IMG/VR virus record: IMGVR_UViG_2915331061_000005
DNA length: 64,000 nt
Strand: one strand, 5' to 3'
Source of the DNA: a virus
Taxonomy: Duplodnaviria > Heunggongvirae > Uroviricota > Caudoviricetes
A program made the translations under genes and the position numbers. Numbering within the stretch: position 1 is the stretch's first letter; the number at the start of each line of letters is the position of its first letter. Below, piece by piece: positions 1 to 64,000 of this stretch. The notes under the pieces were generated by a model. The model searched no databases and had not been told where the DNA came from. It saw nothing but the letters and a program-made list of their open reading frames with translations.

Positions 1-114
1 GATAGCCGTCCATGCAGTAAAAGGCACTCCCCGTGCCGACAAAAATTCTGCCGCCGTTGTTGATTACCTCACAATGACCGCAGTTCTTGATCTGGGCAGC
101 CAGTGCAGAAAGTT

Positions 115-300
115 TCATCTTTTCACCACCTCCACGTCAGGATCACCGTCTTCGATGAACTCAGGATAGGCACTCTTTGCGCGTTTCCTCGCTTCGCGGA
201 CTGCCGCATTCGCATTTTTTGCTTCCAGCTTATACGGCAGATACATATTTTCTTTCGTATAGCTGTCAATGCCAAACAACATGATGCTGAACTTCGCCAT
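115..300 (-). CDS. Small conserved hypothetical protein (MAKFSIMLFGIDSYTK...), paralog at 53163..53369
   Basis: Internal ATG of ORF 115..411 preceded by GAAGGGAG RBS. The 61-aa product is ~60 % identical to the copy in module B. Confidence 0.5.
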   Translation of the reverse strand: MAKFSIMLFGIDSYTKENMYLPYKLEAKNANAAVREARKRAKSAYPEFIEDGDPDVEVVKR

Positions 301-380
301 CGTCTGCTCCCTTCTGTTTATTTTTCTTTCGGTGGGCATTTCCGGGCTTGAACCGGGTGGGGCCTGTCCCATGCTCATAT

Positions 381-410
381 AAAAAGAAGCCGCCGCGCCG
401 GGCGGCTCCA
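381..410 (-). terminator. Intrinsic terminator hairpin (GGAGCCGCCCGGCGCGGCGGCTTC then U-tract) upstream of the small gene
   Basis: GC-rich inverted repeat followed by TTTTTATAT on the minus strand. Conserved at 53431..53459. Confidence 0.4.
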
Positions 411-424
411 CGCTTTACCTATGC

Positions 425-652
425 TTATCTTCCCATGGGTTGATATCTATTTGCGCACTCCATATTCGTGCAAAATCGTTCTGTTCCAATGATTTTCAGC
501 GGTTTCCCGCAATACGGGCAAAACGTTGGCTTAGGTTGCGGTTGGCCTTCTCCCTCTAAACTCTGTTGCAACCGATAGAGTGCGCACATGAACGATCCCG
601 GCTGCACATACAGTACACATCGTTCCCTTGCTCTGCAAATATCGCAATTCAT
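425..652 (-). CDS. Zinc-ribbon protein (two CxxC pairs)
   Basis: 75-aa ORF with CDIC...CPYCG...C..C motifs. Confidence 0.45.
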   Translation of the reverse strand: MNCDICRARERCVLYVQPGSFMCALYRLQQSLEGEGQPQPKPTFCPYCGKPLKIIGTERFCTNMECANRYQPMGR

Positions 653-656
653 TTTT

Positions 657-839
657 TTACCTCATCAAATACAGCCAGCAGAATTTCACCAGCCCCGCCG
701 GGACAAGCACAGCCGCCACCAGCCAGAGAACAGCTGCCGCGATCACCAGCGCCGCGAAAATTCCGGTCGCTTCTATCTTTCCGATTTTTACTTTATGATC
801 CATGTTTTTAGCCATTTCCCCTATCTTTGAAGTCCACAA
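657..839 (-). CDS. Small membrane protein
   Basis: 60-aa ORF with one strongly hydrophobic helix (IFAALVIAAAVLWLVAAVLV). Confidence 0.35.
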   Translation of the reverse strand: MWTSKIGEMAKNMDHKVKIGKIEATGIFAALVIAAAVLWLVAAVLVPAGLVKFCWLYLMR

Positions 840-1065
840 ATCGATCTTCTTCGTCTATCATGAACTCGTCAGCGTTCCACACTTCTTTGCAATCCAGACA
901 GTATGCTGTCTGACATTCCATCGGACCCGATGTGCTTCTTGTTCTTTTCTTTAGGAGTTTTCCACGCTTTCCAAGTAACTGGTCATAAGAAAACATCCAG
1001 TGATCCGACACTATAATCTGCCCACCGCAAACCGGGCAGGCTTTGCATTCAGTTCCCTCTCTCAT
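808..1065 (-). CDS. Zinc-ribbon/zinc-finger protein
   Basis: CKACPVCG ... CLDCKEVW cysteine pairs. Confidence 0.45.
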   Translation of the reverse strand: MREGTECKACPVCGGQIIVSDHWMFSYDQLLGKRGKLLKKRTRSTSGPMECQTAYCLDCKEVWNADEFMIDEEDRFVDFKDRGNG

Positions 1066-1066
1066 T

Positions 1067-1606
1067 TTATTTTCCCTTTATGATCCAGACCCGGTGTTCG
1101 CCGTATCCTTCCCAGTTCAGTGCATCCTCATGGCTGCCAGAAACAGCCACGTCCAGCTTATTGCCTTGAATGGCTGCACCGCGATCCTGCACAACGCGCA
1201 CGCCAATGTTTTCTATGTACAGAACGGTTCCAAACGGCAGGCTTTCATCTGCTGCAACAGTCAGCCCCGCCGTCACCGGTGCGCCGCTGGCGGTGATTCC
1301 GTGTCCTTCTCCGCAAATGTGCGGGTATTCTTCTGTGCAGTACGCCGTACACAGAAATTCCCCGGCATATTCCTTTGTCAGTCCATCTGGCAGGGCATTT
1401 TCATTGGCGGCAGTCTGTAACTGGTCGATAACTTCTTCATCCTGAATTGCTCTGTCCTGCCAGTTTGCCAGACGGGCGGAATAGATAATACGCTGCCCTT
1501 CCAGATCATCAATGCGTCTCTGCATCACCGCAACTTTTGTGGCATTGACAATTTCCGCCGCAAAGAACAGTACCAGAATCGCCTTTGTTTTCGCTGTCAT
1601 TTCCAA
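1067..1606 (-). CDS. 3D-domain (MltA/YuiC-like) cell-wall binding/lytic protein with N-terminal signal/TM
   Basis: TAYCTEEYPHICGEGHGITASG...VAADESLPFGTVLYIENIGVRVVQDRGAAIQGNKLDV matches the 3D (Asp-rich) domain. Paralog at 55645..56181. Confidence 0.65.
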   Translation of the reverse strand: MEMTAKTKAILVLFFAAEIVNATKVAVMQRRIDDLEGQRIIYSARLANWQDRAIQDEEVIDQLQTAANENALPDGLTKEYAGEFLCTAYCTEEYPHICGEGHGITASGAPVTAGLTVAADESLPFGTVLYIENIGVRVVQDRGAAIQGNKLDVAVSGSHEDALNWEGYGEHRVWIIKGK

Positions 1607-3117
1607 ACCTCCTTTTCGTCACCGCGATTGGAAACTCTTCTATTTCACTTGCCCAGCGTGCCGTGCCTTTCCCGTATGTAGTCTCCCACACTAGAGGAAA
1701 GCCACCAATTCCGTCAAACAAGCTACCCAGCGTTGCGCCCGCCGGAAGGTATTGCTTCATTTTCTGGGCGATCCAGAACCATTGCGGAAGCGCGATGCTG
1801 TTTCCCAGTGCCTTATAACGCGGGCTGTCTGCCGCCTTGTGCTTTTTCCCTTTGGTGTCCGTCCATTCTCCAATGTCCGTCCACCCGTCCGGGTATCCTT
1901 GCAGGCGCTCGCACTCTGTCGGGGTCAACCTGCGCACGATCCATTGTATCGTCTTTTCTATCACCGCTGCGTCGTGTCTTTCCGCGTACAATGTGCCCAT
2001 TTTTTCCACTTCGTATCCAATTCCGTTCGCCTTTGCTCCTGCTTTATAGGCAAAGCCAGCGCATAGCCGTTCGCGTCGATACTCCAAAGCTACCGCCTGT
2101 GGGTCGTGCATTGTGGTTAACGTGCCGGATGTTTCTTTGCTTGCGGAAACATTCGTTTGCCCATTCCCAACGCCATAGCTCGCCGTCAGGATAGCGGTAT
2201 AGTCCGTCACTCTGCTTTCGTGATCCCCGGTAATGGTCGGCACTGTCTTGCCATCACCGTTTCCCCGTGCATCAAAGACCTTATACGCTACTGCTGGACG
2301 GTCAACAGTGTTCAGCGTGTAGCTCTGGTTTTCCTTCACGCCGGAACCATTTGCGCCGGCCGTTTCAGAGCGATCAATAATGTTTCCTGCCAGGCAATAG
2401 ACCGGCTGAAAAAGGGTCTGATCCTGTAGCGTCGAAAGTGTTCCTGTTTTTTCGGTCTGCACCAGTGCACCTTTGCCGCCCCCGGCACAGCCTGACCGGA
2501 TTTTCAAGGTGTAGGCTTGCCCCCCCTGCTGGCCCACCATTCGATCATTTCCAGTAGGGCGGTTTCCAGCAGTTCTTGTAGCTTCTTGCCACGTCGGGAT
2601 GCTCTGGTCAGGATGCCCCGGCAAGCTTTCGCGCTCAAATAGTATTTCTCCGGCACGTCCACCTGCAAAATCCACGACAAGAGCGATACGTTTTCTTCTC
2701 TGGGGCACTCCCCAATATTGAGCGTCAAGCTGTCGCCAAGCCAGAGACCATCCATTTCCGGCGATTGCTCCGGCTTTGCTCCATCTGCCCCCCCCTCGGA
2801 GGTCTAGGAATTGAAGCGTCTGGTTCTTCCACGCGGGCAAGTTCTTCCAGCACGGCGCGGAAGTCTTCTCCGCCGTTTGAACTGAACGCTCCGGGAACAT
2901 TTTCCCAAATAACGACAACTGGATAACTTCCATGTGTCGCCCTCCTCATTTCTTTGATGATCCGAACTGCTTCCATGAACAATCCCGACCGTTCTCCCGC
3001 AAGTCCCGCCCGCCGCCCAGCAATGGAAAGGTCTTGGCATGGGCTGCCGAAGGTGATGCAATACACGGGTTCTATCTGGTCGCCATGTATCTTTGTGATA
3101 TCTCCAAGGTGGATCAC
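1509..3117 (-). CDS. DNA (cytosine-5)-methyltransferase, circularly permuted (motif order IV-VI-VIII-TRD-IX-X-I-II), split into two frames at a G8 tract (plus-strand C8 at 2768..2775)
   Basis: ORF 2725..3117 has GDI...FGSPCQDLSIAG (motifs III/IV) and ENVPG (VI). ORF 1509..2933 has YWGVPQRRKRIALV (VIII), RLTPTECERLQGYPDGWT (IX), ALGNSIALP (X), then LFDGIGGF (I) and ASEIEEFPIAV (II) near its C-terminus. The frames differ by one nucleotide at the homopolymer. Confidence 0.7.
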
Positions 3118-3431
3118 TTCTTGTCACCCCACCTTGCTTTATGGGGTAAGTCCTGGCACGGGCTGCTGCCGATCAAATAATCCGCCACAATTTCGCCATC
3201 TTCTGCCCACTTCATTCCCAGAAAATCCGCAACGCCGAAACTGCCGTCTTCGCAGCAATGCGTTTCTTGTACAAGCGGTTGGTTTTCAAGTTTCTTCAAC
3301 GGCCCAATTCCACTGGCGGTAAACGCCGCATTTGCCGTTGCGGTCCAGGCTGTCTCTTTATCACCAGTTCCGCCGTTGGTGAAGGTCTTCCCGCACAGCC
3401 TGCACCTGAACGTCATGTAGTACCCTTTCAT
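3114..3431 (-). CDS. Zinc-ribbon protein
   Basis: Internal start MKGYYMTFRCRLCGK...; CRLC and HCC motifs. ATGA overlap with the MTase start. Confidence 0.4.
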   Translation of the reverse strand: MKGYYMTFRCRLCGKTFTNGGTGDKETAWTATANAAFTASGIGPLKKLENQPLVQETHCCEDGSFGVADFLGMKWAEDGEIVADYLIGSSPCQDLPHKARWGDKK

Positions 3432-3461
3432 TGTTCTTCTCCCTTCTGCTTTTTGTTCTTG

Positions 3462-3538
3462 CACGGGTGGCCGGAATCGAACCGGCTTGCCTGCCGCTGG
3501 GGGATCAGGACGGCAGGCAACTTCCTTACTACACCCGC
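3462..3538 (-). ncRNA. tRNA-like structured element (7-bp acceptor-like stem, 9-bp hairpin with 14-nt loop, canonical T-arm GCCGG-TTCGATT-CCGGC); non-canonical, no D-arm
   Basis: Minus strand GCGGGTG...TGCCTGCCG-TCCTGATCCCCCAG-CGGCAGGCA-A-GCCGGTTCGATTCCGGC-CACCCGT-G. Conserved copy at 57773..57849. Confidence 0.35.
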
Positions 3539-3539
3539 A

Positions 3540-3577
3540 TATCAAAACCCACCGCGCAAGAGAGGTGGCGCGGTGGG
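3540..3577 (-). terminator. Intrinsic terminator (CCACCGCGC-loop-GCGCGGTGG then GTTTTGATAT) immediately 5' of the tRNA-like element
   Basis: Perfect 9-bp stem plus U-tract on the minus strand. Conserved, with a G-U pair, at 57856..57890. Confidence 0.4.
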
Positions 3578-3955
3578 GCGACCCGTTGCGGTCGGGTCTG
3601 CTGCCTTTTGCCTGGGCAATTGGGACAGGGCGTTTCTGCGCTCACGCTGCGACGTGCCGTTCAGCTTATGCCGGACTGCCATGCGGGCACGGTTTAGGAA
3701 ATACGGACAGGTCGGATTTTCACCGCCTTATACGGAAGGTTAGCGCTGCTTTTTCAGCATCCGTATTTCCCTGCCAGTTTTGGAAGATGAAACCTTGACC
3801 GGCTTCCATGGAATATGCGAGCAAAGCGGCGCAGGCGGGGTTCGACCCCGCTCCCAGCGTGCTGCGGGCACACCCTGCGCCATATAAAAGCCGCCCGGCC
3901 TTCACACATGACAACTGCTGCTTATCTGCTGAAAACTCTGGCCGGGCGGCTACAT

Positions 3956-4402
3956 TCAGTTTGTTTTGTGGTGCGTCACACTGTATTCTTCGCATTCCTT
4001 GTTGTACCCGTCGCAGGGCGCGCACCGCTGCGACGTGATACGGAACGTGTGTTGGCACTGTTCGCCCTTCTTCGGGGCTGGATGGGTCTTTGTGGACCTC
4101 GCAAGATTTTTCATTTCTTTTGCTTTATATAAATAAGTAGCAGTGCCCAGCGGCACCGTGTTCAGATGGAGCTTTGGTTGAACCCTGCGTGTCCGGTAAC
4201 GGCGCTTGTTGTGAATGGCCCATCCGGGCGTTTCCGGCGGCAAAAGCGTGTATGTCAAATCGTCCAGACCTTCACAGAAGCGTTTGACGCTCTCTGTGAT
4301 TTTCTCAAACGAGTCTATAATTATCTGGCGCATTTTCATCAAATCGCCCACCGGATCTTCGGACCATTCCCGCGTGCCGTGCTCAGGATCGGTTACTATC
4401 AT
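3956..4402 (-). CDS. Hypothetical protein; C-terminal 52 aa is a conserved Cys-rich module (EQCQHTF..RCAPC.GY..C) that occurs as a separate small gene at 58248..58421
   Basis: ORF 3956..4429. Its C-terminal segment aligns with the module-B small protein. Confidence 0.4.
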   Translation of the reverse strand: MIVTDPEHGTREWSEDPVGDLMKMRQIIIDSFEKITESVKRFCEGLDDLTYTLLPPETPGWAIHNKRRYRTRRVQPKLHLNTVPLGTATYLYKAKEMKNLARSTKTHPAPKKGEQCQHTFRITSQRCAPCDGYNKECEEYSVTHHKTN

Positions 4403-4547
4403 GCGCTTCCTTTTCCTTCCGCGCCGCAAACTGTGCAGCGCCCTCCGGGTATCTGGTGGGCTTCCCGGTCAGGTCTGCCGTTGCGGCAAACTCCCGCAGG
4501 ATATGCAGCAGAGGGACAGCAACAACGCCGGTTACTTTCACGCTCAT
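4383..4547 (-). CDS. Small conserved hypothetical (KPTRYPEGAAQF motif), paralog at 58995..59147
   Basis: Internal start MSVKVTG... of ORF 4383..4595. RPTRYPAGRAEF is conserved in copy B. Confidence 0.35.
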   Translation of the reverse strand: MSVKVTGVVAVPLLHILREFAATADLTGKPTRYPEGAAQFAARKEKEAHDSNRS

Positions 4548-4551
4548 AGGT

Positions 4552-5040
4552 TCAGCCCCCGTTCTTGTCTTTCCGTGCCTGCTTGTCCACCGCACTGATG
4601 ATGTGCTTTACCACTTCTTCCATGGGCATATCACCTGCCGGGACCTTGAACATCACGCCCTGCGCCTGACCCGGATTTTCCTTTGCCTGCTTCATTGCAT
4701 CTGCAATAATTTTCTCCATCATGCTGTCCACGTCGCCGGGCTGGCTTGCGGAAGGATCATTCCGCTTTTCTGCCGTGGCGGCAGTGGCAACAGGTTCAGC
4801 GGCAGGTGCGTTGCCATACTCGCGCTTCCATATGGATTCAAACCGTTCGGCGATGATTGCTTTCGCTATGGTCATGACGGCTTCTGCCTTCTTGCGGTTG
4901 CCGTTGCTGGCATCTGCAACGGTGTGTGCAACTGCTATTGCCGCCATAAAAACTTGATCCGTACTGTCTCCCATTGTTTCCACGCTGAGCGAAGTTTCGC
5001 TCTTCATCTTCACGACCAGTTCTGCAATGTTCTTGCCCAT
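4552..5040 (-). CDS. Hypothetical protein
   Basis: 162-aa ORF, acidic, no recognisable motif. Confidence 0.45.
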   Translation of the reverse strand: MGKNIAELVVKMKSETSLSVETMGDSTDQVFMAAIAVAHTVADASNGNRKKAEAVMTIAKAIIAERFESIWKREYGNAPAAEPVATAATAEKRNDPSASQPGDVDSMMEKIIADAMKQAKENPGQAQGVMFKVPAGDMPMEEVVKHIISAVDKQARKDKNGG

Positions 5041-5054
5041 AACACGACTTCCTT

Positions 5055-5357
5055 TCAGGACGGCGCATTTCCGCCCACGTCACTAGTACCAGTGGCTTCA
5101 TACGAATATTCTTTCAGCTCAATGTCCTGTACGCTGTCTTCATCCAACCACTTATTGATGATGTTAAACAGGTATTGCTTGCGCATCTGAATAATGTTCT
5201 TGTTGGTGGTGCCCAGAGAAAACATCTTGATAGCAACGCTCGCTACAAGCCGGGTCAGTTCATCTCCCTGCCCGTTCATTTCCACATAGACACTTTTCTT
5301 CTCTGGCGCATCATGGCCCGTGAAAAACGCCAGAATATGCGTTTTGCTCTTATCCAT
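5055..5357 (-). CDS. Hypothetical protein (AF.HG...NGQGD family, homolog of 59526..59875)
   Basis: Start MDKSKTHILAFFTGHD with AAGGGAGACG RBS. Shares the pattern ILAFFTGHD...NGQGDEL with B copy YAFIHGE...GNGLDLL. Confidence 0.45.
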   Translation of the reverse strand: MDKSKTHILAFFTGHDAPEKKSVYVEMNGQGDELTRLVASVAIKMFSLGTTNKNIIQMRKQYLFNIINKWLDEDSVQDIELKEYSYEATGTSDVGGNAPS

Positions 5358-5370
5358 GTAGTCGTCTCCC

Positions 5371-5796
5371 TTACGAAGGCAGGCCGTCGTCTGCATCCTG
5401 CGGTCTGCTGCCGGTGCCCGCCCGGTCGTCCACAGCAGCGCCAGAGCAGGTAGCACAGTCACCGAAGCACCCGGTGTTCGTGTTCTCTTTCAGCTTTGCC
5501 ATCGCTTGCGCAATAGCGGTTGCCTTTTCGCCGTGCCACTGGACGCTATGGTCTTTGCCATATTCGATCTCGCTGTTGCGGGCGTTCCATGCATCATCCA
5601 GCATACCGTCCAGCTGGTTCTTCATGTCATCCAGCATCTTAATCGCCCGTTCCTTTTCCGGGCTGGACTGCACGATTACGTCAGCCAGCGCCATAGCCGC
5701 GATCTGTGCGATATCTCCCGCGTGGCCGTCAACCTGAATTTCGACATCATCGCCATCCAGAGCGACAGCCAAATAGGCATCCCATCTTTTCTCCAT
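5371..5796 (-). CDS. Hypothetical protein
   Basis: 141-aa ORF with RBS AAAGGACAAAAG. Confidence 0.45.
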   Translation of the reverse strand: MEKRWDAYLAVALDGDDVEIQVDGHAGDIAQIAAMALADVIVQSSPEKERAIKMLDDMKNQLDGMLDDAWNARNSEIEYGKDHSVQWHGEKATAIAQAMAKLKENTNTGCFGDCATCSGAAVDDRAGTGSRPQDADDGLPS

Positions 5797-5830
5797 CTTT
5801 TGTCCTTTCTATTGGTGTGAATCTTCGGTC

Positions 5831-5894
5831 TGGTGGAGCATCCCGGAATCGAACCGGTTCCGGGGCTACACCCCCGGACGCGCCTGCATACTCC
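5831..5894 (-). ncRNA. Minimal tRNA-like element ending in CTCCACCA (acceptor GGAGTAT/ATGCTCC, 7-bp hairpin, T-arm ACCGG-TTCGATT-CCGGG, discriminator A, CCA)
   Basis: Minus strand GGAGTATGCAGGCGCG-TCCGGGG-GTGTAG-CCCCGGA-ACCGGTTCGATTCCGGG-ATGCTCC-A-CCA. Only 64 nt, with no D-arm and no canonical anticodon loop. Confidence 0.35.
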
Positions 5895-5895
5895 A

Positions 5896-5927
5896 TAAAA
5901 CGGGCGGCTTGACAGGCTGCCGCCCAC
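5896..5927 (-). terminator. Intrinsic terminator (GGGCGGC-loop-GCCGCCC then GTTTTAT) immediately 5' of the tRNA-like element
   Basis: 7-bp GC stem plus U-tract. Same terminator-then-tRNA-like architecture as 3462..3577. Confidence 0.4.
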
Positions 5928-6066
5928 CCATGCGGGCCGCCCTATGTATTCTTTCAGTCCTCAGTAGGTAGGACCCCCGACTGTCGGAATGGCCGGGGCA
6001 GCCGTCTGCGTCCCCACGTTTCCGGCTGCATGGTGGGCGTGATTCGGTGCGCCCAGACCTTTGCGG

Positions 6067-6312
6067 CTAATCTCGTGGGTCTCTGCCGCCGATCAGCACG
6101 CCGCCCAGCAGTAGGATCAGCCACACCAACGCCACCACGCCCATGCCAAACTCCGTTATTACTTTGACCCAGTACAGCAGCGCTGTCAGGATGACGGCCA
6201 GAACCAGCGTTCCCGCCAGAACGGCCACCAGAATAATCAGGTTCATTTCGCTTTTCGCCCTTTCTTCTGCTTGTGCTGCCGCGTCTGCCGGGACTTCCGG
6301 CGGTCTTTGCAC
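6067..6312 (-). CDS. Small membrane protein (two TM helices)
   Basis: LIILVAVLAGTLVLAVILTALLYW...VVALVWLILLLGGVLIGG. Confidence 0.45.
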   Translation of the reverse strand: MQRPPEVPADAAAQAEERAKSEMNLIILVAVLAGTLVLAVILTALLYWVKVITEFGMGVVALVWLILLLGGVLIGGRDPRD

Positions 6313-6363
6313 GGGCGGCAGTACAGCGTGGTCAGCGTGTCGAACCGGCGGTACGCCCCGCCG

Positions 6364-6711
6364 TCATGCCTTTTCTTGCTGTTGTTCATGTTCCTTCCGC
6401 TTCCTGTTCCTCTCGATCAGATTATCCAGCTCTTCCCAGGCCTTCTGCTCTTTCAGCAGTTCGTCTAAGCGCCAGTACCCGTATGACTTGCCCGCTGCGT
6501 CCGCCTTGCGCACATCGGCGGTCAGCGGATCAGCGGGCGGGTTCTTATACTTCTTGCGTACCCGTTCCGCAAATCGTTCTGCGCAAACGGGGCACCGCCG
6601 GGCGGTGACATTATTTGAAAGGATCACCGCCCCGCAGTCAACGCAGGTCTTGATTATCACCGGTCCATTCCCCCTTGTGGTTCTGGATGTAGCGCCGGAT
6701 ATCCTCCGCAA
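6364..6711 (-). CDS. Zinc-ribbon protein; conserved C-terminal DVRKADAAGKSYGYWRLDE motif (paralog 60039..60224)
   Basis: CVDCG...CPVC. The C-terminal region aligns with the B-copy protein. Confidence 0.45.
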   Translation of the reverse strand: MRRISGATSRTTRGNGPVIIKTCVDCGAVILSNNVTARRCPVCAERFAERVRKKYKNPPADPLTADVRKADAAGKSYGYWRLDELLKEQKAWEELDNLIERNRKRKEHEQQQEKA

Positions 6712-6798
6712 ACTTTTTGCGCTTCCTGCGCTCTATCACTTCAAAGATGGTGTACATCGCCGCACACACCACGACGACCGCCACCGCCGCCGCGCCCA

Positions 6799-7044
6799 TC
6801 ATCTGGCACGCTCCCGCTTCAGCTGCTTTTCCAGCTCTAAGCGTTCGCACTCCCAGCGATACCGCCGGACACGCTCTTCCAGCAGGTTCACCTTCTGTTC
6901 CAGCTTCGTGGTGTAGCTGATGCTGCACCAGCCCCATGTCAGCAGGGCAGCAATGGTGACGATCAGTGCAAACCACGCCACCGGCTCCCGTGCGGCTGCC
7001 TGGGCGGCATCCACGCCGTAGAACCACATAATAAAGTTCCTCAT
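6799..7044 (-). CDS. Membrane plus coiled-coil small protein
   Basis: N-terminal TM helix, C-terminal LEERVRRYRWECERLELEKQLKRERAR. RBS AAGGAGAG. Confidence 0.45.
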   Translation of the reverse strand: MRNFIMWFYGVDAAQAAAREPVAWFALIVTIAALLTWGWCSISYTTKLEQKVNLLEERVRRYRWECERLELEKQLKRERAR

Positions 7045-7200
7045 GCCTGTTCGCTCTCCTTCTTGTCTTCCGGTGCCTGTGCACCAGCCTTTGCCAGCTT
7101 CATGCCCTGAACCACGCCTGCGATATAGGTCGCTGCTTCCGGGTTCTCTGCCAGCAGTTCGGCCATTTCCTTGCTCTGGCTCTTGTCTTTCTCGCTCATG
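7041..7200 (-). CDS. Unlisted small ORF (MSEKDKSQSKEMAELLAENPEAATYIAGVVQGMKLAKAGAQAPEDKKESEQA), stop overlapping the next start (ATGA)
   Basis: RBS AAAGGAGCG eight nt upstream. Translationally coupled to 6799..7044. Confidence 0.3.
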
Positions 7201-7238
7201 CTCTCACGCTCCTTTGTTGTCTGCTCCTTCCCGTCGTG

Positions 7239-7490
7239 CTATAATATGGTGCCATTGGTGATAAGCAGCGCCGCCGGGAAGTCCGGGTCGTAGTTGAACT
7301 CGATCCGGGCTTTTGCTTTGTGGTCAATAAATCTCACGACTGCCCCGATTTCTCCCAACTTCTGAAACGCTTCTTCCTTGCGCCACACGCCGATTCCTAT
7401 GCCGTTGCAATGAATCTCTTCCGGCTTGTAGCCGTAGTGTTTCAGCACTTCGTCCACGTCGAGTTCATCAAATGCTTTTTTGTGGATCAC
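7239..7490 (-). CDS. Conserved hypothetical (DEVLKHYGYKPEE...KAKARIEFNYDPDFPAALLIT); paralogs at 60523..60810 and 61062..61372
   Basis: >70 % identity to the C-terminal half of the B-copy proteins. GTG start after GGGGGTGAAG. Confidence 0.5.
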   Translation of the reverse strand: MIHKKAFDELDVDEVLKHYGYKPEEIHCNGIGIGVWRKEEAFQKLGEIGAVVRFIDHKAKARIEFNYDPDFPAALLITNGTIL

Positions 7491-7574
7491 ACTTCTTCAC
7501 CCCCTTTTCTGTTGCTCTCGTGTTGCCCATCTCCTCCCGCCGTGGTACAATAGCCACAGAAAGGAGGTGTAAAA

Positions 7575-7943
7575 ATGAGCCTGTCGTTAACTAAAAAGGC
7601 TATCCTTGCCGGATACGCTCATTCCATTTCTCTTAAGGGATTTGAAACAAATCGCCTGTTTCTCGTCACCGCCGCTGGCATCATCAGCGGTATTCCTGTG
7701 TTTGATGAAAAAACAGACAATTTGAATGTTACCGTTGCACAGACGCTCAACTCTGCGGCTCTTGAAGCTGTTTCTAAGGCTGATAGCCCCGATGAAGAGC
7801 GTTCCGCTGGAAGCGGCGAGTTCATTCTGTTAAGGGATGCTCGGTTTGAAGCCACAACTCCCGTTGTGAACTTCCCCATTCTGACCGTGTTCTACGATCA
7901 GATCATTGCCGTGAGCCTTGGTACTGACCCCACCAATCGTTAA
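7575..7943 (+). CDS. Hypothetical protein
   Basis: Strong RBS AAAGGAGG 8 nt upstream, preceded by -10-like TACAAT. Confidence 0.45.
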   Translation: MSLSLTKKAILAGYAHSISLKGFETNRLFLVTAAGIISGIPVFDEKTDNLNVTVAQTLNSAALEAVSKADSPDEERSAGSGEFILLRDARFEATTPVVNFPILTVFYDQIIAVSLGTDPTNR

Positions 7944-8033
7944 GCTCTCGACCTTTTGCCGTCCTTGTACCGCTAATACAAGGGCGGCAATTTCTTTTGC
8001 GCTGCCAGTGATTACAATTTTCATCTCCTTCAC
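7830..8033 (-). CDS. Small hypothetical protein
   Basis: 67-aa ORF. Shares a duplicated 30-nt leader with 7239..7490. Overlaps the 3' end of 7575..7943. Confidence 0.3.
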   Translation of the reverse strand: MKEMKIVITGSAKEIAALVLAVQGRQKVESLTIGGVSTKAHGNDLIVEHGQNGEVHNGSCGFKPSIP

Positions 8034-8082
8034 CCCCCTTCTGTTGCTCTCGTGTTCGCTAAGTTAACTTTACGAGTTCATT

Positions 8083-8099
8083 ATAGTTTATCAAACTAT
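8083..8099. promoter_or_regulatory. Candidate operator: 7-bp inverted repeat ATAGTTT-ATC-AAACTAT upstream of the repressor promoter
   Basis: Perfect palindrome ~30 bp upstream of the -35 box. Confidence 0.35.
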
Positions 8100-8129
8100 C
8101 ATTGTCAACCCCTTTTTCTTCTTTTTTCG

Positions 8130-8158
8130 TTGACTTAATTAACGCGCCGTGCTATTAT
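8130..8158 (+). promoter_or_regulatory. Sigma-70-type promoter (TTGACT, 17 nt, TATTAT) for the XRE repressor gene
   Basis: Near-consensus boxes with 17-nt spacer, ~27 nt before ATG 8185 and RBS AAGGAGGTG. Confidence 0.55.
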
Positions 8159-8184
8159 TATAGTAAAGGAGGTGAAACAAAGGT

Positions 8185-8667
8185 ATGAAAGATAGAATCC
8201 GGGAGGTTCGAGAGCATTTTGGACTTAGTATGGAGAAGTTTGGTTCCCGCATTGGCATAGGCAAAGCGTCCATTAGTCTTTTGGAAAGCGGTAAGAACAA
8301 TCCATCCGTTCAGACCATTACTCTTATCTGCCGGGAGTTCGGTGTAAACGAACAGTGGCTCCGCACTGGTGAGGGCGAAATGCTTGAGCAGACCCGGGCA
8401 AGCGTGCTGGACAGGCTGTCCACGGAATACGATCTGAGCAGGGAGCAGCGTTCCGTAATTGAAGCGTTCCTTGATCTGGACCCGCAGGAACGGGACGTGA
8501 TTCTGAAGTATGTGCATAACGTTTTTGACCGTTCCGCAGAATCCGCAGCCCAGAGCATAGCAATACCCGATAAGGAAGCCCGGCGCATTGCCGAGAGCGA
8601 CGAGTTCAAAGCCCTTCGGGAAAAGAACGAGCCGCCGGAGAGCGAATCGTGTACTACCGCCGGTTAG
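8185..8667 (+). CDS. XRE-family HTH transcriptional repressor (CI-like)
   Basis: N-terminal HTH_XRE motif (LSMEKFGSRIGIGKASISLLESGKNNPSVQTITLICREFGVNEQWL). Sits next to the integrase at the prophage edge. Confidence 0.8.
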   Translation: MKDRIREVREHFGLSMEKFGSRIGIGKASISLLESGKNNPSVQTITLICREFGVNEQWLRTGEGEMLEQTRASVLDRLSTEYDLSREQRSVIEAFLDLDPQERDVILKYVHNVFDRSAESAAQSIAIPDKEARRIAESDEFKALREKNEPPESESCTTAG

Positions 8668-8723
8668 TTCTTCAACGTGCCGCTTCTGAGTGGCTGAAGA
8701 ATCACCAGTAAATCCGCGCAAAA

Positions 8724-8762
8724 AGAAAAAGCCCACCGGGGGACAGGCCCGGTAGGCTTTTT
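8724..8762. terminator. Bidirectional intrinsic terminator (A-tract, 13-bp stem, T-tract)
   Basis: AAAAAGCCCACCGGGggacagGCCCGGTAGGCTTTTT. Confidence 0.45.
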
Positions 8763-8797
8763 CGTGTATGCAAATTATTTTATGGAGGTATTATCTT

Positions 8798-9265
8798 ATG
8801 AGAAAAATTTCTGTCTTTGCTGTTTCCTGTGCCGCCGTTCTCCTTCTTTCCGCTTGTGGCAGTTCTTCCAGTTCCGTGCCTGCATCTAGCGGCGCTTCGT
8901 CTGCTGTGTCCAGTTCTTCGGAACCGGTTTCTTCCGTTTCCGTTTCATCTTCTGCATCGGTCGATGATGCGTTTTCCGATTTTGAAGCCGCGCTTTCCGA
9001 GAACGGTATTGCTTATACGGAAAAGGTTCGTATGGCTGCTGAACTTATCGGCGGCGTAGACGGTTACAAATACAAAACACCCGATTATAACATTGAGGTG
9101 TATACTTTCGATCCTTCGTCCGACGCTTATCTGACTACCGAAAAGGACGGCACCGTTATCATGGAAGGCTTTGGCTCATTCCCTGCTTATGCTCACAACG
9201 GCATGGTTCTTGTGCAGACCGACAATCTTCCCCAGGAAGTGATTGACCTGTTTGATGCCATGTAA
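8798..9265 (+). CDS. Lipoprotein (signal peptide with lipobox LLSAC, Ser-rich linker)
   Basis: MRKISVFAVSCAAVLLLSACGSSSSS... RBS GGAGG. Confidence 0.6.
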   Translation: MRKISVFAVSCAAVLLLSACGSSSSSVPASSGASSAVSSSSEPVSSVSVSSSASVDDAFSDFEAALSENGIAYTEKVRMAAELIGGVDGYKYKTPDYNIEVYTFDPSSDAYLTTEKDGTVIMEGFGSFPAYAHNGMVLVQTDNLPQEVIDLFDAM

Positions 9266-9301
9266 AGCTCCACATTGTCTTTCTGCAAAGGTGGTGTCCC
9301 T

Positions 9302-10912
9302 ATGAAGAAACAACCAACCGGCGGCAAGCGTCTTGTTGCCTACTACCGCTACAGCGGCGGCAGTCATCAAACGGAGCAGTCCATTGAGGGGCAGCGCCGG
9401 GACTGCGAAACTTACGCCCGTATCCATGGCATGGTCATCCTGCATGAATACATTGACCGGCATATCTCCGGCAAGACGGACGACCGCCCGGAGTTTCAGC
9501 AGATGATCGCCGATGCTGGGAAAGGGATGTTCGACTATGTGATTTGCTGGAAAACAGACCGCATTGCCCGCTCCCGGTATGACAGCATCGTCTATAAAAA
9601 GAAGCTCCGTGACAACGGCGTGGAGCTACTCTATGCCGCAGAAGCCAACGTTGAAGGCTCCGGCGGTATCATCGTGGAGGGCTTGATGGAAGCCCTTGCC
9701 GAATACTACTCTGCCGAACTGGCCGAGAAGGTGCGGCGCGGTATGCGGGAAAGTGCCTTGAAGGGCAAGGCTATCGGCAGTTCCCGTCCCCTTGGTCTTA
9801 CCGTGGACAAGGATAAGAAGTATATCATCGACCCCGCCGGGGCTGCCGCCGTGCGGTATATCTTTGAGCAGTACGCCGCCGGGGCTGCGTCCTCTGCTAT
9901 CGTTGCACACCTGAATGAACAGGGCTTGTGCACCAGCCGGGGCAACCCGTTCAATAAGTCCAGCGTGGTGCGTATCATCCAAAACGAGGTGTATCGGGGC
10001 GTGTATGTCAGCCCCAAGTTTGACGTGCGCATTGAGGGCGCAGTACCGGCCATTATTGACGACGATCTATGGGAGAGGGCGCAGAAGATGTTTATTCGTA
10101 ACCGTCAGAGCCGTTCCCCGCGCAATGACCGCGCGGACTACATCCTGTCCGGCAAGCTGTTTTGTGGCGAGTGCGGCACTGCCATGAAGGGCGTGTCCGG
10201 CCACAGCAGCAACGGCGAGGTGTACTTCTACTACAGCTGTCCGTGCAAGGACTGCCACCGCCGGAACATCCCGAAGGACGAGCTGGAAGGTCTGGTAATC
10301 CGCACCGTCTGTAACGACGTGTTGCAGCCGGACGTGATGGATCGCATTGCAGACAGTGTGATCGAAGCCCAGACCGCCGAACTGAACCAGCCAAACCCGG
10401 AGAAGGAAGCATTGCAGCACGAGCTTGCCGACGTGCAGCGCAAGGCAAAGAATCTGCTGTCTGCATTGGAGAACGGCACCGCCGGGGCTATGCTGACCAA
10501 CCGCCTTGCCGAACTGGAACAGCAGGCCAACACGCTGTCCTATCAGCTGTCGTCGCTGGAATCTGAGCCGAAGTTCCCGGTCTTCTCCAAGGAAGAAGTT
10601 CTGTACCTGCTGGAACAGTTCCTCATTGCCCCCAGCGAGAAAACCAAGGCATACCGCCGCCGCCTAATCGACACCTTTGTCAGCAAGATCGAGGTGAGCA
10701 ACACGGAACTGACCATCTATTTCAACATTGCCGAGGAAGATTGTGGAAAAATGAAAAAAGCTCCCCAGTCGAACCAGCCCGAAGGCTGTTCGACTGAGAA
10801 GCAAATGGTCCACCTTGCACATCAACAAGCGAACTATTCCCTTTATGCGGCTTCCGGCTACTTTTCACTGGTTGAACACCAATTTTCGGCCCGTTTGTGG
10901 CGCACCGCATAA
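9302..10912 (+). CDS. Large serine recombinase (phage integrase)
   Basis: Resolvase catalytic domain (VAYYRYSGG...EGQRRDC), recombinase domain, zinc ribbon (CGECG...CPCKDC) and C-terminal coiled coil. ~65 % identical to 62456..64000. Confidence 0.85.
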   Translation: MKKQPTGGKRLVAYYRYSGGSHQTEQSIEGQRRDCETYARIHGMVILHEYIDRHISGKTDDRPEFQQMIADAGKGMFDYVICWKTDRIARSRYDSIVYKKKLRDNGVELLYAAEANVEGSGGIIVEGLMEALAEYYSAELAEKVRRGMRESALKGKAIGSSRPLGLTVDKDKKYIIDPAGAAAVRYIFEQYAAGAASSAIVAHLNEQGLCTSRGNPFNKSSVVRIIQNEVYRGVYVSPKFDVRIEGAVPAIIDDDLWERAQKMFIRNRQSRSPRNDRADYILSGKLFCGECGTAMKGVSGHSSNGEVYFYYSCPCKDCHRRNIPKDELEGLVIRTVCNDVLQPDVMDRIADSVIEAQTAELNQPNPEKEALQHELADVQRKAKNLLSALENGTAGAMLTNRLAELEQQANTLSYQLSSLESEPKFPVFSKEEVLYLLEQFLIAPSEKTKAYRRRLIDTFVSKIEVSNTELTIYFNIAEEDCGKMKKAPQSNQPEGCSTEKQMVHLAHQQANYSLYAASGYFSLVEHQFSARLWRTA

Positions 10913-10995
10913 TCTGTAATTACTTTGTAATCTTTGTGCAAACAAAAAATGCCCCGCCAGCAATCCGTCAGGATGCCAGCGGGGCATTGCTTTAC

Positions 10996-11313
10996 TTAGT
11001 GGAGATACCTTGCCAATTCAGATGCAACAAAGCCTGCGATCACTGCCGCAATGACTGCCCACCAGAGTTTGTTTCCAAATACTCCGGGGGCTTTTTCCAG
11101 CGCGGTCAAGCGGTCGTCCTGCTTCTTGTTCTGTGCCGTCACAACTTCAAGGCTCCGGTTTGTGGTTTCGAGTTGCTGGATGGTCAACTTGATATTGGTG
11201 TTCATGCCGTTTACTGCATCGGTCAGCTTCCCCAGCTCGTCCAGCCGGTGGGTGTTGCTCTGTGCACGGTTTTCGACCGCTGTCAGGCGATGTTCCAGTT
11301 CCTCGTCAGTCAT
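10996..11313 (-). CDS. XhlA-like protein (coiled coil plus C-terminal TM), lysis accessory
   Basis: MTDEELEHRLTAVENRAQ... coiled coil then WWAVIAAVIAGFVASEL. Start with GGGGGAGAA RBS. Confidence 0.5.
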   Translation of the reverse strand: MTDEELEHRLTAVENRAQSNTHRLDELGKLTDAVNGMNTNIKLTIQQLETTNRSLEVVTAQNKKQDDRLTALEKAPGVFGNKLWWAVIAAVIAGFVASELARYLH

Positions 11314-11701
11314 TACGCTTGTTCTCCCCCACGTTACCGAAATGGGCCACAGTAGTGGTTTCTGCAGATTTCTTTGCCATGTAATCTTCGAGCTTCTTCT
11401 TGGTAAAGTCGAACACAAGTTGCACGATCCAATCCAGCGTCCGCTCATTGATTGCCCAGTCCAGCCAGTCCGGGGTGTACCCACGCAGTACGGCAATGAC
11501 ATGGGCTTTCTTTTCTGCACCCGCGCCACTGCCGAACTTTTCCTCTGCGTTGACGATCCACTTGTACACAGTCTTTGCGACCACAAGGCCGTAGCCCAGA
11601 CGTACCGCCGCCAGCGCCGTGACCACAAGGCCGACCATCATGAAGATACAGGCCAGCCATTCAGGGAATGCCATCAGAAAAACTTTCAGAATGTTCTCCA
11701 T
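11306..11701 (-). CDS. Holin (LL-H/Dp-1 family-like)
   Basis: N-terminal TM helices then NAEEKFGSGAGAEKKAHV motif typical of LL-H holins. Confidence 0.55.
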   Translation of the reverse strand: MENILKVFLMAFPEWLACIFMMVGLVVTALAAVRLGYGLVVAKTVYKWIVNAEEKFGSGAGAEKKAHVIAVLRGYTPDWLDWAINERTLDWIVQLVFDFTKKKLEDYMAKKSAETTTVAHFGNVGENKRND

Positions 11702-11719
11702 TTTGTTTTCCTCCTACTC

Positions 11720-12133
11720 TTAACCCACCCAACGGCTCTTTACCGCACGGGTGTCGATGTGTACCCAGCCAGCAGGACGACCAGTTTTTACCGGGTAACG
11801 TCCGATGCCGCCGGTGTTTTTCAGCAGCGTTTCGGCGTAGGTCGCGAGCGTTTCCACGTCCACGCCCTGAATCCGAATATCTGCCGCCATACCGTAGCAA
11901 TGCTGACTGTACGTTGCGCCCTTGACCGCCTTGTTATGGGCGGCAGTGCGATATGCGCTGGTGATCGTAACAGCCTTTCCAAAGTGATTCCGGATGTTCT
12001 GCAACAGTTTCACCAACACATCATCAATAAAGATGGGGTCAGTCCCATCCTTGCAGCGAAACTCTTTCACGGCAAAATTTGCGGACAGTTTCTTGTTACC
12101 ATCCTTTGCCAGTGAATAGGCTTTAATCGCCAT
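11720..12133 (-). CDS. Endolysin, peptidase M15 (VanY/D-Ala-D-Ala carboxypeptidase-like)
   Basis: TSAYRTAAHNKAV...SQHCYGMAADI zinc-binding motifs of Peptidase_M15. Confidence 0.75.
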   Translation of the reverse strand: MAIKAYSLAKDGNKKLSANFAVKEFRCKDGTDPIFIDDVLVKLLQNIRNHFGKAVTITSAYRTAAHNKAVKGATYSQHCYGMAADIRIQGVDVETLATYAETLLKNTGGIGRYPVKTGRPAGWVHIDTRAVKSRWVG

Positions 12134-12285
12134 TGTCGTTTTCTCCTTTCTGGCTCAATGCCATTTTGCAGCCGCTCGACCCGCACTCAGCCACCAGCAC
12201 GGCAAATTCGCCGCGCTCTGCGGTCGTGTCCGCACCACTGGTTTCCAGCCGGGTCAGCAGGCTTTCGCACAGATCGGGCCAGCTT

Positions 12286-12453
12286 TTATGCTGCATAGTC
12301 TTCGCCCGTGATGTCCTTGTAGTCGTCTGCGGTGATCTCGCCCTTGTTTATGCGCTCGGCCAGAACTTTCTTGACACCGGCGCGGCGGGATGCGGGCATC
12401 TCTGCCCAAGTCTTAGTGCCTGCAATCAGGCGGTTTGCCCAGATAATGTTCAT
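12286..12453 (-). CDS. XkdX-like small phage protein
   Basis: 55-aa ORF MNIIWANRLIAGTKTWAEMPASRRAGVKKVLAERINKGEITADDYKDITGEDYAA. The ITxxxYxxITGE motif resembles PBSX XkdX. RBS GGAGGT. Confidence 0.4.
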   Translation of the reverse strand: MNIIWANRLIAGTKTWAEMPASRRAGVKKVLAERINKGEITADDYKDITGEDYAA

Positions 12454-12465
12454 GGTGATACCTCC

Positions 12466-12669
12466 TTATTCCTTGTTCAGCGCTGCGTCCAGCTCACACA
12501 GCGCGGTTTCGATGTCGGTCAAGCGCTTCTCGTTGGCCGCGTCCTGTTCGCACAGGGCATCTTCCATTTCAGCCACACGGTCGGGCAACTGTTCGTGCTC
12601 CTGCTGCTTCTTGGCTGCGGCTTCCTTCTCCTGCCGGGTGGGCAGATTGTCCTTTTTCCACTGAATCAT
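12466..12669 (-). CDS. Small coiled-coil hypothetical
   Basis: 67-aa ORF with heptad-like repeats. Confidence 0.35.
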   Translation of the reverse strand: MIQWKKDNLPTRQEKEAAAKKQQEHEQLPDRVAEMEDALCEQDAANEKRLTDIETALCELDAALNKE

Positions 12670-12683
12670 GGTGACTGTCCTCC

Positions 12684-13943
12684 TTACTGGAATGCGCCGG
12701 AAACGGCCTCGATATAGCCGCCGGTGCCGGATTCGCCGCGCTCCACGCTGACGCGGAAGTTAAACGCCGCGCCGTTGGTGGCGGTCTTATTCTCAAAGAC
12801 GATGTTCACGCCTTTTTTTGCCTCGGTCGTGGCATCCTGCCAGACCGGGGAGCTGTCGAGTGCGTTGTTGGTCACTTCGGCTTTGAACTTCGCATCATCG
12901 GGGATGGAGCCGGTCACCTGAAGCACGGCAACGGTAATGTCGCCCTCAACGGCCAACGGTTCAGCCAGCGTCACGCTTGCGGCGTGGACGGCCTTGGTAA
13001 AGGTCGCGGACGTGCTGACGGTTTCCTTGCCGTCGCTCACCTCAACGGTGATGGTGTGGTTGCCGTTCAGGATTTTCTGGAATCCGGCAGCGCTGGCCGT
13101 CTGCTCAAAGGTCAGGGCCGTGCCGCTGGCAACGCCGGTGCGGATCTTGGTGGTCTTGCCGTCCAGCTTTTCGGTGACGGTCAAGGTGTCGCCGTCGGCA
13201 TCCCTGACGGTGTACTTCCACGCAAAGGCCGCGTTCTTCCGCCCCAGAGCTGCGTCGTCCGTGCTGACGGTAGGTGCAGTGTTGACACTGACCGTGCCAT
13301 CGTCAGAGACCACGAGTGTAGAGGGAAGAATGAAAGCGGGGCGAACACCATAGGAGTCGTTGTACCAGTCGTAGCTGCTGGAGCCATCGGTGTTGACGCT
13401 CCAGACGTTGTAGTTATTGCCGGTGTACGGAGAGCGCAGCCACCAAATGGCAGCGGAGCTGCCATTGTATGCAATACGCTTGCTGTTACCGCTGGAGCTG
13501 TTGCCAAAGTATGCCAGCCTCACACCGTCCTTCGGGAAATAGCCGTTGTCGCTGGTCGTCCAACCAACCTCATAACCAGACAGCAGGAACACTTTGGTGC
13601 TCAGGCCGTTGGAGCCGGTGGCAAGGCTGCCGCCGGAACCAGTGCCGTTCTGGTACGGGATTTTCACCTGCTTAATAGCCGCCCGGATGTTGCTGTCGAT
13701 GAGGTTGTAGAACGTTCCGTTCAGGTATGTGTGGATGCTGGAATCCTTGTAGGAGTTATTGCTGCCGAACGTGGACGTGGTGTAGATGTCCTTCATCAGC
13801 AGCCACGTTCCATTGCAACTCGAATCATAGGTGCTGGTGTTCGGGTTGCCCTGCTGCACAACAATAAAATCTTTGGACGCGCCGTTGACTTTGATTTTGA
13901 CAATGCTGCCAACGGCTTTCGTGCCCAGTTTTACGTTTGCCAT
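12684..13943 (-). CDS. Tail fibre / receptor-binding protein, DGR target 1 (VR1 encodes residues ~163-203, including YGVRPAF)
   Basis: Start MANVKLGTK with GGAGGT RBS. Contains VR1 with A-to-N mismatches against the TR. C-terminal Ig-like region. Confidence 0.7.
   Translation of the reverse strand: MANVKLGTKAVGSIVKIKVNGASKDFIVVQQGNPNTSTYDSSCNGTWLLMKDIYTTSTFGSNNSYKDSSIHTYLNGTFYNLIDSNIRAAIKQVKIPYQNGTGSGGSLATGSNGLSTKVFLLSGYEVGWTTSDNGYFPKDGVRLAYFGNSSSGNSKRIAYNGSSAAIWWLRSPYTGNNYNVWSVNTDGSSSYDWYNDSYGVRPAFILPSTLVVSDDGTVSVNTAPTVSTDDAALGRKNAAFAWKYTVRDADGDTLTVTEKLDGKTTKIRTGVASGTALTFEQTASAAGFQKILNGNHTITVEVSDGKETVSTSATFTKAVHAASVTLAEPLAVEGDITVAVLQVTGSIPDDAKFKAEVTNNALDSSPVWQDATTEAKKGVNIVFENKTATNGAAFNFRVSVERGESGTGGYIEAVSGAFQ
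13335..13455 (-). repeat. DGR variable repeat VR1
   Basis: 121 nt, ungapped alignment to TR 15364..15484 with 10 mismatches, all at TR adenines (minus strand). Confidence 0.8.
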
Positions 13944-13963
13944 TGTTACCTCCTTGTTTTCGT

Positions 13964-15193
13964 TCAGGCCCACGGCATGATCTCCGCGGGCCGCGTGTTC
14001 TGCGATACAGAGAGGGACAGGGCTTTGTGCTGCTTCTTGTAGATGCAGCGGCATTGCCTCGCCCGCCGTCTGTCACGCGCGAGTTTGTTCGAGTTGATTT
14101 TTCGATGGATAGGGATTTTACAGTCAAGCAATTTTTCGAGCCGGTCAGCGTACTTGCGGCGTAAAGAGTAAGTATCACCATGGGCGGCATGGGCATCCCA
14201 CGCATCAAAGCTCCGCAGGATTTCCTGCTTGGTCACTTCGCCTGCGGGGTATGCCGTCTCCCAATATCTGATCTTGTTCTTCATCCGCTTGGAGCTATCC
14301 CGGCGCAGCTTTTGGATGACCGCGCCGGTGTCGGTCAGGTAGCTATGGAATCCAAGAAAATCAATACCGTTCCGCAGCGGGAAAATGGCGGTTTTCTGGT
14401 TCAGCTCAAGGCCGTAACTGTCCATGAGCTCCCGAACATCCCGGAGAATGCACTGCAATTTCTTCTTGTCCGAACAGATGATATAGAAATCATCCATGTA
14501 TCGGCCATAGTATTTGATGCGGTACTTCTCTTTGATGATGTGGTCGAACTCATCCAAAAACATCAGCGCAAAGAGCTGGCTCGTCTGGTAGCCCAGCGGC
14601 AAGCCGTCCTCCATCACGTCGATGTAGATGCAAAGCAGCTCATAGACACGCGGGTCAACGCCGCGCTTGTCCAGCACGGCCTTGAGTTTGCGTTTTAACT
14701 TCCGGTGGTCGATGCTGGCAAAGAAATGCCGCACATCGCCTTTCAGCACCCAGCCGTCCGCGCCGTGGCCCTCACGGCGGTAATAGTCCACCATGTGAGT
14801 TTTCAGGCGCATCAGGCCGTCGTCTGTGCCTTTGCCGGTCTGGCTTGCGTGGCTGTCCCGGATAAAGCTCTTTGTCAGAGCATCATACAGGATGTTATCG
14901 ACCAGCGCGTGTAGCACCACCTTGTCCACAAATGCGGGGGCGTGTACCATGCGGCGCTTCGGCTCATAGACGGCAAAGACCTCAAACTTACTTGGCACAT
15001 AGCATATCTGCTGCCGGATGTCGCCGCCCGGCTGGCGTACATCACGCACAGCCAGCTTGCGGGACAGCTTTTCCGTGCAGGCCAGCGCCTGCGCCTCGTA
15101 CTCGATTGTTTTGCTTTTACTGCGCTTTCCCTTCCGGGCTTCAAGGTAGGCTTTGTAAAGCACCTCAAAGCTGCACAGTTCTTCGTATGTCAA
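13964..15193 (-). CDS. DGR reverse transcriptase
   Basis: LPLGYQTSQLFAL (DGR-specific [I/L]GxxxSQ motif 4) and YMDDF catalytic motif. 409 aa, adjacent to TR. Confidence 0.8.
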   Translation of the reverse strand: MTYEELCSFEVLYKAYLEARKGKRSKSKTIEYEAQALACTEKLSRKLAVRDVRQPGGDIRQQICYVPSKFEVFAVYEPKRRMVHAPAFVDKVVLHALVDNILYDALTKSFIRDSHASQTGKGTDDGLMRLKTHMVDYYRREGHGADGWVLKGDVRHFFASIDHRKLKRKLKAVLDKRGVDPRVYELLCIYIDVMEDGLPLGYQTSQLFALMFLDEFDHIIKEKYRIKYYGRYMDDFYIICSDKKKLQCILRDVRELMDSYGLELNQKTAIFPLRNGIDFLGFHSYLTDTGAVIQKLRRDSSKRMKNKIRYWETAYPAGEVTKQEILRSFDAWDAHAAHGDTYSLRRKYADRLEKLLDCKIPIHRKINSNKLARDRRRARQCRCIYKKQHKALSLSVSQNTRPAEIMPWA

Positions 15194-15363
15194 AATGACC
15201 CTCCGCTGGTTCGCGTTGCGGTAGTGGGCTGCATCCGGCAGGGATGGCCCACCTCAGCGGGATGTATTTATCACTTGCCTGCATCGGCAAGCGACAGGAT
15301 GCGGTTTCCTTTGATGGGCGCACTGCTTTCAGCTTATGCCTACTCGTCACACGGTTCCATCAG

Positions 15364-15484
15364 AGCGGGGCGAACACCATAGGAGTTGTTGTACCAGTTG
15401 TTGTTGTTGGAGCCATCGGTGTTGACGTTCCAGACGTTGTTGTTATTGTTGGTGTTCGGAGAGCGCAGCCACCAAATGGCAGCG
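15364..15484 (-). repeat. DGR template repeat TR (AAC-codon-rich)
   Basis: Minus strand is rich in AAC (plus strand gttgttgttgtt). Matches VR1 and VR2 except at A positions. Lies 170 nt upstream of the RT. Confidence 0.8.
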
Positions 15485-15534
15485 TCAGACAAACAAACCG
15501 CACCCTTTATGCAAAGCGGTTGCCCGCTGTGCGT

Positions 15535-16110
15535 TTACGGTTCCGGGTAAAGGACGGCTTTCAGGGCGGCAGCCTGTTCGGTCAGCCGTTTCCGTTCCGC
15601 TTCTGCCCGGAGTTTTTCGGCACGTCCGCGTTCCGACGTGAGCCACTTCATCGCCGGGTATTTTACGTCCGTGACCTTCTTTGTCCAGATACCGGCTTTC
15701 TTCGCACTGATGATACCTTCCTCCGTGCAGATGGCCAGGTATTCCAGCAGTAGAGAGCAACCGTCCACGACCGCGCCGATCTTCTCAACGCGCCTGTCGT
15801 AGTCGGTCTGGAAATTCACGTTGTTCGCCGCGTGTGCATCCAGCAGGATTTGCCGGGCGGTCAGCCGGATGCCCTCGCCGTACAGCCGGAAAGTGCTTTT
15901 GGAAAAGCCCTCCCTGTCCCGCGTGTCGAGTGCATGGACGGCAGTGCCACACACCTTCTGGATGTCGCGCACATCTTCGAGCGCTGCGACTTTCTGGATG
16001 ATCTTCCGGGCATCGCTCCGGCTGATGTCATCGGTGACGATGCGGGTTGCCCTCTGAGTGTAGCGCAACAGCTCCCGCGCATTCGCGCCGACCTTGAATG
16101 TTTCAGCCAT
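15535..16110 (-). CDS. Putative DGR accessory protein (Avd-like by position; helical, basic)
   Basis: Sits immediately upstream of the TR in the avd position. 191 aa, longer than the canonical ~130-aa Avd. Assigned by position only. Confidence 0.3.
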   Translation of the reverse strand: MAETFKVGANARELLRYTQRATRIVTDDISRSDARKIIQKVAALEDVRDIQKVCGTAVHALDTRDREGFSKSTFRLYGEGIRLTARQILLDAHAANNVNFQTDYDRRVEKIGAVVDGCSLLLEYLAICTEEGIISAKKAGIWTKKVTDVKYPAMKWLTSERGRAEKLRAEAERKRLTEQAAALKAVLYPEP

Positions 16111-16496
16111 CAGAACTCCACCCTCGCCTGTTCTGCGTTCCACACGCCAGTGACGGTCAGGCCGTCAAGGCTGCTGAACGTGGCGGAAAAAGGATTTTTC
16201 GTCACGTTTGTGCCGAACTTCAGCTCAATGGCCTTGATGCTGGCGTTCATAGCTGCCACACTGGCACGGATGTCGCTGTGGGCGTTCTCCGCACCGTTGT
16301 GAGCGTCCACGGCTGCGCTGATGCGCTGGTCGGTCTCGGCCTTTTTGTAGCCGTCCACTTCCCACCGCTGGCTCTCGGTCAGGTGGCCGTCTGCATCCAG
16401 CGTGGCAATGCCGCCCGGTACGCCGATCTGGTCAGTGCGGACAACATCTTCATCCGGCGCCTTGCCGGGGCCTGCGTTAAAAGAACCGTATGCCAT
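16110..16496 (-). CDS. Tail fibre protein (GIATLDADGHL motif)
   Basis: Conserved tail-fibre N-terminal motif. ATGA-type coupling with the downstream gene. Confidence 0.45.
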   Translation of the reverse strand: MAYGSFNAGPGKAPDEDVVRTDQIGVPGGIATLDADGHLTESQRWEVDGYKKAETDQRISAAVDAHNGAENAHSDIRASVAAMNASIKAIELKFGTNVTKNPFSATFSSLDGLTVTGVWNAEQARVEF

Positions 16497-16946
16497 TTAG
16501 GTTCCCCCTTCCTGTGCATCCGTGTATTTCACGGTGCTTGTAATGTGATACTGTGCAGAAATTTTCTCGGTCGGAGCTTTGGCGGCCCTCAGCCGCAGCT
16601 TTCCTTCGAGGCTTTCGGTCGCAATAAAGCCCACCGCACCCGCCACATCGTAAAATTCCGGCAGTACCGTAACATCCACAATGTCGGTAGCCAACAGGCC
16701 CGCAATGGGGATGTCACAATAAAAATAGCCGGGGGAGGAATCATCCTCGCCCCAGCCATCGACCGGAATCGTAAAAGACACCGCAGCCGTGACATCCTGC
16801 TTTTCGTGCAGGATGTCATCGGTTTCCTCGAATCCGTTTGCCGTTGCTTCGGAAAGGTCTCCGAGTGCGGTGTTGCACTGCTTGATGTGGCTGCAAAGCG
16901 CGGCAAGCCCTGTGCCCAAAAGCGTTTTGATCTTCGCTTTTGCCAT
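16497..16946 (-). CDS. Tail-associated hypothetical protein
   Basis: Position within the fibre/baseplate cluster. Confidence 0.35.
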   Translation of the reverse strand: MAKAKIKTLLGTGLAALCSHIKQCNTALGDLSEATANGFEETDDILHEKQDVTAAVSFTIPVDGWGEDDSSPGYFYCDIPIAGLLATDIVDVTVLPEFYDVAGAVGFIATESLEGKLRLRAAKAPTEKISAQYHITSTVKYTDAQEGGT

Positions 16947-16966
16947 AGAGCTTACCTCCTCATGTC

Positions 16967-17836
16967 TTAGTCAGCCAGCAGAGCGGCGATCTCCTCTGCG
17001 GAGAAGTCCTCCACATCCTCGTCGTGCAGAACATTCTCCGGCTCGGTGTACACGACGACTTCCTTGCCGTCAATGTTCACATTGCCGTTGGTGGAGCTGG
17101 CTGCGGTCTTGGTGGCACCCTCAGAGACACCGGCCAGCTTTTCGCCCTCGGCATCGGTCATCAGGCGCTTGCCAGCCTCGGCGGCCACAAAGTCGGCAGG
17201 CTTCTTGCCGCTGTCGGTCAGGTTGCCCTCGCCGTCCAGCGCAGCGAGGTTGCCGGTGGTAGCACCAGTGACCTTATCGGCCTTGCCGGAAATGTCCACT
17301 TCCTCAGGGGTGGGAACATACAGACCGTCGTCCTTCAGGGTCAGAGCGTTGCCCGCAGCAGCGGAAACATTGACCTTGACATCCACCTCATAGCCAGCGA
17401 TGGTAACGGTGGTGGAAGCATCCTTGCCGACGGCCTTAGCCTTGTAGGTATCCACCAGCGCAGCCATGCTCAGGAAAGAGTAGGTGCAGGAGTCAGGATT
17501 CTCGCCCTTGACGGCCAGCACCATGACGGGCTTGCCGTCCAGCTTGGGGTCGGTAGCGCCGGGATAGGTGGCGGCATCGAACTTGAACTTTGCCACGAAG
17601 GTGGTCTTGGTCTGGTCGAGGAACAGCTCAGAGGGGAAGTCAACGGAGAAAGCAGCAGTGCCGCTCTTGTCGGTAGAGGTGTAGAAGTTCACGGTGTTGC
17701 CGTCAACGCCAAGAGACTTGATAGCAGCGTTGGCTGCGGTCTGCACAGGGGTAAAGGCGTCCTTCTTGACGAAAGTCTTCTTGATCTCAGCGGTCAGGTT
17801 GCGGATGGTGGTCTTGGTAGAAATCTGCTTAGACAT
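16967..17836 (-). CDS. Tail fibre / baseplate-attached protein (XkdV-like)
   Basis: GNLAALDGEGNLTDSG fibre motif. Position. Confidence 0.4.
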   Translation of the reverse strand: MSKQISTKTTIRNLTAEIKKTFVKKDAFTPVQTAANAAIKSLGVDGNTVNFYTSTDKSGTAAFSVDFPSELFLDQTKTTFVAKFKFDAATYPGATDPKLDGKPVMVLAVKGENPDSCTYSFLSMAALVDTYKAKAVGKDASTTVTIAGYEVDVKVNVSAAAGNALTLKDDGLYVPTPEEVDISGKADKVTGATTGNLAALDGEGNLTDSGKKPADFVAAEAGKRLMTDAEGEKLAGVSEGATKTAASSTNGNVNIDGKEVVVYTEPENVLHDEDVEDFSAEEIAALLAD

Positions 17837-17855
17837 AATAGTGTCCTCCTAAAAA

Positions 17856-18980
17856 TTATTTCAGCATATCAACGATTTCCTGCTGCGTTTCTTCCTCGTC
17901 GAGCAGGTCTTCACTCGTCATAACGGTTTCTTTGCGGACGGTCAGCGCGTTTGCGCTGTCGAAGTCAAGACCTTCGCCGATGCGGACGGCAATAGCGCCG
18001 CTTGCGTCGCGCTTCAAGCCCTGACCGATGCTTACGCTACCGGTTTCACCCGAACCACCTCCTTTCCCGAACAGGGTTACGGTCGCCTGAATATCTGCTT
18101 CCGGGATGCGCTGAGCGAAAAATCTGATGAAACCATCATGCGTTTCGCACCCGTTCAGGACGCCCGCTTTGGTCGTAGTATAGAAGCTGCCGGGAGATAC
18201 AACGCCAACGGGTACAAGCTCGCTGGTGCTGTCCGACAGTTCTGCATCATAAATGCACTGGTAGTAATCCATACCGCCAGCGTTTTCGTAATCATCCTCG
18301 CTGCGGGCGGGCTTCCACCCGTCAGCCGCAAGGGTGAGTTCGTAGGAGCCATAGTAGCCGCCTGTTCCGCCGTCCACCTGTTCCTTGATAAGAGCCTTTA
18401 CCTGTTCTTCGTTCAGGATTTCCCCGGATTCAGACAGGTTCTTCACGGCTGCGCTGACCGCTGCCGTGATAGTCGCCGCATGGGCGTCGGCGGCGGCGTT
18501 GTGCTTCTCAATTTCGGCCTTGACCAGCTTCATCAAAGCCTGCATCTGCGGGCTGAGGGCAATTTCGATTTTTGCTTTGTTCGAGATTGCAATAAGGGCA
18601 GCAATCTCAATTTCAAAATCAGCGTTCACGCTGGATGCAGGGACTTCGATTCCACGTTCATCCTGCATGATGAACAGCAGCACTTCGGCATCATCATTCA
18701 GGCGGCCATATACGCCGATCTGGTGCATGATGTAAGTGCTTTCTGCTCCGGTAATCTGGATGCTGACTTTCCGGGCCGTTTCCTCTCCGTCCTTTACGGT
18801 GTCAATCGCAAGGATGGTCAGTTCGTGCGTTTCGCCGCTGACGGTCGTTTCTGCCGACAAGTCGGTTTCAACGATGCCGGTGCCGCTCACGGCGCGGGTG
18901 ATGGTGAGCGCGCCGCCGGAGAGGGATTCCGACAGGAGCGCGGCACCGGCAGTTGTATAACTGGATTTTTCCCAACTCAT
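17856..18980 (-). CDS. Tail fibre / baseplate protein
   Basis: 374 aa. Position after the baseplate I-like gene. Confidence 0.4.
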   Translation of the reverse strand: MSWEKSSYTTAGAALLSESLSGGALTITRAVSGTGIVETDLSAETTVSGETHELTILAIDTVKDGEETARKVSIQITGAESTYIMHQIGVYGRLNDDAEVLLFIMQDERGIEVPASSVNADFEIEIAALIAISNKAKIEIALSPQMQALMKLVKAEIEKHNAAADAHAATITAAVSAAVKNLSESGEILNEEQVKALIKEQVDGGTGGYYGSYELTLAADGWKPARSEDDYENAGGMDYYQCIYDAELSDSTSELVPVGVVSPGSFYTTTKAGVLNGCETHDGFIRFFAQRIPEADIQATVTLFGKGGGSGETGSVSIGQGLKRDASGAIAVRIGEGLDFDSANALTVRKETVMTSEDLLDEEETQQEIVDMLK

Positions 18981-19753
18981 GTTGTCTGTCCTCCAATCTT
19001 GATGGTTACGGTTTCGTGCGTGTGCGCAAGCCCGCCGGTGGCGTATGCCTGCGCGGTGATGTTTTTCGGGTGGATGGCTCCGGGCAGTTCAACGGTCGTC
19101 TGCATCCGCGCTGCGCTCATAGCACCGGCAACATAGCCACGAGCCGTGACGGCGCGGGGTTTGATGCTTCCGGGCAGCCAAACGGTGCAAAAGGCAGCCA
19201 TTCCGCAGGGTGCGGCGGCGATATAAGCGGGCGACCGTTCATGCGGTTCGACGATGTAGATGATGTGCTCAAGGTGAGCAGTGCAGCGTTTTGTGTAGCC
19301 CAGCAGCTTTTCCATTTCTGCTGCGGTGTGATATGTTTCCTGATCGTCGGTGATGTCAACATACAGTTTCCAGAATCCCGGTGTCCCCCCATACGAGAAC
19401 CATTCCTCAATTCTGGCTTTTTTGTAAATTGTCTCCACCTGTTCACGAACAGCCTTTACCGTTCCTGCATAACGCTGGATTTCAATTGCGGTTCTTACGA
19501 GCTTACGCTTCGTCTCAATATCGGCGGCAGAATCGTACCATTCGATTTTGAGATAGATTGCCATTTGATCCAGCATTCCCTCGCTACAGTTATCCACATC
19601 CGAGAACGTCATGCCCGTTGCCAGATATTCCAGCATCCGGCCTTGAAGTTCCCCGTATACTGCAGACAGCACCTTTGCCCACGGCTGTTCAGCAACGACC
19701 CGCGGCAGTCCATCTGCAATTCTCGCGTCCTGCAGCTTAATCATCCTCGACAC
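18977..19753 (-). CDS. Baseplate/tail protein I-like (XkdU/DUF2313-like)
   Basis: Position immediately downstream of baseplate J. Size 258 aa. Confidence 0.4.
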   Translation of the reverse strand: MSRMIKLQDARIADGLPRVVAEQPWAKVLSAVYGELQGRMLEYLATGMTFSDVDNCSEGMLDQMAIYLKIEWYDSAADIETKRKLVRTAIEIQRYAGTVKAVREQVETIYKKARIEEWFSYGGTPGFWKLYVDITDDQETYHTAAEMEKLLGYTKRCTAHLEHIIYIVEPHERSPAYIAAAPCGMAAFCTVWLPGSIKPRAVTARGYVAGAMSAARMQTTVELPGAIHPKNITAQAYATGGLAHTHETVTIKIGGQTT

Positions 19754-20918
19754 CTCCGTAGATGATCGTCGGGGTTCCGCTCAGTTTTGGGATTTGCACT
19801 GTTGCTTTTTCCAAATCCGAACCGCCTTCGACTACCATGTAAACCGGTTGTCTAAGCTCTACTCGTTTTACGCCAGCGACACGCAAGCGATAAATCAATT
19901 CCATCGGGCTAATGTCTCTCCCGATGGAGCGCTGCCACTGCTGAAATTCCTCAACAGCTTTTGTAACGTTTTCCTGAACAATACTTGCGCCCTTCGCGTT
20001 GCCCGCTCCGATATAATAGGTAAAGTCAATTCCGTACTCCACTTCTTCCGGGGCCTTACAGATCACCTGATCTGTCATGGGGCGTCGAGCTTCGTTCATC
20101 AGATATGCTTGCATTTCGCTCATATCCTTTTCACTCGGCATCCTTCCGCCCGTCAGCATGAAAAAGATATACACTGTGCAAGGCTGGCTCCGTGGACTGA
20201 CTGCAATTGCATTTTCCACATCAGAGCGGAAGCTCATTGCCCAATACTCGTAGGCGTCTCGCGGCCCTGCGCAACTATACGTTGTCGGTGACAGCCAAAT
20301 CCGCCGGGTCAAGCTATCGTCGCTTTCCGCGTCTGCGCCGCCGCTGGATGTATCCACATTCTCCACTGCCGCAACATAAGGAATGGCGTCTACCAGCGTA
20401 TCGACAACGCCGATTGGAACGTCGTTTCCGCTGGCTCCTACCACCTCGGCTTGCGCCAACACATCAACATAGGTCTCGCCAATGGCAATCTGTGCATAGG
20501 CCGCTGTGGCAAAATAAATACCCGCGGCAGTTCTGACGCGGGTTCCCTGTGGAATCATTACAACTGTTTTTTGTTCAGCCGAAAGATTAAATCGGATTGT
20601 CACCGTTGCATAGGTTGCTTCATTCCGCTTCACGCCGAACGGAAGCCCCATATTATCCAGCGCTGCACCCGTTGCTGTTTTCAGCAAGGCGCAGCGGGTT
20701 CTTTTTTCTGCAACCTGCAGCACCATGTAATACAGCTCAGAAATACTTTTCAGCGTAAGAGTGATTGGGTCAGCACTGTGCAACGGCGGGGTTGTTCCGT
20801 TTACCGCTTTGTAATTTCGGGTGTAAATTTCTGTCACCAGATTATTTACATCCTCAAGCGTCATATTATCTGTGACGCTATACTCCGGGATTTCGGCAAA
20901 TTCAGCGATATTAGACAA
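19737..20918 (-). CDS. Baseplate J-like protein (XkdT/gpJ)
   Basis: 393 aa. Order V-W-J-I as in P2/PBSX. Confidence 0.6.
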   Translation of the reverse strand: MSNIAEFAEIPEYSVTDNMTLEDVNNLVTEIYTRNYKAVNGTTPPLHSADPITLTLKSISELYYMVLQVAEKRTRCALLKTATGAALDNMGLPFGVKRNEATYATVTIRFNLSAEQKTVVMIPQGTRVRTAAGIYFATAAYAQIAIGETYVDVLAQAEVVGASGNDVPIGVVDTLVDAIPYVAAVENVDTSSGGADAESDDSLTRRIWLSPTTYSCAGPRDAYEYWAMSFRSDVENAIAVSPRSQPCTVYIFFMLTGGRMPSEKDMSEMQAYLMNEARRPMTDQVICKAPEEVEYGIDFTYYIGAGNAKGASIVQENVTKAVEEFQQWQRSIGRDISPMELIYRLRVAGVKRVELRQPVYMVVEGGSDLEKATVQIPKLSGTPTIIYGGVEDD

Positions 20919-21237
20919 TGTTTATCACCACCTTCGGTCGAATGTTCCCCTGCTGGCTTCGGCTGGTTTCATAGCTTACTTCCAGCACTTGTGCCCTCGG
21001 TTCGTACTTCTTTGTCTTTCGGATGATCTCTGCCGTGAGCTTCGCTTCGGCAGCTTCGGCTGGCAGGCTCAAGCAGTCCATGTTCAGGCCAAACTCCCGG
21101 TCAAGTGCCTGTTCACCTTCTCGGCTCCCATAAAGCGTCTTGAGACAGTTATATACATCCCGTTCTTCTGTGCTTTCGGACGGATTGATCTCTACATCAA
21201 TATCGCCCAGTATCAGCTTTTCCAGCTCACCGCTCAT
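20911..21237 (-). CDS. Baseplate wedge protein (gpW/gp25-like, XkdS-like)
   Basis: Internal start MSGELEKLILGDIDVEINPSE... ~108 aa. Position. Confidence 0.4.
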   Translation of the reverse strand: MSGELEKLILGDIDVEINPSESTEERDVYNCLKTLYGSREGEQALDREFGLNMDCLSLPAEAAEAKLTAEIIRKTKKYEPRAQVLEVSYETSRSQQGNIRPKVVINIV

Positions 21238-21644
21238 GTGTACTCCTTTAGCGTCAAGGTCAGCTTTCCGCTTGTCAGTCCCCAGAACCGATGTACCGCG
21301 CCCCATTCATCCGCTACTTTTTCAAGCATAAACGGATTTTGAGAAACCGGCCTGTTGTTGATGATGAAGTAGTCTACTGCTCCGGCTTCGCACAAATCCA
21401 TTAGGGCGTCAAAGACCTTTCGCGGATTTACTCCCAGCCTTGAACTAAGCGTAATGTTGAACTGATACTCTCGCAGGCCGGGACTTACATATTCGCTTTT
21501 ATCTTTTCCGCCGATCACGCTGTGCGTCGCCCAGTTGCTCGACGTACTTCCACTGATGTTGTCCGGCGTAAGAACTCGCCAACTTGATACCGTAAACACC
21601 AGTCCAGCAAAGCTACCGATGCTGCCCCATGCCATAAAGAACAC
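21234..21644 (-). CDS. Tail/baseplate hypothetical (XkdR-like position)
   Basis: 136 aa, between spike and wedge genes. Confidence 0.35.
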   Translation of the reverse strand: MFFMAWGSIGSFAGLVFTVSSWRVLTPDNISGSTSSNWATHSVIGGKDKSEYVSPGLREYQFNITLSSRLGVNPRKVFDALMDLCEAGAVDYFIINNRPVSQNPFMLEKVADEWGAVHRFWGLTSGKLTLTLKEYT

Positions 21645-21648
21645 CCCC

Positions 21649-22266
21649 TCACTTTACCGGGACGCCGGTATTCCCCGAAACAGTATACGGGCCAGCTTTT
21701 GCCGACCCGTCATGTTCGTGCTTGTGATTCACAAGGCTTACGCCATTGATTTTGCAGTCGCCAGAGCCGCCCGAAATATTCACCGTTGCTCCTGTGATTT
21801 TCACCGTCGTTCCGGTAATTTCAATCGTTCCGCTCTGGCAAACCTTGACGGTCGAAGCCCCGACCTTGAAGGTCACGTCCCCACCAACAGTGAAGTCCAG
21901 ATTTTTACCGATGGTCTCTTTTGCATTCCCGTCGATTTTTTCTTCATAGTCTCCGCTATCTCCATCGTATTGTTCAAAGGCTTTGCCCTTCTTATCGTTG
22001 TAGTCATACCGGTAACGTTGTTTCTTTCCACCGACCGGCTTGTTATCCTCATTCCAGAACGTTCCGATGCACGTTCCCATTTCCTGACTATCGGAATTGT
22101 GGAGAACGCAAACCATAGCACCGACAACCGGCATCCGGTACAGCGCATTTGAAACCACACAGATTTCATCGGTCACAGAACCGTCCCGATCTTCATATGC
22201 AACTTCAATTGTGCCATCCTCGTAATTCACTTTGGACACTGTGCCAATGCGAATGACGCTGCTCAT
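21649..22266 (-). CDS. Baseplate spike protein (gpV-like OB-fold plus beta-helix)
   Basis: N-terminal VIRIGTVSKVNYEDGTIEV...CVV and C-terminal ITGTTVKITGATVNISG repeats. Confidence 0.5.
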   Translation of the reverse strand: MSSVIRIGTVSKVNYEDGTIEVAYEDRDGSVTDEICVVSNALYRMPVVGAMVCVLHNSDSQEMGTCIGTFWNEDNKPVGGKKQRYRYDYNDKKGKAFEQYDGDSGDYEEKIDGNAKETIGKNLDFTVGGDVTFKVGASTVKVCQSGTIEITGTTVKITGATVNISGGSGDCKINGVSLVNHKHEHDGSAKAGPYTVSGNTGVPVK

Positions 22267-22270
22267 CGTG

Positions 22271-23269
22271 TCACCCTCCCACTCTGCTTGCTGAGACCTT
22301 CGTCACAAAACCGCCGGATTTATTCATGGTGTGCCCTACACTGTCCATGTAATATTTTCCGTCGATTTTCCCATATCCTTCCACGTCAATACACTGCGTC
22401 GCGCAATATGTCAGGTTTCCCATAGTCGTAAAGGAAATGGTTGTAGCCGAATGGTTTTTGTTGTCGATAGCCGCCTGCAGCTGCCGTTTTGCGTCCGCTT
22501 CACTTGATGCATACTGGTTTAGCTTCAACATCCGGTCTGCCGTTCCGATTGTCACCTTGATATTCACTTTTTTCTTTTGGTTGGAATAAGTGAACTCGCC
22601 TCCGGTGTATGTTCCTGCCAGCGTTGTGTTCCAGCTCAACGAGCCGGGCACAATGTCAATCGGTTTTACCGTTGCTACCGAATCCTTTTTCTTGTACTTT
22701 TCACGGTCAAAAATCCAGATTTTGTTCCGGTATGTTTTGAGGATCAGCCCGTATGTGCTGCAAATTTTCTGCAAGAAAGAGCTGTCATTATCGTCCTGTT
22801 CTTTCAGAGCGACGCTGACATCCTCTGCATCCATCTTGCATTCCAAGCCGTACCGCCCAGCAATGGTTTCTGCAATGCGTTTGATGCTCGTGTTCTTCCA
22901 AACCTGCTCTCTGTTTTTTTCATGAAAGCTCGTCCCGTTTGGCCGGGCGACCGCTCCAATCGTCAAAACATCCGGGCAGGCCGAAAAGCTCAGATCATCA
23001 ACTACCAGCGTTCCACAATCCAAAACGGTTCTATCCCCCTGCACGATCCAGTTTGTCGTGCAGAGGGTCGGGTGCAGCACAGCTTCCTTGTCTGGCATCC
23101 ACGAATCGATCCACTTGTGATCCATCGCGTTTACCTTAATAGAAAGGCTGTCACTCGAATCCGAACCGCTATCGGTGTATGTGAAGTTTTCCACATCTTT
23201 GCGGATGTCGCTTGAAATGTCCTTTCCGTCATATTCAAGCGTCAGGAACGCTTGACGTGGCGTAATCAT
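22271..23269 (-). CDS. Tail protein gpD/XkdQ-like
   Basis: 332 aa, directly downstream of tape measure and LysM genes as in P2/PBSX. Confidence 0.45.
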   Translation of the reverse strand: MITPRQAFLTLEYDGKDISSDIRKDVENFTYTDSGSDSSDSLSIKVNAMDHKWIDSWMPDKEAVLHPTLCTTNWIVQGDRTVLDCGTLVVDDLSFSACPDVLTIGAVARPNGTSFHEKNREQVWKNTSIKRIAETIAGRYGLECKMDAEDVSVALKEQDDNDSSFLQKICSTYGLILKTYRNKIWIFDREKYKKKDSVATVKPIDIVPGSLSWNTTLAGTYTGGEFTYSNQKKKVNIKVTIGTADRMLKLNQYASSEADAKRQLQAAIDNKNHSATTISFTTMGNLTYCATQCIDVEGYGKIDGKYYMDSVGHTMNKSGGFVTKVSASRVGG

Positions 23270-23279
23270 CCCTCACACC

Positions 23280-23483
23280 TCACCTTTTCCAAGGCGGCAG
23301 ACTTTCGTCTGTTTTTGCCTTAACTTCCACTTCCGGCGTGGCAAGCACCACCCCGGAATCAAACTTGTACACCTCGATATACTCCCGGTTGGCAGTCATC
23401 AGCACATCGGCTTTCAACTCGTCACCGTAGACAGTTTTTGCAATACCATCCCAAGTGTCACCGCTCTTTGTCGTGTAAGACAT
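23280..23483 (-). CDS. LysM-like tail protein X (XkdP-like)
   Basis: YTTKSGDTWDGIAKTVYGDE LysM-like motif. 67 aa. Confidence 0.5.
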   Translation of the reverse strand: MSYTTKSGDTWDGIAKTVYGDELKADVLMTANREYIEVYKFDSGVVLATPEVEVKAKTDESLPPWKR

Positions 23484-23495
23484 CAGGCCACCTCC

Positions 23496-26400
23496 TTATG
23501 CATACCGGGTTCGATTGTTTTCTCGGTTGTATTTGTCCATAAAGGCTTTGAACTTTTCGTACTCGTCCTCCATAATCGAAGCAATCTGCTGGCGGTCTGC
23601 ATCACCAGTGATTGTGATGTTCGGGGCAAATACAAACTGCGGAGAGCTTCCGCCGTTTCCGCCGGGTGCAGGTGTATTCTGATATGCGCTCACCGGGATT
23701 TCGGACAGCGTGCGCCCGGTATCCCTCGGCGGCAGCACATAAAGCGGCGTTCCGGTGTCTGTAAGAACGCCGTCCTGCCAGCTTGAAAGCACCGTTCCGC
23801 CGTTGTAGTTTTTGGCTGCTTCGGTCAGTGCAGTGGTTACAGGGCTGTCACTTCCGAGGTACTTGTTCAGCAGAAGCGGAGCAACATCAGCTGCAATGCT
23901 GGTCGCCGCCAGTGCAAGTGAAGCGTCACCAGACATTGAGTTGTTGGCGACCGTCCATAGCATCGACAAAGCGTCGCCGGTGGTTCGGATGCCATTGGAA
24001 CGCAGTGCGTACTTACCGTATGCTTTGGAGAAATCAATCAGGTTGTCCAGTTTTTCCTTGCTCCCGTCGGTGAAACCGCCGTTTGCAAAATACCGTACAC
24101 CCGCCGCACGAGTTGCATCCTCGCCAGACACTCCCAGCATCCGGCCTGCACGCACCCAGTTTTCGACGTTGCTATCATGAACGCTAGGCTTGAAGCTGAT
24201 AACCGCCTCTGTTCCAGCTTCGCCCGCAATGCTGACACCGTGAGTAAAACCGCCGTTCGCAAAGGCAGGCATTGCAACTTCTTTCAGGTTGAAGCCGAAT
24301 TTTTTTCCACCGAGGGCATGCACCCAATCAGGCACCGTAAAAGACACTTTGTTTAGCGTGCCGATGATTGCATTCACAACCGTAATCGTCACCGATACAA
24401 TGCCCTTTATCAATCCGACAATGCCCTGAATAACAGGTTCAATCACCGGCAACAGTCCATGGATCACATCGACGACGAGCTTGATTGCGTTTATCAGGGT
24501 TGTACCAACCAGACTGATAATCATGCTTATCAGCGGCGACACTGCGGGGAACAATTCGTTTACAGCGAAGCTCATAATATCAGCCAGCAGCGGCTTAATA
24601 TGATTCACTCCGAGGTCTACGATCTGTCCAATCAGCCCTTTCACCGATTCGATAATCGGTATCACTGCCCCGAAGGTGGTTCCCAAGTCGTCGATGCCGA
24701 AAATGCTCTTTCCGCTCAAGCTCTGCTGGATGTTTTGCAGGTTTTCCAAAGAGAATGCATTGCTCACCGAATCTCGGACGTTGCCTGCAATATCGTGGAT
24801 TTTACTCGTAAATCCATCAAACATCGCCAGTCCCTTTTCGCCGAACACGTTCCCGACGATCTGGCGGATGTCCTCAAAGTGATCTCCCAGCAGACTGACC
24901 ACTGCGATGATTCCACCGATTCCGGTAATCACCGGGCCGAAGGTGCCGAGCAATCCCATAAATGCACCGCCCAATTTACCGGCTATCGGGCCTACCGCCG
25001 TGTTGGCTAGGCTCAGTCCAGAACCAAGGAACTTGAACGTGTCCCCTGTTCCTTTCGCAATTCCCCCGCCAACCTTTAAGGCAAATTGTCCAGCTTTAGT
25101 AGATGCCGCGCGGCCTGCCAGATTTTTTACGCCGCCAATTGCCGTTCCTGCAATGTTTTTTGCTCCGCCCAGCAATCCTTGTCCAAAGCCCATAGCCTTT
25201 TGGCCCATGTTCCCTACAAAGCCGCCAAGTTGTGTACCGGCAACTTTTTGGCCGATCCACTTTCCAACGCCGACCGTGTTCTGAATAAAGTCTGTCCCCG
25301 CCAGATTTTTTGCAGACCTTGCAACTCTGGCTCCGTATTGCCCTATCGAACTGCCTTTCAACAGTCCGATTATTCCGCCGGAAGCCTGTGCCTGCTGAAT
25401 GCTGCCAAACAGCGCACTCGTTGCCTTTGCCATCCCAGCAGGTGTCTTTGCTCCAAACAGCTTCTTGCTGTTTTGCATTCCAAGGACGCTACCAAGTATG
25501 GTGTTCTGCACTCTCTGCCCGAAGCTAGGATTGCTGCCCGCCGGAACAGCGCTGTTTGCCAGCTGTGTTCCAAGTTTTGCAGCCTGCCACAGATTGCCAG
25601 CTTTTCCTGCACCAGACACGCCCTTCTGTACAAGCCCCACAGGGCTTGCCGCCCCGCTTGCAAACTTCGTCGCGCTGGATACCACCTGCAGGATTTGCGG
25701 TGCAAACCGCATTCCTGCCCATGCCGTGCCGATACCCGCGATGGTCGCAGCTACCTTATCGCCATTATTCAGCAGATACTCAATTACCTGCCTTACACGT
25801 TCTGCAATATCCGGCAGAGCGGCGCGGAGGTCATTCAGCTTTTCGATGCCAAACCCGGCTACATCTTTCAGCACCGGAAGGAAATTATTTCCAACCTCAA
25901 TGCGGACGGCCCGCCATACGCTCCCAAGCATCGTCAATACAGATTCAGAGGTTTCGCATTTCAGCATAAACTCTTTATACATACTGCCGTTATACTTAGA
26001 AGCATCGCCTACGTCGTCCAGCGTTTTCACAAACAAGTCAAGATTGCCGGTTAGTTTTGCGCCACTCTCAATGGCCCACTGACCGAGCAGAGTTTTCAGA
26101 TAGCCCACTTGCTTGTCTTTCGGCTGAGTACCGATAGCGGTAAACAAACTTTTCAATGCTGCCGGGGCGTCTTTTTGCATATCCTTTGCAAACTGTTCCG
26201 CGGTAAATCCCAGCTGTTCAAAAGCCGCAGACTGTGCATCTGTAGCTTTTGAACCCATAGAAAGGTTCGTATACATCCGGCGGATGGATGTTGCCACTTT
26301 ATCAGAATCAACGCCCATTGCCAGCAGTGCTGTAGAAAGCGCTGCCGTGCTCTGAACATCCATGCCAGCGATTTGACCCAGAGAGCCGGTGTCGTTTACG

Positions 26401-26999
26401 GTCTGGGCAATTTCAGCGGCGGTCGTTGCGTAGTGGGCACCCAGATAGTTAATCTGGTCTGCCAGCTCCATGACCTGATTGTGGTTCATGTTGAATGCAA
26501 CTTCCCACTTTGCTGCCCAGTCGCCTGCCTGATCCGCAGAAATATCCATGGCCGTGCCCATTTCGGCAACGTCCTTTAGAAACCCGCCGCTTATTAGGTC
26601 ATCCATGCTCTTTCCGGACTGACCAGCCGCAGCTGCCAGACGTGTCAGCTCTTTGGCGGTGTACGGAATTTGTGTGCTCAAGTCAAGAATGTCTTTCGAC
26701 ATTTCCGCATAAGCGTCCGTTTTGACCTTTCCGTTCGCGTCCGTCAGACCGCCAACGTACTTCGTCACATCAAGCATTTCGCTTTCAAATGCAACTGCTT
26801 CTTTTGTTGCATCTACCAGCCCCGCTGTAATGCCGCTTGCTATGCCCACCGTTACTTTTGCGATATTCGCTGCCAGTTTCGATGCGCCGTTCGCCATACT
26901 GCTGAGCTGAGTATTCGCAGACTTTACAGCCTGCGTCAGCGAGTTATCAACGTGACCGCCGATCAAAATAGAAAGCTCTAGGGTTTGATTTTTTGCCAC
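23496..26999 (-). CDS. Tail tape measure protein
   Basis: 1167 aa, Ala/Gly-rich helical repeats, position after the chaperone. Confidence 0.85.
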   Translation of the reverse strand: MAKNQTLELSILIGGHVDNSLTQAVKSANTQLSSMANGASKLAANIAKVTVGIASGITAGLVDATKEAVAFESEMLDVTKYVGGLTDANGKVKTDAYAEMSKDILDLSTQIPYTAKELTRLAAAAGQSGKSMDDLISGGFLKDVAEMGTAMDISADQAGDWAAKWEVAFNMNHNQVMELADQINYLGAHYATTAAEIAQTVNDTGSLGQIAGMDVQSTAALSTALLAMGVDSDKVATSIRRMYTNLSMGSKATDAQSAAFEQLGFTAEQFAKDMQKDAPAALKSLFTAIGTQPKDKQVGYLKTLLGQWAIESGAKLTGNLDLFVKTLDDVGDASKYNGSMYKEFMLKCETSESVLTMLGSVWRAVRIEVGNNFLPVLKDVAGFGIEKLNDLRAALPDIAERVRQVIEYLLNNGDKVAATIAGIGTAWAGMRFAPQILQVVSSATKFASGAASPVGLVQKGVSGAGKAGNLWQAAKLGTQLANSAVPAGSNPSFGQRVQNTILGSVLGMQNSKKLFGAKTPAGMAKATSALFGSIQQAQASGGIIGLLKGSSIGQYGARVARSAKNLAGTDFIQNTVGVGKWIGQKVAGTQLGGFVGNMGQKAMGFGQGLLGGAKNIAGTAIGGVKNLAGRAASTKAGQFALKVGGGIAKGTGDTFKFLGSGLSLANTAVGPIAGKLGGAFMGLLGTFGPVITGIGGIIAVVSLLGDHFEDIRQIVGNVFGEKGLAMFDGFTSKIHDIAGNVRDSVSNAFSLENLQNIQQSLSGKSIFGIDDLGTTFGAVIPIIESVKGLIGQIVDLGVNHIKPLLADIMSFAVNELFPAVSPLISMIISLVGTTLINAIKLVVDVIHGLLPVIEPVIQGIVGLIKGIVSVTITVVNAIIGTLNKVSFTVPDWVHALGGKKFGFNLKEVAMPAFANGGFTHGVSIAGEAGTEAVISFKPSVHDSNVENWVRAGRMLGVSGEDATRAAGVRYFANGGFTDGSKEKLDNLIDFSKAYGKYALRSNGIRTTGDALSMLWTVANNSMSGDASLALAATSIAADVAPLLLNKYLGSDSPVTTALTEAAKNYNGGTVLSSWQDGVLTDTGTPLYVLPPRDTGRTLSEIPVSAYQNTPAPGGNGGSSPQFVFAPNITITGDADRQQIASIMEDEYEKFKAFMDKYNRENNRTRYA

Positions 27000-27139
27000 T
27001 CCTCCGCCACCTCCTCGTTGATTTCCACCAGCTCACGCACGGGCAGATTCAGGTAGAAATCTGCGCTCGTGTGTGTAGCCGTGGCGAGGGCTATCGCCGC
27101 CTTTCTGATGGTTTTGTATCCGCCCTTTAGGCGAAAAAA
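26977..27139 (-). other. Predicted -1 frameshift extension of the tail assembly chaperone (slippery heptamer T-TTT-TTC at 27133..27139 on minus strand)
   Basis: Zero-frame codons GAT-TTT-TTC-GCC-TAA. The -1 frame continues ~50 aa (FFRLKGGYKTIRKAAIALATATHTSADFYLNLPVRELVEINEEVAEEWQKIKP) to a stop overlapping the tape-measure start. Confidence 0.5.
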
Positions 27140-27792
27140 TCCTTGTGGTTCACCCCTGCGCGAAGCTGTACAGCCTCCGCCAGCGGCAGGCCGAGGAAGA
27201 ATGCCACATCCTTACCGGTGGCCATAGATGCGATCAGGCAGCAGTAATAGTAGTTCAGGGTCTTTTCCGCTGCGCGAATATCTTCTTCCTCCATGCGGTT
27301 TTCCGCCTGACGGACGTTCATGCCGGTAAGGTTCGCCACGCCTGACAGGTCAACTTCGGTGTATTTTTCGCCCTTGTAGGTGTAGGGCTTGCCGAACTTC
27401 ATGATGTGGCTGTGCTCGTCCTCGTCGCCATCTTCCTCTGCGGCGGCGCTACGGAGCGACGCCTGAACAGTCTGGCGAACCTTCTTGCTTGCGCCGATGG
27501 GAAGCAGCTGGAAAAACTCGATGGGGAGCTTCGTTGCGGCAGCGGCCAGAGCGTCGGTGTATGCAGTCGCAGTTTCAGGGGTAATCATCACGGCCATTTC
27601 GCCCTCGTTGTACAGTTTCTTGATGATGAGCACCGCATCCTTGATGGTCAGATCATCCAGACCGGACAGGTCGATCTCGGTATACTCCTTATCATCAAAC
27701 TTGTACGGGCGGGCCAACTCGATCAGCTTCGGGTTCTTCTTAACCTCAGCGGTCTTGTCCTGTTCTGCGACGGAAGAAACATTCTTTTCCAT
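27127..27792 (-). CDS. Tail assembly chaperone (XkdN/gpG-like) with internal duplicated motif
   Basis: Located between tube and tape measure. YKFDDKEYTEIDLSG and YTYKGEKYTEVDLSG repeats. Confidence 0.55.
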   Translation of the reverse strand: MEKNVSSVAEQDKTAEVKKNPKLIELARPYKFDDKEYTEIDLSGLDDLTIKDAVLIIKKLYNEGEMAVMITPETATAYTDALAAAATKLPIEFFQLLPIGASKKVRQTVQASLRSAAAEEDGDEDEHSHIMKFGKPYTYKGEKYTEVDLSGVANLTGMNVRQAENRMEEEDIRAAEKTLNYYYCCLIASMATGKDVAFFLGLPLAEAVQLRAGVNHKDFFA

Positions 27793-27868
27793 GGTGGTTT
27801 TCCTTTCTGTTCAGATATAAAAATTGACCGCCCCGGTCTTTCGGGGCGGTCGCTTCATTTCTTTGGCG

Positions 27869-28396
27869 TTAGATCAGCGCGGTAACGTCTGCCAGCATAT
27901 CCTCGCCCTGAACGCGGTATACGCCGTTCAGCTTGTCGATGGCAATGATTTCCTCGCCGTCGTTCTCGATCATGATGTAGGTCAGTTCCAGCTTAACCTT
28001 GGCTTCCATGCCCTCGCCCGCCTTGATCTTGCCGGGAGTAAACTCCTTGACGCGGCCAACCTCAACGATGCGCAGGCCCTTATAGGCATAGCCGAGGCTC
28101 TTATCCACCGCCTGCTGTGCAACGCGGAAGGTAAGGTTCACCTGACGCTTCGGAGAAAGGACGTTGACAAAGCTCGAATATACGAGGTTGAAGGAAACTT
28201 CCTGCTCGATGGATTCAAACTGGCCGATGTTCGGTGCGGAAATCTTACCGAGGATACCAGCGCCGGAAACGTCGATAGTCTCCGAGGTGATCTGCGGCAG
28301 AGTGATTTCCGGTGCAGTGCCAATTGCTTTCACGCCGTCAATGTAAACGTTGAAGCTGTTGACGATTTCCGGGGTCAGATTCGTGTCCAGTGCCAT
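27869..28396 (-). CDS. Tail tube protein (XkdM-like)
   Basis: 175 aa downstream of the sheath. Confidence 0.65.
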   Translation of the reverse strand: MALDTNLTPEIVNSFNVYIDGVKAIGTAPEITLPQITSETIDVSGAGILGKISAPNIGQFESIEQEVSFNLVYSSFVNVLSPKRQVNLTFRVAQQAVDKSLGYAYKGLRIVEVGRVKEFTPGKIKAGEGMEAKVKLELTYIMIENDGEEIIAIDKLNGVYRVQGEDMLADVTALI

Positions 28397-28417
28397 TATT
28401 TATTCCTCCTTTCTGGG

Positions 28418-29866
28418 TTAGCCCGCCAGCGCGGTAGAAATCGCGTTGGGATCAAACTCCACAATTTCCTCGATGTCCTCCGCCGGATTAAACGGAGACA
28501 TATACTTGTGGAACTTCACCGTGCCATTCAGCAGATCGGTCGTGGGGTTTTCGGATTCGATGTACTGCAGCTCATAGCGGGCGCAAATGCCACGGCTGAC
28601 AAAGCTGTTGCCGCGCACGTTCTCGCTGTCAACCAGAGCCTCGATCAGGCGCTTGTTCAGCGGGTCGCTGACCTTCTGGAAATAGGTCTGGATGAAGGTG
28701 TTATCATCCCAGCAGAAGAACCTGCGGACGCTGAACCAGCGATCCTTCGGGTCAGTGTTGCCGGGATAACAGGCAGTGTTGTTGCCCCACAGACGGAAGC
28801 CGTTCATGTTCAGCCACGTTGCAACGCCGAAGGAGTTGACCACATTGGCCTGCTCCTGATCCAGCAGAACTTCCGTTCCATCTTTCAGGCAGGCAGCAGA
28901 AATAGAGATAGGCTTGTTATCCGGGCTTACGTTGGGAATATCGCCGTTGTTCGCATCGGTCGCCACGGTCGCCGCAGCAGCCATTGCCGAACCCGCATAG
29001 ATCACGTCGCCAACCTTTGCGTACAGCCACACAGCGTAGCAATTCGCACTGGTCACAGCCTGCTTTTCCTTCTGACGCTTCACGTCGTCATACTTGGTTG
29101 CACCGGCAGTAGAGCTGTCGATGTCCACGATGCACACGCAGTTGAAAACACCGTTGATGTGGCTTGTCTTTGCCTGCAGGCCAGCCGACACCAGTGCATT
29201 CTCCGACCAGCCCGGAGCAAGCAGAATGCCGGGGGTCATGTTCAGCTTCGGGAAAATCTGGCGAATGACTTCCATGCCGCTCTCAACACCATCTGCAGTA
29301 ACCGCACCAACGATGTCTGCCGGGGTAACAGCAGTCGGGTCGATCTGGACACCGCTCACAGTCAGGCTCGTTGCGCTGTCGCCAGCACCGCCGGGGATCA
29401 CCACGATGTTCACATAACCGTTATCGTCAAATGCTGCGGTGTAGTCCGTACCAGCCGCCAGCGGAGTTTCCTCTGCCTTAACGGTCAGCTTGTCCAGCAG
29501 GATGTCCTTTTCCTCCACCACTGCAACGCCGTCATTGACCTGCACAGTTTTTTCCGGCAGATTTTTCTTGTGCTTGTTGGGATCAAGCACGTTAATCAGG
29601 ATCATCGGCGACACGCCGACGACCTTGAAACTTGCGCCCATGCTCTGGCAGACGGTGTACTTCTCATAATCATCGTCGTAACCCACTGCGGCAGTTGCGC
29701 CTGCCAGCGTATTTGCCAGCATGGGGGTATTCGTGCAGTGATACGGATCACTTGCGCGGTTGATCGGCGCAGTGCCGATAACGACCTGCAGGCCAGCAGT
29801 TGCCGTCACGGGTGCCACGATACTGGTTCCCTGCTCGGCAACATAAACGCCATGCTTGTATGCCAT
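28418..29866 (-). CDS. Contractile tail sheath protein
   Basis: 482 aa; order sheath-tube-chaperone-tape measure. Confidence 0.8.
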   Translation of the reverse strand: MAYKHGVYVAEQGTSIVAPVTATAGLQVVIGTAPINRASDPYHCTNTPMLANTLAGATAAVGYDDDYEKYTVCQSMGASFKVVGVSPMILINVLDPNKHKKNLPEKTVQVNDGVAVVEEKDILLDKLTVKAEETPLAAGTDYTAAFDDNGYVNIVVIPGGAGDSATSLTVSGVQIDPTAVTPADIVGAVTADGVESGMEVIRQIFPKLNMTPGILLAPGWSENALVSAGLQAKTSHINGVFNCVCIVDIDSSTAGATKYDDVKRQKEKQAVTSANCYAVWLYAKVGDVIYAGSAMAAAATVATDANNGDIPNVSPDNKPISISAACLKDGTEVLLDQEQANVVNSFGVATWLNMNGFRLWGNNTACYPGNTDPKDRWFSVRRFFCWDDNTFIQTYFQKVSDPLNKRLIEALVDSENVRGNSFVSRGICARYELQYIESENPTTDLLNGTVKFHKYMSPFNPAEDIEEIVEFDPNAISTALAG

Positions 29867-29879
29867 GTTCTCTCCCTCC

Positions 29880-30176
29880 TTAGTTCAGTGCCGCTTTCAC
29901 TGCGGCAAAAAGAATACCCGCGCTGCTCTTGGGGTTCTCAAGAGCCACGCGAGTATCTTTGAATTTATCAAGAGGCACCAGCAGGCCCCTTGCCATCGGT
30001 ACGGCATCAAGGAAACGGTTCACCGCATCCGGCACCGCCTTACTGTCATGGTACACCGTGTACTGCTTCACCGTGTTTTTTACCGTCGGGCCGCAGTAAA
30101 CCATCGGCCCATCCTTCTTGACCGGAGTTTCGGTCGCAGCCGCCTTTTCGGTCTGAGTATTTTTTGCATTGCTCAT
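29880..30176 (-). CDS. Hypothetical protein
   Basis: Internal start MSNAKNT... of ORF 29880..30224. Confidence 0.35.
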   Translation of the reverse strand: MSNAKNTQTEKAAATETPVKKDGPMVYCGPTVKNTVKQYTVYHDSKAVPDAVNRFLDAVPMARGLLVPLDKFKDTRVALENPKSSAGILFAAVKAALN

Positions 30177-30709
30177 ATAAGTTCCTCGATTTCCGGGTTG
30201 TTTTCGCTGCTCATGCTCGGACAAGTAACATCCATCTGCACCGTAGCGAAGTAATACGGGCTTGTATCGTCCTGTTGAATTGCGCAGTCAATGGGAAGCA
30301 ACACGTTGAAATAATCGCCAAAGATGTTGTAGACGCGGAAATGCTGTCCAATATCCTGCATGATGTTGTACAAATCCAGAACGGCGGGAGCTTTTTTATC
30401 CCGCACACCTTCCTCTTTGTTGCGAATAGGTGTCTGATATGTGCAAATAATCAGGCTCATGTCCACCATTTCAGGTTCTTCCATCTTATCAATGCTCCAA
30501 CCTGCTGCCTTGACCAGAATAAACGGAGCCGCTGCAGCCACAGTATCCACATCCTCGTCATTGCCGAAGTCGGTCGGAAATTCAAAATCGAAAATGTTGA
30601 GCGGCTTATTTTTGCCTTGACCACTGAATGTCTTTCCTGCAAAGAGCTTGTCCAGTTCTTCATGCAGCTTTTTCACAGCGTCAACCGGTGTGTAATTACT
30701 CGCTCTCAC
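30173..30709 (-). CDS. Tail completion / neck protein (XkdJ-like position)
   Basis: 178 aa between head-tail joining and sheath genes. Confidence 0.35.
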   Translation of the reverse strand: MRASNYTPVDAVKKLHEELDKLFAGKTFSGQGKNKPLNIFDFEFPTDFGNDEDVDTVAAAAPFILVKAAGWSIDKMEEPEMVDMSLIICTYQTPIRNKEEGVRDKKAPAVLDLYNIMQDIGQHFRVYNIFGDYFNVLLPIDCAIQQDDTSPYYFATVQMDVTCPSMSSENNPEIEELI

Positions 30710-31389
30710 TTTGTTTTCCTCCCGGCCTGCGTCAGAATTTTGGATACTTCATGCTGCAGCCGTTCCTGCAAGATAATCTCGCTGTCCGGCTCGACTTCCT
30801 CTCTCCATACGGTGCTATGCATCGCACTGGCAGACGGGCTGGACATGGTGTAGAGTTTTTCTACGACGCCATTCTTACTGCGCCATCTGGTCGATTTCGG
30901 ATTTGCCGCCGGACGACCGATCAACCTCTGCACCATGCCGACGTGCCCACTGTCAAACTTCACAAGAAAGCCCTTGCTTGCCTGTCCCAGCGCCGTATGT
31001 CCGCCGGTCAATGCTTCCATCGGCGATTTTTTCAAAACACGCGATGTGTGGAACTCCGGCGACAACACCCAGTCCCTTCCCATATGCGGAACAGACGGGT
31101 TCGACTGGAAGTCGCCCAGATCATTTCTCCGGCTGGAAATAAAAATCTCCGCCGTCGGGTTCTGCGTTGTCGCCCTGTTGCGAACTTTCAGCGCATTCAG
31201 GTGACGACGGCCAGCAGAATTGACAGCATACCGAAGCCGCGCTTGCCGGATCATCATGTTTTTGGCTCTCGTCGCAGTCTGGTTGACAGCGTTTTTCATG
31301 GCCCGCGGGGCCTTATCCCGCATATCTCCCAGTGCACGTTCCACTTCACCGATGTTCGGCACCTGCACGTCATAGATTGCCTTTGCCAT
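30706..31389 (-). CDS. Head-tail joining protein (HK97 gp10-like)
   Basis: 227 aa. Position. Confidence 0.4.
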   Translation of the reverse strand: MAKAIYDVQVPNIGEVERALGDMRDKAPRAMKNAVNQTATRAKNMMIRQARLRYAVNSAGRRHLNALKVRNRATTQNPTAEIFISSRRNDLGDFQSNPSVPHMGRDWVLSPEFHTSRVLKKSPMEALTGGHTALGQASKGFLVKFDSGHVGMVQRLIGRPAANPKSTRWRSKNGVVEKLYTMSSPSASAMHSTVWREEVEPDSEIILQERLQHEVSKILTQAGRKTK

Positions 31390-31724
31390 TACTGCCGCAC
31401 CCTCTCCAACGTGACCAGATACAGTCCATGCTCATTTTGACAGCTTTTTATCGTGTAGCTGATTCGGTCGTACTCCATCGGCTTTCCAATCTTTGGAGCA
31501 GGGCCATAGTCAGCCGCCCGGATAAAGAACTGCTTTTGCGAGATGTACAAGCCTTGGTCAAAGTTTTGCTTGGCACCGGCTTCCCAGTGTGACTTGCGCT
31601 CTTTCAGTCCGGTTTCATACGGCACCACATCAAACGTTTCTCCGTCGATGGTATGCTGTTCTACAAACTCCTGAAAAAACACATCGTCAATATCAGCCAT
31701 TGCCATTTCCAAAAAGTCGGTCAT
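31389..31724 (-). CDS. Head-tail adaptor protein
   Basis: 111 aa. Position. Confidence 0.35.
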   Translation of the reverse strand: MTDFLEMAMADIDDVFFQEFVEQHTIDGETFDVVPYETGLKERKSHWEAGAKQNFDQGLYISQKQFFIRAADYGPAPKIGKPMEYDRISYTIKSCQNEHGLYLVTLERVRQ

Positions 31725-31736
31725 GGTAATACCTGC

Positions 31737-32015
31737 TTACTCTGCTGCAGTCTTGCGGCCTTTTCTGCCGGGCTTTTCCTCGGCTTCGGATGCTTCTTCC
31801 TGCGTTTCCACATCGTTGCTGTCGGCGTCAGCCTGCTCCACAATGGCCTTAGTTTCCGCATCCAGTTCCGCTTCAGCGGCAACGCCCAATTTCACAAGGC
31901 GTTCCGCCTCTGCATCATCAACGCAAACGACCTCGCCCGCCAGAATCAGCTTCGTGGGTGCACCAGCTTTCGCCCGGAAGCCATAGCCGCCGGAAATGAT
32001 CTGAACGACCTTCAT
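31737..32015 (-). CDS. Hypothetical acidic protein
   Basis: 92 aa, acidic tail, between capsid and connector genes. Confidence 0.35.
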   Translation of the reverse strand: MKVVQIISGGYGFRAKAGAPTKLILAGEVVCVDDAEAERLVKLGVAAEAELDAETKAIVEQADADSNDVETQEEASEAEEKPGRKGRKTAAE

Positions 32016-32032
32016 ATTCCTGCTCCTTTCTC

Positions 32033-33109
32033 TTAGCCCACAACTTTAGCTGCATAGATGTAGGGGCAGTAGGTCTTGGGTGCGGCCAGAGGACGGCAGC
32101 CCAGACGGAGCTTGCGGGTATCCTTGTCCTGATCCACAACCAGCTTTGCAACACGCTTTGCGGCATAGGTCGTGTAGTCGGTCTTGCCGTAGTCCATCTG
32201 AGTAATGGAGCCGTACATCATATGGCCGCAGTCCGGCGCAGTCACCATAGCTGCCGTAGCCGGGAAGTATCTGGCGCTCTTGCCGGTCTCGTCCTCATAG
32301 GTTTCGTCCACGCTGAACACGTTCAGCATGAAACCGCCGAAGTTTAGCGTACCCATAAACACAACGCCGTCGTACTGGGTGAGCTGCTGGCGAATCTCGC
32401 CTACGATGATGCCGCTGTTCTTATCGAGCAGCTGGCGGGTTCTTTCGTCAGTCAGGATGTAGTCGGCCACATCAGTGCCGAGAATCAGGTCTTTTGCAGG
32501 CAGACCACGAGCAGACAGCATACGGCACATGGCCTTAACGTCGCCCCAGAAGTCACCACCGTTCTCGTTCCACTTCTTGGAAGCGGTATAGGTATGATCG
32601 CTGGTGCCGTCGTAGAACTTCACAACCAGAGAATCGCCCTTGGTTGCACCGTCGATGTACTCCTGCATAACGCAGCCGTTGCCGATCATGGTTTCCGCCG
32701 CCATCCATTCCTCGCGGCGGGCAATGCGGTTTTCCATGTCGTTCATGTCGTCTGCCAGCAGGCGGGCGGCACGCTGTGCTTCATCCATGCCCGGATACAG
32801 AGCCTCACCGAAGCCACGCTTAGTCAGCTCGTCGAGGGTCAGCAGACGAGACGGGGCGATATAGGCGGGCTTATAGGAATGCACCTCATAGCTCCGGCGA
32901 CCAATGGGAATGTCGCCCGCTTTCTGATCCACGAATGCCGCCAGCTTACGGTCGCCGCTACGGTACTCGGTCAGAACTTCGTTCGCCTTGAAGATGTCAC
33001 CTGCCCCGGTGGGGAAATAGCGATCCTTGAAAAAGCTGACCTTCGGGACAATTTCCTCGGAAATTGCCTGAAGGATAACATTATCAAAGAAGTTAATCAG
33101 AATTGCCAT
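32033..33109 (-). CDS. Major capsid protein (lambda gpE-like, HK97 fold)
   Basis: 358 aa directly after the decoration protein, lambda-like order. Confidence 0.75.
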   Translation of the reverse strand: MAILINFFDNVILQAISEEIVPKVSFFKDRYFPTGAGDIFKANEVLTEYRSGDRKLAAFVDQKAGDIPIGRRSYEVHSYKPAYIAPSRLLTLDELTKRGFGEALYPGMDEAQRAARLLADDMNDMENRIARREEWMAAETMIGNGCVMQEYIDGATKGDSLVVKFYDGTSDHTYTASKKWNENGGDFWGDVKAMCRMLSARGLPAKDLILGTDVADYILTDERTRQLLDKNSGIIVGEIRQQLTQYDGVVFMGTLNFGGFMLNVFSVDETYEDETGKSARYFPATAAMVTAPDCGHMMYGSITQMDYGKTDYTTYAAKRVAKLVVDQDKDTRKLRLGCRPLAAPKTYCPYIYAAKVVG

Positions 33110-33124
33110 TGAAACGTCCTCCTG

Positions 33125-33523
33125 TTACATTTCGACCACAGGCAGCAGAACGATGTCCCGCATCCGCAGTGCGTCTTTGTCTGCCTCGGTCATGGTGTAG
33201 CTGTCCTTGACGGTCAGCTTGTCCGAGTTGAAACAGCCTGCCAGATAGACTGCAACGGTTTCATCCATGCTGGCCTTCATAGTCACATCCTCAATCAGGA
33301 TGCAGTCAGCGGTCAGAGTATCGCCGCCGGACGCCTTGGTTCCCAGAATGTGCAGCTTTCCATCCTTTGCGCTCTTGGCAAACACCGTGCCACGCACAAA
33401 GGTGGTTTCTGCTTCCGGGCCAGCAATCACGCCGGGGCCGACGCGCTTTTTCGGGTTCACGCCTGCGATCAGGCCGTCGTACTCAACCTCGCCCAGCTTT
33501 TCACTCAGCATTTTTTCAGCCAT
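33125..33523 (-). CDS. Head decoration protein (lambda gpD-like)
   Basis: 132 aa, between protease and capsid. Confidence 0.55.
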   Translation of the reverse strand: MAEKMLSEKLGEVEYDGLIAGVNPKKRVGPGVIAGPEAETTFVRGTVFAKSAKDGKLHILGTKASGGDTLTADCILIEDVTMKASMDETVAVYLAGCFNSDKLTVKDSYTMTEADKDALRMRDIVLLPVVEM

Positions 33524-33526
33524 CGT

Positions 33527-34747
33527 TTAGCCCTCCTTCTTCGGGTGGAACAGGTTCTTGACCATCGCACGCTTTTCGGCGTCGGTCTGGTTCTTGTTCT
33601 TCGTGCCAGTGCCAGAGACACCGTCCGGGGCAGCACCGCCAACGCTGTTTGCGCCGCTGGTATCTGCATCATCTTCGGTATCATCCAGCAGTTTGTGGCC
33701 CTTCTTCTTTGCATCCAGCGCCGCACGGTAAGCAAGCTGCTCCGCAGAACAAGCCTTGTCACCATACTTTGCCTCGGCCACCAGATCGGACGGGACTGCA
33801 TCCGCGATCTCGTCAATGGCAGCCAAACGATCACGCTCCTGCTTCTGTGCCTCCGCATGGGCTTCGTCCACAATCTCTTTCACCAGATCAGGACAGCCGT
33901 TGCGCAGTTCATCTGCGTTCTTGAACTCCATGTCGTTACCTCCATCGTTCTTGTCCGGCTTTCCTGCCGGGTCAGTGTTATTTACAAAACCCTCAGTCGT
34001 GGCAGGGGCCACCACGGCGCGGTTTCGTACAAATTCAGGGGCATCATCAAATGTGCCCGGAACGGCAATGCTGTTGACAAACAGCGCACCATTCCTGTTT
34101 TCGATTTTTGCAGTCTGGTTGCTTTCCGTGATTTCGTCGATGAAGCCATTTTCTTTTGCTTCTGCCGCCGTCCACCACGATGTAGCGTCCATCCACGCCG
34201 CCACTTCTTCGACGGTGTGTCCTGTCTTTTTCGCATACTGGTTCAAGACATTGGTGCGCATCACGGTCAGTGCATCCATGAGCTGCTTCAAGCCCTCCAT
34301 GTCCACAAACCCGTTCGGGTTTACCTTGATGGGGTGGATCATGTAGGTTGCATCCTCTGCCGCCTTGACCACTTTGCAATGGCTGGCGACGATGGTCGCC
34401 GCGCTGGCACAGATACCTTCGATTTGCGCTGTCACCGTGCCAAGCCTGTTTTCCAACATTGCGCCAATGGCTTGTGCGGCCCAGACATCCCCGCCGCCGC
34501 TGCAAATACGGACAGTCAGGTCATCCATAGCCGGAATCGTCGCAAGGTCTGCGGCGAACGCCTGCGGGGTCACTTCATCACCCCACCAGCTCGTACGGCT
34601 AATATCACCGTAAAGCAGAAGTTCCGCCGTGCCGCCGGTCTCGGCTGCATTGCGGAACTCCCAAAACTTCTTGTTACTCGGACTTGCCGGGGTCGCCGCC
34701 GCTCCGTTGAGGAACAGCGGTTTGCTGTTGCACTTGTGCTCCCGCAA
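33527..34747 (-). CDS. Head maturation protease (ClpP/S14 family) fused to scaffold-like C-terminus (lambda gpC-like)
   Basis: ClpP-like region LLLYGDI...ICSGGGDVWAAQAIGAML...EGICASAATIVAS. Acidic/Lys-rich C-terminus. Confidence 0.7.
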   Translation of the reverse strand: MREHKCNSKPLFLNGAAATPASPSNKKFWEFRNAAETGGTAELLLYGDISRTSWWGDEVTPQAFAADLATIPAMDDLTVRICSGGGDVWAAQAIGAMLENRLGTVTAQIEGICASAATIVASHCKVVKAAEDATYMIHPIKVNPNGFVDMEGLKQLMDALTVMRTNVLNQYAKKTGHTVEEVAAWMDATSWWTAAEAKENGFIDEITESNQTAKIENRNGALFVNSIAVPGTFDDAPEFVRNRAVVAPATTEGFVNNTDPAGKPDKNDGGNDMEFKNADELRNGCPDLVKEIVDEAHAEAQKQERDRLAAIDEIADAVPSDLVAEAKYGDKACSAEQLAYRAALDAKKKGHKLLDDTEDDADTSGANSVGGAAPDGVSGTGTKNKNQTDAEKRAMVKNLFHPKKEG

Positions 34748-36296
34748 TTTCGTCCACCTCCCGTTTCAGTGCGGCTTCGGCTTTCCGCTGCCGCATATTT
34801 GCCTCATAGCTTCCGCCCGTCATCTGAGCGGTTTCCTGTGCCGCCGTGGAGAATCCGCTGTTCACCCGCATCTGGGCTGCTTCGGCTTCATCCTTGGGGT
34901 TCAGGTTTGTTCTTGCCGGGCCATTCCAGTTGCAGTTCATGTAGGCCGCTGCAACCGCCGGGTTTGTCAGGAAGCCCGGCGCTTTGATCCGTCCCTTGCA
35001 CACGGCTTCCCGGAACCATGCCTCATAGACCGGCTGGCAGAAAGAATCCGCGAACCAGTCTCGGTGCATTCCCGTGGTTCTCCAAAATTCATTCAAAGCG
35101 CCGCGGGCTGCAGAATAGCTGGTGCTGAACTGCTTGTACAGCACCTCAGACGGAATTTCCAACGCCGCCGCCATCTGCTTTACAATGGCGTTCATGAACG
35201 CTTCAAACCCGGTCGTTGGGTGCTTCGGGTCTGCGAACTGCACTTCCTCTCCGGGGTTCAGGTCGATAAACGCGCCCGGTGCCAGCTCCACACTGGTCTT
35301 ATCAGGCGTATCTACCTGCACATCCGGGGGAAGCATTTCGCCAAACGGCACCTCGTCAGATTGATCCGACTTCTTGATAAACACTGTGAACATCGCGGAG
35401 ATCACCGCGGCTGTCAGCTCTGCGTCCGTAAAACGCCCAAGCTGTTTCAGGCTTTCCAGCACCGGTGCCAGCAGTGGTACGCCGCGCAGCTGACCGGCAC
35501 GTTCGCGCTGCATCAGACAGAGAACATTCTGCCGCCCGGTCTTTTTGCCGTAGGCTTCCACTCTTGTCCAGTGCGAGGCCGTCAATCCCGTCACGCTGGT
35601 AGACGCCAGCGGGTGCCGGTCGCAAACCCAGTACGCAATGACCATGCCGTCTGCATCGGTTTCAACACCTTGCACGATCTTTTCAACATGATGCTCGTTA
35701 ATGTCCGTCGGCGAAAGGATGTCCATAAACGCAGGAGAACAAATGCGGTCGGCTTCGATGATCCGCACACGCAGGTCATACGGTACACCGGGCGTCTTTT
35801 TGTTCTGCAGGACTGCCCATGAATCACCATTCAGCAGAAATCCCGTAAATGCCAACTGCTGCAACATATAGAAATTGTCGATGCGGTCTGCATCACAGGT
35901 CGGCTTATTGGCCCACAGAGCAAATTCTCTTGCGATTTGTTCATTGATTTTCTGGGCTTCCTCGTCTGAAATACCCAAAAATGCGTTGTCGATCTGCGGT
36001 GTCGGTGTCAGACCGCCGCACACTACATTGGTGCGCATGGTCTTGATGGCACCGGTTGCCAGCGGGACGCCCATATAAGCGTCCCTGCTCCGCTCTCTCA
36101 GGACGCGAAGATTATCTTCGATGTCCTCTTTCGGGCTTCCACCGTGCCACATCCAGCCCCGCATAGATTTCTTGTGCAGACTTGCGCCATAGTTGGAATA
36201 TCCCGAATTGATTGCCCGTATTGCCGTCTGTGCGGCAACACGTTTTACTGCCCGCTCCGGGGCAATCGCCGTGAGCAGGGTATCGAAGAATCCCAT
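34674..36296 (-). CDS. Portal protein (lambda gpB family)
   Basis: 540 aa between gpW-like and protease genes. Confidence 0.8.
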   Translation of the reverse strand: MGFFDTLLTAIAPERAVKRVAAQTAIRAINSGYSNYGASLHKKSMRGWMWHGGSPKEDIEDNLRVLRERSRDAYMGVPLATGAIKTMRTNVVCGGLTPTPQIDNAFLGISDEEAQKINEQIAREFALWANKPTCDADRIDNFYMLQQLAFTGFLLNGDSWAVLQNKKTPGVPYDLRVRIIEADRICSPAFMDILSPTDINEHHVEKIVQGVETDADGMVIAYWVCDRHPLASTSVTGLTASHWTRVEAYGKKTGRQNVLCLMQRERAGQLRGVPLLAPVLESLKQLGRFTDAELTAAVISAMFTVFIKKSDQSDEVPFGEMLPPDVQVDTPDKTSVELAPGAFIDLNPGEEVQFADPKHPTTGFEAFMNAIVKQMAAALEIPSEVLYKQFSTSYSAARGALNEFWRTTGMHRDWFADSFCQPVYEAWFREAVCKGRIKAPGFLTNPAVAAAYMNCNWNGPARTNLNPKDEAEAAQMRVNSGFSTAAQETAQMTGGSYEANMRQRKAEAALKREVDEIAGAQVQQQTAVPQRSGGDPGKSE

Positions 36297-36308
36297 CTTC
36301 TACTCTCC

Positions 36309-36539
36309 TTACAGGTCACGCGGCACAAAATGCCCCATCCGGTTCCGTCCCTTTCTCTGCTGAGAAAGTTCCGTCACCTTGTTCGACCAATAATCAATCC
36401 GCTTTCCAATCTGCGTCAGGTCTGCGTAGGTCAATGACCTATTGCCGATCTGGTAGCTTTGCCCGTGTGTCACCTTTTCCTCGGCGGCAATCCAAAGGTC
36501 AAGCTGTTTCTGTGCCGTTTCCAGCGTAATTCCTGCCAT
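36309..36539 (-). CDS. Head-tail joining protein gpW-like
   Basis: 76 aa between terminase large subunit and portal, exactly the lambda W position. Confidence 0.5.
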   Translation of the reverse strand: MAGITLETAQKQLDLWIAAEEKVTHGQSYQIGNRSLTYADLTQIGKRIDYWSNKVTELSQQRKGRNRMGHFVPRDL

Positions 36540-38399
36540 TTAGATACCTCCCGAAAGCTGACGACGGCCCCGTGATTTCTTGACCGGCTGGGCAGGCGTT
36601 CCGTCTGCATCCGGTTTTTTCAGCACAGGGCGAGAAATAGCAAGAGCCGCGGTTGCGTAATTGCGCAAATCCAGCGGCTCGTTTCGTTTATGCTCTTTAT
36701 CTTTGATTTCCCAGTATTCTTTCAAATGACCCTTGACGAACCGCACCACTTTCTTCTCAGCTGTTAGGCCCTTGAAGTATTCTTCGGTGTAGCCTGCTTC
36801 CTCATTTGACGGGAAGTGGCAGTAGTTCGGGCCGGGCGTCTTGACTTCCAAACGCTGATAGATGGTCGTTTTGCCCGCATCAACGCCCAGAATGAACAGG
36901 TCTGCCCGAACACGATTGTTCTTGGACGGGTTGCGGATAAACGGCACTCCTGCGCCGCCCATGCCCTTAATGGCAAAGATGCGCCGGTTGAGCCGTTCCT
37001 TTGCAAACCGGTAAACTTCATCGGTGTGGTGTCCACCGGAATCAATGCAGGTCGCCAACAGCGGGTATGCCGTTCCGTCTGCCTTGTGCCATGTCCGAAG
37101 TAGAAAGTTGTCCAGATCGTCCCATACCTGATCCGAAAGCATATCGCCGAAGATTTTCTGGTAGCGAACGCCCCAGCTCTCTGTGCCCTCGCCCCAGCCG
37201 ACCACTTCAACTTCAAAGCGATCATCCTGCACGTCAACACCAGCAGTGAGGTACAGAACATCATCCGGCACCTCTGCGGCGTAGATTTCGCGGCGGTTGA
37301 ACAGCTCGATGTCCTCCAACTGAATGCCGCGTTCCTCCCACGTCTCGCCCAACTCTGTGTTCACCCAGACCTTCATTTGTTCCGGGTTGCCATGATCGAG
37401 GGCAATTTTCGCTTCGATGAACTTCGTCACGATCTCTTTCCAGCCAACAAAGGTTGAAGCCAGCGTGTTCAGGTGGAAGCCTCTGGATTCTGCACCGGGA
37501 TTGGCGGCAACATACTTACCGTATTTCCCCTGCTCTTTCCAGCGGTATTCATTTGATACACAGCCGCATTCCCTGCAGACATATCCAATTCCCTTGTCGA
37601 GGTCGTCTTTGTCGAACTTGACATTCTCCCAAAGGAACGGCTGGTATGCCCCACATTCCGGGCAAGGCACGTTCCATTCTTCTTGTGTAGAAAGTAGGTA
37701 GGCGTCCTCAATGCGGCTGTCTCCCTTGATGGTGGGCGTGCTGACCATGACGGTCTTGTAATCCCAAAAGGTCGTCTGGCGTTTCTTTGCCAGATCAAGA
37801 GGGTCGCCCTCTGTTCCTGCGCTCTTGGGGTAGCGGTCGATCTCGTCCGCCAGCAGCACTTTGATGGGGCGGCTGGCAAGGCTCGACGGGCTGTTTGCGC
37901 CAACAATGGTGATGTGCCCGCCGGGGAAGTTCTTCTTCATGACGGTATTTCCAGCGTACCGGCTTTTGGTATCCACCAGACCGGTAAGCCGGGGCGTGTC
38001 CCGGATCATGGGAGCGATACGGTCTTTTGAGAGCGTCTGCCCCATGTCAAGGGTAGGCTGCATACACATCACCGGGCAGGGTGCATAGTCCATGTAGTAG
38101 CCCAGCGGGTTCAGAATGAAAGCATCCGTCTTTCCGATCTGCGCCGCCGACATGACGACGACAGAACGGACGTGAGGATCACCGATGGCATCCATGATAG
38201 CCCGCTGATACGGGGCTTTCTCGGTGTGCCACCGCCCCGGTTCTGCGCTGGATTCTGCGGACAACACCCGGTATCTGTCCGCCCACTGGCTGACTGTCAG
38301 GGGCGGCGGCGGGCGTAGTTTGCTTAGAACCTCGGCGAACAGTTCCACGGTCTGCGGTTCAAGTTTCACGATCCGTTTTTTCTTCACGTTTCGGTTCAC
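36540..38399 (-). CDS. Terminase large subunit (lambda gpA family)
   Basis: 619 aa. N-terminal ATPase region (VVMSAAQIGKTD Walker A-like) and nuclease C-terminus. Confidence 0.85.
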   Translation of the reverse strand: MNRNVKKKRIVKLEPQTVELFAEVLSKLRPPPPLTVSQWADRYRVLSAESSAEPGRWHTEKAPYQRAIMDAIGDPHVRSVVVMSAAQIGKTDAFILNPLGYYMDYAPCPVMCMQPTLDMGQTLSKDRIAPMIRDTPRLTGLVDTKSRYAGNTVMKKNFPGGHITIVGANSPSSLASRPIKVLLADEIDRYPKSAGTEGDPLDLAKKRQTTFWDYKTVMVSTPTIKGDSRIEDAYLLSTQEEWNVPCPECGAYQPFLWENVKFDKDDLDKGIGYVCRECGCVSNEYRWKEQGKYGKYVAANPGAESRGFHLNTLASTFVGWKEIVTKFIEAKIALDHGNPEQMKVWVNTELGETWEERGIQLEDIELFNRREIYAAEVPDDVLYLTAGVDVQDDRFEVEVVGWGEGTESWGVRYQKIFGDMLSDQVWDDLDNFLLRTWHKADGTAYPLLATCIDSGGHHTDEVYRFAKERLNRRIFAIKGMGGAGVPFIRNPSKNNRVRADLFILGVDAGKTTIYQRLEVKTPGPNYCHFPSNEEAGYTEEYFKGLTAEKKVVRFVKGHLKEYWEIKDKEHKRNEPLDLRNYATAALAISRPVLKKPDADGTPAQPVKKSRGRRQLSGGI

Positions 38400-38485
38400 C
38401 TCTTACGCAAGCTGGGAACATACACAGGATCAGCCTTTGGTGGATGCGTTTGCCCCACGGGCAGTGCTTGCAAGCGCCGCCGGGC

Positions 38486-38989
38486 TTATCCGGTTTCTTC
38501 TCCGTCTTGTTCATCTTCTTCATCATCCTTCGGCGGCTGCAACGCCACCTGATAATTAGAAAATTCCTCCATGATCTCATAGAGGGAACTTTGCAATAAG
38601 TCCATGATCTTGCCCTCATCACCGTCCAGCTTGGCAATGTTTGCAGCCAACTTGTTGGGCAGGGCAAGGAGCCTTGAGCGCAGGTTCATAACAACGGTGG
38701 TCATGCCAACCGTGATGTCAGATTTCCGGTACAGTTCCCCATTGCGAACTTTATTCTCGGTTTCGGCGGCGATCCGTTTTTCCTTGGTCAGCTTCGCCCG
38801 TTCCTCGTTGAGGTCAGCTTTGCCGCCCTCGTCGCCCCGCAGGTAGTTGATGTACCGTCGGACGCTGGAACGCAGGTCGTAAAGGCCGGGGGCCTTTTCT
38901 TCCAGCACGCCCTCGTCTCGGAGCTGCCGCACCCGGCGTTCGGACAGGTCGAGATACTGTGCAACGATCTTAGTCGTGTACAGTTTCAT
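38486..38989 (-). CDS. HTH DNA-binding packaging protein (Nu1-like winged helix), possible second terminase small component
   Basis: N-terminal KIVAQYLDLSERRVRQLRDEGVL HTH, coiled coil, acidic tail. Confidence 0.4.
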   Translation of the reverse strand: MKLYTTKIVAQYLDLSERRVRQLRDEGVLEEKAPGLYDLRSSVRRYINYLRGDEGGKADLNEERAKLTKEKRIAAETENKVRNGELYRKSDITVGMTTVVMNLRSRLLALPNKLAANIAKLDGDEGKIMDLLQSSLYEIMEEFSNYQVALQPPKDDEEDEQDGEETG

Positions 38990-39731
38990 CCTCTGTCCCT
39001 CCCTCCGGGTCTACATCCACCTCACCGGTCGCCCGCGTCTTTGCAATGTCAAGGCGTTCCAGTTCCAGAGCGTACCGTTTTTCAAATTCTTCCTGCTGAC
39101 GGATTTGTGTGGTCAGGGAAATAATTCTGCCGGAGACCTTGTTCAGGGCCTCCCGCAGCTGGGTCACTCGAACAAAGGCACTGTCCTTGTTATCCATGAC
39201 CATCTTCTGCACAGCTCCGTCCGCCTGCTTCCCGTCTTTGTCCTTTCCCGGTTTTCGCATATCGGTGATGGATGCAGTGAACAGCTTTTCCGGGTCGCAG
39301 CTTTCATACTCTGCGATCCGTTCCATGATGTGCCGCTGCTGAATCCGAAGCAGCTTCAACTCATAAATGTTGTTCTCGTTTGCACCGGTCGGCATTTGAT
39401 CCAGCCAGTCCCGTTCCTCTTGGTTCAAACGTTCAAGGTGAACCGTGCTATATGCACCGTCCTTCTCTGCGTTGGTGTTTCCGTTCGGCGCACCGCCGCC
39501 GGGATTGCCCTTGGCATTCCTCTTGCCCCGGCTGTTTTTGTTTCCGGGCTGTCCCCCGCGCTTGCGCTCCACCGCATCGTCCCATTGGTCAATGCGTTTC
39601 CAGTTGCGGACGGTTCCGTATGTCACGCCCAGCTTTTCGGCAAGGTCTTTGAGATTTACTTTCTCGCCCGACCGCCGCCGCTTGATGTACTCAGCCTTGG
39701 CGGTGTCGCGCTTGTCGTTCCGCTTCGGCAT
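38970..39731 (-). CDS. Terminase small subunit
   Basis: LGVTYGTVRNWKRIDQWDD...GGQPGNKN motif typical of phage small terminase subunits. Confidence 0.6.
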   Translation of the reverse strand: MPKRNDKRDTAKAEYIKRRRSGEKVNLKDLAEKLGVTYGTVRNWKRIDQWDDAVERKRGGQPGNKNSRGKRNAKGNPGGGAPNGNTNAEKDGAYSTVHLERLNQEERDWLDQMPTGANENNIYELKLLRIQQRHIMERIAEYESCDPEKLFTASITDMRKPGKDKDGKQADGAVQKMVMDNKDSAFVRVTQLREALNKVSGRIISLTTQIRQQEEFEKRYALELERLDIAKTRATGEVDVDPEGGTEDETVHD

Positions 39732-39971
39732 CCGGCATCACTCCTGCACCCCGTTTCCAAAATACACGCAAAAGAAAAAGCCCCACGACGGAATGTCATG
39801 GAGCTTCGCACCTATCACTGTACCGATTATAGCAGGAAAAAGGCATCACGATACATCATTTTGAAAATTTTCTTCAAAAAATCCCCCTAAATTTTTTCAG
39901 ACCCCCTTCTGGGGAAGGGCAAAAATCCGTTTATACCTAGAAAATTTTCGGGCTTTCGGACCCGTAAAGGA

Positions 39972-40550
39972 TTGAAACGCCGCTCCCAGTACCTACGGGC
40001 GCGGTGCGGGCGGGCCGTGGTCATCGGCCCAGCGCCGGGCGGCGGGCGCGGGGTCATTGCAAGAGGCGGCGCGGCGGGCCGGGCAGCGCCAGCGCGGCGG
40101 CGATCCGGCAGGCGGGCGGGGCCAGCGGGCCAGCGATCCGCCCCAAAGCAGGCCGGGCGCGGCGGCGATCTGGCAGGCGCGGCAAGGCGGCGGGCGGTGC
40201 TGGCTGCTGCATGGCTGGCAGTGTGCAGGCGGTGCAGTAGGGCGCGGCGGTCTGCTGTATGCTGGCATAGGGCAGGCGGGCGGCGCTGGCATGGTATGCA
40301 GCAGGCAGGGCGGCGGCGGAATGCCCTGTGCAGCCGGTGCGCGGCGGGCGCTGGCTGCTGCAGGCGGTGCAGTGTGAGCGGCCCGGCAGAGCGGGCAAAA
40401 GGAAAAAAGGCCGGGCGGCGGCGCGTTGTGCGTCGGTCGTCCCGGCCTTTTCTGCTGCTGTTGTCGCCCCGGTGCAGGGCTGTTTTTGCCGTTTGCCGGA
40501 GGGGTCAGATTCTTCACTTAACGGCATATCGCTGCAGTGGTAAGGGTTAA
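39972..40550. repeat. Extremely GC-rich (~75 %) non-coding island with degenerate direct repeats (GCGCGGCGGCGATC(C/T)GGCAGGCG x2, GCTGGCTGCTGCA...GGCGGTGCAGT x2); candidate cos/pac packaging region
   Basis: Immediately upstream of the packaging genes. All ORFs here are Arg/Gly/Pro-rich artefacts. Confidence 0.45.
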
Positions 40551-40604
40551 CTAGGCTATATGCCGCCCTAGTAACCCCCTATAGTCCCCCTTCTTCCCCG
40601 CTTT

Positions 40605-40835
40605 TCACGGTTTCACGGAATCAGCCCCCGGCAAATCGTCCAGCGTCAACGGCTGGCCCTCTTTTGCCATACGTTCCCGCACAGCCTGTAAAATATATCC
40701 TTGCAGACTTTGCCCCGCAACCGCGGCGGCGGCGCGAATCGCTGCCCCCTCTTGCTTGAGCGGCCAAACTGTAATGCGGTCACACTTTGCGTTGTATTTA
40801 TCGTTGTTACGTCTTTTTGCGTCAGATACCGGCAT
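40605..40835 (-). CDS. Ribbon-helix-helix (CopG/Arc-like) DNA-binding protein
   Basis: N-terminal KRRNNDKYNAKCDRITVWPLKQE beta-strand then two helices. Divergent from the repeat-laden promoter. Confidence 0.5.
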   Translation of the reverse strand: MPVSDAKRRNNDKYNAKCDRITVWPLKQEGAAIRAAAAVAGQSLQGYILQAVRERMAKEGQPLTLDDLPGADSVKP

Positions 40836-40886
40836 ATTATTACCCCTTGCTTATTTATTAAATATAATATAGCACAACCCAGCAGA

Positions 40887-41018
40887 CACCGCAACGTGCA
40901 AATTGCACAACACCGCAACGTGCAATTTGTGCAGAACGCCAAAAACACCGCAACGTGCTTGACATGCGACACGTTGCGGTGCTAGAATACAGCCACGGCA
41001 AGCGACACCGCAACGTGC
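40887..41018. repeat. Array of five 13-bp repeats CACCGCAACGTGC (four direct, one inverted) spanning the early promoter
   Basis: Copies at 40887, 40911, 40946, ~40968 (inverted) and 41006. Confidence 0.7.
40959..40988 (+). promoter_or_regulatory. Early promoter (TTGACA, 18 nt, TAGAAT) embedded in the repeat array
   Basis: Consensus -35 and near-consensus -10. One inverted repeat lies in the spacer. Confidence 0.5.
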
Positions 41019-41053
41019 TAGCAAGCCGAATAAGCCGAAAGGAGAAAAGCCGC

Positions 41054-41161
41054 ATGAATAAGCACTTTTTCGAGCTGCCAAAAGCCGTCAAGCGTGCCGT
41101 TTGGGCCGCGCTCATGGCTGAATGGGCAAAGAAAAAAGCCGCCAACCGCACCACCGGTTGA
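41054..41161 (+). CDS. Small basic protein (35 aa)
   Basis: RBS GAAAGGAGAAAAG, first gene of the early operon. Confidence 0.35.
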   Translation: MNKHFFELPKAVKRAVWAALMAEWAKKKAANRTTG

Positions 41162-41321
41162 CAGCTCGCAAGATGGGATTTGAACAGCTCATCTTGCAAT
41201 GATTTTACCAGTTTTCGCCGGTAAAGTCAAGCGGACACTTTGCAAGGGCTGCACCGCTCAACAAAGCAACCCATGCCCACCACCCCGCCGGGGTGATTCA
41301 AAAGAAAAGAGGTTTTGAAGT

Positions 41322-41711
41322 ATGACCACATTCGACCGCAAAATAAACCAGATCGCCGCCCGCCACGGGTGGAGCATCGAGAAACAGCCCCGCGCCGCTG
41401 TCCCTTGCTACATCATCGCCGCCCCAACTTATGAGGATACCGGGAAGATCGTTGCCGTTCTGAACCGCTGCAAGGGCTTGCACCATGAAACATTGACCCC
41501 GATTCACTATGAATCGTGGGCGGTCAAGGTGTATGACGCCGGACAGATCGCCGCATATCGGGAACGCGAACGGCAAAAAGCCGCCCTTGTTGATGCTTTC
41601 TATATGGCATTGAAAGCCAACGGCGGCGACCAGAACGCCGCGAAAGCTGCCCAGCGTGAAAAGGCGGTGCAATGGAACGCCGTCGAAGTGTTCAATGAAA
41701 TTTACGCATGA
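41322..41711 (+). CDS. Hypothetical early protein
   Basis: 129-aa ORF with RBS. Confidence 0.45.
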   Translation: MTTFDRKINQIAARHGWSIEKQPRAAVPCYIIAAPTYEDTGKIVAVLNRCKGLHHETLTPIHYESWAVKVYDAGQIAAYRERERQKAALVDAFYMALKANGGDQNAAKAAQREKAVQWNAVEVFNEIYA

Positions 41712-41824
41712 CCCCCGGATACCTTGACGGGCCGCACCACGAAAAGCGACCCGATCCCACGCCCCGACAATAGCCGGGGAAAAGCACGAAAAGCCACACC
41801 ACGAAACGAAAAGGAGAAACAACC

Positions 41825-42169
41825 ATGAAACGAATTTTGACCGCCGCCGCACTTTCCGCCGCGCTGCTGTCCAGCGCACCCCGCGCCGCTGCCGCCTGTC
41901 CCTACAAAGTCGGCCCTTTGGGGCGGTATATCGCCCCGGCCATTGTGCAGGGCATGACCGCCACCGACGACGGGAACGCCGTTGAAGTCTGGTGCACCGA
42001 CGCGCTGGACGGTGACGACTGGTTTTTTACCGTGGACAACGAAACCGAATTGAAGATTTACAGCCGTGTAAATCTGGTGATCGACGCCAACGGCACCCCG
42101 GACGACTTCACCGACGACCGCGTTATTGATGCCCTGTATTGTCACGATTGCGACGGGATCGACGATTGA
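41825..42169 (+). CDS. Secreted small protein (signal peptide, Asp-rich)
   Basis: MKRILTAAALSAALLSSAPRAAAA signal peptide. Confidence 0.5.
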   Translation: MKRILTAAALSAALLSSAPRAAAACPYKVGPLGRYIAPAIVQGMTATDDGNAVEVWCTDALDGDDWFFTVDNETELKIYSRVNLVIDANGTPDDFTDDRVIDALYCHDCDGIDD

Positions 42170-42187
42170 ACGAAAGGAGCGCACAAC

Positions 42188-42400
42188 ATGAAAACCCTTG
42201 AAGAAATCCGCAACGAATGCCGCAACGAAAACCACGCCGCCCGCCGCCTGTTGTCCGCCGGGTTCCGGCTTGAGGGGTGGGACATGAACACGGGGCGGCG
42301 GATCGTCGCCCGCATCACGAACGAGAACACGAACGACGAACAGCGCGCGTTCTACGAGTTTCCCGACTATCAAACCGCCGCCGCTGAACTTCTCGCATGA
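42188..42400 (+). CDS. Hypothetical early protein
   Basis: 70 aa with RBS GAAAGGAG. Confidence 0.4.
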   Translation: MKTLEEIRNECRNENHAARRLLSAGFRLEGWDMNTGRRIVARITNENTNDEQRAFYEFPDYQTAAAELLA

Positions 42401-42504
42401 TCCCCGCCGGATACCTTGACGGGCCGCACCGAAAAGCGACCCGATCCCATCCACCCGGCCCCGCCGGGAAGAACCACAACAAAAATTGAAAGGAAGTATT
42501 TACC

Positions 42505-43446
42505 ATGACGAACAATCAGATCATCCGCAACGAAGCCGCCCGGCTTGACCCTGCCACCCTGCACGCCATCGCCACCGCGCACCACACCCCGGACGAGATC
42601 GCCGCCATTGCCGCCGCTTGCAAGACCACCGACGAGAACGGCAACGAACAGCCCGCCACCGTGGCCGATGTCGAAATCATGCTTGCAGCCGACGAGCTGC
42701 ACACGTTCGACCACTGGAAGAAAGAGGGTAAGAGCGTCAAAAAGGGTGAAAAGCATCTTGTTTGCTGCTACCTCTGGAAGTACACCACGAAGCCCAGCAA
42801 AGAGCAGCGAGAAAAAGCAGCGGCAGAGGGCAAGGAAGCGGCCCCCGATCCGCATTACTACCCCACGAAATCGCACCTGTTCAGTTGCTTACAGGTTGAA
42901 AGCAGCAAGCCCGCCCCGGCTGGCCGGTTTGGATCGACCGCTGCAATCATCGAGTATAACAAGAAGCTGGCAGCCGAACGGAAAGCAGCGAAAGCCGCCG
43001 CCGAAAAGGCAAAGGCCGAAGCCGCCGCCCCGATCATCACCGAAGAACACCACGAGTTGCCGGAACTGGTGCACGCCGATCCGCTTCCCACGAAAAAGGC
43101 CACGAAGCGCACCGCCAAAAAGGCCCCGGCAAAGAAAGCCGAAACGAAACCCGCCGGGCCAGACATGGAAGAGTTGAAAAACGCTTTCGTCAAGAACTAT
43201 TCCCGCCTGTACCAGACCGACGACGACCACGAAAGCGGCGAGTTTTACGACGCCGTGGACAAGTTCGACGAAATGAGCGCCAACAATGCCCAGTTTACCG
43301 CCACCGTCCAGAAGTTCAATAAATACATGGGCGACCTTATCAGCAGTGACCGCGAAGCCGCCGCGTTTGTGATGGCCCTTGACGATCTGGAAAAGGCAAA
43401 GACCCCCGAAATGGTTCCCACCGTGCAGCAGCTTTGCTTTGCATAA
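42505..43446 (+). CDS. Hypothetical early protein with Lys/Ala-rich linker
   Basis: 313 aa. Central KAAKAAAEKAKAEAAAP low-complexity linker. Confidence 0.45.
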   Translation: MTNNQIIRNEAARLDPATLHAIATAHHTPDEIAAIAAACKTTDENGNEQPATVADVEIMLAADELHTFDHWKKEGKSVKKGEKHLVCCYLWKYTTKPSKEQREKAAAEGKEAAPDPHYYPTKSHLFSCLQVESSKPAPAGRFGSTAAIIEYNKKLAAERKAAKAAAEKAKAEAAAPIITEEHHELPELVHADPLPTKKATKRTAKKAPAKKAETKPAGPDMEELKNAFVKNYSRLYQTDDDHESGEFYDAVDKFDEMSANNAQFTATVQKFNKYMGDLISSDREAAAFVMALDDLEKAKTPEMVPTVQQLCFA

Positions 43447-43566
43447 CACGAAACGGAGACCCCAGCAGGGCCGCACCGCTCAAAGCGGCCCCGCCCCACT
43501 TCCCACCGGCACCCCGCCGGGGGATCGTCACGAAACACGAAAAACGAAAACAGGAGGCTTGAATTT

Positions 43567-44052
43567 ATGTCTTGCATGATGCTTTCCCCCGCCCACATCG
43601 CCACCGTTGCGCACGGTCTGGCGTACCTGCTCAATCAATCCGAAATGTGCCAGCTTTCCGCCGCCGACGAATTGCGCGACGCTCTGGGCGCTTGCAGATA
43701 CCCGCACGATTTTCTGTATGACGACCGCCGAATCTACCCCGTTCTGTACCGGCACAACGAAGCCGCGTATGAAGGGCGCTATAAGGCAGAGCCGGACGAA
43801 ACCGACGAAGTGCCAGCCATGCCGGACAATGTGCCGCACCTGCTGCACCGTCTGGACTACAACGAGCATTATTTTCTCGATGCTGATTTCTTCAAATTTC
43901 TGAAGCTGCTTGACTGCTACATTTACCAGTGCGAAGAACAGGCCACGGCAGACACGAATTTACAGAAAGCGCTTGTAAAGACTTCAAACCACTTGTACGC
44001 ATTCGCCGCCCAGCAGAATGCAGCATACAACGCCGCGCCGTGGTGCATCTGA
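43567..44052 (+). CDS. Hypothetical early protein
   Basis: 161 aa with RBS CAGGAGG. Confidence 0.45.
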   Translation: MSCMMLSPAHIATVAHGLAYLLNQSEMCQLSAADELRDALGACRYPHDFLYDDRRIYPVLYRHNEAAYEGRYKAEPDETDEVPAMPDNVPHLLHRLDYNEHYFLDADFFKFLKLLDCYIYQCEEQATADTNLQKALVKTSNHLYAFAAQQNAAYNAAPWCI

Positions 44053-44144
44053 TCCGCGCCGGATACCTTGACGGGCCGCACCGTAAAGCGACCCGATCCC
44101 AGCCGAAAGGCACAACACGAAACGCGAAAAGGAGCAAACGAATT

Positions 44145-45065
44145 ATGACAACATACTATCCCATCAACGAAAATCTGGCCCGTGCTTCCCACGATATGCG
44201 CAGCATGAGCACCTATCCGGACGGCTATGCAACCAGAGAATACCGTGCCAGCGTGGACAAAGCCGCCGCTCTGGTCGAAGAAAAGAAGCAGAAAGTCAGC
44301 CCCTACTATCACGAAAAGCTGGACGCGCTTCTTGACAGCTACGCCCGCCGCCTTGCACAGTGGACGGACGACCACAACCGGAACGGCGCAAGCTGCCCCT
44401 CTGTGCTTGTGTGCGGTGCTGGCAACTTCCCGGTGCGGAAGAAGCAGAAGCAGAACGCCCGCGAGGATACGCTTTGGCACGAATATGAAGAAATCGAAGC
44501 CATCTTGACGAAAATCAAGGCGGTTGGCACCGGCCCCGTTGATCTGGCCGACCCCCACGCCCGCGAACTGCTCACGGATCAGCTGAACAAAGAGCAAGAC
44601 CTTCTCGAATATTGCAAGGGTGCCAATGCCTATTACCGGAAGCACAAAACCTTGCGCGGCTATTCCAACATGAGCGACGCGGCAGCCGACGCGCTCACCA
44701 ACCCGGACGCCTTTTCAATGAGCCTGTACCGCAAGCCCTACGGCGATTTTGAGTTAACCAGTATCCGCGGCAAGATCAAGCGGATTCAGACCCGCCTTGA
44801 CGAACTCGACAAGGTACAGGCCGCCGCTGCATCCGGCCCCGTTGAAGATCAGCACGACGGCTACACCTACCGTGAGAACAACGAAATCATGCGCGTGCAA
44901 TTCATCTTTCCCGGAAAGCCGGACGACGAAACCCGCGCCATGCTCAAAGAGAACGGTTTCCGGTGGGCACCCAGTCAGGGCGCTTGGCAGCGCCAGCTTA
45001 CCGCAAACGCCAAATATGCAGCGCACCGTGTCATGGAGTTTCTGGACGGCAACGAAAACGAATAA
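44145..45065 (+). CDS. Hypothetical early protein
   Basis: Internal start MTTYYPINEN (RBS AAAGGAGCAAACG) of ORF 43929..45065. Confidence 0.45.
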   Translation: MTTYYPINENLARASHDMRSMSTYPDGYATREYRASVDKAAALVEEKKQKVSPYYHEKLDALLDSYARRLAQWTDDHNRNGASCPSVLVCGAGNFPVRKKQKQNAREDTLWHEYEEIEAILTKIKAVGTGPVDLADPHARELLTDQLNKEQDLLEYCKGANAYYRKHKTLRGYSNMSDAAADALTNPDAFSMSLYRKPYGDFELTSIRGKIKRIQTRLDELDKVQAAAASGPVEDQHDGYTYRENNEIMRVQFIFPGKPDDETRAMLKENGFRWAPSQGAWQRQLTANAKYAAHRVMEFLDGNENE

Positions 45066-45171
45066 TAAAAGCGGACACCCCAGCAGGGCCGCACCGATTC
45101 AAAGCGGCCCCGCCCCATCTTCCCGGCATAAATGTCGGGAACATCACGAAAACGAAAAGGAGCTATGAACC

Positions 45172-45429
45172 ATGACAGCCAAACAGCAAAGCACCGAATC
45201 CGGCGGCGGTCTGCGCACCGTCACCCTCACCGCTGACCAGTGGAACACCCTGTATTTCTACCTTCTCACTTCCACGAAGTACCGCAACGGTGAAATTGAA
45301 GCGTGGGAAAGGCTGGCCCTTGAAACGAACGAGGACGGTTCCCCAAAGTTCATCCACGCCGCCGACAATGCGCGTTATCTCCGGGATCAGGAAAAGACGC
45401 TGCACGAAATTGCGCAAAGCATCTGCTAA
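45172..45429 (+). CDS. Hypothetical early protein
   Basis: 85 aa with RBS AAAGGAGC. Confidence 0.4.
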   Translation: MTAKQQSTESGGGLRTVTLTADQWNTLYFYLLTSTKYRNGEIEAWERLALETNEDGSPKFIHAADNARYLRDQEKTLHEIAQSIC

Positions 45430-45532
45430 CAGACCGCTCCGCCGGGGAAAATAGGAGAATTGACTTCATTTTGTAGTCGGTTGAATGCCGATCCACTGCC
45501 CCGCCGGGGTGAATCACGAAAGGACGAAACGA

Positions 45533-45721
45533 ATGTACTACTTCATTTACTGCAAAGGCCCCAACGAAAAGCGCTTCACGCTTTGCAATCCATGGAAAGG
45601 CACACGCGGCATGGGCAAAGTATATGCGCCGCGCTTCCTCAAGGATCAAGCCGACTATGCCGTTGCATGGATGGCCGAGCACAACCCCGGCTTTATCTTC
45701 CAGCGCCGCCCGGCACGCTGA
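45533..45721 (+). CDS. Small hypothetical protein
   Basis: 62 aa, internal start MYYFIYCKG. Confidence 0.3.
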   Translation: MYYFIYCKGPNEKRFTLCNPWKGTRGMGKVYAPRFLKDQADYAVAWMAEHNPGFIFQRRPAR

Positions 45722-45752
45722 ACATCACCACCACGAAAAGGAGCAACGAACC

Positions 45753-46070
45753 ATGACAACCAACGAACGCTTTCTCTCAGTCCTGCACAGGATCACTTCC
45801 TGCCGCCACTTAGCCACCGTCAACATAACGATCTGGAACAGACGCATTGAAGTCCGGCACACCGTTTTCGATGAAATGTACATCCTGCGCAGCTTTCCCC
45901 TGCCCAACACCCACAACGAATATTGCGTCTGCATGGCGGCTGCCTGCCGGTGTCTGTCCGACAAGCTGCTTTCGTGGGCAAGCGAGTACGACCACGGCAA
46001 CGACGTTCTGAACAAGCAGTACGACACTGTGAACAAAGCCTTTCGCAAGCGCTTAGAGGAACAAGAATGA
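45753..46070 (+). CDS. Hypothetical Cys-containing protein
   Basis: Internal start MTTNERFLSV with RBS AAAGGAGCAACG. Confidence 0.4.
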   Translation: MTTNERFLSVLHRITSCRHLATVNITIWNRRIEVRHTVFDEMYILRSFPLPNTHNEYCVCMAAACRCLSDKLLSWASEYDHGNDVLNKQYDTVNKAFRKRLEEQE

Positions 46071-46293
46071 CCCGTGCCCCGGTTCCATGCCGGGGCATCT
46101 TGTGATATACTTTCACTAACGAAATTGGACTTTTCAAGCACGAAAAGTTCAATTCCAGCAACGAATTTGCAAAAAAGGGGGCATTTTTACGAACGAAGTC
46201 GAATTTTTTGCACCTTGGCGTCTGGTTGCCAGTTTTGCCGACGGCACACGCGCCACGTTCGACGGACTGACCGAGGAACAGGCCCACGCCGCA

Positions 46294-46551
46294 ATGGAAG
46301 CTGCCCAGACCGAGCACGGCGACATTGGCTATTGGAACCGTGTCACGGATGTAAACTATGAGGACGGCCAGTATTGCGGCACCCTGCAGGAACCGCCCAC
46401 GGTTCATGTTGTGGATTTTTCCGGGTATGACGGGCCGCTGGACGAAAACGGCTTTCCTGTTGGCCTGCCGAACGAAATCGCCGAGTACATGAAGCAGCAC
46501 GGCGAACCGCCCACCGTTCCGAAAATCATCATCAAGAAAAACGAACCATAA
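46294..46551 (+). CDS. Hypothetical early protein
   Basis: 85-aa ORF, last gene before the terminator. Confidence 0.35.
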   Translation: MEAAQTEHGDIGYWNRVTDVNYEDGQYCGTLQEPPTVHVVDFSGYDGPLDENGFPVGLPNEIAEYMKQHGEPPTVPKIIIKKNEP

Positions 46552-46566
46552 ACGCACGAAATCCCT

Positions 46567-46612
46567 CGACGGAATTACCCGCCGGGGGATTTCTGTTTTT
46601 GACGATTCGCAA
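46567..46612 (+). terminator. Rho-independent terminator ending the early operon
   Basis: GAAATCCC-loop-GGGGATTTC followed by TGTTTTTG. Confidence 0.55.
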
Positions 46613-46799
46613 GTTTGTTTTTCTGAGCGGTTCGGAGGTTTCGCGGAAGCCCTTCATTCTGCACGCGCATAAATTCGCTTCATTCTCTACCCTATAGTGT
46701 CTTTCCGGCACGAATTAAGATCGCTGAAGTTCGATTCTAAGGGCCTGTTTTTGCAGGTTTTCTGTCAAAAATCAGGCATAAGCCATTTTACAGCCCCTT

Positions 46800-47300
46800 T
46801 TAATCGCGCGCGTCATACGCGCGTGAGAGCAGTTCTTCGACCATCGGGACTTCATCCAGCATGGAACCCAGAACGACCAGCGCGAACTTTTCCCACCGCT
46901 GGGCTGTGATCTCTGTTTTTCTCAGTTCGCGGGCTATGGTTTTCCAGCCTTTTTGTAACGACGGATCACTGTAGACATACCGCCCGCACAGGATCGTTTT
47001 GTAACGACTGTTCAGCCGGTCTAATTGCCCCCGGATTGTTGTCTGATCCGCACGGAGAACATCCTGCCGAACACGAAGTTCATTTTCCCGGCGCTGGCAC
47101 TCCACATCATCGGCCAGTTTCACAGCCAGCGACGCGGTACTATCTCCCGGCGTGCTGCCGTGCGGCATACCGTCCATAGCAATGCCCTTGATGGGATTGT
47201 AGCGATCTCGCAGTTCTGCCAGCTCAATGTTGACATCATCAAGCTGCGCTTCAATCCCGCCAAAGTAGCGCAAAATCATTTTCGTTTCTTCTGCCTGCAT
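46800..47300 (-). CDS. Putative transcriptional regulator with C-terminal sigma-70 region-4-like HTH (possible RinA/ArpU-type late activator)
   Basis: C-terminal GWKTIARELRKTEITAQRWEKFALVVLG resembles a sigma region 4 HTH. Assignment tentative. Confidence 0.3.
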   Translation of the reverse strand: MQAEETKMILRYFGGIEAQLDDVNIELAELRDRYNPIKGIAMDGMPHGSTPGDSTASLAVKLADDVECQRRENELRVRQDVLRADQTTIRGQLDRLNSRYKTILCGRYVYSDPSLQKGWKTIARELRKTEITAQRWEKFALVVLGSMLDEVPMVEELLSRAYDARD

Positions 47301-47447
47301 TTTGCCCTCCTACGCTCCGTACCGTCAAAATTCTGTCGAGAAGATAGGCCCTGCACCGGGCACACGCGCAACCTCCGTACTGCCGCCGGTCATCTGGGCG
47401 ACACACCGGCCCAGTTTGGTATACGCCACATACTCCCCGTCTTTTGC

Positions 47448-47942
47448 TCATTCGAGGAACTGTTCATAGTTTTTTCTGGCTTCTTCCACGGTGCTGTTGA
47501 TCTGGGCACGATCATAGCCCATAGAATCCAGCGCTTCGATGAAGAACCGGATCACGAGATCACCAGCGGCACGCCGTTCGGCCAGCGCGTCTTTTTCACG
47601 CTGTTTGCGCGGGTATTGTCCCGCCGGGAGGACAAACGGCTTATCCAGCATCGGTGCTGTGCGCTCTCTCAGCTTCTCGCGGGCTTTCGGCTGCCCGTAG
47701 GCGCTCATTTCAACCGTGTATACCTCTGCCCTGTGGTTCATTTCCGTGCAAAGCCGCTCCTGCTTGTCCCGGTCAAAATCCAACGTGTCATTGGCTGCGA
47801 TCATGGTGCAGTAGCTCACCACCTCGCCAACGGCCTGCCGATTCAGCGTCAGGTTCTTTCTGGTGTTTACCTTTTCGGCGCACCGGGCAAAGGCATTCTG
47901 TGCCATATGCATAGACACTGCCCTTGGGATTCTTCTGCTCAT
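47448..47942 (-). CDS. Hypothetical protein
   Basis: 164-aa ORF. Confidence 0.4.
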   Translation of the reverse strand: MSRRIPRAVSMHMAQNAFARCAEKVNTRKNLTLNRQAVGEVVSYCTMIAANDTLDFDRDKQERLCTEMNHRAEVYTVEMSAYGQPKAREKLRERTAPMLDKPFVLPAGQYPRKQREKDALAERRAAGDLVIRFFIEALDSMGYDRAQINSTVEEARKNYEQFLE

Positions 47943-47948
47943 GATGTT

Positions 47949-48458
47949 TCATCCTTTCCTTTCGGTCTGTTGGGCGCACTTCTTCCATGCTTTGATTTCT
48001 GCTGCAGTATCAGGGGTAATGTGCTCCACAAAGCGCCAGCCCCGCGGCTCCGCCACAAGGTCGATGAATATACGGCGGCGGTGGATGTAATCGCGCTGCT
48101 GCCGCCGGGTGAATTTGCTTTTCACCTCTACAACCTCAACTGTGCCATCTGCATAAGTCAGCACAAAATCCGGGGTATAGTGCATCGCCGGTAGTTTCAC
48201 ATTGCCGTATTCTTTTTCGGGCAGCATGGTAAACCTGCGGTGCGATTCCACCTTCACGATCTCCCCGCGCTGGACTTTTGGCAGAATCATTCCCATGTAG
48301 TAGTCGTACTCGCCCCTGCTGTCAAACTCCCGTCCTGTTTTCTTGGCGGCTGCAGCCACGGCTTCCAGCGTCGGTGCTTTTGCTCTGCATCTGGCCGCAA
48401 TCTGTGCTTCCGCCTGTGCCCGATACTTTGGTGGCAGGTCAGAAAGTTCCATCCTCAT
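47949..48458 (-). CDS. DUF1064/PD-(D/E)xK nuclease-like protein (possible Holliday-junction resolvase)
   Basis: Start MRMELSDLPP with CAGGAGGAA RBS. D..E.K-type motif (TPDFVLTYADGTVEVVEVKS). The upstream 119 codons of the ORF-track entry are rejected. Confidence 0.45.
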   Translation of the reverse strand: MRMELSDLPPKYRAQAEAQIAARCRAKAPTLEAVAAAAKKTGREFDSRGEYDYYMGMILPKVQRGEIVKVESHRRFTMLPEKEYGNVKLPAMHYTPDFVLTYADGTVEVVEVKSKFTRRQQRDYIHRRRIFIDLVAEPRGWRFVEHITPDTAAEIKAWKKCAQQTERKG

Positions 48459-48460
48459 AC

Positions 48461-49321
48461 TCAAGGCCGGTTCCTCCTGTTCTGCTGCATCCCAGTCTCT
48501 TTGCGATATAGGCGCACGATCAGGTGCCGGGTGTTGTTGCCGGTGATTATGGGTTCGCAGTAGTGCAGGGTGTATCCGGGGTACATCTTCTCCCAGAATG
48601 CACGATCTTCCAGACGGTTCTCGCAAACATCTTTCAACTTGGTGCGGCTCATTTTCCCATCGTTCGGGCGGGGCATTTTCGGCGGTTTCAGCCCGCGGCT
48701 CTGCCGCCAATGGCGCTTGCACCTCACATTCTTCATGATGTACTTTGCAAGGCTCGTGATGTAGCCATGATCGAAGTGTAGAGGTTCGCAACGGGCCATG
48801 CCGCGCCCGCTCCACGCTTCCTCTACCATTTCACGGGTCAGACCGTAAACGCGCTGCATAATGACATGGTGATGGTGCTTTCCCACCCACACCCCGTCAA
48901 CATACGTCGAGTATTCATGCACGACGATCCACTTCGGGTGCCGAATGCCTTTTTTATCGCACATCCGGTATAGCTTTTTCATGGCGGCGGAAAAATCCTT
49001 ATCCACACGCTTTGTGTCCGCCGGGTCGGGCCGGTGTTCATCGTCATAGGTGTATGTAACAGAATAATCGCTCTTGTGGAAGTTGCGCTGAACCAACAGC
49101 TCTAAATACCGTCCACTTTTTCGCAAATTGTACGCTTCCTTCGCAATGGAGCTTGCCAGCTCTTTTTTCTTGCGGGTGCTGGCCTTGTGCTGCTGTTCCG
49201 TGATCTCGAAAAAATCCACCTGCATGGTGTCAGCCGTGGCATAGTCTTTGCCGCAGATAAATTTTTGCTCTCGTACTCTGAAACCCGCGGTCATGCTCTC
49301 CACGTCCTCCTTTCCGTACAC
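48461..49321 (-). CDS. Replication initiation protein (Rep_trans/HUH rolling-circle type)
   Basis: HUH-like GKHHHHVIM and Y-motif LAKYIMK. 286 aa. Confidence 0.5.
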   Translation of the reverse strand: MYGKEDVESMTAGFRVREQKFICGKDYATADTMQVDFFEITEQQHKASTRKKKELASSIAKEAYNLRKSGRYLELLVQRNFHKSDYSVTYTYDDEHRPDPADTKRVDKDFSAAMKKLYRMCDKKGIRHPKWIVVHEYSTYVDGVWVGKHHHHVIMQRVYGLTREMVEEAWSGRGMARCEPLHFDHGYITSLAKYIMKNVRCKRHWRQSRGLKPPKMPRPNDGKMSRTKLKDVCENRLEDRAFWEKMYPGYTLHYCEPIITGNNTRHLIVRLYRKETGMQQNRRNRP

Positions 49322-49607
49322 GTCATGGAATTTTCTGAATCTTGAACCACAAACACGAGAAGGGAACGATGCAGAGGAACAACACCGGGCCGCGTTCCCT
49401 ACGATCCTGCTTCCGGCAAGCCATCAGAACGCTGCCCTCGTTTTCCCTCTGCACTCCCTTTCCCCGCCGGGGGAAAGCTCCTGTTTTTCTCTGATTTCTC
49501 AGAATGTCCCTTAGTTTAGCTCCGATATACAAGCCCCTTGCCGCCTCGTCAGGGCGGCAATTTAACGACGGACGCTCTTTATATATAAGGTAGAGGGCTT
49601 GTCTTGC

Positions 49608-49760
49608 TTATTTCAGCAGGGCGAATTTGAACCAATCCGGCAGGTCGGATGCTGCAATAAAATACTTTACCACCAGCACCACGGCAAGAATAATCACCGG
49701 TGCCAGCAGGTACAGCCAGCCGATAGCGTAAGCGCCGAACTCACTTTTCTTCTTTTTCAT
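49608..49760 (-). CDS. Small membrane protein
   Basis: Start MKKKKSEF then hydrophobic helix. Confidence 0.35.
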   Translation of the reverse strand: MKKKKSEFGAYAIGWLYLLAPVIILAVVLVVKYFIAASDLPDWFKFALLK

Positions 49761-49895
49761 CACTATCTTCCCTTCCTTCCCACACAGGGCAGCTATCTTC
49801 CGGGTCTGTGAAATCCGCCCGATGCTCAGAATTTCCATTGAAGCACACCCATGAAAAGTTATCATGCCATGCGCAGGTGAAACACTCTTTTTCCA

Positions 49896-50360
49896 TCACT
49901 CACGTTCCTCCCAGTTCCAGCAGGAAGCTTCCCGGCCTGTCACGGGCTGAGAATGATGTTTGTTGAAACACGTCCCGTCCTGCAAATGCCACCTGCAAAA
50001 TTCACAGCTTTTGTGTGAAGTGACTTTTGCGCCGCACTCTGGGCAGTGCTTAAACTTGTACTCGCAAAGTTCTTTCTCCCCGTCGTCCGGGTCGATTTTG
50101 ATTTGCTTCCAGTCCTCAACGTGAATGCCGCACTTGTGGCAAATAAATTCGTCGCAGTCTATGTAGTCCCGGTTCTCGTTGTATGTCAGCGGTTGCAGGC
50201 TCTCCGGGGCAATGGTCGGTTCGGCATTCAAACTGCCCTCGATCATCTGCACTACACTGGTTTTGATTTTCCCGTGTGTCAGCTCCCCTTTCAGTGCATA
50301 CTCTATGTTCTTGAGTACCTGCATGAAATGGTTTGCATCAACCAGACGTTTTTCTTTCAT
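49896..50360 (-). CDS. Cys-rich zinc-binding hypothetical protein
   Basis: CHKCG...CPECG...CEFC motifs. Confidence 0.4.
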   Translation of the reverse strand: MKEKRLVDANHFMQVLKNIEYALKGELTHGKIKTSVVQMIEGSLNAEPTIAPESLQPLTYNENRDYIDCDEFICHKCGIHVEDWKQIKIDPDDGEKELCEYKFKHCPECGAKVTSHKSCEFCRWHLQDGTCFNKHHSQPVTGREASCWNWEERE

Positions 50361-50583
50361 TTTCTTTTCCCGCTTTCTTTCTTGGCGTTCGCTTCTTCTT
50401 TGGCAAATCCGGTATCGTCACCACAATATCCCTTTGTTTCTCCATTTCCGCCGGGATTGCCTCGACCAGACTTTTGAATTTTTGCAAGGTTTGAACCTCC
50501 GTCGCCGCGAAAATGAACTGCGCCAGTTCTTCCGGTGTTCCCTGCTGGACGGAATGACCGTCCGGGTATGTTGTGATCGTCAT
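50338..50583 (-). CDS. Hypothetical protein
   Basis: 81 aa. Confidence 0.35.
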   Translation of the reverse strand: MTITTYPDGHSVQQGTPEELAQFIFAATEVQTLQKFKSLVEAIPAEMEKQRDIVVTIPDLPKKKRTPRKKAGKENERKTSG

Positions 50584-51071
50584 TTTTCTTCGCCTTTCAG
50601 TTTCAGTTCCACTTTCGGCATGGGCTGATCCGAACGGTTCATCGGTTCATAGAAATCGACCCACTGTCCACCCTCCGGGAAGTCGTGCCACGCAAGCGCG
50701 TACCGGATCGTCAGCCAAACGGTTTCTGCTCTGTATGCTTCTTTCATGGTTGTGTCGATAGATGCAGGCGGAACATTCTGCCTCCAAAGTGCGTCCATGC
50801 CCTGCCGCATCTGGTTACGAAGCCGCATACACTTGAGAAAATCCGCTTCGTGGTCTTTATGAAACTGCTTTCGTTCTTCGGTCGTGTGGCACCGCTTTTC
50901 CATCTTGTCCACATAATCCCAGCAGCAAACCTCATTGGTGAAGTCCTCAAACTGGCCCATGCGGAACCGGAGGTATTCTTCGCACGCCTGCTTCACGGCC
51001 TGTGCTGTCTCCCGGCTCATGGTGATGGTCACGGCCTCAACCTCTGCCGGGGTCTTATTTTTTGTTACCAT
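50580..51071 (-). CDS. Hypothetical protein
   Basis: 163 aa. Confidence 0.4.
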   Translation of the reverse strand: MVTKNKTPAEVEAVTITMSRETAQAVKQACEEYLRFRMGQFEDFTNEVCCWDYVDKMEKRCHTTEERKQFHKDHEADFLKCMRLRNQMRQGMDALWRQNVPPASIDTTMKEAYRAETVWLTIRYALAWHDFPEGGQWVDFYEPMNRSDQPMPKVELKLKGEEK

Positions 51072-51080
51072 TCTGTCACC

Positions 51081-51473
51081 TCAACAAATCCTGACAGCCG
51101 GGGCACCGTAGCCATCCCGTACCAGAACCCCCTCTTTTTCCGTAAAAAACATTGTCGTCTTGAACGGAAAGTTTGCTCTGTCGATGCCAGCTTCGGCGGC
51201 AGCATCGGCCAGCATTTTGCACGGGCCGTAATCACTCCCGATGGAAAAGCCGAAAGCTTGAATGCTTTTCGCGTATTCCTCAATGCTTTTTGCCAATGCC
51301 GCCTTGAATGTGTTCAGCTGATCCAGCGTAACGCTCTGTCGCATCGTATCCGCAAGGAAGCACACTGCAACAGAGGTAAAACTATCGTCTCCGTTGCTAT
51401 GCGGCTGGTGATCCATCAGCTTTCCAGCCCACCAGCTGACAGCCTTTTCAATATCATCCTTTGCCAAAATCAT
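51081..51473 (-). CDS. Hypothetical protein
   Basis: 130 aa. Confidence 0.4.
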   Translation of the reverse strand: MILAKDDIEKAVSWWAGKLMDHQPHSNGDDSFTSVAVCFLADTMRQSVTLDQLNTFKAALAKSIEEYAKSIQAFGFSIGSDYGPCKMLADAAAEAGIDRANFPFKTTMFFTEKEGVLVRDGYGAPAVRIC

Positions 51474-51856
51474 ACCGTTTCCCCGCCTTTCTTTTTCAGA
51501 GGTTCAGGCCCCGTTCCATAGTCCGGCACCCAGCCGCCCGGCCAGTCGTGCCGCTGGCTGCGTTCGTATTTCTTGACCATTGCGGCCAGCTGAATAGCTT
51601 CCACCGCTGCGTGGATTGCCACATCATAAATGAGATTCAGGTGCTCCCGCTTCATGGGTTCGTTTCTCTTGACATCTCGCCACAGCCGGATTGTCAAGCC
51701 AAAGTGGAGCTTCCGCACCTCGTCTATCAGTTCGTCCAGTTCTTCCCGGATCACCGCATACCCTTCATGCGGACTTGCGAACATCCGAAAGCGGCGGTTT
51801 GCTGCCGCCAGCTCCTTCTTTGCCAGAGCACGGACATCTTTTGTGATAACGTCCAT
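51470..51856 (-). CDS. Hypothetical protein
   Basis: 128 aa. Confidence 0.4.
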   Translation of the reverse strand: MDVITKDVRALAKKELAAANRRFRMFASPHEGYAVIREELDELIDEVRKLHFGLTIRLWRDVKRNEPMKREHLNLIYDVAIHAAVEAIQLAAMVKKYERSQRHDWPGGWVPDYGTGPEPLKKKGGETV

Positions 51857-51858
51857 GG

Positions 51859-52506
51859 TTATTCCTCCGCCCGGCTCTTGATTTCAGCCAGCAGATCATC
51901 CAATGGAACATCGGCGAGGCAAAACCCGGCTTCTCCTTCATCCTCGGTAGAGACCCAGAGTGTAGAGGGAAAGTACAAAGCGGGGCGAACACCATAGGAG
52001 TAGTAGTACCAGTAGCGGTGGCTGGAGCCATCGGTGTCGACGTACCAGACGTAGTAGTCACTGTCGGTGAGCGGAGAGCGATTCGGCGTACCGTAAGGCG
52101 TCGCCAACCACCACGGCGTATCTACCTTCGGGATCAGCCGCCAATACTTTCCATACTGACGCAGGGTCAACAGGCCGATTCTGTATTCAACGGTTCCGTA
52201 TTCGGTCTGTCCGGTTGTGTCCTGCAGGTCGATCTTGAACGGAATAAAAGTATCCAGCGGCGTACCCTTCTCGGTAAACTCTGCCAGACAGTTACCCAGA
52301 TACTTCATAACATCGCTCCGGCGCAGATCGTTGGGACACTCCGGGTCGTCGCCGTCACGGAACGGCATTTTCGTCCAAATGTCCTTTGCCAGCACCAGAC
52401 AACCGTGTTCGTCTGCATCCAGCTTCACAAGCTCTTTGCCCAGCGCCTTGAAGATGCCGCCATTTTTCACATTGCCCAAAGTTGTGCTTTTCAAAATCTT
52501 GCTCAT
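51859..52506 (-). CDS. DGR target 2: small protein with C-terminal variable repeat VR2 (…YYYSYGVRPALYFPSTL)
   Basis: Contains VR2, a 102-nt match to the TR with 16 mismatches, all at TR adenines. 215 aa. Confidence 0.65.
   Translation of the reverse strand: MSKILKSTTLGNVKNGGIFKALGKELVKLDADEHGCLVLAKDIWTKMPFRDGDDPECPNDLRRSDVMKYLGNCLAEFTEKGTPLDTFIPFKIDLQDTTGQTEYGTVEYRIGLLTLRQYGKYWRLIPKVDTPWWLATPYGTPNRSPLTDSDYYVWYVDTDGSSHRYWYYYSYGVRPALYFPSTLWVSTEDEGEAGFCLADVPLDDLLAEIKSRAEE
51979..52080 (-). repeat. DGR variable repeat VR2 (remote, ~36.6 kb from TR)
   Basis: Ungapped alignment to TR 15364..15465. Every difference is at a TR A (plus-strand T). Confidence 0.75.
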
Positions 52507-52524
52507 GGTCGTTTCTCCTTCTTA

Positions 52525-53166
52525 TTACTCCTGCTGCTCGGAATCCTTTTCGGCGTTCAAATCATCGAACGTCTGTTCCGGTTCTTCCTGTTCACCGATG
52601 TGAGTTTCTGCCAGCATTGCAACCAGTTCTTGCAGCTTTGCTTCTGCGTAGTCCGGCACCGTATATGCCATAACGGCGGCTCGTACCCTCATGCCGTTCT
52701 TCACGACATAATAAACCGTTCCGTCGGTTTGTTTTCTCTGGTAATAGCGGATAAAACCGTTATTCTTAATTTCATCCTCCAGCGGCGCAAGGTGCGACTG
52801 ACAGATAATGCCGACCATGTGGCGATCCTCGGTCACAAGCGGGATAAGGATTTCTCCACTGCAGTAAATACCGATGCCCAGTTTCTTCACTTCGACTTCA
52901 TCCTTAATTGTGTCGTCAAGATTGAAACCATAAAAATCAATTTTGTATGCACAGTCGAAGTCGTTGTAAACCACCTTTTCGATCATGGTATCCTCGCTGA
53001 TTCCCAGCATAGCGCCCATCTGGTTGCGGTTCAGCGGACGCGGGAAACCGGTAGCGCAGTAAATCGCCGACGCAGTTCCAATGTAGAAATCATCACTCTC
53101 GTCGTTATGGAAAACATTGCAGACAAGCTGCCGCTTGACCATCTTTGTCAGCCCTGAAAGTTTCAT
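52525..53166 (-). CDS. Hypothetical protein
   Basis: 213 aa, acidic C-terminus. Confidence 0.45.
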   Translation of the reverse strand: MKLSGLTKMVKRQLVCNVFHNDESDDFYIGTASAIYCATGFPRPLNRNQMGAMLGISEDTMIEKVVYNDFDCAYKIDFYGFNLDDTIKDEVEVKKLGIGIYCSGEILIPLVTEDRHMVGIICQSHLAPLEDEIKNNGFIRYYQRKQTDGTVYYVVKNGMRVRAAVMAYTVPDYAEAKLQELVAMLAETHIGEQEEPEQTFDDLNAEKDSEQQE

Positions 53167-53369
53167 CTTTTGACCACCTCCACGTCCGGTTTTTCCGTTT
53201 CACTAAACCTCGGATAAAAGGTCATTGCGCACATCCGTGCCTCACGGAGTGCTGCATCTGAGCTTTTTGCGTCCAGCTTGTACGGTAGCTGCATCTTGTT
53301 TTTCGTGTAGCTGTCAATGCCGAACAGCATGATACTGAACTTTGCCATTTTCTGCTCCTTTCTGCTCAT
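53163..53369 (-). CDS. Small conserved hypothetical (MAKFSIMLFGIDSYTK...), paralog of 115..300
   Basis: Same gene plus downstream terminator/leader arrangement as module A. Confidence 0.5.
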   Translation of the reverse strand: MSRKEQKMAKFSIMLFGIDSYTKNKMQLPYKLDAKSSDAALREARMCAMTFYPRFSETEKPDVEVVKR

Positions 53370-53464
53370 TTTCTTTCGGTGGGCACTTCCGGGCTTGAAC
53401 CGGGCGGGGCCTATTCCCTATGCTCATATAAAAAGGAGCCGCCGCTCTGGGCGGCTCCAAAAGA

Positions 53465-54376
53465 TCAGTTGATGCCGTTGATAATGGGGATGCTGTTACC
53501 ATCGCCAACATAGGCAGGCAGTTCACCGTTCCAGCGGGATTCCACGTCGGTGATCTTGTAGTATTCCAGCAGGTTGCTGTTCAGACTGTCGTTCAAGGCG
53601 CGGTTTGCTTCCGCCTTTTTCTCTGCAACGTACAACTCTGCGTCCGCTGCAACCTTAGACTTTTCCGCTTCCGCATTGGCTGCGATCAGGTCAGCGTCCG
53701 CCGTGGCCTGTGCTTCGACACGGCGCTTGTCGGCGTCAGTCTCGGCTTTTTCCTTTTCCTGCTGGGCCTTGACCTTTGCTTCCACCGCATCGGTAAAGGT
53801 ATCAGTGAAGTCAAAATTGGTTACGCTGATATACTGCAGGTCGATGTTGTACTGTGCCAGCACTTCCCGCAGTTTCGTGTCCATCTTGGAAGCGACTGCA
53901 TCCCGGTTAGAAATCAGGCTGCTTGCATCGTAGTGGGCAACTACAGCTTTCACCGTTTCAAGGACACGGGGAGTAATCAGGGTGTCCTCATACTTTTTGC
54001 CGACCTCTTTGTAGATGGTCATTGCATTTGCCTGATTGATCCGGTAGCCAACCGCCACACTGGTGGAGACTTCCTGAATGTCAGAACTGAACGCTGACAA
54101 GTCCATGCTCATTTCCTGAACACGGTTATCCATCTTCACGATGGACTGCCACGGGGCCTTGAACACCACACCTGCGTCCTTCGTGCCATCCTCGACTTTG
54201 CCAAAGGTTGTGACGATGCCGGTATAACCGGTAGGGACATAGGACACACAGGAAATGCCGATAAAAATGACGGCCACCACCGCCGGGATGATTGCAGTTC
54301 TTTTTGCATCATCCGAGAAAATCAGGATAGCCAGCGCGATCAGTACAAACAGTGCGCCGATAATAAAAAGAATCAT
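53465..54376 (-). CDS. SPFH/band-7 (prohibitin/HflC-like) membrane protein
   Basis: N-terminal TM, then SPFH core (GYTGIVTTFGKV...), then C-terminal coiled coil (EAKVKAQQEKEKAETDADKRRVEAQA). Confidence 0.7.
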   Translation of the reverse strand: MILFIIGALFVLIALAILIFSDDAKRTAIIPAVVAVIFIGISCVSYVPTGYTGIVTTFGKVEDGTKDAGVVFKAPWQSIVKMDNRVQEMSMDLSAFSSDIQEVSTSVAVGYRINQANAMTIYKEVGKKYEDTLITPRVLETVKAVVAHYDASSLISNRDAVASKMDTKLREVLAQYNIDLQYISVTNFDFTDTFTDAVEAKVKAQQEKEKAETDADKRRVEAQATADADLIAANAEAEKSKVAADAELYVAEKKAEANRALNDSLNSNLLEYYKITDVESRWNGELPAYVGDGNSIPIINGIN

Positions 54377-54468
54377 GTTTCCTCAACTTTCGCTCATGCG
54401 TTTATGTACGGGCGAAAGCTGGATTAAATCGGATCGTGGTAAATAGGGACGCCACTTTGATAATCCCA

Positions 54469-54690
54469 TTACAGGAAGCTCACCTGCCCCTCTGGATTCT
54501 TATTTTTCGTTTCGCGCGGCTTGTAGTCCTTTTCTTCGTTCAGGACATCAACCGGATTAAATTCAAACTGCTTGCAGCGGTTCGGGCTGACAATTTTCTT
54601 TTTATCCCGGATTTCTTTTCTTGCTTCACAGTAAATTAGATCGTCGTCCTGCAGGGACGCCAGTGAACAATATCTGCAATACTGGGTCAT
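54469..54690 (-). CDS. Zinc-ribbon small protein
   Basis: CRYC...C..RC motifs. Confidence 0.4.
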   Translation of the reverse strand: MTQYCRYCSLASLQDDDLIYCEARKEIRDKKKIVSPNRCKQFEFNPVDVLNEEKDYKPRETKNKNPEGQVSFL

Positions 54691-54691
54691 T

Positions 54692-54901
54692 TCACAGCTC
54701 CAATGCGTCGATAATCTCCGCTACCATATCATTTAGAAAAGCAGCAAGCCTACGCAGAAGTGACCTTTTGGGCTGGTTGTCGTTCGGCTTGCGGCTGTCG
54801 TTCTCAATTTCAATTCCGACAACATAGTTATTGTCTCCGACAACCGTTTGCTGGATTTGAATTGCATTATTTCCTGCCTTTTGAGACTGCTTCACATCCA
54901 T
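54692..54901 (-). CDS. Hypothetical small protein
   Basis: 69 aa, specific to module B. Confidence 0.35.
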   Translation of the reverse strand: MDVKQSQKAGNNAIQIQQTVVGDNNYVVGIEIENDSRKPNDNQPKRSLLRRLAAFLNDMVAEIIDALEL

Positions 54902-55143
54902 ACTTCGTCCCTCTCGTATTGATCTTTCAGGGCAAAGTAAGTATCGAAAATGAGCTTGTGCCCCGTCCCGGACGTTTCATGCTCGACCACTTCCCTGACG
55001 GGTAAAGTCACCCTTTCGCCAAATCGTCCCTTGAAAATTCTCATTTCAAGCGATCCATCCCGGATGTTTCGCATATATTCAAACCCATACCCATCCTTCT
55101 GGGCCTCTGCTGCAACTTCTTCCAGTGCTCTTTTTATCTTCAC
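54892..55143 (-). CDS. Hypothetical small protein
   Basis: 83 aa, overlaps its neighbours by a few nt. Confidence 0.35.
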   Translation of the reverse strand: MKIKRALEEVAAEAQKDGYGFEYMRNIRDGSLEMRIFKGRFGERVTLPVREVVEHETSGTGHKLIFDTYFALKDQYERDEVWM

Positions 55144-55146
55144 CGC

Positions 55147-55641
55147 TCACCCTCCAAGCGTCGGATCAGGGCATTCCCATTTGTAGTCCTTAAATTTGAT
55201 TCTCCGGTTCGTGACAAGTCTGCCCTCCACGATCTCAATTTCCCTGTTGAACTCCAAACCCATTTCATATCCATACACGCGGAAATCCACATTGTACTTT
55301 TTGGACATTTCAATGTAGGGCGTTTCATCAACGTTCCATGCTGCTTTCATGCTTACAACAAGGATCGGCTTTTCATCTTCTCTGTAAGAATCCCCGTAGA
55401 CCCCCTTTTCAACAAAGTTTCTTTTCGTTCCTTCGATATAAGCGTCCTCGATCGTATCCAAACGCATCTCGCGGGCTTTCGGATCATGTTCAAATACGAC
55501 AGCGTCATCTACAAGTTCATCTTCGTATGAGCCATCTCTAAACCACTTTGTGAAGTAGCAGTGCAGGCATTCTTCCACCCACCGCTTAATATCTTCCGGC
55601 TTTCCGCGGATTTTAAGTTTTCCTTTTACCCAGTTCGCCAT
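55147..55641 (-). CDS. Hypothetical protein
   Basis: 164 aa, specific to module B. Confidence 0.4.
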   Translation of the reverse strand: MANWVKGKLKIRGKPEDIKRWVEECLHCYFTKWFRDGSYEDELVDDAVVFEHDPKAREMRLDTIEDAYIEGTKRNFVEKGVYGDSYREDEKPILVVSMKAAWNVDETPYIEMSKKYNVDFRVYGYEMGLEFNREIEIVEGRLVTNRRIKFKDYKWECPDPTLGG

Positions 55642-55644
55642 AGT

Positions 55645-56181
55645 TTATTCCTCCTTCAAAACCCATACTCTATGATTTCCACAGCCGTTCCACTTCTCGG
55701 CATTCTCGTGAGTGTCCACAGCTACATCAAGGTGTTTTCCCTGAATGGCGGCTCCTTTGTCCTGCACAATGCGGATTCCTACGCCCTCAATGTACAGAAC
55801 CGTTCCATACGGAAAGATGGACGTGTCCGCTGCCACAGTGACGCCTGCCTGTATAGGCTGGCCGCTGGCCGTAATTCCGTGTCCTTCTCCGCAGATATGT
55901 TCGTACTGTTCTGTGCAATATGCCGTGCAGAAAAATGTACCTGCCTCTGTCAGCTCGATTTTCCTGTCCGCTGTTTCATCAAGGCGAATTTGCAGAGAAT
56001 CAATAACTTCTTCGTCCTCTACAGCCCGGTCAAGCCAGTTCTGGGCACGGCTTGCGTAAATATCCCGCTGGGTCTCAAGGTCTGCAATACGGCCTTTCAG
56101 TACGCCGACCTTTGCGCTGTTGACGATCTCAGCCGCGAAGAACAGCACCAGAATTGCTTTCATTTTCCGTGTCATTTCCAA
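55645..56181 (-). CDS. 3D-domain (MltA/YuiC-like) protein, paralog of 1067..1606
   Basis: TAYCTEQYEHICGEGHGITASG...VAADTSIFPYGTVLYIEGVGIRIVQDKGAAIQGKHLDV. Confidence 0.65.
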   Translation of the reverse strand: MEMTRKMKAILVLFFAAEIVNSAKVGVLKGRIADLETQRDIYASRAQNWLDRAVEDEEVIDSLQIRLDETADRKIELTEAGTFFCTAYCTEQYEHICGEGHGITASGQPIQAGVTVAADTSIFPYGTVLYIEGVGIRIVQDKGAAIQGKHLDVAVDTHENAEKWNGCGNHRVWVLKEE

Positions 56182-57539
56182 ACCACCTTTTTGTTACTGC
56201 AATTGGAAATTCTTCAATTTCAGACGCCCACACTGCTGTACCTGCTCCATATGCCGTCTCCCACACAAGCGGGAAACCGCCAATTCCATCAAACAGGCTT
56301 CCCAGTGTTGGCTTATCTTTCAGGTATGGCCGCATCTTCTGGGCAATCCAGAACCACTGCGGAAGGGCAATGCTGTTTCCCAGTGCCTTATAGCGCGGCG
56401 TATCTGCCGGTTTATGCTTTTTCCCTTTGGTGTCCGTCCATTCCCCGATGTCTGTCCATCCGTCCGGGTATCCCTGCAGGCGCTCACATTCCGTCGGGGT
56501 CAATCTTCGGACGATCCAGCGCACGACACGTTCCGCCACAAGGCATTCCCCACCGTTTCCGATATTTCCCGTTTTCGCTTTCAGTGTTGCACTGCTGTCG
56601 CTTTCCTTGTATGTAGAGAAAGTCTGCTCGCTATAGGTTTTTCTTTCAGCAACCTGCGGCCCCGCTGTCGTCCCGGTATTCTTGCAACTCAAGGCTGCCG
56701 CCTTGCTTCCGGTAACAGCTCCGTTGTACAGATCGACCGCAATAGCCGTATAGTCTGTGACGCGGCTCTCATGATCCCCGGTAATGGTCGGAACTGTCTT
56801 ACCGTTGCCATTTCCACGAGCGTCAAAGACGATTGGCTGGAAAAGGGTCTGGTCTTGAAGCGTCGAGAGCGTTCCCGTCTTTTCTGTCTGCACCAGTGCG
56901 CCTTTCCCGCCTCCTGCACATCCCGAACGGATTTTCAAGGTGTAGGCTGCCTCCCCTGCCACCACTCGATCATGTCCAGCAGGGCAGTTTTGAGTAAATC
57001 CGGTAACGCTTTGCCACGTCGGGATGCTCTTGTCAGGATTCCCTGACAGGCCCGTGCGCTCAAAAAGTATCTCTGCGGCACATTGACCTCTAAAATCTGC
57101 GACAACTGCGATACGCTTTCTACGCTGGGGCACTCCCCAACGTTCAGCGTTGAGCAACCGCCATGCCAGAGACCAGCCGTTTCCGATGATTGCTCCGGCC
57201 TTGCACCATCGCCCCCCCCGCAGGTCGAGGAATTGAAACGTCTGGTTGTGCCGCGTGGGCAAGTTTTTCCAGCACGGTTCTGAAATCTTCTCCGCCGTTT
57301 GAGCTGAAAGCTCCGGGAACATTTTCCCAGATAGCGAAAGCTGGATACATTCCATTTGTGGCAACCCTCATTTCTACAATAACTCTTATGGCTTCTGTGA
57401 ACAGACCGGAATTTTTCCCCTCAAGGCCAGCTCTCAAGCCTGCCATGGACAAATCCTGACAAGGCGAACCAAACGTGATGCAGTCCACGGGTTCAATCTG
57501 GTCTCCATGGATTTTAGTAATGTCGCCCAAATGAATCAT
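56129..57539 (-). CDS. Circularly permuted DNA (cytosine-5)-methyltransferase, second copy, split at a G8 tract (plus-strand C8 at 57212..57219)
   Basis: Same motif order and same frame offset as 1509..3117. ORFs 57144..57539 and 56129..57364. Confidence 0.7.
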
Positions 57540-57736
57540 TCTTCTGCCTCTTTAGATTTAATTGCCATCCACCACAGTGCGGCATGAAGCGCGAAGCCCG
57601 GACAAGCCTGAACCGTTACCTGACTTGCCACAACCTTAATCGCTTCTTCGATTTCTTCTTGTTTCGGCATTGTCGCGTGAAGGAATCTCGCCTGTGCAAT
57701 TTTCTCCAAAATCCTTATTGCATCGACGTAAAGCAC
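57536..57736 (-). CDS. Small hypothetical protein
   Basis: 66 aa, ATGA overlap with the MTase start. Confidence 0.3.
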   Translation of the reverse strand: MLYVDAIRILEKIAQARFLHATMPKQEEIEEAIKVVASQVTVQACPGFALHAALWWMAIKSKEAEE

Positions 57737-57772
57737 TCTTTTTACCTCCTATTGATTTTTTCATAGTTCTTA

Positions 57773-57849
57773 CACGGGTGGCCGGAATCGAACCGGCTTG
57801 CCTGCCGATGGGGGATCAGAACGGCGGACAACTTCCTTGCTACACCCGC
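57773..57849 (-). ncRNA. tRNA-like structured element, second copy
   Basis: ~90 % identical to 3462..3538. Differences in the long hairpin partly preserve pairing. Upstream terminator at 57856..57890. Confidence 0.35.
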
Positions 57850-58247
57850 ATATCAGAACCCACCGCGCAAGAGAGCAGCGCGGCGGGCCGGTCTTGGTCA
57901 AGCAGACCTTCCACCTTTGGCTTGGGTGGATCGGACAAGGCATTTCTTCGCTCATGCGGCGTGCACGCCCAAATCGGTTTCCGCACCGTCATGCGGGCGT
58001 AGCTTGGCAGAAAGGCAGCGTGGTCTTGCACCAGCTTACACGGGAGAAACGCCGCCATACGGCACCCTCTGCCCCTGTCGGTGCGTCAAATTATGGACAA
58101 ACGCACCGGCTTCCATGAATACCTGCTGCAAAGCGGCGCGGACGGGGTGTGGCCCCGCTGGCGGTTTCCCCCTGCGTCGTTTCAAGGTTCAGCCCCGCGC
58201 CATATAAAAGCCGCCGCGCTGACGCGGTGCGTGGCGGCTCATTCATA

Positions 58248-58421
58248 CCTTAGATGTTTTTGTATCAGCAGCACCCTTGGTTTTTTCGTAACGTTCACAG
58301 TTCGTATCATAGCCACTGCACGGTGCACACCGTTTGTGGGTGATCTCGAACGTGTGCCTGCACTGTTCATTTTTGTGCAGGTCTTTTTCGGTGGGACTTC
58401 TGTTATGTACCTTCATTTACA
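58248..58421 (-). CDS. Small Cys-rich protein (EQCRHTFEITHKRCAPCSGY..C)
   Basis: 57 aa. Homologous to the C-terminus of 3956..4402. Confidence 0.35.
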
Positions 58422-58424
58422 GCC

Positions 58425-58991
58425 TCAGAAAGGAACTTCATCGTAGTGTGTAGCGATCATATCCGCGAAGTGCAGACACAGGGCTTCCGGGTAGCGGTCA
58501 TAAACAGCACTGAGCGTATCCCAGTCCTGCGACCCGCTGTATGCTCCCATGTGCCAGCGAATCGCCACGATCTCCCGCGCCGTCAGCTTGATGTACTGCT
58601 GTGCCATGATGACGCTTCCTTCTCCATGGCCTACCAGACCGGCGTCAAAGTATTCGTACTCACCTTTGCCTTTATCGCGGTACTTGCCCACCTTGCAATA
58701 GTCGTGCAGAAGCGCTGCCGCAAGAACTTCATTCCGGTGACATTTCTTGAAAGCGTGATTCGTTCTGCACAGTTCCATTGCCGCCTCTGCCACACAAACC
58801 GAGTGCTCACACAGACCGCCGGGATGGTTGGAATGGTGCTTAATGCTTGCAGGCTTTTCAAAGAACCCCAAAGCCACCATCTGCTGCCAAAGGTTTTCCG
58901 CTCCCGGACGATTAGCAAGGCCGCTCTCCGCCCAGAGAACCTCAAACTTTTCTTTCGGCTTCATGTCCTCATACAGTTTTTCGTTATCCAT
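58425..58991 (-). CDS. HD-domain phosphohydrolase
   Basis: HHSNHPGGLCEH...ALLHDYCK metal-binding H..H...HD motif. No counterpart in module A. Confidence 0.65.
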   Translation of the reverse strand: MDNEKLYEDMKPKEKFEVLWAESGLANRPGAENLWQQMVALGFFEKPASIKHHSNHPGGLCEHSVCVAEAAMELCRTNHAFKKCHRNEVLAAALLHDYCKVGKYRDKGKGEYEYFDAGLVGHGEGSVIMAQQYIKLTAREIVAIRWHMGAYSGSQDWDTLSAVYDRYPEALCLHFADMIATHYDEVPF

Positions 58992-58994
58992 GGT

Positions 58995-59147
58995 TCGGCT
59001 CCTTCTGTTTCAAAAATTCTGCCCGGCCTGCCGGGTATCTTGTCGGTCTGTCGAAAATCTCCGGGTGCTTTTCGAGCATATCCAAAAGCATCTCCCGCAT
59101 GGACGCCGCCACAAAGGGCGTAAATTCACTGCTCACGCTTCCCCGCC
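58995..59147 (-). CDS. Small conserved hypothetical (RPTRYPAGRAEF)
   Basis: ~50 aa. Paralog of 4383..4547. Confidence 0.3.
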
Positions 59148-59212
59148 TTTCCACTTGTATTTCTGGCAGCGGGTTTTATTTTCGTTCCTCCCGCCATTGG
59201 AACCGCCTTGTG

Positions 59213-59509
59213 TTAGTCCTCCGGTTCAAAGAACATTGCCACAAAGGCTTTCAGCTGGCTCACCGCCGCTTCTTTTTCAGCTTCCGTCTTGGCCGTCTTT
59301 TCTGCCCAGCAGTCCTTGACCATTTCATTGATGATCTCAAACATGCTGTCTTTCAGGTCTGACAGATTTTTCTCGTCGTCGGCCACCTCCATAAGGACAC
59401 GGGCCACAATAAGCTCTGCCGCCGTCATCATGCCAACCGAACCGCCGTGAATGCTGACTTCCAGACCATCAGCCGTTCCCACGGCTGTAATTTCCACATT
59501 ACAGTTCAT
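59213..59509 (-). CDS. Hypothetical protein
   Basis: 98 aa. Confidence 0.4.
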   Translation of the reverse strand: MNCNVEITAVGTADGLEVSIHGGSVGMMTAAELIVARVLMEVADDEKNLSDLKDSMFEIINEMVKDCWAEKTAKTEAEKEAAVSQLKAFVAMFFEPED

Positions 59510-59525
59510 GCTCTATCCTTCAAAG

Positions 59526-59875
59526 TCAACCGTTCTGCAGTTTGTTTGCCAGCGCCACAATGAAGTCCTTGAAGCCCGGCTCTGTCTCTGCAAACTGCCG
59601 TGCCATGCGGAACCCTACCGTCTCGCCAACAGGAGGCTTTTCCTTCTTCTCTGCCGGAGCCGCCTTTCCCTGCGCTTCCAAATCGTTCTGCACTGCATCA
59701 GGAATTTTGTCCTGAATCTTCTTGATAACGTACGGACGAAGCGGTTCGTGAACTTCTGCTACAACGCTGCCCACGATCTGGATCGTCAAATCCAGCAGAT
59801 CAAGCCCGTTTCCCTTGAACTCGACCGACGCACCGCTGCCCTTGACCTCTCCGTGAATAAATGCGTATGCCATAC
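59526..59875 (-). CDS. Hypothetical protein (AF.HG...NG.D family)
   Basis: Start MAYAFIHGEVKG with RBS AAAGGACAAAGAG. Homolog of 5055..5357. Confidence 0.4.
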
Positions 59876-60038
59876 TCTTTGTCCTTTCTGCTTGCAGGTA
59901 AATTTTCGGATATGGGGGTGCGCCCCGGAGTTGACACCGGGCGGCGGGGCTTGACACTCCCCGCCTGCACTGGCCGCACCATATAAAGGCGGTGTCGGAC
60001 ATACCGCCTGCCCATGCGGGCCGCTCTGGCGTGTTCTT

Positions 60039-60224
60039 TCAGCCCTTGCCAGATAAGGCTTCATCTCGCCGACGCCGCCGTTCTTCGCACTGACGGCGGA
60101 TGATCTCTTTTCCCTTGCGAATACGCTCGGTTTCTTCATATCTCCACCTGCCGTAGGACAGCCCCGCGGCGTCGGCCTGCCGGACATCCAGCATCAGCTT
60201 GTCCGGCTTCATCCTTTCGGCCAT
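60039..60224 (-). CDS. Small protein with DVRQADAAGLSYGRWRYEE motif
   Basis: Paralog of the C-terminus of 6364..6711. Confidence 0.4.
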   Translation of the reverse strand: MAERMKPDKLMLDVRQADAAGLSYGRWRYEETERIRKGKEIIRRQCEERRRRRDEALSGKG

Positions 60225-60310
60225 TTGCTCATACCCTCGTGCTCCTTGTTGTGCTTGTACTCCCCGCCGTGCTATAATTTGAACATATAAAATGGGGAGG
60301 GGGTGAATTT

Positions 60311-60520
60311 ATGAAATACTACTTTGTCGATCTTCGCGCACTACCCATATCTGAACGTATAGCAGCTTGTAAGAAAATGGAACAGTACGCATGGGAAGTC
60401 TTTGAAAAGGTTGGAACATCCGGCCTTGAATCCGCAGAGGTTTGCTGGACATCGCCAGAGGACTTTGAATCTTCTCCTTGTTTTCCTCAAGGATGCAAAT
60501 GCACGCTTCTGGGAAACTGA
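60311..60520 (+). CDS. Hypothetical small protein
   Basis: Preceded by CCGCCGTGCTATAAT promoter-like box and RBS GGGGAGGGGG. Confidence 0.35.
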   Translation: MKYYFVDLRALPISERIAACKKMEQYAWEVFEKVGTSGLESAEVCWTSPEDFESSPCFPQGCKCTLLGN

Positions 60521-60522
60521 TC

Positions 60523-60810
60523 TTACGTCTTTGTGGCGGCGTGCGTAATAAGCAACGCCGCCGGAAAGTCCGGGTCGTAGTTGAACTCGATCCGGGCTTT
60601 TGCTTTATGGTCAACAAACCTCATGAATGCCCCGATGTCCCCCAACTTCTGAAACGCTTCTTCCTTGCGCCATACACCGATCCCGACGCCGTTGCAACGA
60701 ACTTCTTCCGGCTTGTAGCCGTAATGTTTCAGAACTTCGTCCGGGTTGATTTCATCAAACGTCTTTTTGTTCAGCGCTTCTTCAATGTGTTCAGGTCTCA
60801 GCGTCATGCG
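60523..60810 (-). CDS. Conserved hypothetical (MTLRPEHIEEALNK...KHYGYKPEE...KAKARIEFNYDPDFPAALLIT)
   Basis: Start with GCAGGAGGGCGG RBS. Paralogs at 61062..61372 and 7239..7490. Confidence 0.5.
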   Translation of the reverse strand, partial: RMTLRPEHIEEALNKKTFDEINPDEVLKHYGYKPEEVRCNGVGIGVWRKEEAFQKLGDIGAFMRFVDHKAKARIEFNYDPDFPAALLITHAATKT

Positions 60811-60882
60811 CTCCGCCCTCCTGCTTGTTGTCTCTCCCCTCCCCGCCGTGCTATAATCAGTCGGAAAGGAGGCGTTATAAAT

Positions 60883-61098
60883 ATGTGGGTCTACCATTCT
60901 TCTATCGGCCCGTTGTATATCGTCCCAACCGGTGACGGCCTGTTCGGATTTCTGTACAACGGCATTATCTGGGAAGCCTGCCCCACTCCACAGATTGAAG
61001 CAGACAATGTATACTGCCGTGCCACCGGCTGCCCCGATGCTTCAAATCTGGAAGAACTCCCTCACGATTTATCGGAGTGGACATACATTTCCAAATAA
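60883..61098 (+). CDS. Hypothetical small protein
   Basis: Preceded by CCGCCGTGCTATAAT box and RBS AAAGGAGG. Confidence 0.35.
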   Translation: MWVYHSSIGPLYIVPTGDGLFGFLYNGIIWEACPTPQIEADNVYCRATGCPDASNLEELPHDLSEWTYISK

Positions 61099-61372
61099 GT
61101 TCCTCTCGCCCGGTTCAATGCTTCTTCGGCATCGTCCGGGCGAACTTTGTTTTTGTGGAACAGCCGCACGATGATCTGCGCCAGTTCTTCGCGTACCTTT
61201 TCCCTATACTCCGGTGAAGCCTCTGCCGCTGCCGGGTCATACAAGCGCGGGTACGCTTCCATAAAGGCTTCGCTGTCCAGCAGTTCTTCCATGATCCGCA
61301 GGATCAGGCGACGTTTCAGCTCCGGCGTTTTGTTCAGCGCTTCTACAATGTGTTCAGGTTTCAGCGTCATGC
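61062..61372 (-). CDS. Conserved hypothetical (MTLKPEHIVEALNK...), paralog of 60523..60810
   Basis: Identical N-terminal motif and RBS context. Confidence 0.45.
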
Positions 61373-61599
61373 GCTTCGCCCTCCTGCTTTTCGGGTTCGT
61401 CGCTGCGTGCAAAGAGCTTTTCAATGCTTTCCTCTGCACCCAAAGCCGCCTTGACCTTGATAGCCATTTCCACGCTCATGTCTGAGCCGCCATTCAGTTT
61501 GTAGTACATCGTACTGCGGGAAGTCCCGACTTCTTCCGCCAGTTCTTCTACCGTTTTGCCACTGATACGCAGATACTTTTCAGCCAGCGGATATACCAT
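61354..61599 (-). CDS. Cro-like HTH regulator
   Basis: RISGKTVEELAEEVGTSRSTMYYKLNG HTH. RBS GGAGG. Divergent from the CI-like gene. Confidence 0.55.
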   Translation of the reverse strand: MVYPLAEKYLRISGKTVEELAEEVGTSRSTMYYKLNGGSDMSVEMAIKVKAALGAEESIEKLFARSDEPEKQEGEAHDAET

Positions 61600-61771
61600 T
61601 GCGCCATCCTCCAATCCTAAGTTTCGTATTTGCGACCACTATAGCACTAGAATTAGTATTTGTCAACCGTTTCAATACTATTTTTAGAAAATTCTTTTTA
61701 TTTTCGGATGTTCGGCATTGATTTTTCCTAATTCTAGGACTACAATATAAATAAAGAAGGGAGCCTACACT

Positions 61772-62125
61772 ATGACCAGAGAAGAACTTTTGAAATCCTA
61801 CATCCTGAAACAATATAGGACTGTAAAAGATTTCTCCGTTGCAATCGGATTGCCTTATACAACCATTGACGGTATCCTTCGCCGTGGTGTAATGAATACT
61901 CGCGTCGAAAATATGATCCGCGTATGTCAGTTTCTCGGAATCTCACTGGATGCTCTTGTTGCCGGGCGCATTGAGCCGTATTCTGACAGGCCGTCTTTCT
62001 CCATCGACGATGTATCCGCGCTGGAAAAATATCACAACCTTCCTGCGTCCGATAAAGAAACCGTGGACTTCGTTTTGAACCGTCATGCTCAACGCGCAGA
62101 AAGCGCAGAAACTACCAAAGTGTAA
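61772..62125 (+). CDS. XRE-family HTH repressor (CI-like) of the next prophage
   Basis: TVKDFSVAIGLPYTTIDGILRRG HTH. Unrelated in sequence to the 8185 repressor, which suggests heteroimmunity. Confidence 0.65.
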   Translation: MTREELLKSYILKQYRTVKDFSVAIGLPYTTIDGILRRGVMNTRVENMIRVCQFLGISLDALVAGRIEPYSDRPSFSIDDVSALEKYHNLPASDKETVDFVLNRHAQRAESAETTKV

Positions 62126-62455
62126 GCGAATAGAATCCATGATGTTCCCTTGTCAAGCAAGGGAACATCCTGCGTGCTATCCTCTCCTTCCGATAGTTAG
62201 GATAGCACGCGGGCGCTCATTACTTTTTTGAAGCATTTTCTGAAAGTCCCTCAGTTTATTCCGTTTTGCTTCATTTATTCTTTATTTTCGTAAAATTTGC
62301 AAAAAGAAAAAGCCCGCCGGGCCGAAGCCTGACGGGCTATAAATGAAACTGTATTTATATGATCCTGCAGTGATTTATGATTTTTCGTCTCACGCCTTGC
62401 GCTTTCGTCTAATCCGCAGGCCAATGAGACGATTACCTGAAAGGACACTCAAGGT

Positions 62456-64000
62456 ATGGCAAAAAGAAAATTCAACAAGGGCGGCGAAGTGCGGCTGGTC
62501 GCCTATTACAGATACAGCGGCGGCAGCGGGCAGACCGAGCAGTCCATTGAGGGCCAGCGCCGGGACTGCGAGACCTACGCCCGCCTGCACAACATGACCA
62601 TTCAGAAAGAATATGTGGATCGCCACATCAGCGGCAAGACCGATGATCGTGCAGCGTTCCAGCAAATGATTACTGACAGCGACAAGGGCGCATTCGATAT
62701 GGTGATTTGCTGGAAAACAGACCGCTTCGCCCGGAACCGCTATGATTCTGCCGTGTACAAGAAACGCCTGCGTGACAACGGCGTTGAGATCGTTTATGCC
62801 GCAGAATCCAATATCGCCGGTGCGGAAGGTATCATCATTGAGGGCGTGATGGAAGCGCTGGCCGAATACTACTCTGCCGAGCTGGCCGAGAAGATGCGCC
62901 GCGGCATGAGAGAAAGTGCCCTCAAGGGGCAGGCCATCAGCCGATGCCGTGCCCTTGGCCTGAAAACGGACGAACACAAACGGTTTGTCATTGATGAAAA
63001 GACCGCTCCCACCGTCCGCTTCATCTTTGAGCATTACGCCGCCGGGGAATCCGCCACCTCTATTGTAGATAAGCTCAACGCCAAAGGTCTGCGTACCAGT
63101 CAGGGCAACCCCTTCAACAAGAGCAGCATTCCCCGGATCATCCAGAACGAAGCCTATCGCGGCGTGTACATCAGCAAATCGTATGACGTGCGCATTGAAG
63201 GAGCCATTCCGGCCATTATCGACGATGAACTTTGGGAGAGGGCACAAACCATGTTGAAACTGAACCGTCAGCTCAAGGCAAAGAATGAACCAAAAGCGGA
63301 CTACATCCTGTCCGGCAAGCTCTACTGCTCCTGTGGTTCCCTCATGCGCGGTATGAGCGGCCACAGTGCCACCGGCGAAGTCTACCGCTACTACACCTGC
63401 CCCAATAAGGACTGCCACCTGCGGAACATCCCGAAGGACGATCTGGAAGGAAAGGTCATGCAGTCCATCGTGGATCACCTCTTGCAGCCGGAATCTATGG
63501 AAGCACTGGCCGAAGCCATGGTCGAGGTGCAAAAGGCCGACGTTGAAAAGCCCAACGCCGAACGTGTAGCCATCGAACAGAGCCTTTCCGATGTCCGCCG
63601 CCGCAGTAAAAACATTTTGGACGCCATTGAAAACGGCACCGCTAATGCGCAGCTGTGCGCCCGTCTGGATGATCTGACCGAACAGGAGCAGACCTTGAAC
63701 TTCCAGCTTTCTTCTCTGGAAAAGGAGAAGCCTGTTGTGTTCACAAAAGAGCAGTACCTTTTCCTGCTGGAACAGTTCTTGATGGAGCCGTCCGAGCGCA
63801 CACCGGAGTATGGTCGCCGTCTTGTTAACACTTTCGTAACAAGTATGGTAGTTAGCGGTCGTGAACTGGTTATCAATTTTAATGTTTCGGACGAAACCGT
63901 TAACAAAAACAAAAAAACATCCCAGACAAACTTACAAAAAGAAAGTTCGTCTGGGATGCGTCTGGTCCGAGTGGCGAGAATCGAACTCACGGCCTCTTGA
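62456..64000 (+). CDS. Large serine recombinase of the next prophage (3' end runs off the window)
   Basis: ~65 % identical to 9302..10912 (VAYYRYSGGSGQTEQSIEGQRRDCETYARLH...). Confidence 0.85.
   Translation: MAKRKFNKGGEVRLVAYYRYSGGSGQTEQSIEGQRRDCETYARLHNMTIQKEYVDRHISGKTDDRAAFQQMITDSDKGAFDMVICWKTDRFARNRYDSAVYKKRLRDNGVEIVYAAESNIAGAEGIIIEGVMEALAEYYSAELAEKMRRGMRESALKGQAISRCRALGLKTDEHKRFVIDEKTAPTVRFIFEHYAAGESATSIVDKLNAKGLRTSQGNPFNKSSIPRIIQNEAYRGVYISKSYDVRIEGAIPAIIDDELWERAQTMLKLNRQLKAKNEPKADYILSGKLYCSCGSLMRGMSGHSATGEVYRYYTCPNKDCHLRNIPKDDLEGKVMQSIVDHLLQPESMEALAEAMVEVQKADVEKPNAERVAIEQSLSDVRRRSKNILDAIENGTANAQLCARLDDLTEQEQTLNFQLSSLEKEKPVVFTKEQYLFLLEQFLMEPSERTPEYGRRLVNTFVTSMVVSGRELVINFNVSDETVNKNKKTSQTNLQKESSSGMRLVRVARIELTAS

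Follow-up and report, generated by a model that had tools for sequence, protein, structure and literature searches.

The window analysed here, a stretch of 64,000 nucleotides, carries two similar blocks of early genes, each followed by a repressor gene and a large serine recombinase gene, which raises the question of how many phages it holds and how they came to lie side by side. We propose that it most probably represents a double lysogen, in which two collinear, heteroimmune Toutatis-like Faecalibacterium myophages, both facing the same way, are stacked at a single tRNA-Pro(GGG) gene. Such a stack of known phage types is an ordinary double lysogen and a known kind of structure.

Two prophage units in one orientation

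The first unit (phage 1, positions 1 to 10811) is the right-hand end of a prophage, with the early operon, immunity region, integrase and att core. It is 100% identical throughout to two solitary phage-1 prophages (L020 and L023), in which the matched stretch is followed on the right by tRNA-Pro and then by host genes. The second unit (phage 2, 10806 to 63968) is a complete FP_Toutatis-like prophage of 53,157 bp from core to core. Phage 2 is collinear with FP_Toutatis (NC_047915, Toutatisvirus toutatis) over nearly its whole length at 97-98% identity (97.4-98.2% over 10806-42190, 42398-52533 and 53156-64000); it is also collinear with Lelie (PP479942), to which it is 97-99% identical in the late and early regions but from which it differs in the immunity region. 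FP_Toutatis, Lelie and phage 2 share gene order, a diversity-generating retroelement (DGR) with two variable regions, a phiC31-type integrase and the position of cos. Phage 1 is a more distant relative of FP_Toutatis and Lelie (62% identity in the integrase, 35-79% in early proteins), and no close full-length match to it was found in the phage collection. In the whole window only two att cores were found, and the window thus holds two units, one of them partial. The sequence-only reading had described related prophages with different repressors lying head-to-tail in the same orientation, and this was confirmed for the two.

The late genes of phage 2 all lie on the minus strand. The lysis cassette (10996-12133) was assigned from the annotation of Toutatis gp86-88 and Pfam Peptidase_M15, and comprises a 105-aa holin-like gene (10996-11313), a gene for a 131-aa protein (11306-11701) and an M15 endolysin gene (11720-12133). 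It is followed by the DGR (12684-16110), recognized from its repeats, Pfam RVT_1 and DUF6273 and the Toutatis annotation, with a DUF6273 target gene (12684-13943; variable region ~13305-13455), a reverse transcriptase gene (13964-15193), a template repeat (~15361-15485) and an Avd-like gene. Structural and packaging genes (16098-39731) were assigned using Pfam (gene tables of L045 and L100) and the Toutatis and Lelie annotations, and include tape measure (23496-26999), sheath (28418-29866), major capsid (32033-33109), portal (34674-36296), TerL (36540-38399) and TerS (38970-39731). The ends of the Lelie virion record fall on adjacent positions of phage 2 (Lelie 1 on 39962, Lelie 53400 on 39963), which places the predicted cos site at 39962-39963; Lelie is predicted to carry 5'-overhanging cohesive ends, and its record was reordered so that the predicted cos comes first (PMC11792537).

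Attachment core, integrase tails and tRNA-Pro

Core and arms were defined using a five-way alignment that included the window junction, the Lelie attP, the Toutatis attL and the window attR. The recombination core of both integrases is the 6-bp TGGTCC, the complement of the GGACCA at the 3' end of tRNA-Pro(GGG). The alignment and an arm census showed that the core at the inter-unit junction (10806-10811) is of attP type (P1 arm, core, P' arm), while the core at 63963-63968 is that of an attR (P2 arm, core, B' arm). The latter belongs to the attB target, tRNA-Pro(GGG) on the minus strand, of which the window contains the first 38 nt, its 3' part (63963-64000), before it ends inside the gene; in L037, L038, L017 and L019, ARAGORN located tRNA-Pro(GGG) at exactly this position. 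In the census, P1/core/B' was found at 9 solitary phage-1 loci and P2/core/B' at 8 loci, and attL sites had the form B/core/P'. The P' arm is identical across phage types, and both integrase types use the same attB, the same P' arm and both host tRNA-Pro loci, each of which forms its own host context. Furthermore, P1-core-P' is the natural attP of a phage-1-type IMG/VR genome of 93% identity. A Logan contig (L006) runs unbroken across the core and ends at window position 11473, an observation that is hard to square fully with a second copy of P' in the sample.

Each unit carries a large serine recombinase gene on the plus strand with Pfam Resolvase, Recombinase and Zn_ribbon_recom domains. The sequence-only reading had put their identity at ~65%; the two proteins are indeed related, but the measured value is 62% over 500 aa, and the genes match at 72% over 9328-10332 and 62491-63492. 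The integrase of phage 1, int_1 (9302-10912), has the full-length phage form of 536 aa. The last 33 codons of int_1 are supplied by the P' arm on the right-hand side of the core, and the C terminus of the protein (...MVH-LAHQQANYSLYAASGYFSLVEHQFSARLWRTA) is identical to the tail of the Lelie virion form, whereas int_1 has 513 aa in solitary copies. The integrase of phage 2, int_2 (62456-64000), has the prophage form of 514 aa, with the last 10 codons read antisense to tRNA-Pro and a C terminus (...LVR-VARIELTAS) whose tail is the same as that of the solitary int_1 form. The Lelie virion-form integrase has the same start as int_2 and is ~538 aa long. Since an intact attP-type site lies between the units, int_1 is full length and int_2 has the truncated prophage form.

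These arrangements suggest how integration might proceed. The attP core TGGTCC lies ~100 bp inside the 3' end of each phage's own integrase gene, so that integration would swap the C terminus of the integrase (from 536 to 513 or 514 aa), exchanging a 33-residue tail for 10 residues encoded antisense to the tRNA. Insertion into the last 6 nt of tRNA-Pro (GGACCA) would leave the tRNA intact and may put a phage hairpin and U-run, antisense to int, behind it as a substitute terminator. The P1 arm (10726-10805, minus strand) carries a hairpin and U-run on the tRNA strand, antisense to the 3' coding region of int_1, and the P2 arm (63883-63962) is its equivalent. ViennaRNA folding gave a hairpin with a U-run directly after GGACCA in the P1, P2, P3, B(i) and B(ii) arms (-26 to -39 kcal/mol), and the modelled P-arm fold has the shape of an intrinsic terminator. 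A half-site spacing measured from the CGAAC motif was also considered and was rejected, as this motif belongs to the terminator hairpins.

Formation of the stack

Two routes could have brought the units together. We consider it an even chance that a superinfecting phage 1 circle entered a resident phage 2 by Campbell-type homologous recombination within the conserved P'-lysis segment, a crossover made plausible by the high conservation of this segment. The other, somewhat less likely route is that Int_2 used the attR of a resident phage 1 (the P1-core-tRNA half-site) as a surrogate attB. Such a reaction could work if hardly any sequence is demanded of the left (B) half-site and the foreign P1 arm does not count as P-type. 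Integration occurs with either of two unrelated B arms, B(i) and B(ii) (12 and 7 IMG/VR attL sites, respectively), and specificity would thus reside mainly in the tRNA half-site and the core. The junction is also heterotypic, the unit downstream of its P1 arm being of P2 type. Moreover, window 10805-23943 differs from a solitary phage 2 (L046) by one mismatch in 13,139 bp, DGR target included, and so phage 2's own DNA, with the fast-evolving variable region, extends at least 13 kb to the right of the junction; a homologous crossover would need to fall within ~2.5 kb of the core. In addition, a remnant in another contig (L032) lies distal to intact late and lysis genes, as if newcomers insert beside the tRNA. 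Against the integrase route, serine integrases are reported to recombine only attP with attB, or attL with attR in the presence of a directionality factor, and to be unable to recombine attP with attL or attR (PMC3783163). Homologous recombination is slightly more likely than the integrase route; with identical P' arms, the two routes would lead to one and the same product.

Repressors and immunity

The phage 1 repressor (8185-8667, plus strand, 160 aa) is an HTH_3, CI-like protein (Pfam HTH_3, E = 2e-13; Phage_CI_repr weak) with matches to the transcriptional repressors phrog_8 and phrog_4. The phage 2 repressor (61772-62125, plus strand, 117 aa) has a weak HTH_3 match (E = 1.7e-4; 22.0 bits, just under the Pfam cut-off of 23), and its Toutatis counterpart gp03 is annotated as a 'putative repressor'. 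BLASTP gave no alignment between the two repressors, even at E<=100. They had been called unrelated, which holds in that similarity is undetectable, although both belong to the HTH_3/Cro-C1 class. In GCA_009679855.1, phages 1 and 2 reside in one genome at the two separate tRNA-Pro sites. We infer heteroimmunity because the repressors have no detectable similarity and the two phages co-reside in this genome. Between repressor and integrase, the lysogeny module of phage 1 has a gene (8798-9265, plus strand; called in L005 and L017-L026) for a 155-aa putative lipoprotein, assigned by eye from a signal-peptide/Cys motif. The exact protein is present in 673 collection blocks, and it had no Pfam or PHROG match.

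Phage 1 and the junction between the units

Phage 1 extends past the left edge of the window, which leaves its expected attL and the left 40 kb or more of the unit outside; what can be seen here is limited to the integrase, repressor and lipoprotein genes and the early operon. Judging from solitary units of ~52.4 kb in ENA and IMG/VR contigs, phage 1 is probably complete in this genome. It is unlikely to be a decaying remnant, with a lysogeny module and early genes remaining upstream of a working phage 2, a situation that has a precedent in L032 (ERZ24911549 NODE_15): there, 84 bp after a holin gene, comes a truncated recombinase of 336 aa that carries a third P arm, and then Abi_2, a repressor, a few early genes and host genes. 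In the window, however, all visible phage 1 genes are intact, int_1 included, and positions 1-10811 are 100% identical to solitary copies. Furthermore, the solitary copy L007 continues for 10 kb more to the left of the window start with intact-looking early and replication genes, and phage-1-type units of ~52.4-54.3 kb are common.

The evidence for the tandem comes from short-read assemblies. In comparisons with sister isolates, identity to solitary phage 1 stops at 10811, and that to solitary phage 2 (L046) begins at 10805. Isolate GCA_009680005.1 has the same junction within a 327,831-bp contig, and it recurs in another large contig and in a Logan assembly. If the two were separate prophages, reads from circular phage 1 (P1-core-P') might have led the assembler through shared P'-lysis sequence. 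Several observations would fit such a chimera: P1-core-P' is a natural attP, Lelie, a related phage, undergoes spontaneous induction (PMC11792537), the P' arm and the holin protein (the latter in 18,268 collection blocks) are highly conserved, L006 is unbranched at the core, as expected if the junction far outnumbers alternatives, and GCA_009679855.1 has the phages as separate prophages. We nevertheless regard a chimera as improbable. The 327,831-bp contig extends 287 kb to the left of the junction and, on the right, has phage 2 late genes for 29 kb, the second large contig also has the junction, and the window is unbroken from phage 1 early genes to tRNA-Pro. A coverage-driven path via circles would run on into phage 1 late genes, but what follows the junction is the DGR variable region and the tape-measure protein of phage 2, with no phage 1 version. 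The exact tape-measure protein of unit 2 is also on a 427,079-bp contig, and collection block counts leave no room for large solitary phage-1 contigs to carry it.

The shared early block

The early operon of phage 1 (115-7490, minus strand; gene calls from L005 and L021, with Pfam and PHROG), which pairs with 53163-60807, encodes small proteins, a 3D-domain protein (1067-1600), a C5-methyltransferase (1509-3117), a Zn-ribbon protein (6364-6660) and the phrog_34489 protein (7239-7490). That of phage 2 (53163-61599, minus strand; gene calls and Pfam in L037) encodes a small protein (53163-53369), Band_7 (53465-54376), 3D-domain (55645-56175), C5-methyltransferase (56129-57539), HD-domain (58425-58991) and phrog_34489 (60523-60807) proteins and a cro-like HTH protein (61354-61599). 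Synteny had been claimed between 1-7500 and 53163-61700 as whole blocks; it is real but patchy. Self-BLAST of the window gave not one short segment but six collinear ones, ~2.4 of 7.5 kb at 72-87% identity: 108-410 with 53156-53459 (80%), 1143-1943 with 55718-56518 (72%), 2191-2279 with 56742-56830 (82%), 2404-3122 with 56835-57543 (77%), 3455-3651 with 57766-57961 (80%) and 7258-7499 with 60545-60784 (87%). They cover ~31% of the DNA of 1-7500, where 8 of ~20 genes are matched. BLASTP found eight homologous protein pairs in the same order in both units: the small protein (98 and 68 aa, 68% identity), the 3D-domain protein (64%), the two methyltransferase ORFs (63% and 75%), a pair of 54 and 50 aa (35%), the Zn-ribbon protein (67% over 24 aa), the 'KHYGYKPEE' protein of phrog_34489 (79%) and the recombinase. 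Band_7 and HD-domain genes are specific to one block, and genes for 162, 100 and 141 aa to the other.

The proposal of a permuted methyltransferase is consistent with the Pfam profile, which is divided between the two ORFs (positions 46-132 in the first, 133-323 in the second); by eye, the C terminus shows FDGIGG, which resembles motif I. Of a proposed tRNA-like RNA, the 77-nt acceptor/T-arm fold is present in both units (3462-3538 and 57773-57849, minus strand), but ARAGORN and Rfam do not recognise the element. The block had also been taken for a shared terminal accessory module. It is instead the early operon adjoining the immunity switch: collinear protein similarity continues for 10 kb more past the window start (L007 against window 51.9-42.4 kb, 35-70% aa identity), which makes phages 1 and 2 syntenic relatives. 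The idea that the arrangement favours recombination between shared modules is weak, the longest perfect inter-unit match in the window being 41 bp.

Each repressor and recombinase had been read as opening a fresh phage, so that at least three genomes would lie head-to-tail with a shared terminal module, but both pairs belong with the block to their left. The complete genomes of FP_Toutatis and Lelie have the order integrase, repressor and, divergently, the early genes, and solitary prophages have the order block, repressor, lipoprotein, integrase, directly followed by tRNA-Pro and host genes; together these orders give two units in the window. The three-genome reading is thus extremely improbable and already refuted for the window, even though the block-repressor-recombinase pattern does appear twice, because only two att cores are present and collinearity runs on past the block; a third unit is possible only outside.

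Discussion

The stack resembles tandem double lysogens (polylysogeny) of temperate phages, the classic case being lambda dilysogens: there, too, a single attachment locus carries two prophages pointing the same way, the internal site is of attP type and only the outer sites are hybrid. Heteroimmune partners and a cos-to-cos segment across the junction are further common features. Lambda has a tyrosine integrase, whereas the integrases here are serine integrases; since insertion of attP into attL or attR is not an accepted reaction for these (PMC3783163), the formation route is less obvious than in lambda.

The join between the units displays how these serine-integrase phages integrate. Att sites were not defined in the description of FP_Toutatis (PMC5883640), and integration sites were called intergenic in that of Lelie, an active cos phage (PMC11792537). 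Unlike in these descriptions, the target predicted here is the 3' end of tRNA-Pro(GGG). In Myxococcus phage Mx8, attP lies inside the int ORF and integration makes a recombinant int with a new 3' end (PMC6070905), and SSV-type archaeal integrases also have the att site inside the integrase ORF (PMC7253208). Those enzymes are tyrosine recombinases, and SSV integration splits the gene in two, whereas here only the last 33 codons would be exchanged, with the three predicted catalytic and DNA-binding domains upstream of the core. The integrases of phiC31, Bxb1 and A118/LI have the same Resolvase, Recombinase and Zn_ribbon_recom architecture with an N-terminal YxRxS-type motif, and likewise use short att sites that share a small core and form attL and attR hybrids. 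The present phages differ from them in that their attP falls within the 3' end of the integrase gene itself, they target a tRNA gene at its extreme 3' terminus and supply a terminator-like hairpin there, and integrases only 62% identical have one attB and one P' arm in common.

In the stack, the outer attL and attR would be the only legitimate excision pair. Integrase with a directionality factor would then excise the whole ~105-kb dimer rather than single units. As cos lies far from att, a cos-to-cos unit over the junction would package a hybrid, which would combine the early, immunity and int genes of phage 1 with the late genes of phage 2. Through such packaging, the tandem state may be a route to module exchange.

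Attachment sites and unit boundaries

We aligned the junction in the window with the virion-form sequence of the published Faecalibacterium phage Lelie, the far end of the record of the published phage FP_Toutatis and the 3' ends of the integrase genes. All aligned att junctions had a 6-bp core, TGGTCC, in common. In the phage form of Lelie, the core lies between the P2 arm (a phage arm left of the core) and the right phage arm P', and at the left end of the Toutatis record it lies between host DNA and the P' arm. At window 63963, the P2 arm and the core are followed by GAGTGGCGAGAATCGAACT..., which is the host B' arm (tRNA-Pro), while the order at window 10806 is P1 arm, core and P' arm, an attP-type junction between two units. 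The same P1-core-P' order was found in a 93%-identical phage-1-type IMG/VR genome; therefore, the inter-unit junction is simply the normal attP of phage 1. ARAGORN identified the host arm as tRNA-Pro(GGG), the last six bases of which, GGACCA, are the complement of the core. Only 38 nt of this tRNA lie in the window, ending exactly at the stop codon of the unit 2 integrase gene int_2, and no tRNA was detected in the window sequence itself because it ends 38 nt into the gene. At this stop codon (63998-64000) the window ends exactly, and the same base is the first of the FP_Toutatis record. Window and record alike look like prophage predictions cut back to the edge of a gene, and trimming at this codon removes the att site and the tRNA that mark the true prophage end.

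Only two cores with recognisable arms occur within the window; it thus comprises the right end of unit 1 (1-10811) and the whole of unit 2, which measures 53,157 bp from core to core. As judged from these cores, the window holds two phages, and not the 'at least three phage genomes' of the sequence-only reading. That reading also had a fresh repressor and recombinase following each block. In exact-protein look-ups, the lysogeny module of phage 1 formed a solitary prophage in 9 of 10 places among the matches listed; at these loci the 513-aa integrase is followed by host genes, with the P1 arm and TGGTCC running into the same host arm, and the int_2 protein (514 aa) likewise has host genes next in line elsewhere. 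The lysogeny module thus ends its own phage, and repressor and recombinase evidently belong to the block on their left. The repressor and integrase genes of unit 1 (rep_1 at 8185, int_1 at 9302) and of unit 2 (rep_2 at 61772, int_2 at 62456) are all on the + strand, and both early operons are on the - strand. The probable tandem array has two units that point the same way, and each of them has an integrase and immunity genes of its own; the array's internal junction is of the attP type, and its outer right junction is an attR with host DNA. Cornuault et al. did not find the att sites of serine-recombinase prophages (PMC5883640), and the Lelie paper described the integration sites as intergenic (PMC11792537). 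The att sites of the Toutatis/Lelie group, the location of which both published descriptions left open, are now defined, with the core TGGTCC at the 3' end of tRNA-Pro(GGG) and attP inside the integrase ORF.

Relatedness of the two units

The window is Faecalibacterium prophage DNA with a G+C content of 54%, and its megablast matches in the phage collection were FP_Toutatis (NC_047915, 54,725 bp) and Lelie (PP479942, 53,400 bp). By local BLAST, FP_Toutatis was collinear with the window at 97.4% identity over 10806-42190, 98.2% over 42398-52533 and 97.8% over 53156-64000, and Lelie matched at 97-99% from 10.8 to 40 kb, in the late region, and from 45.5 to 60.8 kb, in the early one. The genomes of both published phages have, in this order, the integrase, the repressor, a divergently transcribed early operon, the replication genes, an opposite-strand module, the terminase, the structural genes, a diversity-generating retroelement (DGR) and the lysis genes. 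With its high nucleotide identity to and collinearity with the type phage FP_Toutatis, unit 2 is a member of the genus Toutatisvirus. Unit 1, a candidate member of this genus, showed patchy DNA similarity (72-88% in the 10.8 kb visible, its late region lying outside the window). Its proteins are collinear with those of the Toutatis-like phage 2 at 35-79% identity, and this collinearity goes on in L007, a solitary phage 1 locus.

Self-comparison of the window gave six collinear DNA matches between 1-7500 and 53156-60784 (72-87% identity, ~2.4 kb in total) and a 72% DNA match between the recombinase genes. Eight protein pairs were homologous and in conserved order between the two units: a small protein (68% identity), a 3D-domain protein (64%), the two ORFs of a C5-methyltransferase (63% and 75%), a 54/50-aa protein (35%), a Zn-ribbon protein (67% over 24 aa), a 'KHYGYKPEE' protein (phrog_34489; 79%) and the recombinases (62% over 500 aa). 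The sequence-only reading had therefore listed the shared genes essentially correctly. The block synteny that it described holds for these collinear homologues, but the larger part of each early block is unshared, and each has genes absent from the other. The recombinases are homologous, as it stated, at a measured identity slightly below its ~65%. The repressors, which it called unrelated, gave no alignment whatever in the protein comparison, although both are HTH_3-type. The name 'terminal accessory module' did not survive, since the block is the early operon and the next 10 kb in L007 are collinear with phage 2 from window 51.9 to 42.4 kb (35-70% amino acid identity), copies of a RAGATH-5-like repeat included. 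The supposed shared module is best read from these alignments as the visible part of a genome-wide synteny of two related phages, namely the early operon beside the immunity switch. Furthermore, perfect matches between the two units reach 41 bp at most inside the window, so that the early blocks are poor substrates for homologous recombination and unlikely to be the recombination-favouring modules proposed earlier. Overall, the earlier observation was partly confirmed and its interpretation partly supported, with two related prophages in place of at least three.

Probable physical reality of the junction

Window 1-10811 is 100% identical to solitary phage 1 (loci L020 and L023), and window 10805-23943, a stretch that includes the DGR target protein, differs from solitary phage 2 at locus L046 (GCA_009679915.1) by one mismatch in 13,139 bp, at 18048; left of the core, L046 runs into host DNA. 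A 327,831-bp contig of GCA_009680005.1 contains the junction, flanked by 287 kb on the left and 29 kb of phage 2 late genes on the right, and the P1-core-P' inter-unit junction was also found in a second large contig and in one Logan assembly. In addition, the exact tape-measure protein of unit 2 is present on a 427,079-bp contig, and block counts from the look-up leave no room for it on the large contigs with solitary phage 1; hence, the two phages have different late regions, and it is phage 2 DNA that lies right of the junction. An assembly chimera made by way of phage 1 circles should run on into the late genes of phage 1, but the DNA flanking the junction on either side is specific to each phage. 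The tandem leaves one observation unexplained, namely that the Logan contig passes through the core without branching and ends at window 11473. Taken together, these comparisons make it probable that the tandem is real and not an assembly join.

All of unit 2 is in the window, while the missing left part of unit 1 (40+ kb) and its attL would lie outside it. In IMG/VR, the first 40 bases of the window matched only two contigs, both shorter and phage-1-like. In a search for the late genes of phage 1, none of the 120 tape-measure homologues listed was assignable to phage 1 contigs. The IMG/VR contig 3300045988_056138 (54.3 kb, P1-core-P') was considered as a second tandem and rejected; it has a single holin copy, for which a circularly permuted phage genome is the simplest reading.

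Host loci shared by both phages

Two host contexts were found right of the tRNA, Pribosyltran/SLH/MacB and UvrA/UvrB/RadC, and each harbours phage 1 in some assemblies and phage 2 in others; thus, the 62%-identical integrases share attB. The P' arm of both integrase types is identical as far as seen. In GCA_009679855.1, phage 1 occupies the Pribosyltran/SLH/MacB context and phage 2 the UvrA/UvrB/RadC context, so that two phages whose repressors have no detectable similarity, a candidate heteroimmune pair, are co-resident at separate sites. Loci L017-L026, L037-L039 and L046 come from sister isolates (GCA_0096797xx-0096800xx), in which 100%-identical copies of phage 1 and phage 2 occur singly, both in one genome at separate loci, or stacked, at either tRNA-Pro(GGG) locus. 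This pattern suggests recent phage movement within the population of these sister gut-isolate strains.

At four loci, an IS30-like transposase gene (HTH_38 + rve, ~350 aa) lies directly beside the holin on the attL side (L027, L030, L033 and L034; ~10498-11556), and the usual core and P' arm were not found at these transposase sites. In L030 and L035, the attL flank is a DUF6061 gene; it belongs to a mobilisable element that also carries Mob/relaxase and primase genes. The tRNA-Pro locus appears to be a hotspot for mobile elements in general. In another assembly (L032, ERZ24911549 NODE_15), a decayed upstream unit at 10318-15223 lies beside an intact Toutatis-like late and lysis region, in the order holin, 84 bp, truncated 336-aa serine recombinase (with a third P-arm type), Abi_2, repressor and cro-like gene. 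In the species-representative genome collection, an exact 30-mer of core and P' arm had no match, and a scan with the holin protein gave only 2 relevant loci.

The integrase gene and its exchanged tail

Pfam assigned PF00239, PF07508 and PF13408 to int_1 (536 and 513 aa) and int_2 (514 aa), which is consistent with the resolvase, recombinase and zinc ribbon order of large serine recombinases. Read by eye, their N-termini (...LVAYYRYSGGS.QTEQSIEGQ) appear to match the Y-x-R-x-S catalytic serine motif. As is typical of serine integrases, attP and attB share only the 6-bp core and give hybrid attL and attR sites; virion-form Lelie was set against solitary prophages and host flanks to delimit the arms. 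In the full-length integrase gene, the core sits 101-106 bp before the stop codon, and every Pfam domain of the recombinase is upstream of it. The phage-form integrases (536 aa for int_1 in the tandem, about 538 aa from the equivalent start in Lelie) have the C-terminus ...V-H-LAHQQANYSLYAASGYFSLVEHQFSARLWRTA, and the prophage forms (513/514 aa) end in ...V-R-VARIELTAS, which is encoded antisense to the tRNA. The Mx8 tyrosine integrase is known to have its attP within the int ORF, the 3' end of which is changed by integration (PMC6070905), and the SSV-family tyrosine integrases likewise have the att site inside the int ORF and a changed 3' end (PMC7253208).

On the tRNA strand, the P1, P2 and P3 arms were folded into a strong hairpin with a U-run directly after GGACCA, and the native sequences downstream of the tRNA fold likewise. 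Since the arms fold like the sequence that they displace, the phage appears to supply a replacement intrinsic terminator, encoded antisense to the integrase. Within the integrase 3' coding region, the hairpin and U-run are at window 10726-10805 and 63883-63962 (tRNA strand), and the complement of the U-run encodes the Lys-rich integrase stretch KMKKA / NKNKKT. A CGAAC motif at a fixed distance from the core was rejected as a half-site signal for the zinc-ribbon domain because it is part of the terminator-type hairpins after the tRNA in all arms.

RNA elements, methyltransferase and retroelement

A conserved 77-nt tRNA-like element occurs in both phages (window 3462-3538 and 57773-57849, both on the - strand), in a gap between genes upstream of the methyltransferase operon. 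Its acceptor stem is 7 bp long, the loop of its T arm reads TTCGATT, and the place of the anticodon arm is taken by a 10-bp central hairpin with a C-rich 14-nt loop. Acceptor and T arm were 100% paired in 13 variants, and all 4 compensatory pairs came from one divergent sequence; the element had no ARAGORN or Rfam match. A weak P6 sRNA match at 58157-58238 was discarded as just a GC hairpin. Six copies of RAGATH-5 (RF02685; 58-68 bits against a gathering score of 50) lie at window 41231-45124 (+) between small ORFs of the opposite-strand module of phage 2, and the homologous module of phage 1 in L007 has similar repeats; no mention of RAGATH-5 was found in the literature searched.

The C5-cytosine methyltransferase is in two overlapping frames in both phages (1509-3117 and 56129-57539, both -), and the length of the split gene is 1 mod 3. 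The break in the phage 2 type is a poly-G tract of variable length at ~57219, with G8 in the window and at L037-L041, G9 in Toutatis, G10 at L042 (in frame, 470 aa) and G14 in Lelie, and from these lengths the tract looks phase-variable. The enzyme appears to be circularly permuted, with motif I at the C-terminus. The DGR (12684-16110 and 51949-52080) has one template repeat (~15361-15485) and two variable repeats, one in a 419-aa DUF6273 protein (~13305-13455) and one in a second DUF6273 gene of the early region (51949-52080); for Lelie, a second variable region has been described before (PMC11792537). Among the sister isolates with phage 2, only some had a record of the exact 419-aa target protein. 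Block counts suggest that one such isolate is without it, which, if so, would hint at recent diversification.

Expected behaviour and origin of the stack

Under the rules for serine integrases, attP x attR is not an accepted reaction (PMC3783163), and the excision pair predicted from these rules would be the outer attL and attR only. With unit 1 flanked by attL and the attP-type site and unit 2 by the attP-type site and attR, integrase and directionality factor should excise a ~105-kb dimer and not single units. Lelie is a cos phage (PMC11792537) with termini corresponding to window 39962/39963; thus, the stretch bounded by the cos sites of the two units would be a unit-length genome. It would combine the replication, early, immunity and int genes of phage 1 with the lysis and structural genes of phage 2, and its packaging would yield a hybrid phage.

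The stack may well have been formed when phage 2 was resident and the circle of a superinfecting phage 1 recombined homologously with it within the conserved P'-lysis segment, an origin to which we give about an even chance. Tentatively, phage 2 could instead have integrated into the attR of a resident phage 1, which yields an identical product. For such an integration, the B arm seems nearly unconstrained, since two unrelated B arms are used (12 and 7 IMG/VR attL sites), and the junction is heterotypic; moreover, the DNA right of it is phage 2's own, DGR variable region included, so that a homologous crossover would be confined to the ~2.5 kb next to the core. The rule against attP x attR speaks against it. 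The junction might also have come from attR x attL recombination of the excision type between a prophage at one tRNA-Pro locus and a prophage at the other, but this was rejected as unlikely because the chromosome between the loci would be deleted or split.

A more general form of integration into an occupied site, which we regard as rather unlikely, is ordered stacking by serine integrase, in which a resident attR (foreign P arm-TGGTCC-tRNA) would function as attB for a second phage whose integrase is of another type. Specificity would then rest on the core and the tRNA half-site, with the integrase gene itself carrying the P arm. Newcomers would always insert beside the tRNA, the upstream unit would regain a 536-aa integrase in place of one of 513 aa, and cos-to-cos packaging across the junction would emit hybrid phages.

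All in all, the window most probably shows an ordinary double lysogen, two stacked units at tRNA-Pro that belong to Faecalibacterium phage types described before, and only the att-site anatomy and the possible integrase-mediated stacking carry some novelty. The stack offers a testable case for whether tandems arise by homologous recombination or by use of an occupied site, and for the release of hybrid phages by serine-integrase tandems. If true, ordered stacking would be an exception to the attP x attB-only rule for serine integrases and a built-in, site-specific route to prophage stacks and module exchange.

What the first reader, a model, noticed from the sequence alone, without database searches (positions are those of the whole stretch)
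3462..3577. Conserved tRNA-like structured element directly after an intrinsic terminator (two copies)
On the minus strand a perfect 9-bp terminator hairpin plus U-tract is followed immediately by a 77-nt element. That element has a 7-bp acceptor-like stem (GCGGGTG/CACCCGT), a canonical T-arm (GCCGG-TTCGATT-CCGGC) and a long 9-bp hairpin in place of the anticodon arm, but no D-arm. The copy at 57773..57890 is ~90 % identical. It is not a canonical tRNA but is clearly under constraint. Possibilities are a processed regulatory RNA, an RNase P/Z substrate acting as a 3' processing signal, or a phage attachment-site remnant.
Basis: seen in the sequence. Interest (0 to 1): 0.6.

Follow-up and report, generated by a model that had tools for sequence, protein, structure and literature searches.

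The report
tRNA-like end of phage RNA
The 77-base tRNA-shaped element is real, but it is only the last domain of a roughly 430-base, highly folded noncoding RNA that Faecalibacterium gut phages carry among their early genes and that matches no family in the Rfam RNA catalogue.

Summary
Both copies (3462-3538 and 57773-57849, minus strand) fold into a 7-bp acceptor stem stacked on a 5-bp T arm with a canonical T loop. They also have a long hairpin with a C-rich loop and no D stem.

Across 26 distinct relatives, 4 of 7 acceptor pairs and 2 of 5 T-stem pairs show compensatory changes, so the tRNA-like minihelix is under selection. It is not a free-standing gene. It is the 3' domain of a 368-487-nt structured RNA (window 3885-3458 and 58205-57769) with at least ten further covarying helices.

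The RNA lies in the early region of FP_Toutatis-like temperate Faecalibacterium phages. The window holds two such prophages in tandem. I found it in 65 IMG/VR contigs and at least 115 human-gut metagenome contigs.

ARAGORN calls no tRNA or tmRNA. Rfam 15 gives nothing near threshold (tRNA clan 18 bits or less against a gathering score of 47; no ROOL or GOLLD hit).

The att-site idea is rejected. Function is unknown. My best inference is that the module is a built-in handle for RNase P and RNase Z, which cut the RNA out of the early transcript.

The parts
3458..3885 (-). Copy A of the whole structured RNA (428 nt): helices P1 to P8 plus the tRNA-like 3' domain and the CAAG trailer
   Evidence: nhmmer with the family profile covers 3885-3458 at 467 bits. 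Alignments A2 and A4 show the covarying helices.
3462..3538 (-). Copy A tRNA-like domain (77 nt). Acceptor 5' strand 3538-3532; D-region 3531-3519, unpaired and containing GG; long hairpin 3518-3489 with loop 3509-3498 (CCUGAUCCCCCA); linker AA; T arm 3486-3470; acceptor 3' strand 3469-3463; discriminator G at 3462
   Evidence: Sequence. MFE fold z = -5.1. Acceptor and T-stem covariation.
3539..3547 (-). Leader UUUUGAUAU between P8 and G1. The UAU directly before G1 is kept in nearly all subtypes
3548..3577 (-).
   Evidence: Fold z = -4.8. The stem covaries between subtypes. The scan does not call it a terminator.
3580..3881 (-). 5' body of copy A. P1 3881-3875/3834-3828; P1b 3851-3846/3840-3835; P2 3803-3798/3778-3773; P3 3770-3761/3706-3697 with P3a and P3b inside; P4 3691-3686/3658-3653; P5 3647-3645/3632-3630 with conserved loop UGAGCGCAGAAA at 3644-3633; P6 3619-3615/3605-3601; P7 3598-3593/3585-3580
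   Evidence: Helix positions. Pair counts. Independent RNAalifold consensus.
3807..3811 (-). seg1 (CCAUG in the P1/P2 junction), candidate pseudoknot partner of seg2
   Evidence: The base before CAUG here and the base after CAUG in seg2 are C/G in 26 distinct RNAs and U/A in 80, with no exception.
3679..3683 (-). seg2 (CAUGG in the P4 loop), candidate pseudoknot partner of seg1. It is also 8-nt complementary to the leader plus acceptor 5' strand
3456..3461 (-). Conserved 3' trailer CAAGAA directly after the discriminator. It is never CCA
   Evidence: Present in nearly every complete 3' domain of every subtype, although the downstream genes differ; rare point variants CAAGGA and UAAGA (copy B) occur.
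57769..58205 (-). Copy B of the whole structured RNA (437 nt; FP_Toutatis-like subtype B)
   Evidence: nhmmer 430 bits. Alignment A2.
57773..57849 (-). Copy B tRNA-like domain (77 nt)
57857..57889 (-). Copy B helix P8 (12 bp including G.U), followed by the tail UUCUGAUAU
   Evidence: Not called a terminator.
3956..4114 (-). Small Cys-rich (CxxC ... CxPCDGYN..C) ORF directly upstream of copy A, then a hairpin and a U run at 3950-3886
   Evidence: Translation. The same ORF precedes the RNA in the subtype A, B, C and F relatives whose upstream flank I read. No Pfam, PHROG or NCBIfam hit.
58243..58416 (-). The same small Cys-rich ORF upstream of copy B

Best explanation
The element is the 3'-terminal tRNA-like domain of a large (368-487 nt) structured noncoding RNA, a family absent from Rfam 15. 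The family is encoded in the early region of FP_Toutatis-like temperate Faecalibacterium phages.

Shown here:
- The RNA sense is the window's minus strand, the same as the flanking genes.
- The 5' body has helices P1 to P8 and conserved loops.
- The 3' domain is an acceptor/T-arm minihelix (7 + 5 bp, canonical T loop). It also has a GG-containing D-region and an arm with an enlarged, usually C-rich loop.

Inferred mechanism:
- The RNA is transcribed as part of the early polycistronic transcript. No promoter was found next to it.
- The tRNA-shaped module recruits the host's identity-blind tRNA maturation enzymes.
- RNase P cuts after the conserved UAU leader, leaving the 5' body ending in the stable P8 hairpin.
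- RNase Z or another nuclease cuts after the discriminator, ahead of the conserved non-CCA trailer CAAGAA.
- This frees the noncoding RNA from the downstream mRNA and gives it defined, protected ends.
- The working molecule is then the 5' body, the tRNA-shaped piece with its C-rich loop, or both. What it acts on is unknown.
For: The structure is real:
- 90 proposed pairs are 92% paired, and 16 pairs have changes on both sides, against 4 or fewer in slid controls.
- RNAalifold on 26 diverse members independently predicts 77 pairs, 40 of them with compensatory changes. These include P1, P1a, P2, P4, P5, P6, P7, P8, the acceptor and the T stem.
- In the minihelix, 99.4% of cells are paired. 4 of 7 acceptor pairs and 2 of 5 T-stem pairs have compensatory changes, against 1 or fewer in slid controls.

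Strand: G.U outnumbers A.C by 125 to 29 in the whole structure and 23 to 2 in the minihelix.

Spread:
- FP_Toutatis and phage Lelie carry it in an unannotated gap of about 500 nt.
- It occurs in 65 IMG/VR contigs and at least 115 gut metagenome contigs, giving 106 distinct sequences.

For processing rather than decoding:
- The features RNase P needs are the invariant ones: a 12-bp acceptor/T stack, the T loop, the D-region GG and U at position -1.
- The discriminator varies (G or A), as do pairs 1-72 and 2-71. The 'anticodon' arm changes length, sequence and loop between subtypes.
- The trailer is conserved although at least five different genes follow it.
- There is no sigma-70-like promoter nearby, and the P8 U-tract is not conserved.
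- From general knowledge: tRNA-like modules act as RNase P/Z end-forming signals in MALAT1-mascRNA, and RNase P processes tRNA-containing operon transcripts.
Against: - There are no expression or end-mapping data, so every cleavage step is inference.
- The near-invariance of the D-region, the hairpin loop and the CAAGAA trailer within subtypes is more than RNase P or RNase Z should require. It hints at another partner.
- U(-1) can pair with R73, giving an 8-bp stem. That could shift or weaken RNase P cleavage.
- All members come from one group of related phages, so few independent lineages underlie the covariation counts.
- An alternative 8-nt pairing between the P4 loop and the leader plus acceptor 5' strand stays possible in nearly all members and is unexplained.
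Confidence: 0.45

Rival explanations
1. The domain stays attached and works as a tRNA mimic, as in tmRNA or bacterial Y RNA (YrlA). It would dock the large RNA onto tRNA-binding host machinery: the ribosome, EF-Tu, the CCA-adding enzyme or an aminoacyl-tRNA synthetase. Alternatively it acts as a decoy that soaks up tRNA-targeting anti-phage nucleases or toxins.
For: - The architecture (acceptor, unpaired D loop with GG, long helix, short linker, T arm) is that of the tRNA-like domain of tmRNA, as I know it.
- Conservation of the D-region, hairpin loop and trailer exceeds what processing needs.
- GOLLD RNAs sometimes carry covalently linked tRNAs (PMC12286853).
Against: - There is no G3:U70 and no tag reading frame, and ARAGORN calls no tmRNA.
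- CCA is not encoded.
- The discriminator and first acceptor pairs vary between subtypes, which argues against one conserved synthetase identity.
- No partner protein is known. The neighbouring HD-domain protein is absent from subtype A phages.
Confidence: 0.25
2. The whole region is a cis-acting leader (attenuator or riboswitch-like) for the downstream small ORF and C5 DNA methylase genes. P8 would be a regulated terminator, and the P4-loop / acceptor 5' strand pairing would be the switch.
For: - The RNA always lies upstream of a C5 methylase operon.
- Copy A's P8 has a U-tract.
- An alternative 8-nt pairing is retained at 7-8 of 8 positions in nearly all of the 106 RNAs.
Against: - The U-tract is lost in subtypes B, E and F, and the scan calls no terminator.
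- The alternative pairing has no compensatory change, whereas the acceptor stem it competes with does.
- A canonical T arm has no role in an attenuator.
- All carriers are related phages, so shared gene order proves little.
Confidence: 0.12
3. It is a DNA-level element, such as a replication or single-strand origin or a packaging site, whose hairpins form in single-stranded DNA.
For: - The neighbouring HD-domain protein has weak hits to HD relaxases (MobH, TraI_2).
- I found no replication genes among the 23 early-region ORFs I checked against the protein libraries.
Against: - The canonical tRNA T loop and the 7 + 5 bp minihelix geometry are RNA-recognition features.
- There are no iterons or AT-rich stretch.
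- The HD protein is missing from subtype A phages, which keep the element.
- The strand-specific G.U excess matches the transcribed strand.
Confidence: 0.05
4. It is a decaying phage tRNA gene, or a leftover of integration into a host tRNA gene, with no present function.
For: - The acceptor strand GCGGGUG and the T arm resemble real tRNAs. The 23-nt 3' half is identical to that of tRNA-Leu(CAA) genes of Alphaproteobacteria.
- Some relatives have lost the domain: L187/L201, and L237.
Against: - Compensatory changes keep both stems paired (99.4%) across subtypes.
- The window copies are 94% identical while the flanks are 71-87%.
- No Faecalibacterium or other Firmicute tRNA shares the 3' half.
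- The element is 5.5 kb from the serine recombinase and contains both acceptor strands.
Confidence: 0.03

Closest known systems
GOLLD and ROOL RNAs (large ornate phage and prophage noncoding RNAs)
   Same: They are phage-encoded, several hundred nucleotides long and multi-helix with pseudoknots, and their function is unknown. They are typically found near tRNA islands, and GOLLD sometimes has tRNAs covalently linked (PMC12286853).
   Different: There is no sequence or structure homology. The Rfam 15 models give no hit even at E <= 10 on 1-kb slices. Here the linked element is a fixed, non-canonical tRNA mimic at the 3' end, not a real tRNA. The host range seen so far is one group of Faecalibacterium phages.
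tRNA-like domain of tmRNA
   Same: Both have a 7-bp acceptor stacked on a T arm, an unpaired D loop with GG, a long helix where the anticodon or variable arm would be, and a short linker to the T arm.
   Different: There is no G3:U70 alanine identity, no mRNA-like tag region and no encoded CCA. The big RNA lies 5' of a complete mini-tRNA rather than inside helix 2. ARAGORN and the Rfam tmRNA models do not call it.
MALAT1 / MEN-beta mascRNA-type tRNA-like 3' end-forming modules (eukaryotic)
   Same: A tRNA-like fold sits directly 3' of a stable structure at the end of a long noncoding RNA. RNase P then RNase Z cleavage is the mechanism proposed here.
   Different: mascRNA is eukaryotic and has been shown experimentally. 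Here the context is bacterial and phage, cleavage is untested, and the upstream stabiliser is a hairpin rather than a triple helix.
Bacterial Y RNA (YrlA) tRNA mimic
   Same: It is a noncoding RNA with a tRNA-like module (T arm, acceptor-like stem), also seen in some phages.
   Different: In YrlA the acceptor-like stem is closed and the molecule opens at the anticodon side into a Ro-binding stem, and the gene sits next to rsr. None of these features is seen here. I did not search the window for an rsr (TROVE-domain) gene.
Canonical and class II tRNAs (tRNA-Leu, tRNA-Sec)
   Same: The acceptor strand GCGGGUG and the T arm are identical to some tRNA-Leu genes. The best sub-threshold Rfam hit is tRNA-Sec, because U(-1):R73 gives an 8 + 5 bp stack.
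   Different: There is no 7-nt anticodon loop, and the D stem is absent or non-canonical. ARAGORN is negative, and the scores of 16-18 bits fall far below the gathering score of 47.

Membership tests
Canonical tRNA (Rfam clan CL00001; ARAGORN) | Called by a tRNA finder, or reaches the covariance-model gathering score | tested here: not met
   ARAGORN finds 0 genes in the window and in 7 related loci. The best clan hit is tRNA-Sec at 16-18 bits against a gathering score of 47.
Canonical tRNA (Rfam clan CL00001; ARAGORN) | 7-bp acceptor stem stacked on a 5-bp T stem with a UUCRAnY T loop | tested here: met
   Sequence. 99.4% paired, with compensatory changes in 6 of 12 pairs.
Canonical tRNA (Rfam clan CL00001; ARAGORN) | 3-4 bp D stem, and a 5-bp anticodon stem with a 7-nt loop | tested here: not met
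   The window copies have a 13-nt unpaired D-region and a 9-bp stem with a 12-nt loop. Other subtypes have 5-8 bp stems with 12-14 nt loops and a non-canonical long D arm.
tmRNA | tRNA-like domain plus a tag reading frame; G3:U70; called by ARAGORN or Rfam | tested here: not met
   The pair is G3:C70 in 25 of the 26 aligned subtype representatives. There is no ARAGORN tmRNA. The only hit is tmRNA_permuted at 16 bits against 47, covering just the T arm and acceptor.
ROOL / GOLLD / other large Rfam RNAs | Match to the family covariance model | tested here: not met
   There is no hit at gathering score over the window. There is none at E <= 10 on the two 1-kb regions and none at E <= 1 on four divergent loci.
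Intrinsic (Rho-independent) terminator (helix P8) | GC-rich hairpin followed directly by a conserved U run | tested here: inconclusive
   The hairpin is strong and conserved. The tail is UUUUGAUAU in subtype A but UUCUGAUAU, UCUUAUAU and UGUCUAUUAU in subtypes B, E and F. The scan calls neither window copy.
Phage attP / tRNA-gene integration remnant | Identity to the 3' part of a host tRNA or tmRNA gene, and position next to the integrase | tested here: not met
   The 23-nt 3' half occurs in 37 of 185,579 species genomes, none of them Firmicutes. All six hits that ARAGORN could call (of eight loci checked) are tRNA-Leu. The integrases are serine recombinases about 5.5 kb away. There is no tRNA gene in the window.
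RNase P / RNase Z substrate (functional class) | Cleavage at the 5' edge of the acceptor and after the discriminator | not testable with these tools
   Only the recognition features are seen: the acceptor/T stack, the T loop, the D-region GG, U at -1 and a non-CCA trailer.

The most novel reading that the evidence does not exclude
A new class of large ornate phage RNA permanently fused to a tRNA mimic. The intact ~430-nt molecule would use its acceptor/T-arm domain, after CCA addition, to enter a tRNA-binding site of the host. Candidates are the ribosome, EF-Tu, a synthetase, or a tRNA-targeting defence nuclease or toxin. The folded 5' body would carry out a second activity there. In effect this would be a phage counterpart of tmRNA or Y RNA with a different payload.
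Probability: 0.2. Interest if true: 0.85.

Novelty: new variant of a known kind. Interest (0 to 1): 0.62.

Why it matters
Faecalibacterium is one of the most abundant and health-associated human gut bacteria, and its temperate phages are common in gut metagenomes.

Large, elaborately folded bacterial and phage RNAs are rare, and each class has opened new biology: ribozymes, RNA nanocages, ribonucleoprotein machines. This one is well defined, with more than ten covarying helices and a candidate pseudoknot. It is absent from Rfam 15. It carries a built-in tRNA mimic, which gives an immediate experimental handle: RNase P and RNase Z cleavage, CCA addition, and pull-downs.

If the tRNA-like end is a processing signal, it would be a bacterial and phage parallel to the MALAT1-mascRNA mechanism. 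If it is a mimic used in trans, it would bear on phage takeover of translation or evasion of tRNA-targeting defences.

Tried and rejected
1. ARAGORN on the window and on divergent relatives found no tRNA or tmRNA.
2. Rfam at gathering score and in permissive E-value mode gave only chance-level hits.
3. The degenerate scan AGGAAGTT..GGTTCGANTCC of IMG/VR returned only unrelated real tRNAs, so it was useless for finding relatives.
4. The att-site or host-tRNA origin is rejected.
5. The HD-domain protein as an obligatory partner is rejected. Subtype A phages have an unrelated upstream gene.
6. I searched the window for antisense targets of the C-rich hairpin loop and of the conserved P5 loop. Only self matches turned up.
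7. RNAalifold's first suggestion, the P4 loop paired with the acceptor 5' strand, is kept only as an unexplained alternative. It has no compensatory change, while the competing acceptor stem has four.
8. The coding-potential check by stop-free runs was uninformative in this GC-rich DNA (76-145 codons open somewhere). The case against coding rests on three points: indels that are not multiples of three, the compensatory changes, and the absence of annotated CDS in FP_Toutatis and Lelie.
9. The literature searches found no description of this RNA. One further search failed on a syntax error. The one large phage structured-RNA catalogue (PMC10690425) has no searchable supplement.
10. The small Cys-rich ORF upstream has no Pfam, PHROG or NCBIfam match.

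Full report
**1. The observation**

On the minus strand, copy A reads as follows:
- CCCACCGCGC-CACCUCUCUU-GCGCGGUGGG (3577-3548)
- UUUUGAUAU (3547-3539)
- GCGGGUG UAGUAAGGAAGUU GCCUGCCGU CCUGAUCCCCCA GCGGCAGGC AA GCCGG UUCGAUU CCGGC CACCCGU G (3538-3462)
- CAAGAA, about 20 nt further on a ribosome-binding site, then an ATG at 3431

Copy B has the same layout at 57889-57773.

The unconstrained minimum-energy fold of both 77-mers is acceptor stem, long hairpin and T arm. Copy A has z = -5.1 and copy B z = -2.3. The two copies are 94% identical over 110 nt. The coding DNA around them is 71-87% identical. Profile searches find exactly two copies in the window.

**2. It is not a known tRNA, tmRNA or Rfam family**

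ARAGORN finds nothing in the window. At gathering scores Rfam 15 finds only six RAGATH-5 elements elsewhere in the window. In permissive mode the element gives only tRNA-Sec at 16-18 bits, against a gathering score of 47. That hit comes from the T arm and acceptor alone.

**3. The element is the end of something larger**

Aligning the two copies shows patchy conservation for about 310 nt upstream of the "terminator". It begins right after the hairpin and U run that follow a small Cys-rich ORF.

BLAST places the region in an unannotated gap of about 500 nt in Faecalibacterium phages FP_Toutatis (5787-6236) and Lelie. The gap lies between that small ORF and a small ORF followed by C5 DNA methylase genes.

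Exact-pattern scans brought in 38, then 65, IMG/VR contigs. Neighbours of a related HD-domain protein yielded more divergent members. In all there are 106 distinct full-length sequences of 368-487 nt.

**4. Structure of the whole RNA**

I wrote down helices from the first alignment and counted them on 22 distinct sequences:
- 90 pairs are 92% paired.
- 16 pairs have changes on both sides, against 1-4 when the 3' partners are slid.

RNAalifold on 26 sequences from the main subtypes (the most divergent member, L246, is not included) independently returns P1, P1a, P1b, P2, P3, P4 (with an inner hairpin), P5, P6, P7, P8, the acceptor stem and the T stem. That is 77 pairs, 40 of them with compensatory changes.

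Examples read directly from the sequences:

| Helix | Variants seen |
|---|---|
| P6 | UUGCC/GGCAG, CCACC/GGUGG, UUGCU/AGCAA, CCGCC/GGCGG |
| P7 | GACCCG/CGGGUC, GGUCU/AGACC |
| P8 | CCCACCGCGC/GCGCGGUGGG, CCGCCGCCUCUCC/GGGAGGCGGCGG, GCCGCUCCC/GGGAGCGGC |

Several unpaired stretches are conserved:
- AUYCAUGGAAGCC, between P1 and P2
- UGCAUG, in the P4 loop
- UGAGCGMAGAAA, the P5 loop
- CCUUGUCC
- CARGCYAAA, the P6 loop

The base before CAUG in the first stretch and the base after CAUG in the P4 loop are C/G in 26 distinct RNAs and U/A in 80, with no exception. This suggests a 5-bp pseudoknot. It probably reflects few independent events.

Subtype F lacks the roughly 90-nt P3 domain and has a short hairpin instead, so P3 is dispensable.

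G.U pairs outnumber A.C by 125 to 29. The functional strand is therefore the one transcribed with the flanking genes.

**5. The tRNA-like domain across subtypes**

At least six versions of the 3' domain exist:

| Subtype | Example | Length | Features |
|---|---|---|---|
| A/B/C | the two window copies (A and B) | 77 nt | 13-nt unpaired D-region, 9-bp hairpin, G73 |
| F | L204 | 75 nt | GCGGAUG ... GUCGG UUCGAUC CCGAC CGUCCGC A |
| E | L185 | 88 nt | GUGGGUG ... GUUGG UUCGACU CCAAC CGCCCAC A |
| (unnamed) | L184 | 91 nt | GCGGGCG ... GCUGG UUCAAUU CCAAC CGCCCGC A; long D-arm-like hairpin |
| (unnamed) | L178 | 90 nt | ACGGGUG ... GUUGG UUCGAUU CCAGC CACCCGU G (A1:U72, G73); long D-arm-like hairpin |
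| G | L246 | 79 nt | most divergent |

On 26 distinct domains the acceptor is 100% paired and the T stem 98.5%. Compensatory changes occur in 4 of 7 acceptor pairs and 2 of 5 T-stem pairs. Slid controls are 35-50% paired with one such pair or none.

The arm next to the T arm keeps a 5-9 bp stem of unrelated sequence and a 12-14 nt loop, usually with a run of C. In E, L184 and L178 an extended D-arm-like hairpin makes a four-arm cloverleaf.

The parts that stay constant are:
- the T loop (UUCRAnn)
- a GG in the D-region
- UAU directly before G1
- a purine discriminator followed by CAAGA(A), never CCA, even though at least five different genes follow

None of the checked variants is called by ARAGORN or reaches Rfam thresholds.

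**6. The "terminator"**

P8 is a conserved, covarying helix. The tail after it is UUUUGAUAU only in subtype A. It is UUCUGAUAU in B, UCUUAUAU in E and UGUCUAUUAU in F. The consensus scan calls neither window copy a terminator and finds no sigma-70-type promoter nearby. I therefore read P8 as part of the RNA. At most it is a leaky terminator in some subtypes.

**7. Context**

The window holds two related prophages in tandem: 100-10300 resembles 53150-63500. Each has a large serine recombinase, at 9275-10912 and from 62456 to the end of the window.

The RNA lies about 5.5 kb from each recombinase, among early genes on the same strand. The small Cys-rich ORF is always directly upstream. A C5 methylase follows, directly or after one small ORF. 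The HD-domain protein upstream in subtype B phages is not present in subtype A.

The 23-nt T-arm plus acceptor 3' half occurs in no Faecalibacterium or other Firmicute genome among 185,579 species representatives. It occurs only in Alphaproteobacteria and other non-Firmicutes, and the hits that ARAGORN could call are tRNA-Leu genes. An att-site or host-tRNA remnant is thus excluded.

**8. Mechanism (inference)**

The features that stay constant are the ones the identity-blind tRNA maturation enzymes read: the 12-bp acceptor/T stack, the T-loop/GG elbow, U at -1, and a non-CCA trailer. The features that synthetases and the ribosome read all vary: the discriminator, the first acceptor pairs and the "anticodon" arm.

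Together with the lack of a dedicated promoter or a conserved terminator, this favours a processing handle. RNase P would cut at UAU|G, leaving the 5' body ending in P8. RNase Z or another nuclease would cut after R73. I give this 0.45.

Two observations count against it being the whole story. Conservation of the D-region, the C-rich loop and the CAAGAA trailer is stronger than processing needs. U(-1) can also pair with R73.

The main rival (0.25) is a tRNA mimic that stays attached and docks the RNA on host tRNA-binding machinery, or decoys tRNA-targeting defences. A cis-regulatory leader (0.12), a DNA-level element (0.05) and a dead tRNA gene (0.03) fit less well.

**9. Comparison with known systems and novelty**

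In kind it resembles GOLLD and ROOL. Those are large ornate phage RNAs found near tRNA islands, and GOLLD sometimes has linked tRNAs (PMC12286853). Their covariance models do not match it.

The 3' domain has the layout of the tmRNA tRNA-like domain. It lacks G3:U70, a tag frame and encoded CCA.

The proposed end-forming role parallels MALAT1-mascRNA.

The literature searches found no description of it. It could still be among the 10,006 unnamed candidates of PMC10690425, which I could not check.

I rate it a new variant of a known kind. It is a new family of large structured phage RNA, distinguished by a fixed, non-canonical tRNA mimic at its 3' end.

**10. Caveats**

- All members come from one group of related gut phages, and some are mosaics (L227).
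- The covariation counts rest on few independent lineages.
- There are no expression data.
- The function of the 5' body is unknown.

Noticed in passing
window 41231-45124 (+ strand): There are six RAGATH-5 (RF02685) elements at 58-68 bits (gathering score 50). They lie between + strand ORFs in a block with positive AT skew, inside an otherwise minus-strand phage genome.
   Followed up: no
window 100-10300 and 53150-63500; recombinases at 9275-10912 (+) and 62456-64000 (+): The window holds two related prophages in tandem (71-87% identical segments about 53-54.5 kb apart, the size of FP_Toutatis). Each has a large serine recombinase.
   Followed up: partly
window 3117-2725 with 2933-1509; 57539-57144 with 57364-56129 (minus strand): The C5 DNA methylase downstream of the RNA is split into two overlapping ORFs in both copies. 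It is also annotated as two CDS in FP_Toutatis. This could be a frameshift, a two-part enzyme or a pseudogene.
   Followed up: no
window 60760-60826 and 61323-61389; also 13330-13455, 15359-15484 and 51974-52099: There is a 67-nt direct repeat (93% identical) in the region between the early genes and the repressor/recombinase end. There is also a 126-nt repeat in three copies (90% and 75% identical).
   Followed up: no
L187/L201, L174, L237, L227: Some relatives carry broken or mosaic RNAs. L187/L201 break off inside the D-region and continue into a membrane-protein ORF. L174 breaks off after P1. L237 has the T arm deleted. L227 joins a subtype B body to a subtype F 3' part.
   Followed up: partly
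L293 (metagenome contig), 3' domain: This single variant has an acceptor 5' strand of GCAGGUG. That gives an A3.C70 mismatch in the acceptor but a Watson-Crick pair with the P4-loop segment CCUGCAUG. It may be a sequencing error, or a hint that the alternative pairing matters.
   Followed up: no
window 58425-58991 (minus strand): An HD-domain protein lies next to copy B. It has weak similarity to YhaM and to HD relaxases (MobH, TraI_2). The gene in that position beside copy A encodes an unrelated protein.
   Followed up: partly

Follow-up and report, generated by a model that had tools for sequence, protein, structure and literature searches.

The locus and the fold of the element

The window (the whole stretch of DNA analysed, 64,000 nt) carries two prophages, 1 and 2. 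Prophage 1 is a relative of the Faecalibacterium phage FP_Toutatis (NC_047915.1); an HD-domain protein is present in prophage 1 and Toutatis and absent in prophage 2. The early operon of prophage 2 starts from a promoter divergent from a repressor-like HTH gene (8185-8667), and the element under study lies in this operon, ahead of a 141-aa ORF (Table 1). The protein adjoining the element occurs in 957 recorded blocks of public assemblies, and no Pfam or PHROG function was found for the flanking proteins.

Table 1. Coordinates of the element, its surroundings and the related modules in the window
Feature	Position	Strand	Details
Class-2 (type A) tRNA-like element, prophage 2	5831..5894	minus	64 nt, three-way junction; evidence from sequence, fold, model, conservation and covariation
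Acceptor-like stem	5894-5888/5841-5835	minus	GGAGUAU/AUGCUCC, 7 bp, one U5.G68 pair
Linker	5887-5879	minus	GCAGGCGCG, 9 nt
7-bp hairpin	5878-5859	minus	UCCGGGG/CCCCGGA; hexaloop GUGUAG at 5871-5866
T arm	5857-5843	minus	CCGG-UUCGAUU-CCGG; canonical T-loop UUCGAUU at 5853-5847
Discriminator A	5834	minus	
Encoded CCA	5833-5831	minus	
Intrinsic-terminator-like hairpin	5895..5925	minus	GGGCGGC-(10 nt)-GCCGCCC + G-UUUUAU; arms 5925-5919/5908-5902, tract 5901-5895
Invariant 14-mer	5927..5940	minus	GCGGCCCGCAUGGG; small hairpin GCCC-GCAU-GGGY just 5' of the terminator-like hairpin; common to types A, B and C
Multi-hairpin RNA domain 5' of the element	5941..6045	minus	prophage 2 relatives only; lies in one conserved non-coding block with the element
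Spacer before the 141-aa ORF	5797..5830	minus	semi-conserved (N)YCGAAnAUU right after CCA; ribosome-binding site AGAAAGGA
141-aa ORF downstream of the element	start codon 5796-5794	minus	
Sigma-70-type promoter	8080..8108	minus	perfect TTGACA-17-TATAAT; drives the leftward early operon holding all the modules
Class-2 type B homolog, prophage 1	59913..59980	minus	diverged copy behind its own terminator-like hairpin; GGUGCGG-CCAGUGCA-GGCGGGG(AGUGUCAAG)CCCCGCC-G-CCCGG(UGUCAACU)CCGGG-GCGCACC-C-CCA
Terminator-like hairpin preceding type B	59981..60007	minus	GGCGGU-(9 nt)-ACCGCC + UUUAUAU
Class-1 module	3459..3538	minus	acceptor GCGGGUG/CACCCGU; 9-10-bp hairpin, loop ..AUCCCCCA..; T arm GCCGG-UUCGAUU-CCGGC; 3' tail G-CAA
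Hairpin ahead of the class-1 module			CCACCGCGC..GCGCGGUGG + GUUUUGAUAU
Class-1 copy, prophage 1	57771-57848		
Class-3 module	3824..3881	minus	acceptor GGCGCAG/CUGCGCC; inner hairpin; T-like arm GCGGG-GUCGAAC-CCCGC; 3' tail G-CUU
Hairpin ahead of the class-3 module			GCCGCCCGGCC..GGCCGGGCGGC + UUUUAUAU
Class-3 copy, prophage 1	58131-58201		acceptor GGCGCGG/CCGCGCC

On the minus strand, the features described in the initial annotation are all present: a hairpin and U-tract, followed by a 64-nt element with an acceptor stem containing one G-U pair, a hairpin with a 6-nt loop, a discriminator A and an encoded CCA. The proposed structure is the minimum-free-energy fold of the type A element, which scores 98 bits with its own covariance model (R1). 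The T stem, previously given five pairs, was found to consist of four Watson-Crick pairs and a purine-purine 49:65 juxtaposition, which is one of A.G, A.A, G.G and G.A in every type A variant. The type A T-loop varies only at positions 57 (G/A), 59 and 60 (U/C), its variants being UUCGAUU, UUCAAUC, UUCGAUC and UUCAACC. With the exception of the purine-purine layer, type A has the combination of a 7-bp acceptor, a 5-bp T stem, a T-loop UUCRANY and N73-CCA, and as modelled it is a tRNA top half without an anticodon, in which acceptor stem and T arm are stacked over 12 layers. An exact 11-mer (GGTTCGATTCC) has three copies within the window, each inside a tRNA-like element of this kind.

The UAU closing the U-tract directly abuts G1 of the element. 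The upstream hairpin comprises seven GC pairs followed by GUUUUAU, with only four consecutive U, and was not listed by a consensus terminator scanner because its 10-nt loop exceeds the scanner limit of 8 nt. Its stem changes compensatorily in relatives (GGCGGUGU/ACAUCGCC in L011), and the corresponding stems are GGCGGU/ACCGCC in type B and GGGGCGG/CCGCCCC in type C. The multi-hairpin domain further upstream, in which public assemblies call no gene, also contains compensatory changes (GCAGCCG/CGGCUGC becoming GCGGCUG/CAGCCGC, and GUCCU/AGGAC becoming GUUCC/GGAAC).

Homologs, covariation and related modules

No segment of the neighbourhood is better conserved than the element: 5 of its 64 columns (8%) vary among 26 distinct loci, compared to 77-79% variable columns in the flanking ORFs; in the most diverged relative, the element is 97% identical and its ORFs 40-81%. 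The gene downstream differs from locus to locus, while the conserved block stays. Homolog searches with parts of the element held fixed returned only near-identical copies, without power for covariation, and an unbiased scan anchored on the upstream 14-mer retrieved all three types (A, B and C). The element had been thought absent from prophage 1 (59150-59210); the homologous position is in fact 59980-59913, where the diverged type B copy is found. A search of the whole window with model R1, built from type A variants only, detected this copy at 24.8 bits (E = 3e-4), and model R2 scores it at 61 bits. No match was obtained for the prophage-2 locus in a blastn search of cultured phages, or for the model in 100 Faecalibacterium tRNA-Pro loci.

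A plain MAFFT alignment puts the stems of the three types out of register. In the N-padded covariation alignment, whose registration by hand favours the structure, 93.4% of cells are paired, versus 35-55% in a control with the 3' partners slid by 1-3 columns, and seven base pairs in three helices show compensatory double changes across types A, B and C. Covariation is present in the stems of the initial annotation, well above the slid-partner control, and together with the top-half fold and the canonical T-loop it bears out the suggestion of a miniature tRNA-like element or acceptor-arm mimic. Several other positions are free to change. Pair 3:70 is A-U in 12 variants, U-A in eight and C-G in four, and G3.U70, the identity element for AlaRS, occurs in none of types A, B and C; the discriminator may be A, C or U, and this variation at the two positions, with G3.U70 never present, excludes an alanine or tmRNA identity. 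In types B and C, pairing at 7:66 is lost, and their non-canonical, variable 8-nt 'T-loop' means that they show the acceptor, T-arm and T-loop combination only in part. The NCCA end is kept in 21 of the 24 class-2 variants, and the commonest type B variant (nine loci) has CACA in place of CCCA; given this and the loop of types B and C, neither the T-loop nor the CCA is strictly required across the family. The number of stacked layers is always 12, made up of 7+R.R+4 in type A, 6+G.G+5 in types B and C, and 7+5 in classes 1 and 3.

The same module layout recurs in the window, consisting of a hairpin, a U-tract ending in UAU and a tRNA-like junction opening with G, and the likeness to a first class of elements that had been pointed out earlier is clear in the class-1 module at 3538-3459. 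Model searches of the 64 kb gave five strong matches, all on the operon strand and in ORF-free gaps of two early operons, with the class-1 modules of the two prophages scoring 51.8 and 43.9 bits. Classes 1 and 3 do not have the NCCA end. In FP_Toutatis, all three elements fall in unannotated gaps, the type B element at NC_047915.1 4022-4089. The element is thus real and conserved, and is one of several such elements per phage. These elements are new to Rfam (no family reaches threshold) and to the annotation of NC_047915.1, and are absent from the Faecalibacterium phage papers PMC5883640 and PMC11792537, which never mention tRNA.

In a quick survey of viral contigs for 'UUUAUAUG...T-loop', 78 of 120 matches were not callable tRNAs, and most of them belong to a few recurrent tRNA-like families, suggesting that anticodon-less tRNA-like elements are broadly distributed among viral contigs. 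The loop GUGUAG is common to type A and family X2, and the loop UCCCCCA to class 1 and family X1, despite different stems, which hints at a sequence-specific partner. In other gut phages, a related GUGUAG-loop element stands in series with a genuine tRNA-Trp, with only UUUUAUA between.

Proposed processing by RNase P and alternative functions

The best explanation, favoured tentatively and at slightly less than even chances, is that the element is a mimic of the tRNA top half serving as a processing signal, like the t-elements of plant mitochondria, with cleavage by RNase P. The element would be transcribed within the leftward early operon, whose polycistronic transcript would be punctuated by at least three modules per phage. 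RNA polymerase would either stop at the hairpin and U-tract or read through, and the read-through RNA would form the acceptor/T-arm coaxial stack with its 3' NCCA and ...UAU leader. Host RNase P would then recognize the stack and cut between U(-1) and G1, as for t-elements or MALAT1/mascRNA. The upstream RNA would receive the same hairpin-protected 3' end whether terminated or processed, the downstream mRNA would begin with a tightly paired 5' end or right after the CCA, and a CCA-ended tRNA-like RNA of ~64 nt, probably not aminoacylated, would be released.

We infer all of these enzymatic steps from features seen directly in the sequence. The features used by RNase P are kept (the 12 stacked layers, the type A T-loop and the NCCA end), and those it can do without (the anticodon arm, the D stem and the identity of the discriminator) are missing or free to vary. 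Each module in both prophages has the hairpin and the U-tract ending in UAU followed by G, so that every module has U at -1 and G at +1, as at the cleavage site of a pre-tRNA; this context is also the commonest one at positions -3 to -1 among 209 real tRNA genes, of which 70% have U(-1) and 73% A(-2), with UAU as the top triplet, and the host tRNA-Pro(GGG) has a UAU leader too. As in t-elements, a non-canonical tRNA-like fold with a T arm occurs at gene boundaries of a longer transcript, all copies lying on the operon strand in ORF-free gaps. Several points weigh against this reading: an efficient upstream terminator would leave little read-through RNA, the near-invariance of the type A linker and loop GUGUAG and the loop motifs common to families with different stems go beyond what a mere signal would need, and the T-loop and CCA are not kept strictly across the family.

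This near-invariance, which exceeds the needs of pairing, speaks for an alternative in which the released mini-tRNA is a trans-acting small RNA, either a decoy for host factors that act on the elbow or acceptor end of tRNA (such as tRNA-binding enzymes, or defence toxins modifying or cutting the CCA end) or a regulator acting through the GUGUAG loop or the linker. Such a role, which we consider possible but doubtful, is compatible with processing by RNase P and differs in the target of selection, processing being only the means. It is consistent with the recurrence of GUGUAG in X2 with unrelated stems and of UCCCCCA in class 1 and X1, with the constraints on the encoded CCA and T-loop, typical of substrates of the tRNA machinery, and with the position in an early operon among small genes without annotated function, typical of counter-defence loci. 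On the other hand, a consistent antisense target within +/-4 kb was found for none of types A, B and C, no protein emerged as a partner, a literature search found no such decoy, and the three types have no common recognition surface, as they differ from one another in loop, linker, T-loop and discriminator. A broader version, in which temperate gut phages (Toutatis-like and many others) each encode several mini-tRNAs that host tRNA enzymes cut out of early transcripts and that act as decoys for host factors attacking or reading the acceptor end or elbow (such as CCA-modifying or acceptor-cleaving defence toxins, or SmpB), as an RNA-based counter-defence, is unlikely; if true, it would be distinct from full-length phage tRNAs that replace cleaved host tRNAs.

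It is quite improbable that the element is a cis-regulatory structure for the downstream genes, such as a put/nut-like antitermination RNA or a 5'-UTR element, with only incidental likeness to tRNA. Its constant place next to a putative terminator and 30-40 nt 5' of a ribosome-binding site, and the invariant GCCC-GCAU-GGGY hairpin just 5' of the terminator, would suit such a role, but the element sits 3' of the terminator to be suppressed, the downstream gene varies, and the T-loop constraints, NCCA, 12-layer stack and pre-tRNA-like leader are too many for a chance likeness. Antisense regulation of nearby genes was rejected for want of a recurrent target, as was a T-box-like interaction in which the NCCA end would pair to the terminator region, for which inspection by eye gave only short type-specific matches that are not conserved.

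A similarly slim chance attaches to the absence of any RNA function, the element being a decaying phage tRNA, an att remnant or an intergenic linker for homologous recombination between mosaic modules. A constant block amid mosaic flanking genes is the classic pattern of a recombination linker, the top half is tRNA-Ala-like (closest to tRNA-Ala, at 28 of 32 positions in a biased sample), and a host tRNA-Pro adjoins the prophages. However, compensatory double substitutions in three helices are unexpected for a DNA-level linker or a decaying pseudogene, and G.U pairs are tolerated in the minus-strand reading only. Derivation from a host tRNA or tmRNA gene, as an att copy of its 3' end, was rejected: the 25-nt 3' end has no match in 185,579 species-representative genomes, with no tRNA or tmRNA ending in this way, the complete 5' acceptor strand that an att copy would lack is present, and the integrase is a serine recombinase located far from the element.

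A tmRNA cut down to its tRNA-like domain (TLD), which would bind SmpB and inhibit or hijack trans-translation, is very improbable. The topology is equal (acceptor, unpaired D-loop analogue, one helix for P2, T arm, ACCA), the size matches tmRNAs without a coding sequence (~65 nt), and the TLD-only RNA of phage DS6A inhibits tmRNA whether chargeable or not (PMC4131195, PMC11915505). The resemblance of the 3' end to tmRNA that was noted initially holds for the strand AUGCUCC-A-CCA (AUGCUCCACCA), which is identical to that of both tRNA-Ala and tmRNA, but not for pair 3:70, which is A-U here, and A-U, U-A or C-G across the types, in place of the defining G3.U70. The motifs GGnUUCGAC (D-loop) and GGAC (before the T stem), present in the true phage tmRNAs and TLD-like RNAs compared, are missing, the place of the D-loop analogue being taken by the linker GCAGGCGCG in type A and CCAGUGCA in types B and C, and these two types lack any TLD likeness. 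In agreement with the initial view that this is not a tmRNA, ARAGORN called no tRNA or tmRNA gene in the window, and the Rfam comparison proposed at that stage returned tRNA-Sec as the only match, the best in the tRNA clan, at 23.6 bits versus a cut-off of 47 and with D and anticodon arms deleted. A permuted or two-piece tmRNA was likewise rejected: an upstream GGGGACG...AUUCCGAC resembles a tmRNA 5' end but does not pair to the 3' strand, and ARAGORN makes no call. The 'tmRNA' that ARAGORN reports in L013/L029, beginning with GGAGUAU, is artefactual, its 3' end being taken from the tRNA-Ala next to it; the genuine tmRNA of L013/L029 is a permuted one.

An aminoacylatable mini-tRNA, charged via its long extra arm by a synthetase like SerRS or LeuRS (which are anticodon-independent) for a non-ribosomal or unusual translational role, has hardly any probability. 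The encoded A73-CCA, G1-C72 and G2-C71, and the placing of the 7-bp hairpin on the long variable arm of tRNA-Sec by Rfam, are set against the variation among homologs at the identity positions (discriminator, 3:70, and 7:66 in types B and C), the loss of the alanine determinant through A3-U70, and the 6-nt loop and missing anticodon arm. A canonical decoding tRNA was rejected on the lack of D and anticodon arms, the sole extra hairpin having a 6-nt loop, and on the negative ARAGORN result. Protein coding was also rejected: an ORF from an AUG overlapping G1 (49 aa, prophage 2) has no ribosome-binding site and differs from type to type, substitutions in the T-loop would alter its amino acids, and public gene callers leave the gap empty.

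If punctuation by RNase P is correct, the 'tRNA punctuation' of polycistronic transcripts known from organelles would extend to phage operons, and would explain how the ends and stability of early mRNAs are set; were the released RNAs to have a trans function, they would represent a new type of small RNA in phages. Faecalibacterium prausnitzii, the host, ranks among the most abundant and health-associated bacteria of the human gut, and the prediction is directly testable since genomes are available for one carrier lineage, namely those of FP_Toutatis, which is described as a prophage, and of Lelie, which came from an uninduced culture.

Relation to known tRNA-like RNAs

Canonical phage and host tRNA genes share with the element the acceptor stem, the T arm and T-loop, the encoded CCA (found in 61 of 65 Faecalibacterium-locus tRNAs) and the UAU leader, but the element has 64 nt, lacks the D and anticodon arms, and is not called by ARAGORN. 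The C4 antisense RNA of phages P1 and P7 (RF01695) is likewise a phage RNA of an immunity or early operon, and Hartmann et al. (1995) reportedly found that RNase P cuts it from the operon transcript via an acceptor-like stem and 3' CCA. By contrast to the element, C4 has no T arm and acts through two loops complementary to downstream targets; RF01695 gave no Rfam match at gathering score or E <= 10, and no recurrent complementary site was found for types A, B and C. In the MALAT1/mascRNA (and MEN-beta) system of vertebrates, a tRNA-like structure also comes right after a structure that protects the 3' end, and Wilusz et al. (2008) reportedly found that a single RNase P cleavage makes the upstream 3' end and, at once, the 5' end of a small, CCA-bearing tRNA-like RNA, which is not aminoacylated. 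That system differs in that the transcript is a eukaryotic nuclear lncRNA, the stabilizer is a triple helix, CCA is added post-transcriptionally and the cloverleaf is kept.

TLD-only (coding-sequence-less) tmRNAs are known from mycobacteriophage DS6A, jakobid mitochondria and Mallomonadaceae plastids (PMC4131195, PMC11915505). They resemble the element in being phage-encoded and ~65 nt long, with an acceptor, a T arm, one helix and ACCA, and without an anticodon or tag ORF, while the element lacks G3.U70, the D-loop consensus and any homology detectable by ARAGORN or Rfam, occurs in several different classes per phage, and has types B and C without TLD features. In plant mitochondria, t-elements guide the RNase P and RNase Z cleavages by which mRNA ends are formed, and the t-element RNA, once released, can be stable and can receive CCA (PMC1920247). 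They belong to another domain of life, and a bacterial RNA-based RNase P would act on the phage element, which further differs in its coupling to an upstream terminator-like hairpin, its encoded CCA, its missing D and anticodon arms and its place in an early operon. Common to both are a non-canonical tRNA-like fold, a conserved GGTTCRANYCC T arm and a location at gene boundaries of longer transcripts, with no role in decoding (PMC1920247).

Structure and genomic setting of the class-2 element

The initial annotation had described a terminator-like hairpin, a U-tract and a 64-nt tRNA-like element, an architecture borne out by the minus-strand sequence (see table) and by the minimum free energy fold, which reproduces the proposed three-way junction exactly (-31.2 kcal/mol, z = -2.0) and retains it on folding with flanks. 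No tRNA or tmRNA gene was found by ARAGORN in the whole 64-kb window. The Rfam comparison proposed in the same annotation gave, at gathering thresholds across the window, only six RAGATH-5 RNAs elsewhere and nothing at the class-2 element, and at a relaxed threshold a tRNA-Sec match of 23.6 bits (cut-off 47), in an alignment that omits the D and anticodon arms and sets the hairpin against the variable arm. Because of these fold, ARAGORN and Rfam results, the element is a tRNA 'top half' carrying one hairpin, and not a tRNA gene. It is very probably a real structured tRNA-like RNA.

Two related prophages lie in tandem in the window. Both carry a repressor-like HTH gene, a large serine recombinase and an early operon that runs leftward; the structural genes of prophage 1 lie at 12-39 kb. 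The host is Faecalibacterium. A tRNA-Pro(GGG) adjoins these prophages in many contigs and has an unchanged copy in ~100 Faecalibacterium genomes. Over the kilobase compared, prophage 1 shares 95.5% identity with Faecalibacterium phage FP_Toutatis (NC_047915.1) and 95.4% with phage Lelie. The class-2 element lies inside a 270-nt gap without genes in public gene calls, flanked on one side by the gene for a small membrane protein and on the other by an ORF of 141 aa whose function is unknown. Small proteins 3' of it share, by eye, the pattern ..V.E..V.G...D....A...A..V.. and are perhaps paralogues from a single unknown family; a homologue search returned close homologues only. In prophage 2, the gene for a C5 cytosine DNA methyltransferase is apparently split into two overlapping ORFs (2725-3117 and 1509-2933, within 1509-3117, minus strand), a sign of a frameshift or of a gene in two parts. 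The RAGATH-5 RNAs (58-68 bits, cut-off 50), 0.5-1 kb apart, fall in a 40-46 kb stretch whose AT skew is opposite to that elsewhere in the window.

Features of the window and of FP_Toutatis
Feature	Position	Strand	Basis or remark
Terminator-like GC hairpin GGGCGGC-(10 nt)-GCCGCCC	5925-5902	-	sequence
G-UUUUAU tract between hairpin and class-2 element	5901-5895	-	sequence
Class-2 element, 64 nt	5894-5831	-	GGAGUAU GCAGGCGCG UCCGGGG GUGUAG CCCCGGA A CCGG UUCGAUU CCGG G AUGCUCC A CCA
Class-2 modules	5831-5894, 59913-59980	-	model R2, strong
Class-1 modules	3459-3538 (model match 3460-3537), 57771-57848	-	model R2, strong
Class-3 module, prophage 2	3824-3881	-	model R2, strong
Class-3 module, prophage 1	58131-58201	-	model R2, weaker
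Possible class 4	329-377, 53376-53426	-	model R2, ~18 bits
Perfect sigma-70-type promoter, prophage 2 early operon	8108-8080		promoter consensus
Small proteins with shared pattern	5371-5796, 5055-5357, 4552-5040, 59526-59873, 59213-59509	-	by eye
RAGATH-5 RNAs	41231-41286, 41715-41766, 42407-42456, 43453-43505, 44059-44108, 45071-45124	+	Rfam RF02685
Three elements in FP_Toutatis	~4022-4089, 5801-5871, 6154-6231		all in unannotated gaps

Conservation, covariation and the prophage 1 copy

Searches holding parts of the class-2 element fixed returned ~45 human-gut loci with few, near-identical variants. Across 26 distinct loci, 5 of its 64 columns (8%) are variable, compared with 20% in the upstream RNA, 38% in the terminator, 56% in the spacer and 77-79% in the flanking ORFs; the most diverged relative keeps 97% identity in the element, against 40-81% in adjacent ORFs. 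The block stays constant across loci while the downstream gene changes. T-loop variation is restricted to positions 57 (G/A), 59 and 60 (U/C), the very positions that are free in real tRNAs.

A covariance model built solely from variants of this sequence (type A) and run unfiltered on the whole window detected another copy, which lies at 59980-59913 (24.8 bits, E = 3e-4). As in prophage 2, this copy comes after the invariant GCGGCCCGCAUGGG and its own terminator (GGCGGU..ACCGCC-UUUAUAU) and is followed by a similar spacer and ribosome-binding site. Because this diverged copy occupies the truly homologous position, the earlier claim that the element is absent from prophage 1 was wrong. When an invariant 14-mer served as anchor and the element itself was unconstrained, three sequence types were recovered: type A, type B (GGUGCGG..GCGCACC-C/U-CCA) and type C (GGCGCGG..GCGCGCC-U-CCA).

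Among 24 distinct sequences, registered by hand (a procedure biased toward structure, the sequence anchors nonetheless being unambiguous), 93.4% of cells form pairs, against 35-55% with 3' partners slid by 1-3 columns. The covariation score is 0.333 (at most 0.143 for slid versions), a value reached by 0 of 500 shuffles. A lack of covariation, named in the initial annotation as evidence that would count against the stems, was not observed: 7 of 19 pairs change on both sides, namely 3:70 (AU, UA, CG), 6:67 (AU, GC), four hairpin pairs and one T-stem pair. The 5' strand of the prophage 2 terminator, GGGCGGC, has a second copy 15 nt further upstream, which allows alternative pairings. Upstream of this terminator lies a multi-hairpin RNA domain (5941-6045, minus strand); two of its hairpins show compensatory changes, and the domain matches no Rfam family and does not occur in prophage 1.

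Repeated modules and related tRNA-like families

A second covariance model (R2) gave five strong matches in the window, all on the minus strand and all in gaps between the ORFs of the two early operons. Every module has an upstream GC hairpin and a U-tract ending in UAU, which abuts a closing stem starting with G, and acceptor and T stem form 12 stacked layers throughout. The 3' tails are NCCA in class 2, GCAA in class 1 and GCUU in class 3. Class 1 carries a long hairpin with AUCCCCCA in its loop; possible pairing partners for this C-rich loop are purine-rich ribosome-binding sites, for example AGAAGGGAGAAG a short way downstream. The class-1 acceptor strand, GCGGGUG-UAG, is similar to the host tRNA-Pro(GGG) 5' end, CCGGGUG-UAG. 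Other viral contigs from the gut contain many members of a related family, X1 (GUUGCGU..CUCCCCCA..ACGCAGC). Class 3 has a T-like loop, GUCGAAC, its own upstream hairpin with UUUUAUAU, and an acceptor, GGCGCAG/CUGCGCC, which shows a compensatory change in prophage 1 (GGCGCGG/CCGCGCC). A possible class 4 comprises a terminator (GAGCCGCC..GGCGGCUUC and UUUUUAUAU) followed by GAGCAU..CCCGG-UUCAAGC-CCGGA-AAUGCCC-ACCGAAAG. The ~220 nt that separate the class-3 element from the class-1 terminator (3600-3823, minus strand) contain no convincing ORF and show partial conservation in prophage 1 and in FP_Toutatis (record positions 5759-6266, a gap in the annotation). An HD-domain protein gene (58425-58991, minus strand; FP_Toutatis gp11; Pfam HD, E = 1.8e-8; weakly YhaM-like) lies between the class-2 and class-3 elements in prophage 1 and Toutatis; prophage 2 lacks it. 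In two papers on these Faecalibacterium phages, tRNA goes unmentioned (PMC5883640, PMC11792537).

The leader resembles that of real tRNAs. Among 209 distinct tRNA genes, drawn from loci chosen independently of leader, U(-1) occurs in 70% and A(-2) in 73%, and UAU is the top -3..-1 triplet; host tRNA-Pro has the same leader, and CCA is encoded in 61 of 65 tRNAs of Faecalibacterium loci. A search of viral contigs for UUUAUAUG...T-loop gave at least 120 matches; among the 120 listed, 78 are not callable as tRNA, and a few recurrent tRNA-like families make up most of these. Family X2 (L157, L158, L168) combines a D arm, the GUGUAG hexaloop of type A on another (5-bp) stem and a T arm, laid out as hairpin, UUUUUAUAU and tRNA-like RNA, then UUUUAUA and a genuine tRNA-Trp(CCA). 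Because of the leader and this X2/tRNA-Trp arrangement, the tRNA-like elements appear to occupy tRNA positions in an identical processing context. Family X3 (with L056), GGUUC-AGCAAG..(linker)..T arm..CUUGCU-ACAA, is a minimal form with acceptor and T arm only, the third hairpin being missing. RNAs of 70-83 nt with acceptor GGGGCAU...AUGCUCCACCA (G3.U70; viral contigs L048/L051, L033/L050, L020, L016/L031/L037/L040), some with a tmRNA-like D-loop (GGUUUCGAC) and no room for a tag ORF, look like TLD-only tmRNAs (tRNA-like domain alone), as in phage DS6A.

Possible roles and known counterparts

The fold, conservation, repetition at gene boundaries, pre-tRNA-like leader and NCCA are established for the class-2 element. 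For substrate recognition, bacterial RNase P relies on the stacked acceptor and T arm, the region of the T-loop, U(-1) and RCCA, and it can do without the D or anticodon arms. Processing by RNase P may be the main role, a tentative assignment: read-through transcripts would be cut at U(-1)/G1, leaving an upstream RNA with a hairpin-protected 3' end identical to that from termination, and releasing or capping the downstream part.

The main rival or complement, on account of the near-invariant type A sequence and the loop motifs common to different families, is a trans-acting decoy or regulator. These features suggest an additional sequence-specific partner, but no consistent antisense target was found for types A, B and C within +/-4 kb, and such a role is rather unlikely. 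Any single family-wide model is weakened by the relaxed T-loops of types B and C and by one common type B variant without CCA.

The 3' end had also been likened to tmRNA. Its strand AUGCUCC-A-CCA is indeed the usual tRNA-Ala/tmRNA end; G.U never occurs at pair 3:70, the discriminator varies among A, C and U, and the D-loop consensus of tmRNA is missing, so that neither alanine identity nor the defining features of a TLD-only tmRNA were found. Types B and C have G.G at pair 7:66, the three types share no identity set for any aminoacyl-tRNA synthetase, and the RNA is probably not aminoacylated. An att-site copy is made less likely by the 25-nt 3' end, present in no tRNA or tmRNA in a 185,579-species genome collection.

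Neither Rfam 15 nor the searched literature yielded terminator-coupled, anticodon-less mini-tRNAs that recur along the early operon of a phage; tRNA-like processing signals and TLD-only tmRNAs are already known. MALAT1/mascRNA is processed in the manner proposed here. The TLD-only tmRNA of phage DS6A inhibits tmRNA, whether chargeable or not (PMC4131195; PMC11915505). Plant-mitochondrial t-elements work by the kind of cleavage proposed here (PMC1920247).
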